Source of the DNA: Anaeramoeba ignava BMAN
Taxonomy: Eukaryota > Protista > Anaeramoebae
DNA length: 64,000 bases
Assembly (NCBI GenBank): GCA_028826165.1
Contig: JAPDFW010000077.1
Location: 310,001-374,000 of the forward strand
Reading direction: 5' to 3'
The notes beneath the pieces are model-generated. The model worked only from the letters and a program-made list of their open reading frames with translations, searched no databases and was not told the origin of the DNA. Shown here piece by piece: positions 1-64,000 of this stretch. Made by a program: the position numbers and the translations under genes. Numbering within the stretch: the first letter of the stretch is position 1; each line of letters opens with the position of its first letter.

Positions 1-54
1 ATAATTAAATTATAATTAATTATTATTAATAAATTAAATTAAAAATTAAATAAA

Positions 55-420
55 AATTTTAATTAATTTTATATTTAAATTTAGATTTATTTTGATTTAA
101 TATTTATTTATTAAATTTATTTAGAATTAAATTTAAAATAGATTTATAATTAATTTATTATTAATTACTATTAAAAATTTAATTTATTTTGAATTCAATT
201 TTAATCAATTTTATATTAAAATTTAGATTTATTTTAATTTAATATTTATTTATTAAATTTATTTAGAATTAGATTTAAAATAGATTTATAATTAATTTAT
301 AATTAATTATTATTAATAAATTAAATTAAAAATTAAATAAATATTTTAATCAATTTTATATTAAAATTTAGATTTATTTTGATTTAATATTTATTTATTA
401 AATTTATTTAAAATTAAATT
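55..420. repeat. AT-rich tandem repeat, ~3 copies of a ~143-bp unit
   Basis: Block ttttatatt(t/a)aaatttagatttatttt..atttaatatttatttattaaatttattta recurs at ~67, ~208 and ~354. Confidence 0.75.
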
Positions 421-859
421 TATAAGAAAGAGTGAATTTTTAATTAAATTAAAGTTGGATTTTTTTTCTTAAAATTTTGAAATACAAAAATCATTATTGT
501 CAACTTTTATTTATTTTTTATTTTTTAAATTAAAAAATCAGACAAAGATTTAATTTAAAAAATTATTTCTAATTTAATTCAAAAACACGATTTCTCTCTT
601 TTTAAAAAATAAACGGAAAAAAAAAAGATCAAAATAAAAACAAATTTTTTAAAAAAAACGTAATTTCATTTTTCATTTTTCATTTTTCATTTTTTTTATA
701 TTTTTTTGTTTGTATTTTTTCTTTTTTAATTTCTTTTCTTATTTCTTTTCTTTATTTCTTTTTTTTTTTTTCAATTCAAATTGATTGCTTAACTTTTCAA
801 TCAAAACTGAACAAAAAAAAAAAAAAACGGAAAAAATTTTTATAAAAAACAAAAAAAAA

Positions 860-1102
860 ATGAATAAACCAGGAAATCCAATAAAAGAAACACAAGAAAC
901 AAATAAATATATTTATCTATTTGAAAAACAACAAGTATCAACAACAGAAATAGAAGGAATATCAAGAATTCAATTTCAAACAGCAGAAAATAATTGTGGA
1001 ACTCAATTTAAAGAGATTATTCAAAAAATCAAAAAAGAACTTTCAGTTGATCAAATTCAACAATTAACTCATTTGTTACTTCAAGATTTTTCAAAGATTT
1101 AA
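860..1102 (+). CDS. small hypothetical protein (80 aa)
   Basis: ATG at 860 follows an A-rich leader and upstream TCATTTT motifs (667-695). Composition is non-repetitive and coding-like (MNKPGNPIKET...LLLQDFSKI). No family recognised. Confidence 0.45.
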   Translation: MNKPGNPIKETQETNKYIYLFEKQQVSTTEIEGISRIQFQTAENNCGTQFKEIIQKIKKELSVDQIQQLTHLLLQDFSKI

Positions 1103-1413
1103 AAAAAAAAAAAAAGCAAAAATTGTTTTTTTTTTCTTTTTTTTTTTTGTTGATCCACTTTTTTTTCTTTTTCTTTTTTCTTATTCAAATTTTGTATTTA
1201 ATTTCTTTTGATCTTTGTTCAATTTGCTTCAGTTATCTTTTTTTTTTTGTTAAATTCTTTTTGATTTTGTTACTACAAAAATTTTCTCTTTTTTTTTAGA
1301 TCCTAAATTGTTTAGCTTCTTTTTTTTCTTTTTTTTCTTTTTTTTTCTTTTTAAAATGTGCTAAAAAAAATGATCAATAAAAAAAATTTCAGTTTAAATT
1401 TCAATTTAAAATT

Positions 1414-1442
1414 TTTCATTTTTTCATTTTTCTTTTTCAAAA
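1414..1442 (+). promoter_or_regulatory. Initiator-like TCATTTT core promoter / 5' leader
   Basis: ttttcattttttcatttttctttttcaaaa lies immediately before the ATG. The same motif precedes most genes on either strand. Confidence 0.55.
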
Positions 1443-3194
1443 ATGAATGAAATTATATTTTTTGGAAGAAATTCAAATGCAAAACTTATTAAAAATGAAC
1501 CAGATTTAATAACAAAACCAATTCAATTTAAATTTGAAAATGAAAATGAAAATGAAAATGAAAATGAAAATCAAATTAAACAAATTTCAACAGGTTATTT
1601 TTCAATAATTTTCCTTTTTAAAAATGGAAAAGCAATAGAATATGAAAAAAATTCAAATCAAAATCCTTCAAAAATCCAAATTGAAAATATTCAAAAAGTA
1701 ACTGTTGGTAATTCAAATGAAGCTATTTTAACAATAGAAGGAAATCTATTTGCCAAAGGAGGTGATATTAATTCAGAAAATCCAAAAGAATTTATCAATA
1801 TTTCATCATTAATTGAAGATACAAATGATAGAATAATTGAAGATATTGTTTTTGGAAGACATTCAGTTTATTTCTTAACTTCAAATCAAAATGCTTATGG
1901 AATTGGTTCAAATGAATTTGCTCAACTTGATTTTGGTTCTATAACACTTAAAAGAACACAAAAACCAATTTTAATGATGAAAAATGTTTCTAAAATATTT
2001 TCAGGAATTTCTGCAGATCATGTTTTTCTTTTGAATTCAAATCAAGAATTATTTGGATGCGGCTATAATTTTTATGGTCAAGTTGGGTTAAATAAATTAG
2101 ACACAAAAATTGAAAAATTAACACAAATCCAAAATATTCCAAAAGGCAAAATAATTGATATTAAATGTGGTTTTAATCATTCAATAATGTTGATTGAAAA
2201 TGAAGATGAAAATGAAAATCCAAAAAGAAAACTTTATTCATGTGGAGATCACTTATGGAACGGACTTGGCAAAAATGAAAATACAAGAGGTTTTACTGAA
2301 ATCAAATCATCTTTATTTGAAAATGATAATATTCTTGAAATTTCTGTTGGACAACGTCATAATCTAGTTTTTACTTCCAATGGGAAACTGATCGTATTTG
2401 GAAATAATGATTACGGTCAATTAGGAAATGGTGATAAAGAAAAACAATTAATTCCAATTCAAATTGAACTTCCTAAATTAAGATTTAATGAAAATATTTC
2501 TAATTATCATGTTTCTTGTGGTGCTTTCAATTCATTTCTTTATTATTCTCCTTCTTCTCTTTCCAATCTTGAAGAAGATTTGATAAAATTATTTAAAAGA
2601 AAAGAATTTTGTGATATTTCATTTAAAACCAGAAATGGAGAAATAATTAAAGCTCATAAATTAATATTGAAATATAGATTAAATCAAAATCAAAATGAAA
2701 TTGAAAAACTTCAAGAATTAATTTCAAAAAAATCAATTAAAGAATCAAATCAAATATTTGAAATGATTTATTCAAACAGAATTATAAATCCAAAATTATA
2801 TTTTGAAATTAAAGAAATTATAAATTCCAATGAAAAAATAGAAGAAACAATGAAAAGAATTTATTTAAATGAAAATGAAAAAGATTTTATAATTGAAAGA
2901 AAAGAAAAACAATATAAATTCCCAAAATTAATATTAATAATGAGAAGTGAATTATATCGAGGAATGTTTTTATCTGTAACAGAAGATAAATCTAATAAAG
3001 TTACAGATTATAGTGAATTAAGTAATAAATCATTTCAATTATTAGAATATTGGATTTATTCAAATCAAATCAAAGAAGAAATTAAAATTACAAAAGAAAT
3101 AATCGATGAATTAGAAACTGGAATTGATTATTTTCAATTAAATCAAACAAATCCAAATTTATTTGATTTATTAATTAACAAATTTAATAATTAA
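1443..3194 (+). CDS. RCC1-repeat beta-propeller + BTB/POZ protein (copy A)
   Basis: RCC1 blades (GxNxxGQLG, CGxxHS) followed by a BTB-like region (FCDISF..IKAHKLIL) and a second BTB-like region ([23 protein letters not shown]). Single exon. Confidence 0.9.
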   Translation: MNEIIFFGRNSNAKLIKNEPDLITKPIQFKFENENENENENENQIKQISTGYFSIIFLFKNGKAIEYEKNSNQNPSKIQIENIQKVTVGNSNEAILTIEGNLFAKGGDINSENPKEFINISSLIEDTNDRIIEDIVFGRHSVYFLTSNQNAYGIGSNEFAQLDFGSITLKRTQKPILMMKNVSKIFSGISADHVFLLNSNQELFGCGYNFYGQVGLNKLDTKIEKLTQIQNIPKGKIIDIKCGFNHSIMLIENEDENENPKRKLYSCGDHLWNGLGKNENTRGFTEIKSSLFENDNILEISVGQRHNLVFTSNGKLIVFGNNDYGQLGNGDKEKQLIPIQIELPKLRFNENISNYHVSCGAFNSFLYYSPSSLSNLEEDLIKLFKRKEFCDISFKTRNGEIIKAHKLILKYRLNQNQNEIEKLQELISKKSIKESNQIFEMIYSNRIINPKLYFEIKEIINSNEKIEETMKRIYLNENEKDFIIERKEKQYKFPKLILIMRSELYRGMFLSVTEDKSNKVTDYSELSNKSFQLLEYWIYSNQIKEEIKITKEIIDELETGIDYFQLNQTNPNLFDLLINKFNN

Positions 3195-3455
3195 AATTAA
3201 AATTAAAATTAAAATTAAAATTAAAATTAAAATTAAAATTAAAATTAAAATTAAAATTAAAATTAAAATTAAAATTAAAATTAAAATTAAAATTAAAATC
3301 AAAATTAAAATTAAAATTAAAATTAAAATCAAAATTAAAATTAAAATTAAAAATTAAAATTAAAATTCAAAATTAAAATTAAAATTAAAATTAAAATTAA
3401 AATTAAAATTAAAATTAAAATCAAAATTAAAAATTAAAATTAAAAATTAAAATCC
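3192..3455 (+). repeat. (AAAATT)n microsatellite spacer
   Basis: Near-perfect hexamer array beginning at the stop codon of copy A. Confidence 0.95.
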
Positions 3456-3490
3456 AAAATTCATTTTTTCATTTTTTTTCTTTTTTGAAA

Positions 3491-5293
3491 ATGAATGAAA
3501 TTATATTTTTTGGTGAAAATCAATATCCAAAACTTATCGAAAATGAACCATATTCAATAATAAAACCAATTCAATTTAAATTTGAAAATGAAAATGAAAA
3601 TGAAAATGAAAAACAAATTAAACAAATTTCAACAGGAAGTTTTTCAATAATTTTCCTTTTTGAAAATGGAAAAGCAATAGAATATTTAAGATATTCAAAA
3701 CAAAATCCTGAAGAAATCCAAATTGAAGATATTCAAAAAGTAACTGTTGGTTCTCGAAATGAAGCTATTTTAACAATAGAAGGAAATGTATTTGCCAAAG
3801 GTGAATATATTAATCCAAAAAATCCAAATCAATTTATCAATATTTCATCATTAATTGAAGATATAAATGATAGAATAATTCAAGATATTGTTTCTGGATG
3901 TTTTTCAATTTACTTATTAACTTCAAATCATAATGCTTATGGAATTGGCTTAAATGAAAATGGTCAACTTGGTTTTGATTCTAAAACAATTGAAAAAACA
4001 GAAAAACCAATTTTAATGATGAAAAATGTTTCTAAAATATTTTCAGGAAGTTCTTCAAGACATGTTTTTCTTTTGAATTTAAATCAAGAATTATTTGGAT
4101 GTGGATGGAATCAATATGGTCAACTTGGATTAGGAGAATCAAGAGAAGAAACAAAAATCCAAAAATTAACCAAAATCCAAAAAATTCCAAAAGGCAAAAT
4201 AATTGATATTCAAGGTGGAAATACTCATTCAGTAATGTTGATTGAAAATGAAAATCCAAAAAGAAAACTTTATTCATGTGGAGATTATCGATATAATGGA
4301 TTTGAGAAAATCAGCTATCAATGTAAAAGAAAATTTACTGAAATTAAATCATCTTTATTTGAAAATGATAATATTCTTGAAATTTCTGTTGGATGTGATC
4401 ATACTTTGATTTTAACAACAAATTCAAAATTGATAGGATTTGGATGGAATTTTTATGGTGAATTAGGAACTGGAGATAAAGAAGATCAATCAATTCCAAT
4501 TCAAATTGAACTTCCTAAATTAAGATTTAATGAAAATATTTCCAATTATCATGTTTCTTGTGGTGAAAACAAATCATTTCTTTATTATTCTCCTTTTTCT
4601 CATCTTTCCAATCTTGAAGAAGATTTGATAAAACTATTTAGAAGAAAAGAATTTTGTAATATTTCATTTAAAACAGAAAATGGAGAAATAATTGAAGCTC
4701 ATAAATTAATATTGAAATATAGATTAAAAGATTATGGAAATCAAATTGAAAAACTTCAAGAAATTATTTCAAATAAATCAATTAAAGAATCAAATCAAAT
4801 ATTTGAGATGATTTATTCAAACAGAATTATAAATCCAAAATTATATTCTGAAATTAAAGAAATTATAAATTCAAATGAAAAAATTGAAGAAACAATTAAA
4901 AGAATTTATTTAAATGAAAATGAAAATGAAAAAGATTTTATTATTGAAAGAAAAGAAAAACAATATAAATTTCCTAAATTAATATTAATAATGAGAAGTG
5001 AATTATATAGAGGAATGTTTTTATCTGTAACAGAAGATAAATCTAATAAAGTTACAGATTATAGTGAATTAAGTGATGAATCATTTCAAATATTAGAATA
5101 TTGGATTTATTCAAATCAAATTAAAGATGGAATTCGAGTTAAATATAAAATAATTGATGAAATCAAAAGAGGAATTGATTATTTTCAATTAAATCAAACA
5201 AATCCAAATTTATTTGATTTATTAATTAAACAATTTAATAATCAAATTTCAAAATTAAATTTAAAATTAAAATCAAAATCAAAATTAAAATAA
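3491..5293 (+). CDS. RCC1 + BTB protein (copy B)
   Basis: Paralog of A. Start taken as the ATG at 3491 (MNEIIFFG), matching paralogs, rather than the TTG at 3485. Confidence 0.9.
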   Translation: MNEIIFFGENQYPKLIENEPYSIIKPIQFKFENENENENEKQIKQISTGSFSIIFLFENGKAIEYLRYSKQNPEEIQIEDIQKVTVGSRNEAILTIEGNVFAKGEYINPKNPNQFINISSLIEDINDRIIQDIVSGCFSIYLLTSNHNAYGIGLNENGQLGFDSKTIEKTEKPILMMKNVSKIFSGSSSRHVFLLNLNQELFGCGWNQYGQLGLGESREETKIQKLTKIQKIPKGKIIDIQGGNTHSVMLIENENPKRKLYSCGDYRYNGFEKISYQCKRKFTEIKSSLFENDNILEISVGCDHTLILTTNSKLIGFGWNFYGELGTGDKEDQSIPIQIELPKLRFNENISNYHVSCGENKSFLYYSPFSHLSNLEEDLIKLFRRKEFCNISFKTENGEIIEAHKLILKYRLKDYGNQIEKLQEIISNKSIKESNQIFEMIYSNRIINPKLYSEIKEIINSNEKIEETIKRIYLNENENEKDFIIERKEKQYKFPKLILIMRSELYRGMFLSVTEDKSNKVTDYSELSDESFQILEYWIYSNQIKDGIRVKYKIIDEIKRGIDYFQLNQTNPNLFDLLIKQFNNQISKLNLKLKSKSKLK

Positions 5294-5297
5294 AAAG

Positions 5298-5582
5298 AAA
5301 TTTAAAATTAAAATTAAAATTAAAATCAAAATCAAAAATTAAAATCAAAATTAAAATCAAAATTAAAATTAAAATCAAAAATCAAAATTAAAATCAAAAT
5401 TAAAATTAAAATTAAAATTAAAATCAAAATCAAAATTAAAATCAAAATTAAAATTAAAATTAAAATTCATTTATAAAATTAAAATTAAAATTAAAATTAA
5501 AATTAAAATTAAAATTAAAATTAAAATTAAAATCAAAAATAAAATTAAAATTAAAATTAAAATTAAAATTAAAATTAAAAAT
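5298..5582 (+). repeat. (AAAATT/AAAATC)n spacer
   Basis: Hexamer array between copies B and C. Confidence 0.9.
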
Positions 5583-5619
5583 CCAAAATATTTTTTTTTC
5601 ATTTTTTTTCTTTTCAAAA

Positions 5620-7416
5620 ATGAATGAAATTATATTTTTTGGTTGGAATAGGTATCCAAAACTTATCCAAAATGAACCAAAAAGAATAACAAAACCAATT
5701 CAATTTAAATTTGAAAATGAAAATGAAAATGAAAATGAAAAACAAATTAAACAAATTTCATCAGGTTACTTTTCAACAATTTTCCTTTTTAAAAATGGAA
5801 AAGCAATAGAATATTTAAATGAAGAATATCCAAATCAAAATCCTGAAGAAATCCAAATTGAAGAAAATATTCAAAAAGTATCTGTTGGTTATGAAAATGA
5901 AGCTATTTTAACAATAGAAGGAAGTGTATTTGCAAAAGGAAAAGATATTAATTCAGAAAATCCAAATGAATTTATTAATATTTCATCATTAATTAAAGAT
6001 ACAAATGATAGAGTAATTCAAGATGTTGTTTCTGGAAAAAATTCAATTTACTTATTAACTTCAAATCAAAATGCTTATGGAATTGGAGATAATCAATTTG
6101 GTCAACTTGGTTTTGATTCTAAAACACTTCCAAAAACAGAAAAACCAATTTTAATGATGAAAAATGTTTCTAAAATATTTTCAGGAAATTCTTCACTTTT
6201 TGTTTTTCTTTTAAATTCAAATCAAGAATTATTTGGATGCGGATATAATTATTATCGTCAACTTGGATTAGGAGAATCAAGAAAAAAATGGTGGATTCAA
6301 AAATTAATCAAAATCCAAAATATTCCAAAAGGCAAAATAATTGATATTCAATCTGGAATTAACCATTCGATAATGTTGATTGAAAATGAAATTGAAGATG
6401 AAAATCAAAATCCAAAAAGAAAACTTTATTCATGTGGAGATTATCGATATAATGGACTTGGCAAAGATGGTCGTGAAGATACTTATGAATTTACTGAAAT
6501 CAAATCATATTTATTTGAAAATGATGATGATTATGATTATATTATTGATTTTTCTTGTGGAGGTGTTCATACTTTGATTTTAACAGGAAATGGGAAACTG
6601 ATCGTATTTGGAAATAATGGATTTGGTGAATTAGGAACTGGAGATAAAGAAGATCAATCAATTCCAATTCAAATTGAACTTCCTAAATTAAGATTTAATG
6701 AAAATATTTCCAATTATCATATTTCTTGTGGATATTACAAATCATTTCTTTATTATTCTCCTTCTTTTTCCAATCTTGAAGAAGATTTGATAAAATTATT
6801 TAAAAGAAAAGAATTTTGTGATATTTCATTTAAAACCAGAAATGGAGAAATAATTGAAGCTCATAAATTAATATTGAAATATAGATTAAATCAATATGAA
6901 AATCAAAATCAAAAACTTCAAGAATTAATTTCAAAAAAATCAATTAAAGAATCCAATCAAATATTTGAAATGATTTATTCAAACAGAATAATAAATCCAA
7001 AATTATATTCAGAAATTAAAGAAATTATAAATTCAAATGAAAAAATAGAAGAAACAATGAAAAGAATTTATTTAAATGAAAATGAAAATGAAAAAGATTT
7101 TATAATTGAAAGAAAAGAAAAACAATATAAATTTCCTAAATTAATATTAATAATGAGAAGTGAATTATATCGAGGAATGTTTTTATCTGTAACAGAAGAT
7201 AAATCTAATAAAGTTACAGATTATAGTGAATTAAGTAATAAATCATTTCAAATATTTGAATATTGGATTTATTCAAATCAAATTAAAGATGGAATTCAAA
7301 TTACACAAGAGATCATTGAAGAATTAGAAATTGGAATTGATTATTTTCAATTAAATCAAACAAATCCAAATTTATTTGATTTATTAATTAACAAATTTAA
7401 TAATCAAAATCAATAA
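5620..7416 (+). CDS. RCC1 + BTB protein (copy C)
   Basis: Paralog of A and B with the same domain order. Confidence 0.9.
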   Translation: MNEIIFFGWNRYPKLIQNEPKRITKPIQFKFENENENENEKQIKQISSGYFSTIFLFKNGKAIEYLNEEYPNQNPEEIQIEENIQKVSVGYENEAILTIEGSVFAKGKDINSENPNEFINISSLIKDTNDRVIQDVVSGKNSIYLLTSNQNAYGIGDNQFGQLGFDSKTLPKTEKPILMMKNVSKIFSGNSSLFVFLLNSNQELFGCGYNYYRQLGLGESRKKWWIQKLIKIQNIPKGKIIDIQSGINHSIMLIENEIEDENQNPKRKLYSCGDYRYNGLGKDGREDTYEFTEIKSYLFENDDDYDYIIDFSCGGVHTLILTGNGKLIVFGNNGFGELGTGDKEDQSIPIQIELPKLRFNENISNYHISCGYYKSFLYYSPSFSNLEEDLIKLFKRKEFCDISFKTRNGEIIEAHKLILKYRLNQYENQNQKLQELISKKSIKESNQIFEMIYSNRIINPKLYSEIKEIINSNEKIEETMKRIYLNENENEKDFIIERKEKQYKFPKLILIMRSELYRGMFLSVTEDKSNKVTDYSELSNKSFQIFEYWIYSNQIKDGIQITQEIIEELEIGIDYFQLNQTNPNLFDLLINKFNNQNQ

Positions 7417-7424
7417 AGAAAATG

Positions 7425-7830
7425 AGAATAGATTTAATTTAATATTTAATTTATAAATTAATTTAAAAATATAATTTAATATTTAATTTTATTATTGAAA
7501 TAATAATTTAATGTTTTAGATTTAAATATTTTATTATTTAAATATTTAACATATAAATATAAAAAATGGAAATATATTTAATTTAATATTTAATTTATAA
7601 ATTAATTTAAAAATATAATTTAATATTTAATTTTATTATTAAAATAATAATTTAATGTTTTAGATTTAAATATTTTATTATTTAAATATTTAACATAAAA
7701 ATATAAAAAATAAGAATAGATTTAATTTAATATTTAATTTATAAATTAATTTAAAAATATAATTTAATATTTAATTTTATTATTAAAATAATAATTTAAT
7801 GTTTTAGATTTAAATATTTTTATTATTTAA
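7425..7830. repeat. AT-rich tandem repeat, ~3 x ~143 bp
   Basis: Unit containing ataataatttaatgttttagatttaaatatttta recurs at ~7500, ~7645 and ~7788. Confidence 0.8.
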
Positions 7831-8224
7831 AAATATTTTGAAAATTGATTTTTGAAATTAAAATTTTATCTTTTTTTTTGAATTAAATTGAATTAATATT
7901 AATTTGGAAATTTGTTTTAAAATTTAAATTTATTAATAATTTTTAAATTCCAAAAAAAAAATTAAATTAAAAATTAAATTAAAATAATTTTCCTTTTTTT
8001 AATAATAAAAATTAATAAAAATAATAATAATTTATTAATAAATTAATTTAAAATAATAAATTAAAAAGAAAATTAAATTAATTATTAATTTAAATTTATT
8101 CTCATTTTTATATTTTTATTTATTTTCAAAATCCACTTTTTATTCATTTTTTTTAAATTTTTTTTTCATTTTTCCTTTTTAATAAAACAAACAACAAAAA
8201 ACAAACAAAAAACAAAAAAACAAA

Positions 8225-9913
8225 ATGGATAATAATAATAATAAGAACCAAATTGAAAATGCAAATCAAATTGAAAATGAAAATGAAATGAAAAATTTAG
8301 AAAAAAAAGTAACAAAAAATTTAATTAAAGATTATTCAAACCTTTTAAATGGAAATTCATTTAAAGATTTTTCAATTTTTGTTGAGAATAAATCAAATCC
8401 TTTTGAAATTAAAGTTCATAAATCAATTTTATCTTCAAGATCTCCTTTTTTTGATAAGTTTTTAAGAGAACAAAACGATATTGATAAAATTTTTTTAAAT
8501 CAATTTAATAAAAAAGAAATGGAATCAATTTTGAGTTATATTTATTATGGAAATATTTCTTTTGAGAATCAAGAAAATCTTATCCAATTATTGGAAATTT
8601 CAATTTATTTTAAATTAAATTTATTGAAAGAAATTATTCAAAAAAAAATTTCAAATTCAATTAATTATTCAAATTTTTTCCAATTTTTATTCCAAAATCG
8701 AAATTTAAATTCAAATGAAATTGAAATAAAATGCTTTGAATTAATAAATCAAAATTTTTCCCAAATTAAGAATAATGAGAATTTATTCAATTTAACTAAA
8801 GAAGAAATTAACAAATTTATTCAATTTAAACAAGAAAAAAAAGAAATTTTTCAATTTGATTTTTTTCAATTTTTAAATAATTGGATTAAAAAAAGAGTTA
8901 ATTCATTAAAATTAAAGAAATATGAACACAAAATGAATGCAAAGAAAAGATTATTTCATTCTTTTTTTTTATTATTTGATAAAGATTCAATTTCAAAACA
9001 AGATTTTGATAAATTAAAACAATTTGATTTTTTTCCCAAATCTTTTTTAGTTGATATTCAAAACAAAGTTATTCAAGAAAAGAAAATTCAAGAGAAAGAA
9101 AAGAAAATTCAAGAGAAAGAAAAGAAAATTAAAAGAAGAGATAAAAGAATCAAAGAAAAAGATAAAAAAATTAAATCATTTGAATCAGAGATTCGAAATT
9201 TGAAATCTGAAAATAAGAAGAAAGAAAAGGAAATTGAAGAGAAAAACAAAGAAAATCAACAAATGAAAATTGAAATTGAAGAGAAAAACAAAGAAATTGA
9301 AGATAAATGGAAGAAAGAGAACGAGGAACTGAAATCCAAATTTGAATTAATGGAATTAAGAAAGATTTTTCCAGATTCAGAAATTATTCAAGATATTGAA
9401 TATGTTAAGAAATTACAAGAATGGATAAATGATAATGATTTTTTTTCTAAAATGAAAAAAGGATTTTCAGCAAAAAGAGATGGATTTAATTCTCAAAATT
9501 GGCATAAAGCGGTTGATGGGAAAAGAAAAACATTAGTTATTATCAAAACAAAAGATAATTTTATTTTTGGAGGTTTTACTCAAGTTGGATTTAATGGAAA
9601 TACAGGAAACATTTATGATTCAAATGCATTTATTTTTTCATTAAGAAATGATAAAGGAGATAGAATACCTGCAAAGTTTACATATAAACTAGGTCATGCA
9701 ATTTATTCTAGTTTAAATTATGGTCCATATTTTGGTTATAGTGATAATTATGATTTTTATTTAGAATCTAATTTACAACCTGGTTATTCAAATTTTGGTT
9801 GGAGTTATAATCTACCTAATGGAATTACTTATGGAACAAATGAAGCTAAAAGTTATTTAGCTGGTTCTCCTGATAAATGGGTTGTTGATGAACTTGAAAC
9901 TTATTTCATTTAA
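8225..9913 (+). CDS. BTB/POZ - coiled coil - TLDc domain protein
   Basis: N-terminal BTB (FKDFSIFV..IKVHKSILSSRSPFF), K/E-rich coiled coil, C-terminal TLDc (FSAKRDGF..WHKAVDGK..TLVIIKT..FIFGGFT..AFIFSL..YGPYFG..ELETYFI). Confidence 0.9.
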   Translation: MDNNNNKNQIENANQIENENEMKNLEKKVTKNLIKDYSNLLNGNSFKDFSIFVENKSNPFEIKVHKSILSSRSPFFDKFLREQNDIDKIFLNQFNKKEMESILSYIYYGNISFENQENLIQLLEISIYFKLNLLKEIIQKKISNSINYSNFFQFLFQNRNLNSNEIEIKCFELINQNFSQIKNNENLFNLTKEEINKFIQFKQEKKEIFQFDFFQFLNNWIKKRVNSLKLKKYEHKMNAKKRLFHSFFLLFDKDSISKQDFDKLKQFDFFPKSFLVDIQNKVIQEKKIQEKEKKIQEKEKKIKRRDKRIKEKDKKIKSFESEIRNLKSENKKKEKEIEEKNKENQQMKIEIEEKNKEIEDKWKKENEELKSKFELMELRKIFPDSEIIQDIEYVKKLQEWINDNDFFSKMKKGFSAKRDGFNSQNWHKAVDGKRKTLVIIKTKDNFIFGGFTQVGFNGNTGNIYDSNAFIFSLRNDKGDRIPAKFTYKLGHAIYSSLNYGPYFGYSDNYDFYLESNLQPGYSNFGWSYNLPNGITYGTNEAKSYLAGSPDKWVVDELETYFI

Positions 9914-10394
9914 AAATTAATTAATAATAAGAAAATCAAACTTTTTTTTTTTAATTTTTTTTTCAAAATTTAATTCAATTTTAATTTACTTTTAATCAAA
10001 TTAATTTCTTTAAAATAATAAATAAGAAACAAATTTAATTTTAAATAATTTAATTTTAATTTAAAATATTTATTAAAAATTTAATTAATAAAAAATAATC
10101 CAAAAAAGAAAATAATAAATTTTAAAAAATTGAATATTTTTAATATAATAAATAAAAATAAAAATTGAAAATAGAAATTAATAATAATTAAATTTAAATT
10201 CATTAATTAAAATATTAAAATAAAAAAAATCAAATAAAATTTATTATTAATTAATATTTAAATATTAATAAATTATAATCAAAATCAAAAATAGAATAAT
10301 TAGTAAATTATTTTTTTAGAAAGTTTATCTTATTCAATCATGTTAAATTCAATTTATTTAAAATTTTTTAATTTTTTAATTTTATTTTTAATAT

Positions 10395-10996
10395 ATTTTA
10401 TTATAATTAAAATTGGAATAATAAATAAATAAAAATATTAATATAATAAATGAAAATATTATTTTAAATCAAAATAAAATAAATTTAAATTAAATTATTA
10501 TTAAATATTATTAAAATTAAATATATATCTTTATTAAAATATTTATTCCACTTTTTAATATATTTTATTATAATTAAAATTGGAATAATAAAAATTAAAA
10601 ATATTAATATAATAAATAAAAATAATATTTCAAATTAAAATAAAATAAATTTAAATTAAATTATTATTAAATATTATTAAAATTAAATATTTATCTTTAT
10701 TAAAATATTTCAATTTTCTTCTCAATTTTATTAAATTATTGGGAATATTTTTATATTATTTTAAATAAATAAATATTAATAAAATATATAAAATATAATT
10801 AATTTCAAATTTAATTATTTAATATTCTTTATTCCATTTTTGAAATAAATTAATAAAAATATTTTATTAATTTTATTTAATTATTGAGAATAATTTTATA
10901 TTATTTTAAATAAATAAATATTAATAAAATATATAAAATATAATTAATTTGAAATTTAATTATTTAATATTCTTTATTCCATTTTTGAAATAAATT
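10395..10996. repeat. two adjacent tandem duplications (~170 bp x2, then ~145 bp x2)
   Basis: ttattataattaaaattggaataataa at ~10398 and ~10566. tattctttattccatttttgaaataaattaat at ~10823 and ~10968. Confidence 0.75.
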
Positions 10997-11317
10997 AATG
11001 AAAAAGATTTTATTATTGAAAGAAAAGAAAAACAATATAAATTTCCTAAATTAATATTAATAATGAGAAGTGAATTATATCGAGGAATGTTTTTATCTGT
11101 TACAAATGATACATCTAATAAAGTTACAGATTATAGTGAATTAAGTAATAAATCATTTCAAATATTTGAATATTGGATTTATTCAAATCAAATTAAAGAA
11201 GAAATTAAAATTACAAAAGAAATCATTGAAGAATTAGAAATTGGAATTGATTATTTTCAATTAAATCAAACAAATCCAAATTTATTTGATTTATTAATTA
11301 ACAAATTTAATAATTAA
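10997..11317 (+). pseudogene. 5'-truncated RCC1-BTB copy (A'), C-terminal ~106 codons only
   Basis: Homology begins abruptly at AAT GAA AAA GAT TTT ([12 protein letters not shown]...) and ends KEEIKITKEII..KFNN*, like copy A. Upstream is non-coding repeat DNA. Confidence 0.85.
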
Positions 11318-11902
11318 ATTTAAAATTAAAATTAAAATCAAAATTAAAATCAAAATCAAAATCAAAATCAAAATTAAAATTAAAATTAAAATTAAAATTA
11401 AAATTAAAATTAAAATTAAAATTAAAATTAAAATTAAAATTAAAATTAAAATTAAAATTAAAATTAAAATCAAAATTTAAAATTAAAATTAAAATTAAAA
11501 TTAAAATTAAAATTAAAATTAAAATTAAAATTAAAATTAAAATTAAAATTAAAATCAAAATTAAAATTAAAATTAAAATTAAAATTAAAATTTAAAATTA
11601 AAATTAAAATTAAAATTAAAATTAAAATTAAAATTAAAATTAAAATTAAAATTAAAATTAAAATTAAAATTAAAATTAAAATTAAATTTAAAATTAAAAT
11701 TAAAATTAAAATTAAAATCAAAATTTAAATTAAAATTAAAATTAAAATTAAAATTAAAATTAAAAATCAAAATTAAAATTAAAATTAAAAATTAAAATTA
11801 AAATTAAAATTAAAATTAAAATTAAAATTAAAATTAAAATTAAAATAAAAATTAAAATTAAAATCAAAATTAAAATAAAAATTAAAAATTAAAATTAAAA
11901 TT
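11315..11902 (+). repeat. (AAAATT)n spacer
   Basis: ~590-bp hexamer array. Confidence 0.95.
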
Positions 11903-11930
11903 CATTTTTTCATTTTTTTTCTTTTCAAAA

Positions 11931-13754
11931 ATGAATGAAATTTTATTTTGTGGTGAAAATCAATATCCAAAACTTTTCAAAAATGAACAAGATAAAATAA
12001 AAAAACCAATTCAATTTAAATTTGAAAATGAAAATGAAAATGAAAATGAAAAACAAATTAAACAAATTTCAACAGGAAGTTTTTCAATAATTTTCCTTTT
12101 TGAAAATGGAAAAGCAATAGAATATTTAAGATATTCAAAACAAAATCCTGAAGAAATCCAAATTGAAGATATTCAAAAAGTAACTGTTGGTTCTCGAAAT
12201 GAAGCTATTTTAACAATAGAAGGAAATGTATTTGCCAAAGGTGAAAATATTAATCCAAAAAATCCAAATCAATTTATCAATATTTCATCATTAATTGAAG
12301 ATATAAATGATAGAATAATTCAAGATATTGTTTCTGGATGTTTTTCAATTTACTTATTAACTTCAAATCATAATGCTTATGGAATTGGTGATAATCAATA
12401 TGGTCAACTTGGTTTTGATTCTAAAACAATTGAAAAAACAGAAAAACCAATTTTAATGATGAAAAATGTTTCTAAAATATTTTCAGGAAGTTCTTCAAGA
12501 CATGTTTTTCTTTTAAATTCAAATCAAGAATTATTTGGATGCGGATGGAATCAATATGGTCAACTTGGATTAGGAGAATCAAGAGAAGAAACAAAAATCC
12601 AAAAATTAACCAAAATCCAAAAAATTCCAAAAGGTAAAATAATTGATATTCAAGGTGGAAATACTCATTCAGTAATGTTGATTGAAAATGAAAATCCAAA
12701 AAGAAAACTTTATTCATGTGGAGATTATCGATATAATGGACTTGAGAAAATCAGCTATCAATGTAAAAGAAAATTTACTGAAATTAAATCATCTTTATTT
12801 GAAAATGATAATATTCTTGAAATTTCTGTTGGATGTGATCATACTTTGATTTTAACAACAAATTCAAAATTGATAGGATTTGGATGGAATTTTTATGGTG
12901 AATTAGGAACTGGGAATACAAATGATCAATTAATTCCAATTCAAATTGAACTTCCTAAATTAAGATTTAATGAAAATATTTCCAATTATCATGTTTCTTG
13001 TGGTGGTCACAAATCATTTCTTTATTATTCTCCTTATTATTCTCCTTTATTTTCTCATCTTTCCAATCTTGAAGAAGATTCGATAAAACTATTTAGAAGA
13101 AAAGAATTTTGTAATATTTCATTTAAAACCAGAAATGGAGAAATAATCAAAGCTCATAAATTAATATTGAAATATAGATTAAAAGATTATGGAAATCAAA
13201 TTGAAAAACTTCAAGAAATTATTTCAAATAAATCAATTAAAGAATCAAATCAAATATTTGAGATGATTTATTCAAACAGAATTATAAATCCAAAATTATA
13301 TTCTGAAATTAAAGAAATTATAAATTTAAATGAAAAAATTGAAGAAACAATTAAAAGAATTTATTTAAATGAAAATGAAAATGAAAATGAAAAAGATTTT
13401 ATTATTGAAAGAAAAGAAAAACAATATAAATTTCCTAAATTAATATTAATAATGAGAAGTGAATTATATCGAGGAATGTTTTTATCTGTAACAGAAGATA
13501 AATCTAATAAAGTTACAGATTATAGTGAATTAAGTGATGAATCATTTCAAATATTAGAATATTGGATTTATTCAAATCAAATTAAAGATGGAATTCGAGT
13601 TAAATATAAAATAATTGATGAAATCAAAAGAGGAATTGATTATTTTCAATTAAATCAAACAAATCCAAATTTATTTGATTTATTAATTAAACAATTTAAT
13701 AATCAAATTTCAAAATTAAATTTAAAATTAAAATCAAAATCAAAATTAAAATAA
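11931..13754 (+). CDS. RCC1 + BTB protein (copy B')
   Basis: Nearly identical to B, including the KLNLKLKSKSKLK tail. Confidence 0.9.
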   Translation: MNEILFCGENQYPKLFKNEQDKIKKPIQFKFENENENENEKQIKQISTGSFSIIFLFENGKAIEYLRYSKQNPEEIQIEDIQKVTVGSRNEAILTIEGNVFAKGENINPKNPNQFINISSLIEDINDRIIQDIVSGCFSIYLLTSNHNAYGIGDNQYGQLGFDSKTIEKTEKPILMMKNVSKIFSGSSSRHVFLLNSNQELFGCGWNQYGQLGLGESREETKIQKLTKIQKIPKGKIIDIQGGNTHSVMLIENENPKRKLYSCGDYRYNGLEKISYQCKRKFTEIKSSLFENDNILEISVGCDHTLILTTNSKLIGFGWNFYGELGTGNTNDQLIPIQIELPKLRFNENISNYHVSCGGHKSFLYYSPYYSPLFSHLSNLEEDSIKLFRRKEFCNISFKTRNGEIIKAHKLILKYRLKDYGNQIEKLQEIISNKSIKESNQIFEMIYSNRIINPKLYSEIKEIINLNEKIEETIKRIYLNENENENEKDFIIERKEKQYKFPKLILIMRSELYRGMFLSVTEDKSNKVTDYSELSDESFQILEYWIYSNQIKDGIRVKYKIIDEIKRGIDYFQLNQTNPNLFDLLIKQFNNQISKLNLKLKSKSKLK

Positions 13755-13758
13755 AAAG

Positions 13759-14035
13759 AAATTAAAATTAAAATTAAAATCAAAATCAAAATTAAAATTA
13801 AAATTAAAAATCAAAATTAAAATTAAAATCAAAATTAAAAATCAAAATTAAAATTAAAATTAAAATTAAAATCAAAATTAAAATTAAAATCAAAATTAAA
13901 ATTAAAATTAAAATTAAAATTAAAATTAAAATTAAAATTAAAATTAAAATTAAAATTAAAATTAAAATTAAAATTAAAATTAAAATCAAAAATAAAATTA
14001 AAATTAAAATTAAAATTAAAATTAAAATTAAAAAT
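13759..14035 (+). repeat. (AAAATT)n spacer
   Basis: Hexamer array. Its 3' end matches the B-C spacer (aaaaatccaaaatattttttt). Confidence 0.9.
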
Positions 14036-14072
14036 CCAAAATATTTTTTTTTCATTTTTTTTCTTTTCAAAA

Positions 14073-15878
14073 ATGAATGAAATTATATTTTTTGGTTGGA
14101 ATAGGTATCCAAAACTTATCCAAAATGAACCAAAAAGAATAAAAAAACCAATTCAATTTAAATTTGAAAATGAAAATGAAAATGAAAATGAAAATGAAAA
14201 TGAAAATGAAAATGAAAAACAAATTAAACAAATTTCATCAGGTTACTTTTCAACAATTTTCCTTTTTAAAAATGGAAAAGCAATAGAATATTTATTTAAT
14301 TCAAATCAAAAACCTAAAAAAATCCAAATTGAAGAAAATATTCAAAAAGTAACTGTTGGTTTTGAAAATGAAGCGATTTTAACAATAGAAGGAAATGTAT
14401 TTGCCAAAGGAAAAGATATTAATCCAGAAAATCCAAATAAATTTATCAATATTTCATCATTAATTAAAGATACAAATGATAGAATAATTCAAGATATTGT
14501 TTCTGGAAAAAATTCAATTTACTTATTAACTTTAAATCAAAATGCTTATGGAATTGGAGATAATCAATTTGGTCAACTTGGTTTTGATTCTAAAACACTT
14601 AATAAAACAGAAAAACCAATTTTAATGATGAAAAATGTTTCTAAAATATTTTCAGGATTTTCAAATCATATTTTTCTTTTAAATTCAAATCAAGAATTAT
14701 TTGGATGTGGATATAATTATTATGGTCAAATTGGATTAGGAGAATCAAGAATAGAAACAACAATCAATAAATTAACCAAAATCCAAAATATTCCAAAAGG
14801 TAAAATAATTGATATTCAATCTGGAATTAACCATTCGATAATGTTGATTGAAAATGAAATTGAAGATGAAAATCAAAATCCAAAAAGAAAACTTTATTCA
14901 TGTGGAGATTATCGATATAATGGACTTGGCAAAGATGGTCGTGAAGATACTTATGAATTTACTGAAATCAAATCATCTTTATTTGAAGATGATGATAATG
15001 TTATTGATTTTTCTATTGGAAATACTCATACTTTGATTTTAACTTCCAATTCAAAATTGATTGGATTTGGAGGTAATTTATATGGTGAATTAGGAACTGG
15101 AGATACAAAATATCAATTAATTCCAATTCAAATCGAACTTCCTAAATTAAGATTTAATGAAGATATTTCCAATTATCATATTTCTTGTGGATATTACAAA
15201 TCATTTCTTTATTATTCTCCTTCTTCTTTTTCCAATCTTGAAGAAGATTTGATAAAATTATTTGAAAGAAAAGAATTTTGTGATATTTCATTTAAAACCA
15301 AAAATGGAGAAATAATTAAAGCTCATAAATTAATATTGAAATATAGATTAAATCAAAATCAAAATCAAATTGAAAAACTTCAAGAAATTATTTCAAAAAA
15401 ATCAATTAAAGAATCAAATCAAATATTTGAAATGATTTATTCAAATAATTCCAAAATAAATCCAAAATTATATTCTGAAATTAAAGAAATTATAAATTCA
15501 AATGAAAAAATTGAAGAAACGATGAAAAAAATTTATTTAAATGAAAATGAAAAAGATTTTATTATTGAAAGAAAAGAAAAACAATATAAATTTCCTAAAT
15601 TAATATTAATAATGAGAAGTGAATTATATCGAGGAATGTTTTTATCTGTAACTGAAGATAAATCTAATAAAGTTACAGATTATAGTGAATTAAGTAATAA
15701 ATCATTTCAAATATTTGAATATTGGATTTATTCAAATCAAATTAAAGATGGAATTCAAATTACAAAAAAAATAATTAATGAAATTCAAATAGGAATTGAT
15801 TATTTTCAATTAAATCAAACAAATCCAAATTTATTTGATTTATTAATTAAGAAATTTAATAATCAAAATCAAAATTAA
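14073..15878 (+). CDS. RCC1 + BTB protein (copy C')
   Basis: Shares the N-terminus (FFGWNRYPKLIQNEPKRI) and the GINHS..GKDGREDTYEF block with C. Confidence 0.9.
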   Translation: MNEIIFFGWNRYPKLIQNEPKRIKKPIQFKFENENENENENENENENEKQIKQISSGYFSTIFLFKNGKAIEYLFNSNQKPKKIQIEENIQKVTVGFENEAILTIEGNVFAKGKDINPENPNKFINISSLIKDTNDRIIQDIVSGKNSIYLLTLNQNAYGIGDNQFGQLGFDSKTLNKTEKPILMMKNVSKIFSGFSNHIFLLNSNQELFGCGYNYYGQIGLGESRIETTINKLTKIQNIPKGKIIDIQSGINHSIMLIENEIEDENQNPKRKLYSCGDYRYNGLGKDGREDTYEFTEIKSSLFEDDDNVIDFSIGNTHTLILTSNSKLIGFGGNLYGELGTGDTKYQLIPIQIELPKLRFNEDISNYHISCGYYKSFLYYSPSSFSNLEEDLIKLFERKEFCDISFKTKNGEIIKAHKLILKYRLNQNQNQIEKLQEIISKKSIKESNQIFEMIYSNNSKINPKLYSEIKEIINSNEKIEETMKKIYLNENEKDFIIERKEKQYKFPKLILIMRSELYRGMFLSVTEDKSNKVTDYSELSNKSFQIFEYWIYSNQIKDGIQITKKIINEIQIGIDYFQLNQTNPNLFDLLIKKFNNQNQN

Positions 15879-16022
15879 AATTAAAATTAATTAAAATTAA
15901 AATCAAAATTAAAATTAAAATTAAAATTAATTAATCAAAATTAAAAATAAAATTAAAATTAAAATTAAAATTAAAATTAAAATCAAAATTAAAATCAAAA
16001 TCAAAATTAAAATCAAAATTAA
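15876..16022 (+). repeat. (AAAATT)n tract between convergent genes
   Basis: Hexamer array starting at the stop of C'. Confidence 0.85.
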
Positions 16023-16067
16023 AAAATATTCTTGAATGATTTCTTCTTTATTTTATGGAAATTCAAT

Positions 16068-19000
16068 TTATAAATTTTCATTTTCATTTTCATTCTTTTC
16101 ATTAATATACTTTAAAAGAGAATAAACAAGACTCCTAAAATCAAGTTTTTCTTCAATATTCGCTTTTTTTTCATACCAATCTTTAAATTCATTTTCTAAC
16201 AATTCTTGCCAATTATCCAAATATTTTTGTTCAGGAAATTGAATTGAATTTTTTTCAATAACTTCATTAAATTGATTGAATATTTTTGCAAATTTAGATA
16301 CTTTTTTATGACTGACTTTTCCAAACCACTCCATAACAAAATCAAACGAAGGTTTTCGATCCAAAAGTTGAATGAATTCAGATCCTTTAAGAACATCAAG
16401 AATATCTTGATGTTTTTGTTTTTCCGCAGTTTTGATTTGATTTTTTTTGTATTTGATTCTTTCTTTCATTTCATTGAGAAAAACAAAAAAAATAATAACA
16501 ATTCCAATCCAAATCAAAATCAAAACAATAAATTCAACAATTTCTTTTGTTTCGGAATCACCTGATTCATTTGAACGAAAAACAAAGCTAGAAAGCATGA
16601 CAATTTCAAGAACACTGAGTAAAATCAACTCAGTTCTATTTCTTCCTTTTGTATCATAAGGTTCAAAAACCGCTTGTAAAATAATTGCAACCAAAAGAAT
16701 AAGAATCAACAATCTAATTTGTAAATCCGCAATAAAATTGAAATAAAGCAAAACAAACACAAAAATAGCCTTTCTCGCCATAACAACCAATTCCCAAAAG
16801 AACCACTCTCTTCGGAATCTTGAGCATAGCAAACTGAGTCTTGAATCGAAAACTTTTTCAGTGTGATATTTACTGTGGTAAACAAGCATAAAGATAATCA
16901 AAGCAGGAATCCCAATTACATAAAGAAATCCAAAAATAGCGCCTGGAATAACCATTTTTTTCCACCACGGATCATTATAGCATCGATAGCTTGGCGCTGC
17001 ATTCAATGTGTAAACTCCGTTTGCTTGTTTTGTGCAGGAAAATAAAGTGAATATCCATTGACATAAAAACAAATAAGCTAAAAAACAAAAAGCAACAAAT
17101 GCATTCAGAAAACTGGAATATAATTTTTCTGCTGATGAATTTCCGTGTGTGAAGAATTTGCTAATTTGAAACCGTATCCATGAAAAAGGATACAAATATT
17201 TGTTTGTTGTTCTTCTTGTTGGCTTTGCACAAAAATTGGGGAATTTTTCTGAGAATTTTGATCCACATTTTCTTATTATTATTGAATGAAGCTGAATAAC
17301 AAGGAAGAGAAATGCAAACAGTATAACAATCACAACAGGAACAAGAACTACTGAGAACCATTTGATTGTGAATGATATTGAAAGGCTGCATTCAGGAGCA
17401 AGAAAATCAATATTGAAATTAAAAAAAGACAAACTATTCAAAAAACTTTGAGTTCTTGAAGGCCAAGATACTTGCATTTTGGGAAGTGTTGCCAAGATTT
17501 GGAAAAACGATAATGCAATACTTAAACTCCCAAAATACGATCTTGCTTTGCTTCTTGCGATTATGACCAACAGGATGGCGAATAAAACCAAAATAATTCC
17601 AGCAATATATAATCTTTTTTTTGAATTAGTTGGACATTTTTGACATCTTGAAGAGAATTTATAATATCCTTTTGAACATTCTGAGCAGATAACTCCTTGA
17701 TATCCCAATTTTGAATTACAAGTTTCTTTATTTCCTCCTGGACATGCTTCAAATGGATCGCATTTATAGAAAATCAGGTTTTGATCTGCCCAATATCCTT
17801 GATCTACTTTGGGTTCATTCATTCCTGGTTCATTACAAATCCCTCCTTTTGGACATGATTTACAATCTTCTCCTGGGTTTCCATACATTCCTTCTTTGCA
17901 AACACATTCATTAATTGTTGATGAACCTTGACTAAAAGTGATTGTATTTGAAGGACATCTTTTACAAGTTGATTGACCTAAATCAAAATCAATTAAAATT
18001 CATTTATAAAATTAAAATTCATTTATAAAATTCATTTATAAAATTAAAATTAATTTATAAAATTAAAATTAATTTATAAAATTCATTTATAAAATTAAAA
18101 TTCATTTATAAAATTAAAATTAATATTAATATTTACCCATCTCGTCTTGATAATAAAACATCCCACATGGAAAACAAAATGTTGCTCCATTTGAAGATGA
18201 ATAAGAACCAGCTGGACAAACAAGACATGGTGATGCTTCTTTACGATTATAAGTACCAACTTTACAATACTCACAAGTTGATGAAGATGTTGTTTCTCTT
18301 CCAATCCCACATTTCTTACAAGAACTAGAACCATTAGTATTTGAATAATATCCTTGAGGGCAAATTGAACATGATTCTGATCCATTTTGTGAGGAATAAG
18401 TTCCGATTGGACATACTTCACAAGATATTGAACCAATTGAAGCTGAAAAACTTCCTGATTCACATAAACTACATTTTGGAGATCCTGTCTTGTTTGCATA
18501 AGATCCTAATGAACAACTTTCACAATAAAAAGATGCTCTTTTTGATGAAAAAGAACCTTGTGAACAAGCTTGACATTCAGAATATAAATCAGATGAAAAA
18601 TATCCACTTTCACATCCCATAAAAATATACTTAATTTCTTCATTTGTTACATTAATTCTAAAATTTTAAAAAAAATTTAAAATTTAAAATTTAAAATTAA
18701 CCTTTCTTGTTTTTGGAAAAATTTTTTTTTTACTCAAATTTTTTGGATAAATCATTAAGTTCAAGCGTTGAAAAATTATTATCAAGAATTCCTTCAAAAA
18801 TCATAATTGGAAATTCATCTCCAAGTTTTGGTTGAAAAAGATTAAATGAAAAATATACATCAAGTAAACCTGTTAAATAAACACTTCCTGAATTGAATCT
18901 AATTTCTGTTTCATTTCCTTTTTGAATTTCAACTTGAAATGAACTGTTTTCTGATGATAAAAAATTTCCTGAAAAAGTGAAGCTTCCAATAATATTAAAT

Positions 19001-22000
19001 TCTCCAAAATTTTTCATTTCTTGAAATGATATTAATTTTGAACTTTTCAAATTTGAAAATATCGCATTCCCATAATTTTCGAAATTATTTGTAATTGAAG
19101 CACTTCCTCCTAAATAAAAAGTTCCAAAATTTTTAAGAGATTCAAAATATATGTCTGAATTTTCAAAATGAAGATATAAATTATTGATAATGTTTGTTTG
19201 AATAATTCCAGAAAGTGAAGTGAAATTTCCATTGTTAATAATTGAACTAAATCCATCATTTCCTTGAATTGAAGCTGAAGAATTTGAAATTTCAAAATTT
19301 GATGAAATGGTAATTTGTGAATTATTCATTTGGATTGAAGCATCAATTAATAATGTAGAATCACTCAAAATTTGAGAATCTAAAAATGAGATATTTCCTG
19401 TTGAAAAAATTGCATTGGAATAAATAAGATTTATTGAAATAATCTCTCCATTTGTGCAAATAAATGAATTTTTCACTTGTAAAGATTGTAAATTATCCCC
19501 AATAATCGATCCACCAAACAAATTAAAATTATCCAATTCCATTGTATCATTTTGTTGTAAATAAATTGCACTTCCACTTTGATTTTGAGTAAGAGAGCCA
19601 TTAATAAGCAAGAATCCATTCAAATAGATATTTTTTTCATTGTAAATATCTCCTTCAAAAATAAAAGGAATCGATTCTTGAAGTTTTGAATTTTGATAAG
19701 TTAAATTCTGTGGAAGTGAAATGAAATAAAAAGTTCCATAATTATTCACTGTAAAAAATCCATTTTTTGAAATATTATTCAAAAATCCCAATTCGCCTTG
19801 ATTGTTGATTTCTGCATTTTCAAATGTAATTCCTGATCCAAATTGCATTTTTCCAAAATTGTTGAAAGTTGAATTGAGAATTATTGTTGAAAAATTGAAA
19901 TTCATAGTCACATTTTCATAAAAAGTAATAAAGAGATTCTGAATTTGATAATTTTGGAAATCAAAATTTGAATAAATCAAAATGTGAGGAATAATAATTT
20001 GGCAATCATTGAAAATATCAAGATTATTAACTGATATTTCATTCTCACTTTCAAAAATAGAATCTTGAATTGATAAATCATCAAAAGTGATATTAGTTGT
20101 TGATTGATTGAAATAAATCAATGAATAATTGGAAATGGTAACTTTCCCTCCTTCAAAAACTTGAAAACAACTTCCGCTAAAACTCAAATTAATTGAATTT
20201 AATTCTAAATCAAAACATCCTTCAATTCCTCCTGAAAGAACTTCAATAGTTGACAGATGATCTCCAAAAATTTGGATTGATTGTGATTCAAAATGGGTTG
20301 AATCTCCATCCAATAAAGAAAGGGATGAATTTTGCAAATCAAGAAATCCACTTATATTAAAGATGTTTGAAGTTAAATGAATATTTGAAATTGAGGAATT
20401 TTCAATTTTGGAAACTAAAGAATAATAATTTTCTTGAGAATTCTTTAAAGATAAACGAGCATTTTGAATTAAAAAGTTTTCAATTTGTGAAAGGGATTCA
20501 ATTTCAATTAATAAAGATGAATTTATTAATTCCAAAGATCCTTCGAGATGAATCAAATCAAGATCAATATTCTCAAGACAATCTTCAAAAGAAATCCAAA
20601 TTGAGGAAGGAATTGCGATTTCTGTTGCATTTATAGTTGAATTTTGGAAAGATAAACTGAGATTTGAAGAAATGGGATGTTGGAAATCAACATTGGAATT
20701 AATAAAAAAAGATTGAGAATTGTTAGATTGAAAAGAGCCAAAATTTGGAGTATTAACAATAAAATGAGTTTCATAAAATTGATCTTGATCAGTTAAAAAT
20801 GAATCTGAAATTTGGATTGAATTTGTAATTGATCCATAAATTTGAGAATTTTTTGAATAGAAATAACTAGTAGTTAATTGAGGAGTTTTTAAGTATAAAA
20901 TTGTTTCTGAAACAATAAATGTAAGATCTGATGGCGAGACAATTAGTGATTCAGAATTTATATGAAAAGTTGAGTTTTCAAATTCAATAATTGATGAATT
21001 AATAAGATAAATGGATTCAAAATATCCTTGGAAATATACTTTTGAATTGGAAACTAGATTATTGATTAAAACCCAATTAATTGAATAAATTTCGCAATCA
21101 TTTTGACAAGTTATATTATTAATTGAAATATTTTTTGATAAACTAAATTTAATCTGAGAATTATCAAATAAAAGAAGAGAATCTATTGAATCTTGAACAA
21201 TTCCTTGAATATCTAAATTTGCATCTTGTAAAAATAATTGAGATTGAACATCAATTTCAGATATTTGAAATGAACCATGAATAAATCCTGATTGATCTCC
21301 TGTTACTTGAACATTTTGAATAGAAACACTATTCTCAAATTGAAAATAAGCATTGTCTAAAAAAACCTGAGAAATTAAATAAGGTTGATCAATACTCGAA
21401 ACTGAAAAATTTGAATTTTGAATCCAAATTGATAGATTTGAAGAAGTATAAAGAGAAGAAATATCTATTGATTTTTGGATTGTAAAATTAGATTCTGATT
21501 GTGATCCGAAAAATTGATTTATTGAAAGAGGGATATTTGAAGATAAATTTGAATTATCATGCAAATATAAATGAGTAATTGGAAAATTTCCTTCTCCAAA
21601 AATGAGAGAATCACCATAAACATTAACAGTACTAGCATAAGAAGAGTCAAAGTTATCAATTTCCAGAGAACCATTATTGATACTTATTGAGGAAAAATTT
21701 GAATCAATAGAAACAAGATCGCCAGTAAGTATTAAAGAAATTGGGACTTGAGAATGAATAGAGATATTATTTTTATCTTCCAAAGAAAGTAGTCTTGGAT
21801 TATTAATAATGATAGACATTGAAGAAGGATTATTTGAAGGGATAATAAGTGAAGAATTTAGTTTTGTTGCTGAAGGGTTTTGCATAGAAAGAAAAAGATC
21901 CGAAACATGGGAAACGGAAACTGTTTCAATCTCACTATCAGTTACTGAAAATAAAGGTTGTGATGTTGTTGTCCAACAATTACCAATATTTGTGAAATCT

Positions 22001-23228
22001 GAGTCTTCAAGATGAACAAATGAAGAATCAGTAAGTGTGAAGGCAGGACAAGGATTTAAAAGAGTTGGGATATTTTTTTTTGTTAATAAAGGATGAAGAA
22101 ATTTGATTGTACCATAAAAATATACTTCGGATGAGATTATCTGTGTTTTCATATCAGTAAAATCAAATTCAAAACCAGTTGCATTAAAAACGATATTTCT
22201 AGAATTTTGAATCTGAATTAAAATATTTATTTTGATTTTGATTTAATATTTTGATTTATTTTGATTTAAATATTTTTAATTTAATTGAAATGTGGAATGT
22301 AAATAAATTAAAATATTTATTTTGATTTAAATTAAAATATTTCAATTTATTTTGATTAAATATTTTTAATTTAATTGAAATGTGGAATGTAAATAAATTA
22401 AAATATTTATTTTGATTTAAATTAAAATATTTATTTTGATTTAAATTAAAATATTTCAATTTATTTTGATTTAAATTAAAATATTTCAATTTATTTTGAT
22501 TTAAATATTTCAATTTAATTGAAATGAGGAATGTAAATAAATTAAAATATTTATTTTGATTTAAATTAAAATATTTCAATTTAATTGAAATGAGGAATGT
22601 AAATAAAGAAATCAAAAATACTGTTAATTGACTTGATAAAGAAAAACTTAATGTATGAGAAAGAAGATTGCATAATAAATCAAGAGGAGCTGGTAATTCT
22701 CCATAAAAAGTAACCTAAATTTAAAAAAAAAAACAAAATTAAAATTAAATTACAAATTGATCCATTTGGAATTAATTTTGAAATAGTCAAAATAATTAAA
22801 TTTTGAATAAAAATCTTACATTTTCAACATTATTTAAATTAGCTTCGCCTGAAAGAATAGTATAAGTAGTAATTGCAATACAACAAGTTCTTAAATGAAC
22901 TTCTGAATTAGATTGAATTGCACTCCAAGTAAAATTTAATGGACAAAAATCTTTAAAAAAAAAAAAAAATCAACAAAAAGAAAAATTTATAAAAAATAAA
23001 AAAGCAAAAAAAGCAAACAAGAAAAATTACTTACAAACAACATTATAATTGGAAGTTGTGAAAAGGATTAGTAAATTCTATTTAAAATGTAATTGATCAA
23101 GTTTTTTTTTTTTGTTTTTTGATTTTTGATTTTAAAAGAAGTTAAAAATAATTCTTTTTCTTCTTCTTTTTTTTTAATTTAATTTAACTTACAAAAAAAA
23201 GAAAGAGTAAAAGAGATTTAAGTAACAT
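16068..23228 (-). CDS. ~2070-aa cell-surface receptor-like protein: signal peptide, long beta-helix-like ectodomain, Cys-rich (CxxCxxG, GCC2/GCC3-like) repeats, ~9 TM C-terminal domain
   Basis: Seven exons joined in frame by GT-AG introns: 23228-23193, 23077-23035, 22950-22820, 22714-22622, 22212-18734, 18657-18137, 17977-16068 (6213 nt). N-terminus MLLKSLLLFLFFNLLILFTTS. The TM region has the WELVVMARK and FEPY motifs typical of this protist family. Confidence 0.8.
22225..22610. repeat. intronic compound minisatellite
   Basis: aattgaaatg(t/a)ggaatgtaaataaa occurs four times, interleaved with ttattttgatttaaattaaaatattt units, inside intron 4. Confidence 0.8.
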
Positions 23229-23714
23229 CTGTGTATAAAAAAAAAACAAATTAAATTTAAATTTGCAAATCAAGAAGAATAAAAGAGAAAAATGATTTTT
23301 TAAAAAAAAAAAATTAAAAGAAGAGAGATCTTTAACTTAAAAAATAAATTGAAAGAGTGAATTATGAATAAAACAAAAAAATTTTTTTTTCTTTTTGTTT
23401 TATTTTTAATTTTAATTTTTAATTTTAATTTTATTTGTGGTTATTAAGTTAATTCTTTGCTGGAATCTTTTTATTTTATTTAAATTTTTGATCAAAATTT
23501 ATAATTATTTCTTACTTTTTTTATTTATTTATTTATTTATTTATTTAAATTAATCTATTAATTTGATAATTTGATCTAAATTCAAATTAATTAGAAAAGT
23601 TAAAAAAATTTAGCAAATCTATTCTTGTTTAATTTTGAAGATTTGTAATAAGATCTTTAACAAAAATTTTTTGCTTTTTTTTTTTAATTTTATCAATTAA
23701 ATTTATTCAATCCA

Positions 23715-26355
23715 AAATTCAATTCAATATTTAATATTCAATTCAATATTTAATTTAATATTTAATTCAATTCAATATTTAATATTCAATTCAATTTTTA
23801 ATTTAATATTCAATTCAATATTTAATATTCAATTCAATTTAATATTTAATCCAATATTCAATTTTTAATTCAATATTCAATATTTAATATTTAATTTAAT
23901 TCAATTCAATATTTAATTCAATTCAATTCAATATTTAATTCAATATTCAATTCAATTCAATATTTAATTCAATATTCAATTCAATATTTAATATTTAATT
24001 TAATATTTAATTCAATTTAATATTTAATATTTAATATTCAATTCAATATTTAATATTTAATATTTAATTTAATATTCAATATTTAATAATTAATTCAATA
24101 TTTAATATTTAATATTTAATTCAATTCAATATTTAATTTAATATTCAATTCAATTCAAATATTTAATATTTAATTTAATTTAATATTCAATCCAATTCAA
24201 TATTTAATATTTAATATTTAATTCAATATTTAATATTCAATTCAATATTAAAAATTCAATATTTAATATTTAATTTTCAATATTTAATATTTAATTCAAT
24301 TCAATCATATTTAATATTCAATTCAATATTTAATATTTAATTCAATATTTAATATTTAATTCAATTCAATTCAATATTTAATTCAATTCAATATTTAATT
24401 CAATCCAATTCAATATTTAATTCCAATCCAATTCAATATTTTAATATTCAATTTAATATTTAATTCAATATTCAATATTTAATTCAATATTCAATTCAAT
24501 TCAATTCAATTCAATATTTAATATTTGAATTCAATTTAATATTTAATATTTAATTCAATATTTAATATTTAATTCAATTCAATATTTAATATTTAATTCA
24601 ATTCAATATTTAATATTCAATATTTATTTAATTCAATTCAATATTTATTTAATATTCAATATTCAATTCAATTCAATATTTAATATTCAATATTCAAATT
24701 CAATATTTATTCAATTCAATTCAATTTATTCAATTTAATATTTCATTCAATATTTAATATTTAATTTCAATTTAATTCAATTTAATATTTAATTCAATTT
24801 AATATTTAATTCAATTTAATTCAATTTAATATTCAATTCAATATTTAATTCAATATTTAATATTTAATATTCAATATTTATTCAATCAATATTCAATTCA
24901 ATATTCAATATTATTCATTTTTTAATATTTTATTATTTAATATTCAATTCAATTCAATATTTAATTCAATTCAATTCAATATTTAATATTCAATATTTAA
25001 TTCAATTCAATATTCAATTCAATATTTAATTCAATTCAATATTTAATATTCAATATTCAATATTCAATTTAATATTTAATTCAATTTAATATTTAATTCA
25101 ATTTAATATTTAATTCAATATTCAATTCAATTTAATATTTAATATTCAATATTTAATTAAATATTTAATTCAATATTTAATTTAATATTTAATTTAATAT
25201 TTAATTTAATATTTAATTCAATTTAATATTTAATATTCAATATTTAATTCAATATTTAATTCAATATTTAATTTAATATTCAATATTCAATTCAATATTT
25301 AATATTCAATTTAATATTCAATATTTAATTCAATATTTAATTCAATTCAATATTCAATTCAATTCAATTCAATATTCAATTCAATATTTAATTCAATATT
25401 TAATTCAATATTTAATTCAATATTCAATTTAATATTTAATTCAATTCAATTCAATATTTAATTCAATATTTAATTCAATATTTAATATTCAATTTTTAAT
25501 TTAATATTCAATTCAATATTTAATTCAATATTTAATTCAATATTTAATATTCAATTCAATATTTAATTTAATATTTAATTCAATATTTAATATTCAATTC
25601 AATATATTTAATTTTAATGTGAATTCAATATTTAATATTTAATATTTAATATTTAATATTCAATTCAATATTTAATATTCAATATTTAATATTTAATATT
25701 TAATATTCAATTCAATATTCAATATTCAATATTCAATATTCAATTTAATTCAATTCAATTCAATATTTAATATTTAATATTTAATATTTAATATCAATTC
25801 AATATTTAATATTTAATATTTAATATTTAATTCAATTCAATATTTAATATTTAATTCAATTCAATATTTAATATTCAATATTTAATATTTAATTCAATTT
25901 AATATTTAATTCAATTTAATATTTAATTCAATTTAATTCAATTTAATATTTAATTCAATTTAATATTTAATTCAATTTAATTCAATTTAATATTCAATTC
26001 AATATTTAATTCAATATTTAATATTTAATATTCAATTCAATTCAATATTTAATTCAATTTAATATTTAATTCAATATTTAATATTCAATATTTAATATTT
26101 AATTCAATATTTAGTATTTAATATTCAATATTTAATTCAATTCAATATTTAATTCAATTCAATATTTAATATTTAATATTCAATTCAATATTAAATTCAA
26201 TTCAATATTAAATTCAATATTTAATTTAATATTTAATATTTAATTCAATTCAATTTTTAATTCAATATTTAATATTCAATTCAATATTCAATTCAATTCA
26301 ATTCAATATTCAATTCAATATTTAATATTCAATTTTTAATTTAATATTCAATTCA
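23715..26355. repeat. 2.6-kb degenerate satellite of ATTCA/ATTTA/ATATTTA/ATATTCA units
   Basis: Continuous mosaic of 5- and 7-nt units, almost no G on the + strand, no ORFs. Confidence 0.95.
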
Positions 26356-26492
26356 AATAAAATTCGAAATTATTCTTGAATTGATTTATTTCTATCTTTT
26401 TTTTTTCCATTCGATCATCAAAGAAAAAAAAATCAAAAGTAGTTAAAAGGATCAATTTGAAAAGAAAAAAAAGAATGAAAAAAGTAAAGAAA

Positions 26493-27213
26493 TCATTTTG
26501 GAAGAGAAAGTCTTTTTCCTTCAAATTTAGCTTTAAAATAATAATAGGCAAAATCTGAATAAATAGCAGTTTGTATAATGCCACACATCCAGACAACCCA
26601 AGCTCTATAATGGTTTTCAGTAATCAAACGCCATATCCAGTTTAGTAAATAAAGAGCTCTATAACCACCAAGTGTAATAACATAATTAGAAGTTAAAGTT
26701 TCAATTTCACCTTCACTTCTCTGTAACAAAAATAACTGCGGCAAACTGGCAACAGCCTCAAGAAAAATTGAAAAGGTCCATAATATCTGAAAGTTTATTA
26801 AGACGGATTAATTTGTGATTTTTTTTTTGAAAAATTTGATTTCATTTTTTTGGATTTACTTCTAATAGTGAATACTCATCGGTAAAAATAAGAGCTAAAA
26901 CGGCGGAAGGAGCAATTAAAAATACAACACGAAATGTATCGAGTCTTTTTGAATATGATCGATTATATTTGTAGCGTATCAAGTACACTATTATTACAGA
27001 GGATGAAATGAAGAATATTTTAAAGATGATATTGTAAAATCCGCCGGAAAGTGTCAATAAATCTAAATAACGAGTTATGAAAACAAGAGCGTAAATTTCA
27101 TGACTTTTGAGTGAAACTCCTGCACATGATTTTTGTGAAATTATTTTCATTAAAAGTATTAATATTGATGATAAATGAAGAAAATCTGCTGCGAGTCGAA
27201 AAATGTTGTACAT
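26493..27213 (-). CDS. ERD2: ER lumen protein-retaining (KDEL/HDEL) receptor
   Basis: MYNIFRLAADFLHL..CAGVSLKS..RYLDL and WTFSIFLEAVASLPQL..LGGYRALYLLNWI..QTAIYSDF. Exons 27213-26860 and 26786-26493, 215 aa. Confidence 0.95.
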
Positions 27214-27479
27214 TTTGATTTTATTATTATTTTTGTTTCTAATTTGAAATTTTAAATTTATAATTTTTAATTTTTTTATTTTTAAATTTTTTTAAATTAT
27301 TTTATTCAAAATACGTGGTTTAAAATTTATAGGAAAATATAATTAAAAAAAAAATGAAAAAATGAAAAAATTTTTTTTAATTTTCTTTTTATTAATTTAT
27401 TTTTTTTAGTAAAATTTTAAAAAAATTAATAATTTTTTTTTTCCTTTTTTCTTTTTAAAAAAGGGAATCATTTTTAATT

Positions 27480-28580
27480 AGATTTAGATTTATATTTAGA
27501 TTTTGATTTTGATTTTGATTTTAATTTTAATTTTAATTTTGATTTTGATTTTGATTTTAATTTTGATTTTGATTTTGATTTTGATTTTCATTTTAATTTT
27601 GGTTTATATTTTGATTTTCATTTTGATTTTCATTTATATTTTAATTTTGATTTTGATTTTGATTTTCATTTTGATTTTCATTTAGATTTTGATTTATATT
27701 TTGATTTATATTTTGATTTATATTTTGATTTTGATTTTGATTTTGATTTTGATTTTGATTTTGATTTTGATTTTGATTTATATTTTGATTTTCATTTTGA
27801 TTTTGATTTATATTTTAATTTTGATTTTGATTTTGATTTTGATTTTGATTTATATTTTAATTTTGATTTATATTTTAATTTTGATTTTGATTTTCATTTA
27901 TTTTGATTTTGATTTTAATTTTGATTTTGATTTTGATTTTGATTTTGATTTTGATTTTGATTTTGATTTTGATTTTGATTTTGATTTTGATTTTGATTTT
28001 GATTTTGATTTTGATTTTCGTTTTGATTTTGATTTTGATTTTGATTTTGGTTTATATTTTGATTTTGATTTTCATTTTGATTTTGATTTTCATTTTCATT
28101 TTCATTTTCATTTAGATTTTCATTTTCATTTTCATTTTCATTTAGATTTTCATTTTCATTTTGATTTTGATTTTGATTTTGATTTTAATTTTGATTTATA
28201 TTTTAATTTTGATTTTGATTTTCATTTATTTTGATTTTCATTTATTTTGATTTTCATTTATTTTGATTTTGATTTTAATTTTGATTTTGATTTTGATTTT
28301 GATTTTGATTTTGATTTTGATTTTGATTTTGATTTTGATTTTGATTTTGATTTTGATTTTGATTTTCGTTTTGATTTTGATTTTGATTTTCATTTTGGTT
28401 TATATTTTGATTTTCATTTTGGTTTATATTTTCATTTTGATTTTCATTTTCATTTTCATTTAGATTTTCATTTTCATTTTCATTTAGATTTTGATTTTCA
28501 TTTTGATTTATATTTTCATTTTCATTTTGATTTTGATTTTGATTTTCATTTAGATTTTGATTTTCATTTTCATTTTGATT
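27480..28580 (-). repeat. (AAAATC/AAAATG/AATATA)n tract spanning the USP C-terminus and 3' region
   Basis: The NQ/NE-coding repeat continues ~800 bp beyond the stop at 28275. Confidence 0.9.
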
Positions 28581-31427
28581 TTTATCAGAATTCCAAATAA
28601 AATCTAAACTAATATCTTTTTTTGTTCTTAAAATAACTGGACCACCACCATAAATCATAAATAAATAATTCCAAGCATTCTCATTAATACCAAAATAATT
28701 TTTTCCAATAAAAACATTTTTTTTGGGAGTTTTTTGGTCTTTTTCAAGAAGAATTGAATTATCAATTTGATTTGGAGGTAAAATTTTTGGATTATTTTCA
28801 CTAAAAACAAAATTTTTCCATTGATTAATCCATTTTGTTGATATGATAAAAACTTTTGCGTTATTTTTAATTGTATTTGGTTCATTTTCTTTAAAATCAC
28901 TCAATTCTCTAACTTTTCTTTGAATCATTACAACCTCTTCTTTTTTGCATTCTTCACATTCCTTAAAATCTCGAATTTCGAATGTTTTGCCAAAAACTTC
29001 AATTAAATCATTCCAGATTTCTTGATTTACAATAACAAACATTTTATTATTCAAAAAATTATCATTATCATTATCATTGATTTTTTCATCATCTTCTTCA
29101 TATAAATCTTCTATGTTTCTTTTTAAACGGAAATGTTTTTCGCATAAAATATCAGAATTGTAAATTTTGCCTGGATTTGTCATTGAAACTAATTTTTCCA
29201 TCCAAATTCTTGAAACAGCAAATAAATCCATTTTTTGGATCAAATTTTCATTCAAAACATTCAAATCTTTTTTTTGTTGTTGATGAAATTGCTTTTCAAA
29301 TTCTTGTTGTAAAAAGAGTTGAAATTTGGATATTTTTTGTTGGAAATACATTGATTGATTTTTTTCGAAACTTGTTGGAATTTTTTGATAAAATAAAATA
29401 TAAGCCTCTGTTTTTTTGACTTCATCTTCATCAACTTTAGTTACTGTTGAATCATTAAATTTATACCATTTTTGATTTATAAGATTTTTAGAATATGAGA
29501 TATAATGACCTCCTCCATAACCTCCTATATGTCTTATTATTGAAAAAAGATTGTATTCGTGGTTGTTTTTATTATTATCTGAATTTTGAGCGCAAAATGA
29601 TTGTAAATTTAATCCTTTAATTGGAAATTCAATATGAGAACTTATTTTTTGATTCCAATAAGATCTGTGTTGGAATCTTTTGAGATGAATTATTAATATT
29701 TCTGGTAATTCAAGCAGTTTAAATTGTTTATATCCTTCAGTTTTCTTTTTACAATGTGAACAATCATATTTATTTTTTTTTGTTAATCTTTCAATTTTAA
29801 AAAAAGTGTTTAAGCAATCATCAAGTGTATAAACTTCATTATCAGTATTAAAATCAATAAAATCATCTGAGAAAAAATCCAAGCATTTACATAAAAAGAT
29901 GAATTTAAAGAGCCAAATGAGAATTCTGAACAAAGAAAGGATGAAAGATCTTAAAAAAATTAAAATTCATTTATAAAATTAAAATTCATTTATAAAATTA
30001 AGATTAAAATTAAAAATTAAATTTGAAAAATCTTACTTGATAAATTTATATACTGTGCTAAACCCTTTCGTAATAAATGATTTCTTTTTCTTCTTCTTTT
30101 CCTTTTCTTTTTCTATTGTGTTTTCTGATTCCTTTTTTCGTATTTTTGAAACTGGTATTGATAAACAAATAAATTCTTCATTTATTAAAGAATTTTCATG
30201 ACATTCTTCACATAAAACGGAATTTTGAAGCTTTCCACCAAAAGTATCTGAAATAATACTTCTCCATTTTTTATTCTCTGGAGTTTTCTTTTTTGATTCC
30301 TTTTCTGATTCCTTTTCTGATTCCTTTTTTGATTCCTTTTCTGATTCCTTTTCGTCATTTTCTTTTTTTTCATCAATAATTAGATCATTTGATTTTTGAT
30401 TAGTTTGTAATAATTGATTTTCATCTTGATTTCTTTTCAATATTTCATGTAAACTATCAATAAAAATGAGAAGAAATTCCTGGGAATCTTGTTGAGCAAA
30501 TCCACCAAAAAACGGATTAATTTTAATCATTTGATAAAGGATATTTTTTGGAGAAAAAGCATCATTGTTATTTTCCCAGGATTCTTTCATTAAATCAGCA
30601 AAAGCAAGAGGAAGTGGATGAATAGTATCACGATAAATATCAAATTCACAATTAAGAAAATAATGTTTTAAAGGAGCACAACTTAGTAATGATTGCAAAG
30701 CTGAATTCATATAACAAGTATTTCCGATATTATAAAGACCACATATACCTTTTGTAATATTTTTAGATTTTGAATCCTTTTCTAAATTTGAATCTAAATC
30801 TGAATCAAAATTGTGGATTTTTGAATGAATTTGTGAATTTGAATCTTTTATTGAATTTGAATCATTTATTGAATTTGAATCTTTTATTGAATTTGAATCA
30901 TTTTCTAAATTTGAATCTTTTATTGAATTTGAATCTTTTACTAAATTTGAATCTTTTATTAAATTTGAATCTTTTATTAAATTTGGATCAAATCTCATTG
31001 GAGAATCAATTCTTTGTAAATTCTGTTCATTTTTAATTGAATTTCTAACAAAAAGAGAGATAGAATTTTGAATATCAACAATCAATTTAACTTTTGAAAA
31101 ATCCGGTTGAATATCTGAATTAAAAATTTGATAAAAAGCTTCATTATCACATAAATAACACCAAATTTGGAGAGTTGTTATATTTATAGCAAGTGGATGA
31201 TTTTTCTTATTATTATGTGTTAAAGCATGTCTTTTTTGGTCTCTTCCACATCCTATATTTTGACATCCTTTTCCTAAACAAAGCCATAAATTTGGTTCTT
31301 TATGATTGCATTTATCACATGTTAAATTTTCTGTTTTTATTAATATTTTATATGCTTTTTGTTTAATATTTTTGTTTATATATTCAAGATCTGTTGATAA
31401 AAGATGAGGACAAATAAAATAATTCAT
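28275..31427 (-). CDS. ubiquitin-specific protease, USP20/USP33-like (zf-UBP + USP + DUSP)
   Basis: zf-UBP (CDKC..LWLCL..GCGR..HALTH..WCYLCD), Cys box GLYNIGNTCYMNSALQ, QQDSQEF, His box GGGHYISY, FNDS, two DUSP-like segments (PGKIYN; W..L..IYGGGP). Exons 31427-30037 and 29949-28275. Confidence 0.88.
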
Positions 31428-31735
31428 TTTATTTTAAATAAAAATGAAAAAAATAAAAAAAAAATTAAAAAAAAATTTAAAAAAAAATTTGTTTTTATTT
31501 TTCTCCTTTTGATTTTATTTTTATTTTTCTTTTCTCATTTTTTTTATTTTTATTTTTCTTTAAAACAAAAAAAAAAAAAGAAAAACAAAACAAAAAACAC
31601 CTCAGAAAAAAAAACATCAAATAAAAACAAATAAACAAAATTCCATTAAAAAAATTAAAAAAATTAAAATTAAAATTTAAATTTCATTTTTTAAAACAAA
31701 AATCAAAAAAGCAAAATTCTTCTTTTTTATTTTAA

Positions 31736-34444
31736 ATGGGAAATTACACTTCCATTCATAAAGTAAAACAAATGAAAATATCAAAATATTCAAAATTAAT
31801 TCAAAAAACAAAAGATCCTATTGTTTGTATTGATCAAAACGGAAAATGTATTGAAACTAATGAAAAGTCAATTCCGTTGTTTAATTTAAAATCTCAAAAA
31901 CAAATGTTTCGTAAAACTATTTTCTTTTTTATTCCAAAACAGCAACCGATTACTAAACTTAAACATAATGAAGTCCTTGATTTCTATACTCAAAAATTAC
32001 ACGAGTATTTTTCAAATCATCATTTAAAATTTCAATTTACAAATAAATTAAAATTAAAATTAAAATCTAAATTAAAATTAAAATCAAAATTAAAATTAAA
32101 ATCAAAATTAAAATTAAAATTAAAATTAAAATTAAAATTAAAATTAAAATCAAAATTAAAATTAAAATTAAAATCTAAATTAATATTAAAATCTAAATTA
32201 AAATTAATATCTAAATTGAAATTTAAAATTAAAATCAAAAATTAAAAATTAAAATTAAAATCAAAATTAAAATCAAAATTAAAATTAAAATTAAAATTAA
32301 AATCAAAATTAAAATTAAAATTAAAATTCAAATTAAAATTAAAATTAAAAATTTTTCCAATTTCTTTGCTTAATAGAAATCGAATCGGAATAATTGATTT
32401 CGATTTTGTTATTAAAACATTACAAGGAGAATTAAAATGGGTTCATATTTGGGCTTCACCAATTATGCTAAGCGGAAAAACTTTTACACAATTAATGATC
32501 AGAGAAATAGATCATCCAAACGAATCAAACACAGAATCAAGAACACAATTTGATTTTCCAGAAAAAACATCAACAACAACAACATCAAATCCAGAAGATA
32601 CTAATTCAATCAGAGAAGGTTTAAACTTATTATCTTTAGAAGAAATCCTAAAACAAGGACCACCAGTTCAAGAAATATTAAATTCTCCAAAAACAGAAAT
32701 ATCTCATTTTTCAAGTTTGCAATCAATTCCAACTCCAAATTCTCAAAAGAAAGAAATCAAAAGTTTTTCTTATTCTCCAAAAAATGAAAAATCAAGTTTT
32801 TTTTCAAATTCTCCAAAAAAAGAAATTCAACCTTTTCTTTCTGATTCTCCAAAAAAACAATTTTTTACTACAAATATAAATTCAAATATAAATTCAAATG
32901 AAAATGAAAATGAAAATGAAAATGAAAATGAAAATGAAAATTCAAATATAAATTCAAATATAAATTCAAATATAAATTCAAATTCAAATTCAAATACAAA
33001 TTCTCCAACAAAAGAACGCTTAAATTCGCTCCAAAATCAAATTAAATATTCAGAAATTTATCCGCAATTTATTGATCGAAATACAAAAGAAATTTCTAAT
33101 TTTGATGTAAAAAGTTCAGAAGAAATGTTATTTTCACTTGAAAAATCTAATTCCAATTCAAGTTTACATTTAACTTTGAATCAATCTATAATTTCCAATG
33201 AAATTAAAACGGAAAATGAAAATGAAAATGAAAAACCGAATTCAACCTCAAATTCAACCTCAAATTCAACTTCAAATTCAATGATAATTTCAACTGCAAA
33301 TTCAAGTGAAAAAGAAAAAGAAAAAGAAAAAGAAAATATAAATATTATTGAAAATCAAAATATAAATATAAATCAAAATATAATTGAAAATCAAAATATA
33401 AATCAAAATATAATTGAAAATCAAAATCAAATTGAAAATATAAATCAAAATCTAAATAAAAATATAAACCAAAATCAAAATATAAATCAAAATATAAATC
33501 AAAATATAAATCAAAATATAAATCAAAATAAAAATCAAAATCTAAATCAAAATATAAATCAAAATCAAAATATAATTGAAAATCAAAATGAAAATCAAAA
33601 TATAAATCAAAATATAATTGAAAATCAAAATATAAATCAAAATATAAATCAAAATATAAATCAAAATCAAAATATAAATCAAAATATAAATCAAAATCAA
33701 AATATAAATCAAAATATAAATCAAAATCAAAATATAAATCAAAATATAATTGAAAATCAAAATATAAATCAAAATATAAATCAAAATATAAATCAAAATA
33801 TAAATCAAAATATAAATATAAATCAAAATATAAATCAAAATATAAATCAAAATCAAAATATAAATCAAAATATAAATCAAAATCAAAATCAAAATATAAA
33901 AATTCTTGAACAAGAAATTGATACTTCTTCTGATGAAGATTTCCAAAATTTATTTCCTTCTTTCAAACAAACTTCAGATTTCTTTTTAAACGATAATCTT
34001 TATAAAATGGAAAATTTAAATGAAAATAATACTCAAAATTTAAATGAAAATTTTCTTCAAAATTTAAACGATAATTCAAAATCTGAAAAAGTTCTTTCTT
34101 CAATTGGAACAAAAATGCAAAAACTTAATTTGAAAAAGAAAAAATTAGAATATTTAAAAAAGAATGAAATTCAAATAGAAAAACTTTCTCAAGATTTATC
34201 AGAAAAAAATCAAGAAATTTTACAATTAAGATCTGAACTTGAAGAAGTTGATCATTCATTATTTCAATTACAAAGAAATTGGGAAAAAGTTCAAAAAGAA
34301 TATAAAAAAGAAAAATTGGAAATGAAACTTTTATTTCAACAATATGATCTTTTTAAAAAAGAAATTGCAAATCAAAAAAATGAAGCAAATTTATTGAAAG
34401 AGTTTTATTTAAAATATACTAACAAAACAACTGATGATTTGTAA
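31736..34444 (+). CDS. PAS-domain protein with N/Q/I low-complexity linker and C-terminal coiled coil
   Basis: Exons 31736-32004 and 32377-34444 join in frame (..KLHE|NRIG..). PAS-like motifs DPIVCIDQNGKCIETN and FDFVIKTLQGELKWVHIWASPI. MGNYTS start. Confidence 0.7.
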
Positions 34445-34644
34445 AAAAAAAACACAAATTATTATAATTTTCAATTTAAAATCAAAATTAGATTGAATTT
34501 TGAATGTTTTTTCTTTTCTTTTTTTTTCTTTTTTATTTTTATTTTTTTTTTCAAAATGTGGAAAAAGAAAAATTCCAATTTTAATTTTTACAAAAAAAAA
34601 ATAATAAATTCCAAATCCAATTCCAATTCCAATTCCAATTCCAA

Positions 34645-36245
34645 TTTTAAATTTAATTATAAATTTAATTATAAATTTAATTATAAATTTAATTATAAAT
34701 TTAATTATAAATTTAATTATATATTTAATTATAAATTTAATTATATATTTAATTATAAATTTAATTATAAATTTAATTATAAATTTAATTATAAATTTAT
34801 TTATAGATATAATTATAAATATAATTATAAATTTAATTATAAATTTAATTATAAATTTTGTTATAAATTTTGTTATAAATTTAATTATAAATATAATTAT
34901 AAATTTTGTTATAAATTTTGTTATAAATTTTGTTATAAATTTAATTATAAATTTAATTATAAATTTAATTATAAATTTAATTATAAATTTAATTATAAAT
35001 TTAATTATAAATTTAATTATAAATTTAATTATAAATATAATTATAAATTTAATTATAAATATAATTATAAATTTTGTTATAAATTTTGTTATAAATTTTG
35101 TTGTAAATTTAATTATAAATTTAATTATAAATTTAATTATAAATTTAATTATAAATTTAATTATAAATTTAATTATAAATTTAATTATAAATTTAATTAT
35201 AAATTTAATTATAAATTTAATTATAAATTTAATTATAAATTTAATTATAAATTTAATTATAAATTTAATTATAAATTTAATTATAAATTTAATTATAAAT
35301 TTAATTATAAATTTAATTGGTATTTTGTTGTAAATTTTGTTATAAATTTAATTATAAATTTAATTATAAATTTAATTATAAATTTAATTATAAATTTAAT
35401 TATAAATTTAATTATAAATTTAATTATAAATTTAATTATAAATTTAATTATAAATTTAATTATAAATTTTATTATATATTTAATTATATATTTAATTATA
35501 TATTTAATTATAGATTTGATTATAAATTTAATTATAAATTTAATTATAAACATAATTATAAAATTAATTATAAAACATAATTATAAATTTAATTATAAAT
35601 TTAATTATAAATTTTGTTATAAATTTTGTTGTAAATTTAATTATAAATTTAATTATAAATTTTTGTTATAAATTTAGTTATAAATTTAATTATAAATTTA
35701 ATTATAAATTTAATTATAAATTTTGTTGTAAATTTTGTTATAAATTTAATTATAAATTTAATTATAAATTTTGTTGTAAATTTTGTTATAAATTTTGTTG
35801 TAAATTTAATTATAAATTTAATTATAAATTTAATTGTAAATTTTGTTATAAATTTAATTATAAATTTAATTATAAATTTAATTATAAATTTAATTATAAA
35901 TTTTGTTATATATTTAATTATAAATATAATTATAAATTTAATTATAAATTTAGTTATAAATTTAATTATAAATTTAATTATAAATTTAATTATAAATTTT
36001 GTTATAAATTTTGTTATAAATTTTGTTATAAATTTTGTTATAAATTTAATTATAAATTTTATTATAAATTTAATTGTAAATTTAATTATAAATTTAATTA
36101 TAAATTTAATTATAAATTTAATTGATATTTTGTTGTAAATTTTGTTGTAAATTTTGTTGTAAATTTTGTTGTAAATTTTGTTGTAAATTTAATTATAAAT
36201 TTAATTGGTATTCTCTTGTAAATTTTCTTGTAAATTTTCTTGTAA
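34645..36245. repeat. 1.6-kb 12-bp satellite (AAATTTAATTAT, variants AAATTTTGTTAT/AAATTTTGTTGT)
   Basis: Regular 12-mer array between convergent gene ends. Confidence 0.95.
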
Positions 36246-36484
36246 ATTGTTATTTGTTTTCTTTGTAATTTTGTTTGAAACCCAATTTAACCAAGCTTCA
36301 CAAATATCAGCCATCATTTCTTGATATTTATCTAAATTAGCACAATTAATAAAAAATCTTTTTAATTCTTTTTCAAGTTCTTCAATTTTTTGATTTAATT
36401 CTAAATAATAAAAATAATTTTAAATTGTTTTAAATTGTTTTAAATTGTTTTTTAATTTAAAAAAAAACCTTCAATTTCTTCCAT
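36201..36484 (-). CDS. small 71-aa coiled-coil protein (two exons), absent from the ORF track
   Basis: Exons 36484-36469 and 36400-36201 with a 68-nt GT-AG intron give MEEIEELNQKIEELEKELKRFFINCANLDKYQEMMADICEAWLNWVSNKITKKTNNNLQENLQENLQENTN. Confidence 0.65.
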
Positions 36485-36770
36485 TTTCTTTTTTTTAAAT
36501 TAAATTTAAATTAAAAAAAGCAAAAAAAAACAATTTTTTTTTTCAATTAAAATTAAAATAAAAAAATAAAAAAAAGATCAAAATTAAAAATCATTTTTTC
36601 TTCTTTTTTCCTTTTTTTTTTCATTTATTTTTTACTTTACTTTTTATTATTTTATTATTTAAAAAAAAAATTTAAAAAAAAAAATTTTTTTTCTTTCTTT
36701 CTTTCTTTTCTTTTTTTAAATTTTGTTTTTTTTTTCTCCAATTTTCTTTTTTTGAATTGAATTTATAAAT

Positions 36771-38023
36771 ATGATTTCAACACAAACAAAAGGAAATTCA
36801 ACTTTTGAAGAAGAAATGGAATTTTTTGAAAGTAAAAAACCAAAAACAATTTCCAGATCTAATTATTATTTTGAAAATGAACAATTTTCTCAACAAAAAT
36901 CTAATTTTCAAAAAGAAAAACTTCAACACAATCAATTTCATTATCAAAATCAATATTATCAACATCAAAATGAACAACAACAACTTATTTCTCCAAAACC
37001 TGAAAAATCTAATTTTTGGTCCAAGTAATTTTTATTTCATTTCAACTTAAATTTAGATTCAAAATTAGATACAAAATTAAATTCAAAATTAAATTCAAAA
37101 TTAGATACAAAATTAAATACAAAATTAAATACAAAATTAAATTCAAAATTAAATTAAATTAAAAATTAAATTCAAAATTAAATTCAAAATTAAATTCAAA
37201 ATTAAATTCAAAATTAAATTGAATATTAAATACAAAATTAAATTCAAAATTAGATACAAAATTAAATTAAAAATTAAATTCAAAATTAAATTCAAAATTA
37301 AATACAAAATTAAATTCAAAATTAAATACAAAATTAAATTCAAAATTAAATACAAAATTAAATTAAAAATTCAAAATTAAATACAAAATTAAATTCAAAA
37401 TTAAATTCAAAATTAAATTAAATTTAAATTCAAAATTAAATTCAAAATTAAATTCAAAATTAAATACAAAATTAAATTCAAAATTAAATACAAAATTAAA
37501 TTCAAAATTAGATACAAAATTAAATTCAAAATTAAATACAAAATTAAAAATTAAAAATTAAATTCAAAATTAAATTCAAAATTAGATACAAAATTAAATT
37601 CAAAATTAAATTCAAAATTAAATTTAAAATTAAATTCAAAATTAAATTCAATATTAAATTCAAAATTAAATTCAAAATTAAATTCAATATTAAATTCAAA
37701 ATTAAATTCAAAATTAAATTCAAAATTAAATTCAAAATTCTAAATTAAATTCAAAATTCAAAATTCAAAATTAAAAAAGTCCTCGTTTTGTAAATTCTCA
37801 ACCAATTCCTATTAAAATTTCAGAAAACAAAAGTGCAAACAAAACAATGCTTGAATTTTCATTTTTTCAAACAGGAATAAGAAATTCACCAAATCAAGAC
37901 ACAAACACTTTTTTTGGACATACTCCTCCTGATCGTTCTGAAAATCCTCTTCCTAAAAATGAACATTTTAGTAACAATTTAACCAAAAATTTCGAAAAAT
38001 GTTCACCATTCTTTTTGAAATGA
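36771..38023 (+). CDS. hypothetical 165-aa protein (two exons)
   Basis: Exons 36771-37024 and 37780-38023 join in frame across a repeat-filled GT-AG intron. C-terminal motif FFGHTPPDRSENPLPKNEHF. Confidence 0.65.
37048..37775 (+). repeat. intronic 12-bp array (AAAATTAAATTC/AAAATTAAATAC)
   Basis: Fills almost the entire 755-nt intron. Confidence 0.9.
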
Positions 38024-38217
38024 AAAATTCCAATTTCTTAAATATACAAAAAAATATCATCAATTCTTTCAATTCAAAAAATTTTTTTTTTTGTATTCTT
38101 TTTTTTTGATTGTTTTCATTTTTTTTTTTCGCTTTTGATCTTCCTGTTTTTAGAAACTTTTATCACTTTGTTTTTTTATGTAAACAATGTTTGATAAACT
38201 GAGAAAATAAAGGAGAA

Positions 38218-38370
38218 TTTGTTTGAATTTTTTGTTTAAATTTTTTGTTTAATTTGTTTAAATTTTTGTTTGAATTTTTGTTTGAATTTTTGTTTAAATT
38301 TTTTGTTTGAATTTTTGTTTAAATTTTTGTTTAAATTTTTTGTTTAAATTTTTTGTTTAAATTTTTGTTT
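38218..38370. repeat. (TTTTTGTTT(A/G)AA)n tract
   Basis: 12-13-bp units downstream of eEF1A. Confidence 0.7.
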
Positions 38371-38580
38371 AAAAAAAAAGTAAAAATTGTTTTTGTTTTT
38401 GTTTTGAATTGTTTTGTGTATTTTTTTTTGTTTGAAATTTTTGAAAAGAAAAAAAAAACTTTTTTTTGAAAGAAAAAAAAAGAAATTTCTTTTGAAAGAA
38501 AGAAAGAAAGCAAAAAAAAAAAACGGAAATTCGGGAAAATCAAAATCAATTCCAAAATCAAAATCTCCAAATGCGGTTAG

Positions 38581-39912
38581 TCATATATTCTTAGAATTTG
38601 ATTTCTTTTCAACAGTTTTTCTAACGATTGATTTAACAATTCCAACTCCAACTGTAGCTCTCATATCTCTAATAGCAAATCTACCAAGTGGAGGATATTC
38701 AGAATAAACTTCTACACACATTGGTTTAGAAGGAACAAACTCGACAAGACCAGCATCACCAGTTTTGAGGGATTGAGGATTTTCTTCCAAAACTTTTCCT
38801 GATCTTTTATCCATTTTGTTAATCAATTTATCAAACTTGCAAGCAACATGAGTAGTGTGGCAATCAAGCACTGGGCAGTAACCTTGTCTGATCTCGCCTG
38901 GATGTTTAAGAATAACAACTTGAGCAACGAATCTCTCGACTTCAGAAGGAGGATCTCTTTTAGCATCTCCACAAACATATCCTCTTCTGATTTCTTTTTT
39001 TGGAACGTTTTTCACATTGAATCCAATATTGTCTCCTGGAGTTGCTTCTTCGAGGGATAAGTGGTGCATCTCGATCGATTTAACTTCGGATGTGATCATT
39101 GAAGGAGCGAAAATAACAGATTGTCCAATTTTCAAAGTTCCAGTTTCCACTCTTCCTGATGGCACAGTTCCAATTCCTTTGATGGAGTATACATCTTGGA
39201 TTGCGAGACGGAATGGTTTGTCTGTTGGGCGCTTTGGAGGAGGAATTGTGTCCAAGAGTCCAAGAAGTGTTGGGCCATCCCACCAAGGCATATTACTTGA
39301 TTTCTCGATCATGTTATCTCCTTTCCAACCACTAATAGGAACAAAGCGAATTTTGTCAGGACTGAAACCGACCCGTTTAAGATATCGCATCATCTCCTCT
39401 TGGATCTCCTTGAATCTTTGTTCAGAATACTTAACGCTTTTGTCATCCATTTTGTTCACGATCACAATCATATCCCTAATTCCAAGTGTGAAAGCTAAAA
39501 GTGCATGTTCTCTTGTTTGTCCGTCTTCAGAAATGCCTGCCTCGAATCCTCCTTTGGTTGAATCCACAACAAGAATGGCGCAATCTGCTTGTGATGTTCC
39601 CGAGATCATGTTCTTAATGAAATCTCTGTGTCCTGGTGCGTCAATTATTGTCAAAACGTATTTGCTTGTTTCAAATTTCCAAAGTGAAAGATCAATTGTC
39701 ATTCCCCTTTCTCTTTCTGTCTTAAGTTTGCTAAGAACCCATGCGAACTTGAATGATTTTTTTCCAATTGATTCTGCTTCTTTTTCATATCGTTCAATTG
39801 TTCTTTTGTCAATCCCGCCGCATTTGTAAATAAGATGTCCTGTTGTTGTTGATTTTCCCGAATCCACGTGTCCTATTACAACTACATTAACATGTAATTT
39901 TTCTTTTCCCAT
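38581..39912 (-). CDS. EEF1A: translation elongation factor 1-alpha (divergent)
   Basis: [67 protein letters not shown]. 443 aa, intronless. Confidence 0.95.
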
Positions 39913-40197
39913 TTTGTTCTTGTAATTTTTGCTTTTTTTTTTTTAATTAAGTTAATTTGAAAATTAGTTTTGATTATTTTTTTATTAATTTTTTAATTTA
40001 TTTTTTTGATTTACTTTTGTGTATTTGAATTTGTCAAAACTGCGATAAAAAAAAATTTAAGTAGTTTATTAAAGAAAAATCAATTTAAACTTTTTTAAAT
40101 CAAGTTTAAAAATGAAATAAAAAAGAAATGAAAAAAAATGGAAAGTGAAAAATTTTTTTTCTTTTAAACTCTTTTTTTCTTTAATTTTTCAATTTAA

Positions 40198-40712
40198 TTC
40201 CTTTCAATTTAATAACGATTGATGACGTTTTTTGAATAAGGAATTATTTAATTCAATTAAAGATCATTTTTATTTTTTGGATCATTAATTTCTTTCAATT
40301 TAATAACGATTGATGACGTTTTTTGAATAAGGAATTATTTAATTCAATTAAAGATCATTTTTATTTTTTGGATCATTAATTTCTTTCAATTTAATAACGA
40401 TTGATGACGTTTTTTGAATAAAGAATTATTTAATTCAATTAAAGATCATTTTTATTTTTTGGATCAATAATTTCTTTTAATTTAATAACGATTGATGACG
40501 TTTTTTCATTAAAGAATTATTCAATCCAATTAAAGATCATTTTTATTTTTTGGATCATTAATTTCTTTTAATTTAATAACGATTGATGACGTTTTTTGAA
40601 TAAGGAATTATTCAATCCAATTAAAGATCATTTATATTTTTTGGATAAATAATTTCTTTTAATTTAATAACTATTGATGACGTTTTTTTAATAAAGAATT
40701 ATTTAATCCAAT
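40198..40712. repeat. 91-bp minisatellite, ~5.6 copies
   Basis: aac(g/t)attgatgacgtttttt at 40214, 40305, 40396, 40487, 40578 and 40669 (exact 91-bp period). Confidence 0.92.
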
Positions 40713-41852
40713 TATTAATTTTGATTAAAAATATATTTTAATTAATTTTATTTAATAATCTTAATTTAAAATTAATTTAAATATTTATATTTTTTTATTT
40801 CAATTTTTTTCAATTATTTTAATAAAGATAAATAACTTTATTTCAATAAAGAATTATTCAATCCAATTATTAGTTTTGATTAAAAATATATTTTAATTAA
40901 TTTTATTTAATAATCTTAATTTAAAATTAATTTAAATATTTATATTTTTTGTTTCAATTTTTTCAATTATTTTAATAAAGATAAATAACTTTATTTTAAT
41001 AAAGAATTATTTAATCCAATTATTAATTTTGATTAAAAATATATTTTAATTAATTTTATTTAATAATCTTAATTTAAAACTAATTTAAATATTTATATTT
41101 TTTTATTTCAATTTTTTTCAATTATTTTAATAAAGATAAATAACTTTATTTCAATAAAGAATTATTTAATCTAATTATTAATTTTATTTAAAAATATATT
41201 TAAATTAATTTTATTTAATAATCTTAATTTAAACTTAATTTAAATATTTATATTTTTTTATTTCAATTTTTCAATTATTTTAATAAAGATAAATAACTTT
41301 TTCAATAAAGAATTATTCAATCCAATTATTAATTTTTATTAAAAATATATTTAAATTAATTTTATTTAATAATCTTAATTTAAAACTAATTTAAATATTT
41401 ATATTTTTTATTTCAATTTTTCAATTATTTTAATAAAGATAAATAACTTTTTCAATAAAGAATTTTTAATCCAATTATTAGTTTTATTTAAAAATATATT
41501 TTAATTAATTTTATTTAATAATCTTAATTTAAAACTAATTTAAATATTTATATTTTTTATTTCAATTTTTTTCAATTATTTTAATAAAGATAAATAACTT
41601 TATTTCAATAAAGAATTATTCAATTCAATTATTAATTTTGATTAAAAATATATTTTAATTAGTTTTATTTAATAATCTTAATTTAAAATTAATTTAAATA
41701 TTTATATTTTTTTATTTCAATTTTTTTCAATTATTTTAATAAAGATAAATAACCTTATTCCAATAAAGAATTATTTAATTCAATTATTAATTTTATTTAA
41801 AAATATATTTAAATTAATTTTATTTAATAATCTTAATTTAAAATTAATTTAA
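40690..41852. repeat. ~153-bp minisatellite, ~7.5 copies
   Basis: Unit begins aataaagaatt and contains taataatcttaatttaaa and taataaagataaataac. Starts near 40690, 40846, 40998, 41153, 41304, 41454, 41607 and 41762. Confidence 0.9.
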
Positions 41853-41934
41853 AAAAAAGAAGAACAAAAAAAAAAGATTTTTTAATTAAAATTTTTTTTT
41901 TCATTTTTTTCATTTTATTTTTCATTTTTTAAAC

Positions 41935-44277
41935 ATTTACGCATTTATTTTTATTCAACAACTTGTTAAATCTGCATTAAATCAACAACAAAACACACAA
42001 ACAACATCACCATTAATACAAAGAGTAACGCACAATGGAAAGCAGTTTCAAGAATATTTCACAAATTCAACTCTTCAATATTTGCTTTCAAAAACTTCAA
42101 AAGAAAATTTAAATAATTCTTTACTTCAAAAAGAAATTTTTGAAGATCCAAAAAATTTTCAAAATGAAAAACTCTTTTCAATTCAAAAAAATAAAAATAA
42201 TTCAAGTTTTTTAAGTGAATCTAATTTATTTGCAATTTCAACACCAGATTTTATACATTTATTAAATTTCAATGAAGCAAATTCAAATGAAAATTATTCA
42301 AATGAAAATTATTCAAATGAAAAATATTTAAATGAAAAATATTTAAATGAAAAATATTTAAATGAAAAATATTCAAATGAAAAATTTAATCCAAAAAATT
42401 TGAAATCAAAAAATCAACTTTCAAAAGTTGGAATTCAAAATATTGGAAATTCTTGCTATTTTGCATCAGTTATTCAATCATTAATTCATTCAAACCTTAT
42501 TAATTTGGAATTAATTGGTTCACTTTCTCAAAAATTTAATCAATTTTATCAAAAATATCAAAACATTCCTAATTATCATTATATTTCACCTATAGAATTG
42601 AAGAAATTTATTAACACAAAAAATATTCAATTTGATAATTTAAATCAACAAGATGCACATGAAATGTTAATTTACTTACTTGATTCTTTTTTGGAAGAAG
42701 CAAATGAAAATCAACAAAAAAACACTTCTAATAAAATTCATCAAAAAATCTCAGAAAATCAACTTCTTCAATCAAATGTTGTTTTTCAAGAATTTGGTGG
42801 CTATTTTTCAAGTATTATTCAATGCTTGAAATGCAAAAATTATTTTGTATCAAATGAACATTTTTTATCACTTTCTTTGCCAATTCCAAATTTATTAGAA
42901 ACAAAAATTAAAAACAAAAATCAACTTGAAAAAGAAATTAAAAAGAAATTCCAAAATTCATTTAAAAATATAAATGAAATTACATTTAAAAATAAAAGTG
43001 AAATTGAAAATGAGATTAAAAATAAATTTCCAAATACATTTAAAAACCAAAATCAAAATCAAAATCAAAATAAAAATAAAAATCAAAATATAAATCAAAA
43101 TCAAAATCAAAATCAAAATATAAATCAAAATCAAAATATAAATCAAATTCAAAATCAAAATCAAAATCAAAATAAAAATCAAAATAAAAATCAAAATCAA
43201 AATATAAATCAAAATAAAAATCAAAATATAAATATAAATCAAAATCAATATCAAAATATAAATCAAAATCAAAATCAAAATATAAATCAAAATATAAACC
43301 AAAATCAAAATATAAATCAAAATCAAAATCAAAATCAAAATCAAAATCAAAATCAAAATAAAAATCAAAATCAAAATATAAACCAAAATCAAAATATAAA
43401 TCAAAATAAAAATCAATATATAAATCAAAATATAAATGAAAATATAAATCAAAATCAAAATATAAATCAAAATATAAATCAAAATATAAATCTAAATATA
43501 AATCAAAATGAAAATGAAAATCAAAATATAAATCAATATATAAATCAAAATCAAAACATAAATCAAAACATAAATCAAAATATAAATCAAAATATAAATC
43601 TAAATATAAATCAAAATGAAAATCAAAATGAAAATGAAAATAAAAATAAAAATCAAAATCAAAATCAAAATCAAAATCAAAATATAAATGAAAATGAAAA
43701 TGAAAATCAAAATATAAACCAAAATGAAAATGAAAATCAAAATATAAATGAAAATCAAATTTCAATCAAAGTTTGTTTTAATGAATTGCTAAAACAAGAA
43801 TTTCTTACAGATGAAAACCAATATTTTTGTTCGCATTGTAATAAAAAATGTGATTCAACAAAACAAATAATTTTAACAAAATTACCAAAAACATTAATAA
43901 TTCATCTTAAAAGATTCCAAATTGAAAAAACAGAATCAAAATTAACAAAAGAAAAACAAGAAGAAAAATTTGAATCAAAAAATCAATTAAAAATATCAAA
44001 AATCAAAACAAAAATTCAATTTCCAATTAAAAATATGAATTTAAAAGAATTTATACCAGAAGTATTTCAAGATCAAAAAGAATCATTTATTTTCAATTTA
44101 AGATCTATTATTGATCATTATGGACCTTTTGAATATGGTCATTATACTTCAACTTGTTTTGATAATGAAAAATCAAAATGGATTACTTTCAATGATTCAC
44201 AAGTTCAAGATTTTTCTTCAATTAAAAATAGTTCTTCTTCTGTGTATATTTTATTTTATGAAAGAGCATCAAATTAA
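41935..44277 (+). CDS. ubiquitin-specific protease (peptidase C19) with long N/Q insert; start codon uncertain
   Basis: Cys box [24 protein letters not shown], CxxC pairs, LIIHLKRF, His box [23 protein letters not shown]. The frame is open from ~41890 but has no in-frame ATG before the Cys box. Confidence 0.75.
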
Positions 44278-44595
44278 AATCAAAATTATAAATTAAAATT
44301 GATTAAAATTGAATTTAAAATCAAAATTGAATTTAAAATTGAAACTGAAATTGAAACTTGATTTTATTTTTAATTTATTTGTTTATTTTCTTTAATAACT
44401 TTAATGGTGATTTGTTTGAACAATTTATTTTTCTTCTTTCTCTTTTTTTTTTTATCAAATAAATCTCAAAAAAATTTGTTTTAATTTTCATTTTTTTCAT
44501 TTTTTTCAAATTTTTTCAAATTTTTTCAATTTAATTCAAAAAAAAAGATTTTAAAAATATTAAAAATATAAAAATATATAAATAAATAAATCAAA

Positions 44596-47500
44596 ATGGA
44601 TGGATTACTTGAAGGAATTCAAAGTGATGATATTTCAATACAATTTACAAGTATAATAGAATTAAATGAAACAATTTCACTTTCAACTGAAGAAACAATG
44701 AGCGGATTTTCAATTGATTCATTTGTTCCTGCAATAACAAATTTAATTTCAATAGAAGGCGCACCTGAATTAAACTGTAAAATAAAAAATAGAAACACAA
44801 ATCAAACTGGGAATAAAAATAAAATATTATTATTTAATAAAATAATTGTGACGTCTTTAATTTTAATTTAATTTTTTTTTTATTTAATTTTTTTTATTTA
44901 GTGTTTGCTTGTAGAACTTTAAGTAATTTAATGGAAGCTCTTCCTAATTCAACTGGTGCTATTGCTTATAGTGCAACTCAACTTCTTGTTTCTAAACTTT
45001 TAGCTATTGATTATATTGATCTTGCTGAATTATCAATTTTGGTATTTCTTCATTAAATTATAATTAAAATTCATTTATAAAATTAAAATTCATTTATAAA
45101 ATTAAAATTCATTTATAAAATTAAAATTAAAATTTAAATTAAAATTAAAATTAATATTAAAATTCATTTATAAAATTAAAATTAAAATTAAAATTAAAAT
45201 TAAAATTAAAATTAAATTTAAAATTAAAATTAAAATTAAAATTAAAATTCATTTATAAAATTAAAATCAAAATTAAAATTAAAATTAAAATTAAACTTAA
45301 AATTAAAATTAAAATTAAAATTAAAATTAAAATTAAAATTAAAATTAAAATTAAAATTAAAATTAAAATTCATTTATAAAATTATAATTAAAATCAAAAT
45401 AAAATTCAAAATTAAAATTAAAATTAAAATTAAAATTAAAATTAAAATTAAAAGGTTCTTGAAAAATTATCGAGAGATCATTATTCACATGTGATTCAAC
45501 AAGGAGCTTTATCAGCAATAATGACATTTTTTGATTTTTTTTCATCACAAACTCAAGAAAAAGCAATGGCAGCAGCAGCAAACATGACACGTTCAATAGC
45601 AGAAGATTCTTATGATAAAGTTACAGAAGCTCTTCCTTTAATTTGCAATCAATTAAATTCTCCAAATCGCAAAAGTATTTTAAAATTAAAATTAAAATTA
45701 AAATTAAAATTAAAATCAAAATTAAAATTAAAATTAAAATTAAAATTAAAATTAAAATTAAAATTAAAATTAAAATTAAAATTAAAATTAAAATTAAAAT
45801 TAAAATTAAAATTAAAATTAAAATTAAAATTAAAATTCATTTATAAAATAAATTAAAATTAAAATTCATTTATAAAATAAATTAAAATTAATAATTAAAA
45901 TTTCTTTAAATAATTCTTCATTATTTTAGTTGCTGATTTAGCTTGTTTAACACTATTTCGAATTAGCAATCATTTCATTCATAATACAAATATGAGAAAT
46001 TTACTTACAGATGAAATGATTCTTAGAAATTTATTAGAAATTTTGAAACAAGAAGCAGAAAATCCTGGAATAATAACTCCAGCTACTTTTTCATCAATAG
46101 TAGGATTATTATCTGATTTATGCGTTTTAGGTCCTTCTGTTCCAATGATTTTATTTAAGTTAAATATTTTCCAAATACTTCATTATATTATTTTAGGCGT
46201 TTCAAAAGAAAATCTTGAAAATTTAGGTATTTATTTGGAAATTAAAATTAAAAATTAAAGTTGAAATTAAAATTCAAATTAAAATTATAATTAAAATTAA
46301 AATTAAAATTAAAATTAAAATTAAAAAATTATAATTTTTTTGTAATTTAGAAATGTCTGCGAAAAAAAAATCTCATAAAAAAATGCGTTCAACAAATCAA
46401 CTTTATAATATAATTGTCTTGATAAATTCACTTCTTCCTAATCTATCAAATGAAACAATACCAAGAATAATACTTGAATATTTAGAAAGTAATGAACAAA
46501 AAAACACAAATTTTGGATACAATTCATCATATTATAATTATCAAGAAAATCATGAAGCTCGATTAAAAATCATTCAAGAACATCCAGAATTCCCAAAAAA
46601 TTTTGCAGAATATCTATTAGAACCTTTAATTTTTACTTATACTGAAGCAGTTTCTTCATCTTTAAGAAAGAATTGTCTTTCAGGCATTTTGAAAATTATT
46701 TATCACAATAATTCAGAAAATTTATCAAATTTATTACCCATTTATTCCAAATCAATCACATCAATAATTTCTGAAGTTATTACACAACAAGATGATAATG
46801 TACAAGTTGCATTTGGATTGAATATTGCATTTATTTTGATGGAAAAATTACCCGAAATGTTTTGGAGTATTTTTCAACGTGAAGGAATTTTTGAAGATAT
46901 GCAATCTCTTGTTTCTAAAATCACTCAAATCATTCAAAATGAAAAGGAAAAAATTTATATCCTTTCAATTAATATTCAAAAGGATAAAAAAGAACTGACT
47001 ATTGAATTGGATAATGTTGAAAAGGAAAGAAATTCTTTAGAGAAAAATCTTGAAAATTTGGAAGTAGAAAAACAAACACAAATTCAATCACAAGAAAAAG
47101 AATTAGAAGAAATGAAAAACAATTCTAAAACTGAGGATGAAATAAATAGTGTTGCAGAAGAATATGCTAAACAAATTGAGCAAATTGAACAAGAATTATC
47201 AGATGCACAATCAAAAACATATGGATGTAATACAAGAAAAACAGAAATTTTACAGAAACTTCAAGAATTTCAAGAATATCAAGAGTTGATTAAAAAGACG
47301 ATTCCAGAATTTGCTATTGAAGAAGATGAAATTAAAAAAGAAGAAGATGAAATTAAAAAAGAAGATGAAATTAAAGATAATGAAATGGAAATTAAAAAAG
47401 AAGAAGATGAAATTAAAAAAGAAGATGAAATTAAAAAAGAAGATGAAATTAAAGAAATTGAAATGGAAATTAAAAAAGAAGATGAAATCAAAGATAATCA

Positions 47501-50500
47501 AATTAAAAAAGAAGATGAAATCAAAGATAATGAAATGGAAATTAAAAAAGAAGATGAAATTAAAGATAATGAAATAGAAATTAAAAAAGAAATTAAAAAA
47601 GAAATTAAAAAAGAAATTAAAAAAGAAATTAAAAAAGAAATTAAAAAAGAAGATGAAATGGAAATTAAAAAAGAAGATGAAATTAATGATAATGAAATAG
47701 AAAAAGAAAAAGAAATTAAAGAACAAAGTTTATTTGAAATCTTTGATTCCCAATTAGACAAAAGAACTCTTGATTCAAATGAATTCATAATCCTCAATAT
47801 AATTATGTTAGAATGGATTTTGAAAAATACCCAATCCTTCCTTAATAAATTTTATGGTGAAGAATTCAAGAAAAAATTCGGATCTCAAAATACAAAAATG
47901 GAATTACTAAAAGAACTTTCTACCAAATTGAAAAACCCAAAAGAACAAAATGAAACAATGAAACAAATTGCCGAAATTTTCCAAAAAACATCCTTTTCAA
48001 TACATGAAATTATTCACACAGGAATTATTGAAAATTTAATTGAGTATTTAACAAACAATTTATGGAATCACCAAAAATTAATGAATATTCAAAAAGAAAC
48101 AAAGGAAAATATTTCAGAAAATGAATTTGAATGGCATCAAGAACTAATCAAAAATGTGAAGAATTTTTATAAACATTTCTTCTCAAAAATTGATGATCAA
48201 AAAGAATATCCAGCAAATCAAATCATGAATGATTTACACGAAGTTTTGAATAAAGTAGAAGATTTCAATATTGAATCAAGACCTGAAATCAACTTAACAA
48301 ATGTGTGCCAATCATTTAGACTTTTCTTTCAATTATCATCAGAAGAATATACATTGAAAAAATACAACAAAAGCGAAATTTCACTTAATTCAACAATAAC
48401 ACCAAGTATTCTTGAAAAATATATTTGGGAAAATACAAAATTGCCAATTGATGATACAATGAGTATTATTGATAAGGAAATTGCTGGAGAACAAGAAAAC
48501 AGAAAACAAGTTGTTCATGAGATTTTTCTTGATAGTTTGGAGAATAATGAATATCATTATTTCAAACCAGAAAAATTTCTTGTTTATAATAATATTAAAA
48601 CAAGTTTAGATATAATTAATAATTTATTAAGAGAAAAAGAGAAAAAGGAATCAGATCAAACAAATGAAAATCAAAATAAAAGCCAAGATCAAGATCAAAT
48701 TTATGAAAATCCTTTTAAAATTGATTCCTTAGATCAAAATGAAATTGATACTCCAAAAGATTCAAAAAATTCTTTAAACAAACTTTTGGAGCATATTCGT
48801 AGTTTCAGAAAAGATGATGATGATGATAATGATAATGATAATTCTGGTCTTTTTGGAGATAGTGATCTTATTAATGAAGTTATAAGTGAATCACAAGAAT
48901 TAGAATTTAATCGAGTTATAGAAGAAATTGAAAAACAAGAAAGAGAAGAAAAAGAAAGAGAAGAAAAAGAAAAAGAAGAAAAAGAAAAAGAAATGAAAAT
49001 TGAAAATGAAAATCAAATTGAAATTGAAAATCAAATTGAAATTGAAATTAAAAATGAAATTGAAATTAAAAATGAAATTGAAAATCAAAATGAAAATCAA
49101 GATGAAATTAAAAATGAAATTGAAATTAAAAAAGAAGATCAAATTGAAAATCAAATTGAAATTGAAGATGATATGAAAATTGAAATTAAAAAAGATGATG
49201 AAATTGAAAATCAAATTGAAAATCAAGATGATATGAAAATTGAAGATGAAAAACAAAAAAAAGAACTTGAAGAAAAACAAAAAAAAGAACAAGAAGAAAA
49301 AGAAAAACGGGAAAAAGAAGAACAAGAAAAAAAAGAACTAGAAAAACAAGTTAAATTAGGTCGAATTTTTGAACAAAAACAAAAACTTTTTGTACATCTT
49401 AAAAATCACAAAAAGGAATTAGAAAATTCAGAAGAATCAAACAAATTTCATCCACTAGAAATGACATACTTTGGCAAAAAACTGAAAACAAACAAAAATT
49501 TAGTGAAACAAATATATAAAATTTGGAGAAATCAACTCGACAAAGAATTTGAATCTGAATCTTTTTGGGATCAAGTACATATGATTGAATACAAAAGAAA
49601 ATTCCCACTTCCAACTGGATTAATATATTGTATGAAAATACAAGAAAATGATAACGGATTAATTTCCGAAATACAAAACGAAATTCTTTCTGGTTTTTAT
49701 GAGAATCAAGAAAAAGAAGAAAAAGAAGAAAAAGAAGAAAAAGAAGAAATAAAAGAAAATCAAGAAATACAAAAAGAAGAAAATTCACTTGATATTTTTT
49801 CAAAATCACAATTTCTTTTATTTTTAAAATCAAAACACTTGCAAAAATTCCTCCGAAAAGAGCTCAACACAGAAATCAAGACAACATTACTTCTGATAAA
49901 ACTACTCGAAGCAATCAACAGAACATATCTGGAATTAACCACACACGAAGCAGAATATGAAACAGAGCGATTTAGCACTTCAACACAGAACATAATTCAA
50001 CAAAACGATTTTGTATCCTTAAGATTGACAGCAAAATTAGTGACCCAATTAGAGGATTGCTTTGGCGTATATACAGGCGCAATCGGCAAATGGATACCAT
50101 ATTTACTCAAATCGCATTTTGGCTTTTTATTCCCTTTTGAAACAAGACTTCGTTATTTTCTTATGACAATCCCAGATTCGTTAAGAACTTTAATTGAATT
50201 TTCTTCGCATTTGGAAAGACACATTGAGAAGTTCCGAAACATTGATTTGGGAAGAATTCCAAGATTCAAAGTTCGCGTCAGAAGAGACGCTCTTCTTGAA
50301 TCAGCAATGGCTATAATGGAAATGCCACAAACACTGGGAAGATCTGAATTGGATATTGAATATTTTGATGAAATTGGTTTTGGATCAGGTCCTTCCCAAG
50401 AGTTTTTCCATTTAGTTTCACAAGAAATCCGAAAAAAGGAATTATACATTTGGCTCGACCAATCAGAAGCAAAAAATGAGCCCAAAGAACCCTTATATGT

Positions 50501-51512
50501 TGAGTCTCCAAACGGATTGTTTCCCTGTCCTTTGGATGTCTCATTAGCCAATCTTGTCAAAAAAAATCAAGAAAAAATGCAATTGAATTCAAACCAGGAT
50601 TCGCAAATTGAAAAAGAATCAGAAAATACACAAAATTTAGTTGCTGAAAAAACAAAAGAAATATTGAAATTCTTTAATTTTCTGGGTAAATTTATGGCTC
50701 GAGCAATTTATGACAACCGACTACTTAATCTTCCATTTTCACCAGTTTTCTTCAAAGCAATCATGAATAAAGAGCTGATTTTCAACGATTTGAAAACGAT
50801 TGATCCTGAGTTTGCAAATTCCTTTTCAGGACTCATTGAATTATCAAGCAAATATTCATCCACTAAAGATAAAACACTTAAATTTAAAGGAGTCGAGCTT
50901 TCGAGTCTTGAAATAAACTTTGTGCTTCCTGGCTATGACATCGAACTAAAACCGGGAGGAAAAGATATCATTGTTACACTTGACAATCTCGCTGAATATG
51001 TTCGGCTTGTTGTTGATATGAAGCTTGGAAAAGGAATTGAAGAGCAAATCAAATGGTTCCAAAAAGGATTCAATGAAATTTTGCAATTGAAAAGTTTACA
51101 AATTTTTTCGTTTGAAGAATTTGACATTTTAATAAATGGATGTGTTGAGAAATGGGAGCCAAAAATGCTGATGGAAAACATAATTTGCGAGCATGGATAC
51201 ACCAAATCAAGTGAGGTTGTTTTATATCTTTTGGAATTCATGTCAGAAATGAATGCATTGGAACAAAGACAGTTCCTTCGTTTTGTCACTGGAAGTTCTT
51301 CTCTTCCTGTTGGTGGAATTGCAAAATTAGTTCCTCATCTTACTATTGTTAAACAAAGTACAAAACCTTTTGAAAATCCTGATGATTATTTACCTACTGT
51401 TATGACTTGCGCTAATTATTTGAAAATTCCAGTTTATTCTTCTAAATCCGTTTTAAAACAAAAATTCACAATTGCTTTTTCTGAAGGTCAATCAAGTTTT
51501 CATCTTTCTTAA
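44596..51512 (+). CDS. HECT E3 ubiquitin ligase, TRIP12/UFD4/UPL3-like
   Basis: Exons 44596-44776, 44902-45041, 45455-45674, 45930-46226 and 46351-51512 (6000 nt, 1999 aa). ARM region (ACRTLSNLMEALP, IDYIDLAE) and HECT (LFPFETR, EIGFGSGPSQEFF, FLRFVTG, LPTVMTCANYLKIP..FHLS). Confidence 0.92.
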
Positions 51513-51774
51513 AAAAATTTCTTTTTAAAATCAAAAATCAATCAAAAAGCAACAAACAAAAAAACAAATATTATTTTTTTGATTCAAATTAATTTTTTAT
51601 TTTTTGCCGTTTCAATTCTTTTTGAATCAAAAAAAAAAAACAAATTTTTTTTTTTTTTTTTTGGAATTAGGGAAAATCAAATCAAAAAGAAAAAAGAAGA
51701 GAAAAAGAAAGAAAAAGAAAGAAAAAGGAATTGAATTGAAAGAAATTGAATTTTGTTTGAATTTGAAACGACAG

Positions 51775-53236
<1,462 letters not shown>

Positions 53237-53341
53237 TTCTTTGTAAAAAAAAAAATGAAAAAATATTTTATTAATTTTTTTTTTTTTTCATTTTTTTTTT
53301 TTCATTTTTTTTTCATTTTTTTCTTTTTAAAATCTTTTAAA

Positions 53342-55711
53342 ATGAATGATATTTTTTATTTTGGTGAAAATCATCTTCGTTTTGTTTTTCAAAATGAACC
53401 AAGACAAATAACAAAACCAATTCAACTTAAACTTCCAAATCAAAATCAAAATCAAAATCAAAATGAAAATCAAAATCAAAATGAAAATCAAAATCAAAAT
53501 CAAAATCAAAATCAAAATCAAAATCAAAATCAAAATCAAAATCAAAATCAAAATCAAAATCAAAATCAAAATCAAAATAAAAATCAAAATAAAAATCAAA
53601 ATCAAAATGAAAATCAAAATGAAAATCAAAATCAAATTGAAAATCAAAATAAAAATCAAAATCAAAATAAAAATCAAAATAAAAATCAAAATCAAAATCA
53701 AAATCAAAATCAAATTGAAAATGAAAATCAAAATGAAAATCAAAATCAAAATCAAAATCAAAATCAAAATCAAATTCAAAATCAAAATCAAATTGAAAAT
53801 CAAAATCAAAATCAAAATCAAAATCAAAATCAAAATAAAAATCAAAATAAAAATCAAAATCAAAATCAAAATCAAAATCAAATTGAAAATGAAAATCAAA
53901 ATCAAAATCAAAATCAAAATCAAAATCAAATTGAAAATGAAAATGAAAATCAAAATCAAAATCAAAATGAAAAACAAAATCAAAATCAAAATCAAAATCA
54001 AAATCAAAATCAAATTGAAAATGAAAATGAAAATGAAAATGAAAATGAAAAACAAATTAAACAAATTGCATCAAGTTACTTGGGAACAATTTTCCTTTTT
54101 GAAAATGGAAAAGCAATTAAATATTTAAAAGATTCAAGTCAAAAACCTCATAAAATTGAAATTAAAAAAATTCAAAAAATCACAAGTAATTTCCAAAATG
54201 TAGCTATTTTAACAATAGAAGGAAATGTATTTGCAAAAGGAAGAAATGTTAATCCAAATAATACAAATGAATTCATCAATATTTCATCATTAATTGAAGA
54301 TATAAATGATAGAATAATTGAAGATATTATTTCTTCATACAATGCATTTTACTTATTAACTTTAAATCAAAATGCTTATGGAATTGGTTCAAATTATAAT
54401 GGTCAACTTGGTTTTGATTCTGAAACACTTCCAAAAACAGAAAAACCAATTTTAATGATGAAAAATGTTTCTAAAATATTTACAGGAATTGCTTCAATTC
54501 ATGTTTTTCTTTTAAATTCAAATCAAGAATTATTTGGATGTGGTGATAACTATTATGGTCAACTTGGATTAAGAGAATCAGTGAGAGAATCAAGAAAAAT
54601 CCAAAAATTAACTAAAATCCAAAATATTCCAAAAGGTAAAATAATTGATATTCAATGCGGCAGTGATCATTCAATAATGTTGATTGAAAATGAAGATGAA
54701 AATGAAAATGAAAATCCAAAAAGAAAACTTTATTCATGTGGAAAATATGGAGCTAATGGACTTGGCAAAAATGAAAATACTTATGAATTTACTCAAATCA
54801 AATCATCTTTATTTGAAAATGATTATATTCTTGAAATTTCTTGTGGAAATTATCATACTTTGATTTTAACATCCAATTCAAAATTAATAGGATTTGGAGG
54901 TAATTCTTGGAGTCAATTAGGAAATGGAGATACAAAAGATCAATCAATTCCAATTCAAATTGAACTTCCTAAATTAAGATTTAATGAAGATATTTCCAAG
55001 TATCATATTTATTGTGGGCATTGGAATAGTTCATTTCTTTATTATTCTCCCTTTCTTTCTTCTTTTTCCAATCTTGAAGAAGATTTGATAAAATTATTTA
55101 GAAAAAAAGAATTTTGTGATATTTCATTTAAAACAGAAGATGGAGAAATAATTGAAGCTCATAAATTAATATTAAAATATAGATTAAAAGATCAAAATCA
55201 AATTGAAAAACTTCAAGAAATTATTTCAAAAAAATCAATTAAAGAATCAAATCAAATATTTGAAATGATTTATTCAAACAATTCCAAAATAAATCCAAAA
55301 TTATATTCAGAAATTAAAGAAATTATAAATTCAAATGAAAAAATTGAAGAAACAATTAAAAGAATTTATTTAAATGAAAATGAAAATGAAAAAGATTTTA
55401 TAATTGAAAGAAAAGAAAAACAATATAAATTTCCTAAATTAATATTAATAATGAGAAGTGAATTATATCGAGGAATGTTTTTATCTGTAACAAATGATAC
55501 TTCTAATAAAGTTACAGATTATAGTGAATTAAGTAATAAATCATTTCAATTATTTGAATATTGGATTTATTCAAATCAAATTAAAGATGAAATTGAAATT
55601 ACACAAGAAATTATTGAAGAAATTAAAATTGGGATTGATTATTTTCAATTAAATCAAACATATCCAAATTTATTTGATTTATTAATTAACAAATTTAATA
55701 ATCAAAATTAA
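53342..55711 (+). CDS. RCC1 + BTB protein (copy D) with ~200-aa N/Q insert
   Basis: Start taken at ATG 53342 (MNDIFYFG), matching copy E. Same architecture as A-C. Confidence 0.88.
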
Positions 55712-56015
55712 AATTAAAATTAAAATCAAAATTAAAATTAAAATTAAAATTAAAATTAAAATTAAAATTAAAATTAAAATTAAAATTAAAATTAAAATTA
55801 AAAATTAAAATTAAAATTAAAATTAAAATTAAAATTAAAATTAAAATCAAAATTAAAATTAAAATTAAAATTAAAATCAAAATTAAAATCAAAATTAAAA
55901 TTATAATTAAAATTAAAATTAAAATTATAATTAAATTTAAAATCAAAATTAAAATTAAAATTAAAATTAAAATCAAAATTAAATCAAAACTTAAATTTAA
56001 ATTAAAATTAAAATT
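55709..56015 (+). repeat. (AAAATT)n spacer
   Basis: Hexamer array between D and E. Confidence 0.92.
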
Positions 56016-56053
56016 CATTTTTTTTCATTTTTTTCTTTTTAAAATTTTTTAAA

Positions 56054-57946
56054 ATGAATGATATTTTTTATTTTGGTGAAAATCATCTTCGTTTTGTTTT
56101 TCAAAATGAACCAAGACAAATAACAAAACCAATTCAACTTAAACTTCCAAATCAAAATCAAAATCAAAATCAAAATCAAAATCAAAATCAAAATCAAAAT
56201 CAAAATCAAAATCAAAATCAAAATCAAAATGAAAATCAAAATGAAAATGAAAATCAAATTCAAAATGAAAATGAAAAACAAATTAAACAAATTGCATCAA
56301 GTTACTTGGGAACAGTTTTCCTTTTTAAAAATGGAAAAGCAATTAAATATTTAAAAGATTCAAGTCAAAAACCTCATAAAATTGAAATTAAAAAAATTCA
56401 AAAAATCACAAGTAATTTCCAAAACGAAGCTATTTTAACAAAAGAAGGAAATGTATTTGCAAAAGGAAAAGATATTAATCCAAATAATACAAATGAATTC
56501 ATCAATATTTCATCATTAATTGAAGATATAAATGATAGAATAATTGAAGATATTGTTTCTGGATATAGTGTCTTTTACTTATTAACTTCAAATCAAAATG
56601 CTTATGGAATTGGTTCAAATAATTATGACCAACTTGGATTTGATTCTATAACACTTTATAAAACAGAAAAACCAATTTTAATGATGAAAAATGTTTCTAA
56701 AATATTTACAGGAATTACTTCAAATAATGTTTTTCTTTTAAATTCAAATCAAGAATTATTTGGATGTGGTGATAATAGATTTGGCCAACTTGGATTAGGA
56801 GAATCAACAAGAGAAGCAAAAATCCCAAGATTAACCCAAATCCAAAATATTCCAAAAGGCAAAATAATTGATATTCAATCTGGGCTTGATCATTCAATAA
56901 TGTTGATTGAAAATTTAGATGAAACTCAATATCAATATCAAAATCCAAAAAGAAAACTTTATTCATGTGGAAAATATGAAGTTAATGGACTTGGCAAAGA
57001 TGAAAATACTTATAAATTTACTGAAATCAAATCATTTTTATTTGAAAATGATTATATTCTTGAAATTTCTGTTGGAAATAATCAAACTTTGATTTTAACA
57101 TCCAATAATAAGTTGATAGGATTTGGAGACAATTCTTGGAGTCAATTAGGAACTGGAAATACAAAAGATAAAATTCCAATTCAAATCGAACTTCCTAAAT
57201 TAAGATTTAATGAAAATATTTCTAATTATCATATTTATTGTGGGCATTGGAATAGTTCATTTCTTTATTATTCTCCTCCTTATTTTTCCAATCTTGAAGA
57301 AGATTTGATAAAATTATTTAGAAGAAAAGAATTTTGTAATATTTCATTTAAAACAGAAAATGGAGAAATAATTGAAGCTCATAAATTAATATTAAAATAT
57401 AGATTAAATCAAGATCAAAATCAAATTGAAAAACTTCAAGAAATTATTTCAAATAAATCAATTAAAGAATCAAATCAAATATTTGAAATGATTTATTCAA
57501 ACAGAATAATAAATCCAAAATTATACTTTGAAATTAAAGAAATTATAAATTCCAATGAAAAAATTGAAGAAACAATGAAAAGAATTTATTTAAATGAAAA
57601 TGAAAAAGATTTTATTATTGAAAGAAAAGAAAAACAATATAAATTTCCAAAATTAATATTAATAATGAGAAGTGAATTATATCGAGGAATGTTTTTATCT
57701 GTAACAGAAGATACTTCTAATAAAGTTACAGATTATAGTGAATTAAGTAATAAATCATTTCAAATATTTGAATATTGGATTTATTCAAATCAAATTAAAG
57801 AAGGAATTCAAATTACAGAGCAAATAATTAATGAATTAGAAAGAGGAATTGATTATTTTCAATTAAATCAAACAAATCCAAATTTATTTGATTTATTAAT
57901 CAACAAATTTAATAATCAAAAAAAAGAAAAATGTTTAATTTTTTAA
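56054..57946 (+). CDS. RCC1 + BTB protein (copy E) with C-terminal CaaX-like motif
   Basis: Closest to D. Ends ...NQKKEKCLIF*. Confidence 0.9.
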   Translation: MNDIFYFGENHLRFVFQNEPRQITKPIQLKLPNQNQNQNQNQNQNQNQNQNQNQNQNQNENQNENENQIQNENEKQIKQIASSYLGTVFLFKNGKAIKYLKDSSQKPHKIEIKKIQKITSNFQNEAILTKEGNVFAKGKDINPNNTNEFINISSLIEDINDRIIEDIVSGYSVFYLLTSNQNAYGIGSNNYDQLGFDSITLYKTEKPILMMKNVSKIFTGITSNNVFLLNSNQELFGCGDNRFGQLGLGESTREAKIPRLTQIQNIPKGKIIDIQSGLDHSIMLIENLDETQYQYQNPKRKLYSCGKYEVNGLGKDENTYKFTEIKSFLFENDYILEISVGNNQTLILTSNNKLIGFGDNSWSQLGTGNTKDKIPIQIELPKLRFNENISNYHIYCGHWNSSFLYYSPPYFSNLEEDLIKLFRRKEFCNISFKTENGEIIEAHKLILKYRLNQDQNQIEKLQEIISNKSIKESNQIFEMIYSNRIINPKLYFEIKEIINSNEKIEETMKRIYLNENEKDFIIERKEKQYKFPKLILIMRSELYRGMFLSVTEDTSNKVTDYSELSNKSFQIFEYWIYSNQIKEGIQITEQIINELERGIDYFQLNQTNPNLFDLLINKFNNQKKEKCLIF

Positions 57947-58238
57947 AATCAAAATTAAAAATTATGAATGAAATTGAAAGAGGAATTGATTATTTAATTT
58001 GATTTATTTTATTTTATTAATTAAATAAAATAAAAGTGGAATAATAAATAAAAAGGGGAAAATTATTTTTTATTTAAAAAAAAGATTGGCAAATAAAAAT
58101 AAATTTCTATCCACTTTTTTATTTATTAATTTTCCTTTTTTTTATTTTCATTTTTTTTTACACAAAAACAAACAAAGAAACATTTGTTTTTGCTTTAACA
58201 AAACACAACACAATAAAACACAATAAAACACAACAAAA

Positions 58239-59762
58239 ATGAAAAACAAATTAATTAAATTAATTACAGTATTTTTAATTATTTTTTTAGTTACAAATCA
58301 AAAAGAAAAAAAAGAGGAAAAAGGAAAAAACGAACAAAATCAAAATCAAAATCAAAATCAAAATCAAAATCAAAATCAAAATCAAAATCAAAATCAAAAT
58401 CAAAATCAAAATCAAAATCAAATTCAAAATCAAAATCAAAATCAAAAAAAAGAAGAGCAAACAACAATTTCAGAAATTCAAGAAAGTTGGGAATTTCAAC
58501 AAAGGATTTATTCCAATATCACATGGGAATATGAATGGTTTGGAATTAGTACATCAATAAGTGGGAATACAATAGCAATAGGAGCATCAGGAGATCCAAA
58601 TTCAGATTATCAAATATATGGAACAGCATTTCTTTTTGAAAAAGAAAATAACGAATGGAAACAAGTAAAACAATTAGAAATTAGTGATGGACAACTTAAT
58701 GATAGATATGGATATTCGATTGATATTTCAAATGATATTATTGTAGTTGGAGCTCCTTATGCCGATGTGAATGGGAAAATCAATCAAGGAAAAAGTTATG
58801 TTTTTATCAAAAATGGAAATGATTGGAATTTAACTTCATCAATAACACCACTAAATGAACAATCATATCAATATTTTGGAGCAAGTGTTTCTGCTACAGA
58901 AAGAATAATTGCTGTTGGTTCTCCTCTATTTGATGTTTATATAAACAATAACGAAGGAGCTGTTTATATTTTCAAAGGAAATGAAGATGGAACTTCTTGG
59001 AATCAAGACCAACAAATTACAGCAAGTGATGGTTTAACTCTGGCTCGATTTGGAACTAGTGTTGTTCTTTCAAATGATGGTTTATTTCTTTTTATTGGAG
59101 CTTCTAATGCATCAGCAGATGGATGGTTTGAGCATGGAAGAGTATATATTTACAAAAATGATGGAAATCAATTTAATTTTTATCAATCTTTCACTTCTAA
59201 TGATTCAACTTATGCTTATAATGATCGTTTTGGAAAATCTATTGCAGTATCAGAAAATTATACTTGGATTGTTGTTGGTGCTTATCAAGCTGATCATAAC
59301 TGGAATGATTATGAAGGAAAAGCTTATGTTTTCAAATCAAATGGAAGTTATTGGAATCAAGAACAAATTTTGACAGCTCCTGATCCTCAATATCATGGAT
59401 ATTTTGGATACAGTGTTTCTATTTCAGGTGATAATATTCTTATTGGTGAAAGTGGTTATGATAATTATAAAGGAAGAGCTCATTTATTTAATTATAATGG
59501 AAATTCTTGGATTCATCAATCTCAATTATTTTCTAATAACTCAACAAGTAGTTATGATTTTGGATGGTCTGTTTCAATTTTAGGGAATATTTCTGTTGTT
59601 GGTTCTATAGGAGACAATGTGAATTATTATTTTGATGGATCTGCTTATGTTTTTGAATTTACTTTACATGAAGTTAATTCAGCAAATTCAAATTCAAATT
59701 CCAAAAAAGTTATCATTATTTCAATAATTTTCCAATTATTGTTATTTTGGGAATTATTTTAA
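58239..59762 (+). CDS. FG-GAP repeat (integrin-alpha-like beta-propeller) surface protein
   Basis: Signal peptide, NQ tract, seven FG..S.s....i.vGA..G.aY.F blades, hydrophobic C-terminus. The true end may be 59852 (see findings). Confidence 0.85.
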   Translation: MKNKLIKLITVFLIIFLVTNQKEKKEEKGKNEQNQNQNQNQNQNQNQNQNQNQNQNQNQNQIQNQNQNQKKEEQTTISEIQESWEFQQRIYSNITWEYEWFGISTSISGNTIAIGASGDPNSDYQIYGTAFLFEKENNEWKQVKQLEISDGQLNDRYGYSIDISNDIIVVGAPYADVNGKINQGKSYVFIKNGNDWNLTSSITPLNEQSYQYFGASVSATERIIAVGSPLFDVYINNNEGAVYIFKGNEDGTSWNQDQQITASDGLTLARFGTSVVLSNDGLFLFIGASNASADGWFEHGRVYIYKNDGNQFNFYQSFTSNDSTYAYNDRFGKSIAVSENYTWIVVGAYQADHNWNDYEGKAYVFKSNGSYWNQEQILTAPDPQYHGYFGYSVSISGDNILIGESGYDNYKGRAHLFNYNGNSWIHQSQLFSNNSTSSYDFGWSVSILGNISVVGSIGDNVNYYFDGSAYVFEFTLHEVNSANSNSNSKKVIIISIIFQLLLFWELF

Positions 59763-60389
59763 TAATTTTCTTCATTAAAAAAGAAAAAGAAGAAAAACAA
59801 ATCAAATAATAATAATTCAGAAGTTTCAATGAATGAATCATTATTGAAATAATTCCAAAAATTCAAAAATCCAAAAATTCAAAAATCATTTCCAAATTCT
59901 TTTTTTTTTTCAAATTTCAAATAAAAAAAACAAAATTAATAATTAAAAAAATTGTTTTAAAATCATTTTTTTTTGGATAATATTTAATTTGATTATAATT
60001 GAATTATTTTCATTTATTTCTTTTATTTTTTTTTATTTTTTTTTATTTTTATTTAAAAAAAAAAGTGGAATAAAAAAATTTTAATTAAATTTAAAATAAA
60101 ATTAAAAAGTGGAATAAATTAAATTAATAAAAAAAAAATGAAATAAATAACAAAAAGGAGAAAAAAATAAAAATAAAATTCTTTTTTTTCTTTTCTTTTT
60201 TAAATTAAAAAAATTTCCATTTTTTTTTATTTTTTTTTTTCATTTTTCTTTTTTTATTCATTTTTTTTTTACATTATCAAAAAAAAAAAAAAATTTTATA
60301 TTATCTTTTTATTTTGCTTTTTTTCTTTTATTTTCAAATAACAAATAAAAAATAACACAAAATACAAAATAAAAACAATATAAAATAAA

Positions 60390-63300
60390 ATGAAAAACAA
60401 ATTAATTAAATTTATTACAATATTTTCAATTCTTTTTTTACTTACAAATCAAAATCAAATTGAAAATCAAAATCAAAATCAAAATCAAAATCAAATTCAA
60501 AATCAAAATCAAAATCAAATTCAAAATCAAAATCAAAATCAAAATCAAATTCAAAATCAAAATCAAAATCAAAATCAAAATCAAAATCAAAATCAAAATC
60601 AAAATCAAAATCAAAATCAAATTCAAAATCAAATTCAAAATCAAATTGAAAATCAAAATCAAAATCAAAATCAAATTCAAATTCAAAATCAAAATCAAAT
60701 TCAAAATCAAATTCAAATTCAAATTCAAATTCAAAATCAAAATCAAAATCAAATTCAAAATCAAAATCAAAATCAAATTGAAATTCAAAATCAAATTTAA
60801 AATTCAAAATCAAATTCAAAATCAAATTCAAAATCAAAATCAAAATCAAAATCAAAATCAAAATCAAAATCAAAATCAAAATCAAAATCAAAATCAAAAT
60901 CAAAATCAAAATCAAAATCAAAATCAAAATCAAAATCAAAATCAAAATCAAAATCAAAATCAAATTCAAAATCAAAATGAAAATCAAAATCAAAATCAAA
61001 ATCAAAATCAAAATCAAAATCAAAATCAAATTCAAAATCAAATTCAAAATCAAAATCAAAATCAAAATCAAATCCAAAATCAAAATCAAAATCAAAATCA
61101 AAATCAAAATCAAAATCAAAATCAAAATCAAAATCAAAATCAAAAAGAAGAAGAGCAAACAACAATTTCAGAAATTCAAAAAAGTTGGCAATATCAACAA
61201 ACAATTTTCCCAAATCTGGAATGGCACAATGAATATTTTGGATATATTACAGCAATAAGTGGGAATACAATAGCAATAGGAGCACAAGGTTATTATTCTA
61301 GTGAATATGATCACGAACCTGCTTCAGTATATCTTTTTGAAAAAGAAAATTATGAATGGAAACAAATAAAACAAATAGGAATTGATAATGGAAATGAAAT
61401 TTATGAAAACTCAACTGATATTTCAAATGATATTATTGTAGTTGTAGTTACAGAAGATTATAAGGGAAAAATATATATTTTTATGAAAACTGGAAATGAT
61501 TGGATTTTAAGAATAATAATTGAATTACCAAATGAACAAACAAATCAACAATTTGGAGCAAGTGTTTCTGTTAAAGAAAGAATAATTGCTGTTGGTTCTC
61601 CAGGATTGGATAATAATCAAGGAGCTGTTTATATTTTCAAAGGAAATGAAGATGGAACTTTTTGGAATCAAACTCAACAAATTATGGCAAGTGATGGGCA
61701 AGCATATGATCAATTTGGAAATCGTGTTCTTCTTTCAAATGATAGTTCATTTCTTTTTATTGGAGCTTCTAATTCAACAACAAATGGAATTAATCAAAAT
61801 GGAAAAGTATATATTTACAAAAATGATGGAAATCAATTTAATTTTTATCAATCTTTAATTTTTGATGATTCAAATGCTGATAATGATTATTTTGGATTTT
61901 CTATTGTAGTATCAGAAAATTGTTCTTGGATTATTGTTGGAGCTTATGAAGCTAATTATAGTTCTTTGATTTATTCAGGAAAAGTTTATATTTTCAAATC
62001 AAATGGAAGTTATTGGAATCAAGAACAAATTTTGATATCTCCTGATCCTCGATATTATGGATATTTTGGAAACAGTGTTTCTATTTCAGATGATAATATT
62101 ATTATCGGTGAATTTGGTTACAATTATTACAATGGAAGAGTTCATTTATTTAATTATAATGGAAGTTATTGGATTCATAAATTTCAATTAATTCCTGATA
62201 AATCAACATATACTAGTGAATATGGAGTATCTGTTTCCATTTTAGGGAATATTTTTGTTGTTGGTGCTCCTGGAGAAAATAATGATTATGGACATGTTTA
62301 TGCTTATGAATTTGTTTTACCTCAAGTTAATATTACTGAAGCTGATTCTTTATTTTCTTCTTTTGAATTTTATTGGAATCAATTAATTTCATCTTCTGAT
62401 ATTATTTATCAAATTAATTATAATAATTATTGGCAAGAAATTCAATCACCAATTTTAAATGAAAATGTTTATCATAAAATTTTCAATTCTTCAATTTATC
62501 CAGATATTACTGGAAATTTTGAATATATAATTCAAATTAGAGCATGTAATACAACTTCCCAAAGTTGTGGAATATCTTCAAATCCAGTATTTTTATTAAC
62601 AAGAATTGATGAAGTGAAAAACTTTACATTAAAATCAATATCAACAAGTTCAGTTAATGTTTCTTGGAATTATCCTAATGTTCCAATTATTAATTCAATT
62701 CCAAAATTAGATCATTATATTATTTCATATCAAAACCAAAATTTAAATATAACAAATATTACTTCAGTTTCAAACATAGCAACTTCATATCAATTAATTA
62801 ATTTGTCTTCATTTACAAATTATTCAATTTCAATTTGGGCATGTAGAATATCAGAATGTATTGATAATGATCAAGGTCAAATTATTTCAAGTTTTATTAG
62901 AACATTATTTGGACCAGTTTTAGATTTATCTTGTTCAATTTCTGATTCATTTAATATTTTATGTTATTGGAATAAACCAAATGATCCAATTAATCCAACT
63001 TATTATAATTTCACTTATTATTCAATTTCTGAAAATGATTCAGGAAATTTTACAATTAATTCAACTTCTCAATATTTTATTGCTCAATATTCAAATGAAG
63101 AATATCGAATTTATATTTCAGCTTGTGATTCAAATTGGGGATGTGGAGATATTTCAACATTCCAAATTAAAACAGGAAAATTTGGACCAGTTTTAAATTT
63201 AAATTGTTCAGTTTCAGATTCATTTAATATTTCATGTTATTGGAATAAACCAAATAATTCAATTAATCCAACTTATTATAATTTCACTTATTATTCAATT

Positions 63301-64000
63301 TCTCAAAATGATTCAGGAAATTTTACAATTAATTCAACTTCTCAATATTTTATTGCTCAATATTTAAATCAAACATATCAAATTAATGTTACAGCTTGTG
63401 ATTCAAATGGAGAATGTGGAGATATTTCAACATTCCAAATTAAAACAGGGAAATTTGGACCAGTTTTAAATTTAATTTGTTCAGTTTCAGATTCATTTAA
63501 TATTTCATGCTTGTGGAATAAACCAAATAATCCAATTAATCCAACTTATTATAATTTCACTTATCAAGAAATTTCTGGAAATGATTCAGGAAATTTTACA
63601 ATTAATTCAACTTCTCAATATTTTATTGCTCAATATCCAAATGAAGAATATCAAATTTATGTTACAGCTTGTGATTCAAATGGAGATTGTGGAAATATTT
63701 CAACATTCCAAATTAAAACAGGAGAATTTGGACCAGTTTTAGATTTATCTTGTTCAGTTTCAGATTTTTATTTTATTTCATGTTATTGGAATAAACCAAA
63801 TAATCCAATTAATCCAACTTATTATAATTTCACTTATCAAGCAATTGCTCAAAATGATTCAGGAAATTTTACAATTAATTTAACTTCTCAATATTTTATT
63901 GCTCAATATTCAAATCAAGAATATCGAATTGATGTTTCTTCTTGTAATTCAAAAGGTTGTGGAGATATTTCAACATTTCTAATTAAAACAAAAGATAATT
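60390..64000 (+). CDS. FG-GAP propeller + tandem fibronectin-III-like surface protein; frameshift/stop in the NQ tract; runs off the window
   Basis: Signal peptide is paralogous to the 58239 gene. After TAA at 60798-60800 a +1 frame from 60802 stays open to 64000: QKEEEQTTISEIQKSW, FG-GAP blades, then FN3-like units (..CYWNKP..YYNFTY..Y.I.V.AC...CG). Confidence 0.75.
62911..64000 (+). repeat. coding tandem repeat, 4 x 273 bp (91-aa FN3-like unit)
   Basis: ggaccagtttta at 62911, 63184, 63457 and 63730. Confidence 0.9.

Follow-up and report, generated by a model that had tools for sequence, protein, structure and literature searches.

A species-level expansion of RCC1-BTB-BTB genes in Anaeramoeba ignava varies on one propeller face: a candidate repertoire of ubiquitin-ligase adaptors

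How foreign proteins are recognized inside protist cells is an open question, and large, positively selected repertoires of ubiquitin adaptors have been described chiefly in nematodes and plants. A 64-kb stretch of the A. ignava BMAN genome (contig JAPDFW010000077.1, positions 310,001–374,000; hereafter the window) raises this question. A first-pass annotation proposed that its RCC1-BTB paralogs couple a constant ligase-docking module to a rapidly diversified binding surface. Do these genes form such a repertoire, and what keeps it diverse? The seven open reading frames concerned are all real, each with Pfam matches to RCC1 and BTB (Table 1). The interval 1443–15878, originally described as an RCC1-BTB array, does contain such genes, but it also includes an unrelated BTB-TLDc gene and an orphan BTB2 fragment.

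The family is a large species-level expansion, far beyond the seven genes of the window. Counts of two framework DNA motifs gave 1,093 and 1,259 copies (controls, 0), that is ~1,100–1,260 copies in the 43-Mb genome, broken loci counted, as compared to 14,817 annotated proteins. They form a single young clade of >1,000 copies with ~86–90% DNA identity, in which a seven-bladed RCC1 propeller is followed by a tandem BTB-BTB. About half of the copies (21 of 39 unselected ones) are broken by frameshifts in the assembly, and assembly errors may account for a share of these. In A. flamelloides, only small and distant clades of the same architecture are found, with constant residues in the equivalent loops, and the EukProt transcriptome holds divergent relatives only. 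None of the sequencing runs on record is labelled as RNA; one run of unstated kind showed no splice joint. We found no paper describing the family. The main text of the genome paper is silent on RCC1, BTB and ubiquitin, and its family-count supplement may tabulate the expansion.

The propeller model has pLDDT values mostly above 85. Foldseek matches it to HERC2 RLD2, RPGR, RCC1 and UVR8 (E ~1e-25 to 1e-21), with by-target TM scores of 0.7–0.8 for HERC2, RPGR and RCC1. In addition, Pfam PF00415/PF13540 score above cut-off, as befits an RCC1-like domain.

The variable sites cluster on one face of this propeller, as the first-pass annotation had placed them. An alignment of 149 paralogs gives the propeller a mean entropy of 0.71 bits, against 0.22 for the BTB half. 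All 29 hypervariable sites, defined by an entropy of at least 2.5 bits, belong to the propeller, leaving the BTB half without any. Pairs of paralogs have a median identity of 17% at the hypervariable sites versus 92% at the 476 low-entropy sites. When entropy is mapped on the AlphaFold model, 24 of the 29 fall in A-B loops and at the start of C-D loops, as against none at the 65 positions of the opposite face. Faces were assigned from strand topology and alignment to UVR8, not from distances in the model. The variable face corresponds to the tryptophan-interface face of UVR8, W1 residues 304-305 aligning with W285-R286 and residue 321 with W302. The combination of residues is unique in 148 of the 149 proteins, with almost no linkage between sites.

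The near-invariant framework and BTB motifs first quoted, as well as the dipeptide and GxNxxG variants, are present in the alignment. Further sites of the same two classes, at W1 residues 9-12, 52, 107, 190-192 and 269-271, had been missed. Nor do the sites change in nearly every copy: recent sisters such as W2 and W5 (96% identical) share most of them. The reported aromatic richness holds for Tyr (15.5% vs 3.6%) and Trp (1.5% vs 0.1%) but not for Phe (6.6% vs 6.0%), and Arg and Asp are enriched too. The term "CDR-like" suits the pattern but not the mechanism, the variation being germline and across paralogs.

Table 1 Features of the window (positions in the 64-kb stretch; residue numbers refer to W1)
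Feature	Position	Strand	Evidence
W1, RCC1-BTB-BTB, 583 aa, residue-number reference	1443..3194	+	ORF, Pfam, AlphaFold2 models
W1 seven-bladed RCC1-like propeller, residues 1-370, holds every hypervariable site	1443..2552	+	Foldseek, entropy
C-D loop start, residues 9-12, hypervariable	1467..1478	+	entropy, model
A-B loop, residue 52, hypervariable	1596..1598	+	entropy, model
A-B loop, residues 90-91, hypervariable	1710..1715	+	entropy, model
C-D loop start, residue 107, hypervariable	1761..1763	+	entropy, model
A-B loop, residues 139-140, hypervariable	1857..1862	+	entropy, model
C-D loop start (GxNxxG), residues 156-159 variable, 158 hypervariable	1908..1919	+	entropy, model
A-B loop, residues 190 and 192, hypervariable	2010..2018	+	entropy, model
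C-D loop start, residues 208 and 210, hypervariable	2064..2072	+	entropy, model
A-B loop, residues 244-245, hypervariable	2172..2177	+	entropy, model
C-D loop start, residues 269 and 271, hypervariable	2247..2255	+	entropy, model
A-B loop, residues 304-305, hypervariable	2352..2357	+	entropy, UVR8 alignment
C-D loop start, residues 321 and 323, hypervariable	2403..2411	+	entropy, UVR8 alignment
A-B loop, residues 361-362, hypervariable	2523..2528	+	entropy, model
W1 tandem BTB-BTB, predicted intramolecular pseudo-dimer, low variability, without 3-box	2562..3191	+	model, Foldseek, Atlas
W2, RCC1-BTB-BTB, sister of W5 (96% aa)	3491..5293	+	Pfam, alignment
W2 30-nt tract identical to W3 (6634-6663), differs from sister W5; candidate gene-conversion tract	4466..4495	+	
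W3, RCC1-BTB-BTB, sister of W6 (89% aa)	5620..7416	+	Pfam, alignment
BTB-coiled coil-TLDc gene within array, separate family	8225..9913	+	Pfam
Orphan 3' BTB2 fragment left by a lost copy (94% identity to W1)	10982..11317	+	ORF, sequence comparison
W5, RCC1-BTB-BTB; codons 156-159 like neighbour W3, unlike sister W2	11931..13754	+	
W6, RCC1-BTB-BTB	14073..15878	+	Pfam, short-read contigs
W7, RCC1-BTB-BTB; long Asn/Gln insertion following residue 31	53342..55711	+	Pfam, alignment
W8, RCC1-BTB-BTB, sister of W7	56054..57946	+	Pfam, alignment

The C-terminal half, first described simply as BTB, consists of two BTB domains in tandem. Because the whole-protein AlphaFold2 model was poor at BTB2 (pLDDT <50), the module was refolded with divergent homologues, giving a BTB/POZ fold with a pLDDT of 93.6; Pfam PF00651 scores above cut-off. 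BTB2 has its best profile matches in KBTBD4 (E 7e-12) and SPOP (4e-9). Over its full length, the tandem best matches the Miz1-BCL6 POZ heterodimer in the PDB, and it superimposes on Atlas models of LZTR1, RhoBTB3, ABTB1 and BTBD7 with TM scores of 0.68–0.80. Transcription-factor POZ domains match the fold no worse than Cul3 adaptors do. Eight Cullin_Nedd8 matches, a domain-level count that does not distinguish cullin classes, are found in the genome.

From sequence and model, docking of the tandem BTB on Cul3 is plausible. By analogy with known adaptors, we think with moderate confidence that the module docks on a Cul3-type cullin RING ligase and that bound proteins would be ubiquitylated. The main alternative keeps the same selection and conversion but dispenses with cullins: the self-paired tandem BTB would oligomerise or recruit another effector, and binding would neutralise, sequester or signal. 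Consistent with this, the best structural match is a POZ heterodimer and the same BTB module also occurs fused behind armadillo repeats. Moreover, no 3-box follows BTB2; a single helix after the YFQL helix precedes the stop, the proteins ending a median 23 residues from the start of the YFQL motif. The φ-x-E position is degenerate, KBTBD4 L-K-E corresponding to T-E/N-D here, with Thr in the hydrophobic slot; on the other hand, the Asp is a nearly invariant acid. Certain BTB adaptors that lack a 3-box nonetheless bind Cul3, and the propeller plus tandem BTB proteins of known function, LZTR1 and IBTK, are Cul3 adaptors. The 3-box is described as critical for high-affinity Cul3 binding, and IBTK, with RCC1 repeats and two BTBs needed for binding, binds Cul3 (PMC4447969). 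Overall, we regard a cullin-independent repertoire as unlikely.

As for what such adaptors would bind, we infer by analogy, in what is the weakest part of our reading, foreign targets and a role in cell-autonomous defence or surveillance. The targets may be fast-changing foreign proteins such as effectors of symbionts, prey or intracellular bacteria, viruses, or mobile elements. Partners could instead be internal rather than microbial, the family serving intragenomic conflict (toxin-antidote-like, or suppressing mobile elements and inteins) or self/kin recognition. An extreme, species-restricted and dispersed amplification with many broken copies is in line with this, as is the massive intein content described for Anaeramoeba (PMC10710043). 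However, no partner gene, transposase or reverse transcriptase adjoins the arrays within the 64-kb window, and no signal peptide or membrane anchor, as cell-cell recognition would need, was seen in the family proteins; we consider internal partners improbable. A further reading takes endogenous families that have expanded, for example the Rab GTPases running the symbiosome, as the partners, with the propeller proteins acting as their adaptors or exchange factors. In its favour, binding of small GTPases is established for RCC1-like propellers, as is the targeting of RAS-family GTPases by LZTR1. Rab and TBC families are expanded in Anaeramoeba (PMC11550330). Stable endogenous partners predict conserved subfamilies, however, whereas site combinations here are nearly all unique and hardly linked, which makes this reading very improbable.

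How do the copies come to differ? The DNA analyses drew on 53 intact and 21 broken copies. Here r2 is 0.16 within 6 nt and falls to a background of 0.02 beyond (permutation p<0.001): the copies behave like freely recombining alleles. In triplet comparisons, runs of identity switch over to the neighbouring gene. The lack of linkage past ~6 nt, together with these patchwork tracts between neighbours, points to short-tract gene conversion; a GENECONV-like global test detected no significant long tract. At four-fold sites, 49 of 86 are invariant and 12 have 10 or more minor copies, where Poisson expects 2.2 and 0.4. When variable codons are compared between sister copies, differences of one, two and three nucleotides occur in proportions of 22:20:4, a spectrum resembling that of random paralogs. 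We hold with good confidence that short-tract conversion makes the scaffold uniform and reassorts loop alleles, that diversifying selection keeps 11–18 residues per site in play, and that new copies arise in small tandem arrays, many of them later dying.

A targeted mutator, either resembling a diversity-generating retroelement (DGR) or acting by localized error-prone repair, could also create variation at fixed codons. Synonymous changes and rare variants are enriched at and beside variable codons, many differences are multi-nucleotide, and in intact genes private changes are 1.7-fold enriched close to variable sites (p=0.02), which leaves room for local mutagenesis. Yet private changes are not raised at the variable codons themselves (0.005), and broken copies lack enrichment near them (p=0.62). 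Moreover, 93% of sister-copy differences at variable sites already exist as alleles in other paralogs, although a tree simulation also gives 87–97%. DGR-like mutagenesis was rejected from codon spectra at the 29 sites: substitutions affect all four bases and the third codon position retains its ancestral or preferred base, a pattern unlike the adenine-specific mutagenesis that a template repeat directs. The 17 RVT_1 matches of the genome, whose kind of reverse transcriptase is not distinguished, are mostly in long retroelement-sized frames, with 0 on this contig. A mutator has a very slim probability.

Nonsynonymous diversity is in excess at the variable loops. πN reaches 0.377 (95% 0.285–0.462) and 0.348 (0.256–0.438) in the two loop classes, with a framework πS of 0.098; the tree-free ratio is 3.6–3.8, and that of the BTB is 0.38 (πN 0.037). 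Hence dN exceeds dS in the presumed substrate-binding domain and not in the BTB half, and, as the first-pass annotation had predicted, the sites are clustered rather than scattered with dN/dS of 1 or less. A codon-grid test gave 2ΔlnL=100 with synonymous rate variation and ~1,380 without; these codon tests used custom scripts, not codeml, and tree-based tests are inflated by recombination. Under the dual-rate model only 11 of 29 sites reach a posterior of 0.9, because variable codons have elevated synonymous rates as well. Synonymous diversity is highest adjoining them, with 0.197 one codon away and 0.029 more than 10 codons away (stratified p=0.004), as expected from hitch-hiking beside balanced sites. 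Neutral drift in an overgrown family whose loops are relaxed, as argued for plant F-box expansions (PMC3030570), or an artefact of an R9.4 nanopore assembly polished by Pilon with cross-mapped short reads, in which half of the copies look broken, is the least probable reading and largely refuted at the variable sites, since relaxed loops cannot surpass the synonymous baseline to this extent, exposed opposite-face loops are conserved, and short-read contigs of W6 carry no other letters, a single-copy-depth contig spanning sites 321-323 exactly.

Our best explanation is a germline repertoire of ~1,100–1,260 predicted cytosolic RCC1-BTB-BTB genes, of which roughly half are intact in the assembly; each protein has its own set of ~25–30 residues displayed on a single face of the constant propeller. 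Copies would swap very short DNA tracts, so that the scaffold is homogenised and loop alleles are recombined, while selection favouring rare alleles would hold many residues per site in circulation. Arrays would spawn new copies, many of which die. The constant tandem BTB would dock on a cullin ligase and bound proteins would be ubiquitylated. Taken as a whole, with cullin-type ubiquitylation and defence, this explanation has in our view slightly better than even prospects. A stronger version, antibody-like recognition in which >1,000 receptors, their binding-face codons continually reshuffled by directed short-tract conversion with broken copies as donors, ubiquitylate symbiont or pathogen proteins and police the symbiosome, appears doubtful. 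The host is deep-branching and carries bacterial symbionts. With its constant scaffold, ~29 residues placed on the protein and reshuffling that can be measured, the family lends itself to direct tests, and it doubles as a natural library of binders built on propellers.

Repertoires driven by gene conversion include the MHC peptide-binding region, trypanosome VSG mosaics, chicken immunoglobulin and Borrelia vlsE. As here, short tracts move among paralogs under diversifying selection, with a synonymous peak beside selected codons; in contrast, the A. ignava proteins are predicted to be cytosolic, and neither a single expression site nor a somatic programme is shown. DGRs likewise place aromatic-rich variable residues at fixed codons of a constant scaffold, whereas here the variation is spread over many copies and no adenine-specific signature, template repeat or linked reverse transcriptase was seen. 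Among Cul3 adaptors, IBTK, fission yeast Btb1 and RCBTB1-2 have RCC1 repeats followed by BTB, two in IBTK (PMC4447969), but they are single-copy and conserved with a 3-box, and IBTK has ankyrins and a long tail, all absent from the A. ignava proteins. LZTR1 similarly combines a propeller with two BTBs, and the tandem is shared with RhoBTB3, ABTB1 and BTBD7; these differ by Kelch, GTPase or ankyrin N-termini and BACK extensions, and are not hypervariable. The closest precedent comes from the nematode F-box and MATH-BTB repertoires (PMC4334554, citing Thomas 2006). Nematode and plant families of this type also comprise hundreds of paralogs under birth-death, with a positively selected substrate-binding domain, a constant cullin-binding domain and a proposed defence role; the A. 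ignava family shows the same large lineage-specific expansion with birth-death. It differs by its RCC1 propeller as binding domain, its free-living anaerobic metamonad host, short-tract conversion and a cullin docking predicted by analogy. It is probably a nematode- or plant-style adaptor repertoire built on a new scaffold, in a protist.

The seven intact window genes that carry RCC1 repeats and BTB domains belong to a real, strongly patterned family that appears to be undescribed. The 120 best homologues listed for W1, the first gene of the array and our reference for residue numbers, are all A. ignava proteins (~71–83% identity). Whole-genome motif searches (147 contigs, 42.8 Mb; published proteome, 14,817) counted 1,093 matches to a 26-nt propeller motif and 1,259 to a 27-nt BTB2 motif, and none to the reversed-pattern control of either. 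The copies form small tandem arrays across many contigs, with A-rich hexamer repeats between them. Among unselected copies taken from two contigs, 18 were intact and 21 broken, the latter mostly with small indels and some with large deletions or stops. As the assembly is based on nanopore R9.4 with Pilon, some of these breaks may be assembly errors. In a transcriptome, expression is seen for divergent relatives only.

A literature search found no description of an RCC1-BTB-BTB family. The main text of the genome paper (PMC11550330) contains none of the terms RCC1, BTB, cullin or ubiquitin; its supplement may list family counts, and its lateral-transfer table includes related PANTHER labels. 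A. flamelloides has the same architecture at about 27–31% identity, and a word-limited search detected no comparable burst there. Two A. ignava proteins (P0126, P0138) carry the same RCC1-BTB-BTB module fused to a long N-terminal region that is annotated as ‘aardvark’ (armadillo repeats). A small share of family words also occurs in sequencing runs X6, X8 and X10 (hydrothermal vent, microbial mat and marine sediment metagenomes); short X6 pieces match the BTB part, a hint that relatives exist in the wild. Among the other genes of the window, the BTB-coiled coil-TLDc gene may be a member of its own expanded family.

RCC1-BTB-BTB copies and other genes of the window
Feature	Position	Strand	Remark
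W1	1443-3194	+	583 aa
W2	3491-5293		sister of W5
W3	5620-7416		sister of W6
W5	11931-13754		
W6	14073-15878		
W7	53342-55711		second pair
W8	56054-57946		second pair
BTB + coiled coil + TLDc gene	8225-9913	+	inside the RCC1-BTB array
Large multi-exon membrane protein gene	16068-22152	-	cysteine-rich repeats, beta-helix-like extracellular part
Two USP-type deubiquitinase-like and one HECT-type E3-like genes	28275-31427, 42082-44277, 46353-51512	-, +, +	sequence motifs
EF1-alpha-like GTPase gene	38581-39912	-	GC content unusually high for the genome
FG-GAP repeat propeller, likely signal peptide	58239-59762	+	adjoins second RCC1-BTB pair

The contrast between an almost invariant BTB half and variable propeller sites, proposed in the first-pass annotation, is borne out. 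In 149 paralogs, a sample skewed toward W1 relatives, 29 positions reach an entropy of at least 2.5 bits with 11–18 different residues each; all lie within the propeller (W1 residues 1–370), and no BTB position exceeds 2 bits. The combination of residues is unique in 148 of these proteins. Tyr and Trp are enriched at the sites, as anticipated, together with Arg and Asp; Phe, also anticipated, is not. The sole moderately variable patch of the BTB module (W1 residues 545–559, window about 3075–3119) is on helix alpha5, which belongs to the hairpin that usually contacts the cullin.

AlphaFold2 gave a confident seven-bladed model of the W1 propeller, matching HERC2, RPGR, RCC1 and UVR8. Its secondary structure identifies the Gly-x-x-His sites as A-B loops and places the Gly-x-Asn-x-x-Gly sites at the beginnings of C-D loops. 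Both are predicted to share one face of the four-stranded antiparallel blade, a face assigned from strand topology and UVR8 profile alignment. In that alignment, W1 residues 304 and 321 correspond to UVR8 W285 (confirmed by a W285A entry) and W302, both at the dimer interface (PMC7455749). With these structure-defined classes, the expected clustering on one face is clear: 24 of the 29 sites fall in A-B loops (13) or C-D starts (11), 4 lie farther along C-D loops and 1 in a strand, versus 0 of 65 positions on the opposite face. Judged from sequence, the proteins have no evident signal peptide or membrane segment.

Selection on these loops was estimated tree-free from 53 intact genes. A-B loops have a nonsynonymous diversity of 0.377 and C-D starts one of 0.348, both exceeding the framework synonymous diversity of 0.098, in agreement with the anticipated dN/dS excess; nonsynonymous diversity is 0.04–0.06 on the opposite face and 0.037 in BTB. 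A custom codon grid also favours dN>dS sites, with 2dlnL of ~1,380 under one synonymous rate and still 100 under variable rates. In the latter case just 11 of the 29 sites reach a posterior of 0.9, because synonymous rates there also appear high. Since tree-based figures are unreliable under recombination, the claim of selection rests on the tree-free result. These loops are nearly constant in small A. flamelloides clades of the same architecture. RCC1 loops therefore need not be hypervariable, though the few control sequences may be strain orthologues.

Several observations bear on how the variation arises. The gene tree is star-like and weakly supported. Linkage between framework variants falls from an r2 of 0.16 within 6 nt to 0.02, the sampling floor, beyond about 6 nt. 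Among 86 four-fold sites, 49 are invariant (2.2 expected, Poisson) and 12 have at least 10 minor copies (0.4 expected); several sites carry two alleles, the favoured T being absent. Differences between sister copies are patchy (5 of 6 pairs significant), and their variable codons differ at one, two or three bases in a 22:20:4 ratio, close to random paralogs. A 30-nt tract of W2 is that of its neighbour W3, unlike that of its sister W5, and W5 codons 156–159 are common to W3. Synonymous diversity is 0.197 next to variable codons and drops to 0.029 at distances of more than ten codons. Together, these data indicate that gene conversion frequently exchanges short tracts under diversifying selection, the paralogs behaving as alleles of a population would.

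Part of this pattern also arises when sequences are simulated on a tree with site-specific rates (62–67% shared framework alleles versus 78% observed), and a global test for long tracts among copies was negative. Private changes near variable sites are slightly enriched in intact genes and not in broken copies. A polishing artefact is disfavoured because short-read contigs carry no other letters at W6, one of them, at single-copy depth, spanning a variable site exactly. DGR-like mutagenesis is unlikely, the adenine-specific signature being absent from codon spectra. The SPO11 row (PTHR10848) of Supplementary Data 4 (PMC11550330) seems to be blank for each of the three Anaeramoeba genomes; should this hold, gene conversion in the family would be non-meiotic or Spo11-independent.

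The proposed ligase docking through BTB and Cul3 is plausible. The C-terminal 210 residues are modelled as two BTB domains paired as in a BTB dimer (pLDDT 93.6), with a tethered POZ heterodimer as closest PDB match and BTBD7, LZTR1, RhoBTB3 and ABTB1 as closest Atlas matches. BTB2 aligns best with the Cul3 adaptors KBTBD4 and SPOP, and the genome has 8 cullin matches. Against docking, neither sequence comparison nor the predicted BTB model revealed a 3-box, and the proteins have a degenerate phi-x-E motif; we therefore do not class the family among the Cul3 adaptors. It most likely works in their manner. The symbiont of A. ignava encodes a type VI secretion system (PMC11550330), which, speculatively, could be a source of targets.

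In combining RCC1 with two BTBs, the family resembles IBTK, a proven Cul3 adaptor (PMC4447969). It can also be likened to known diversifying E3-adaptor repertoires, from which it differs by its new scaffold, its new branch of eukaryotes and its conversion-driven shuffling.
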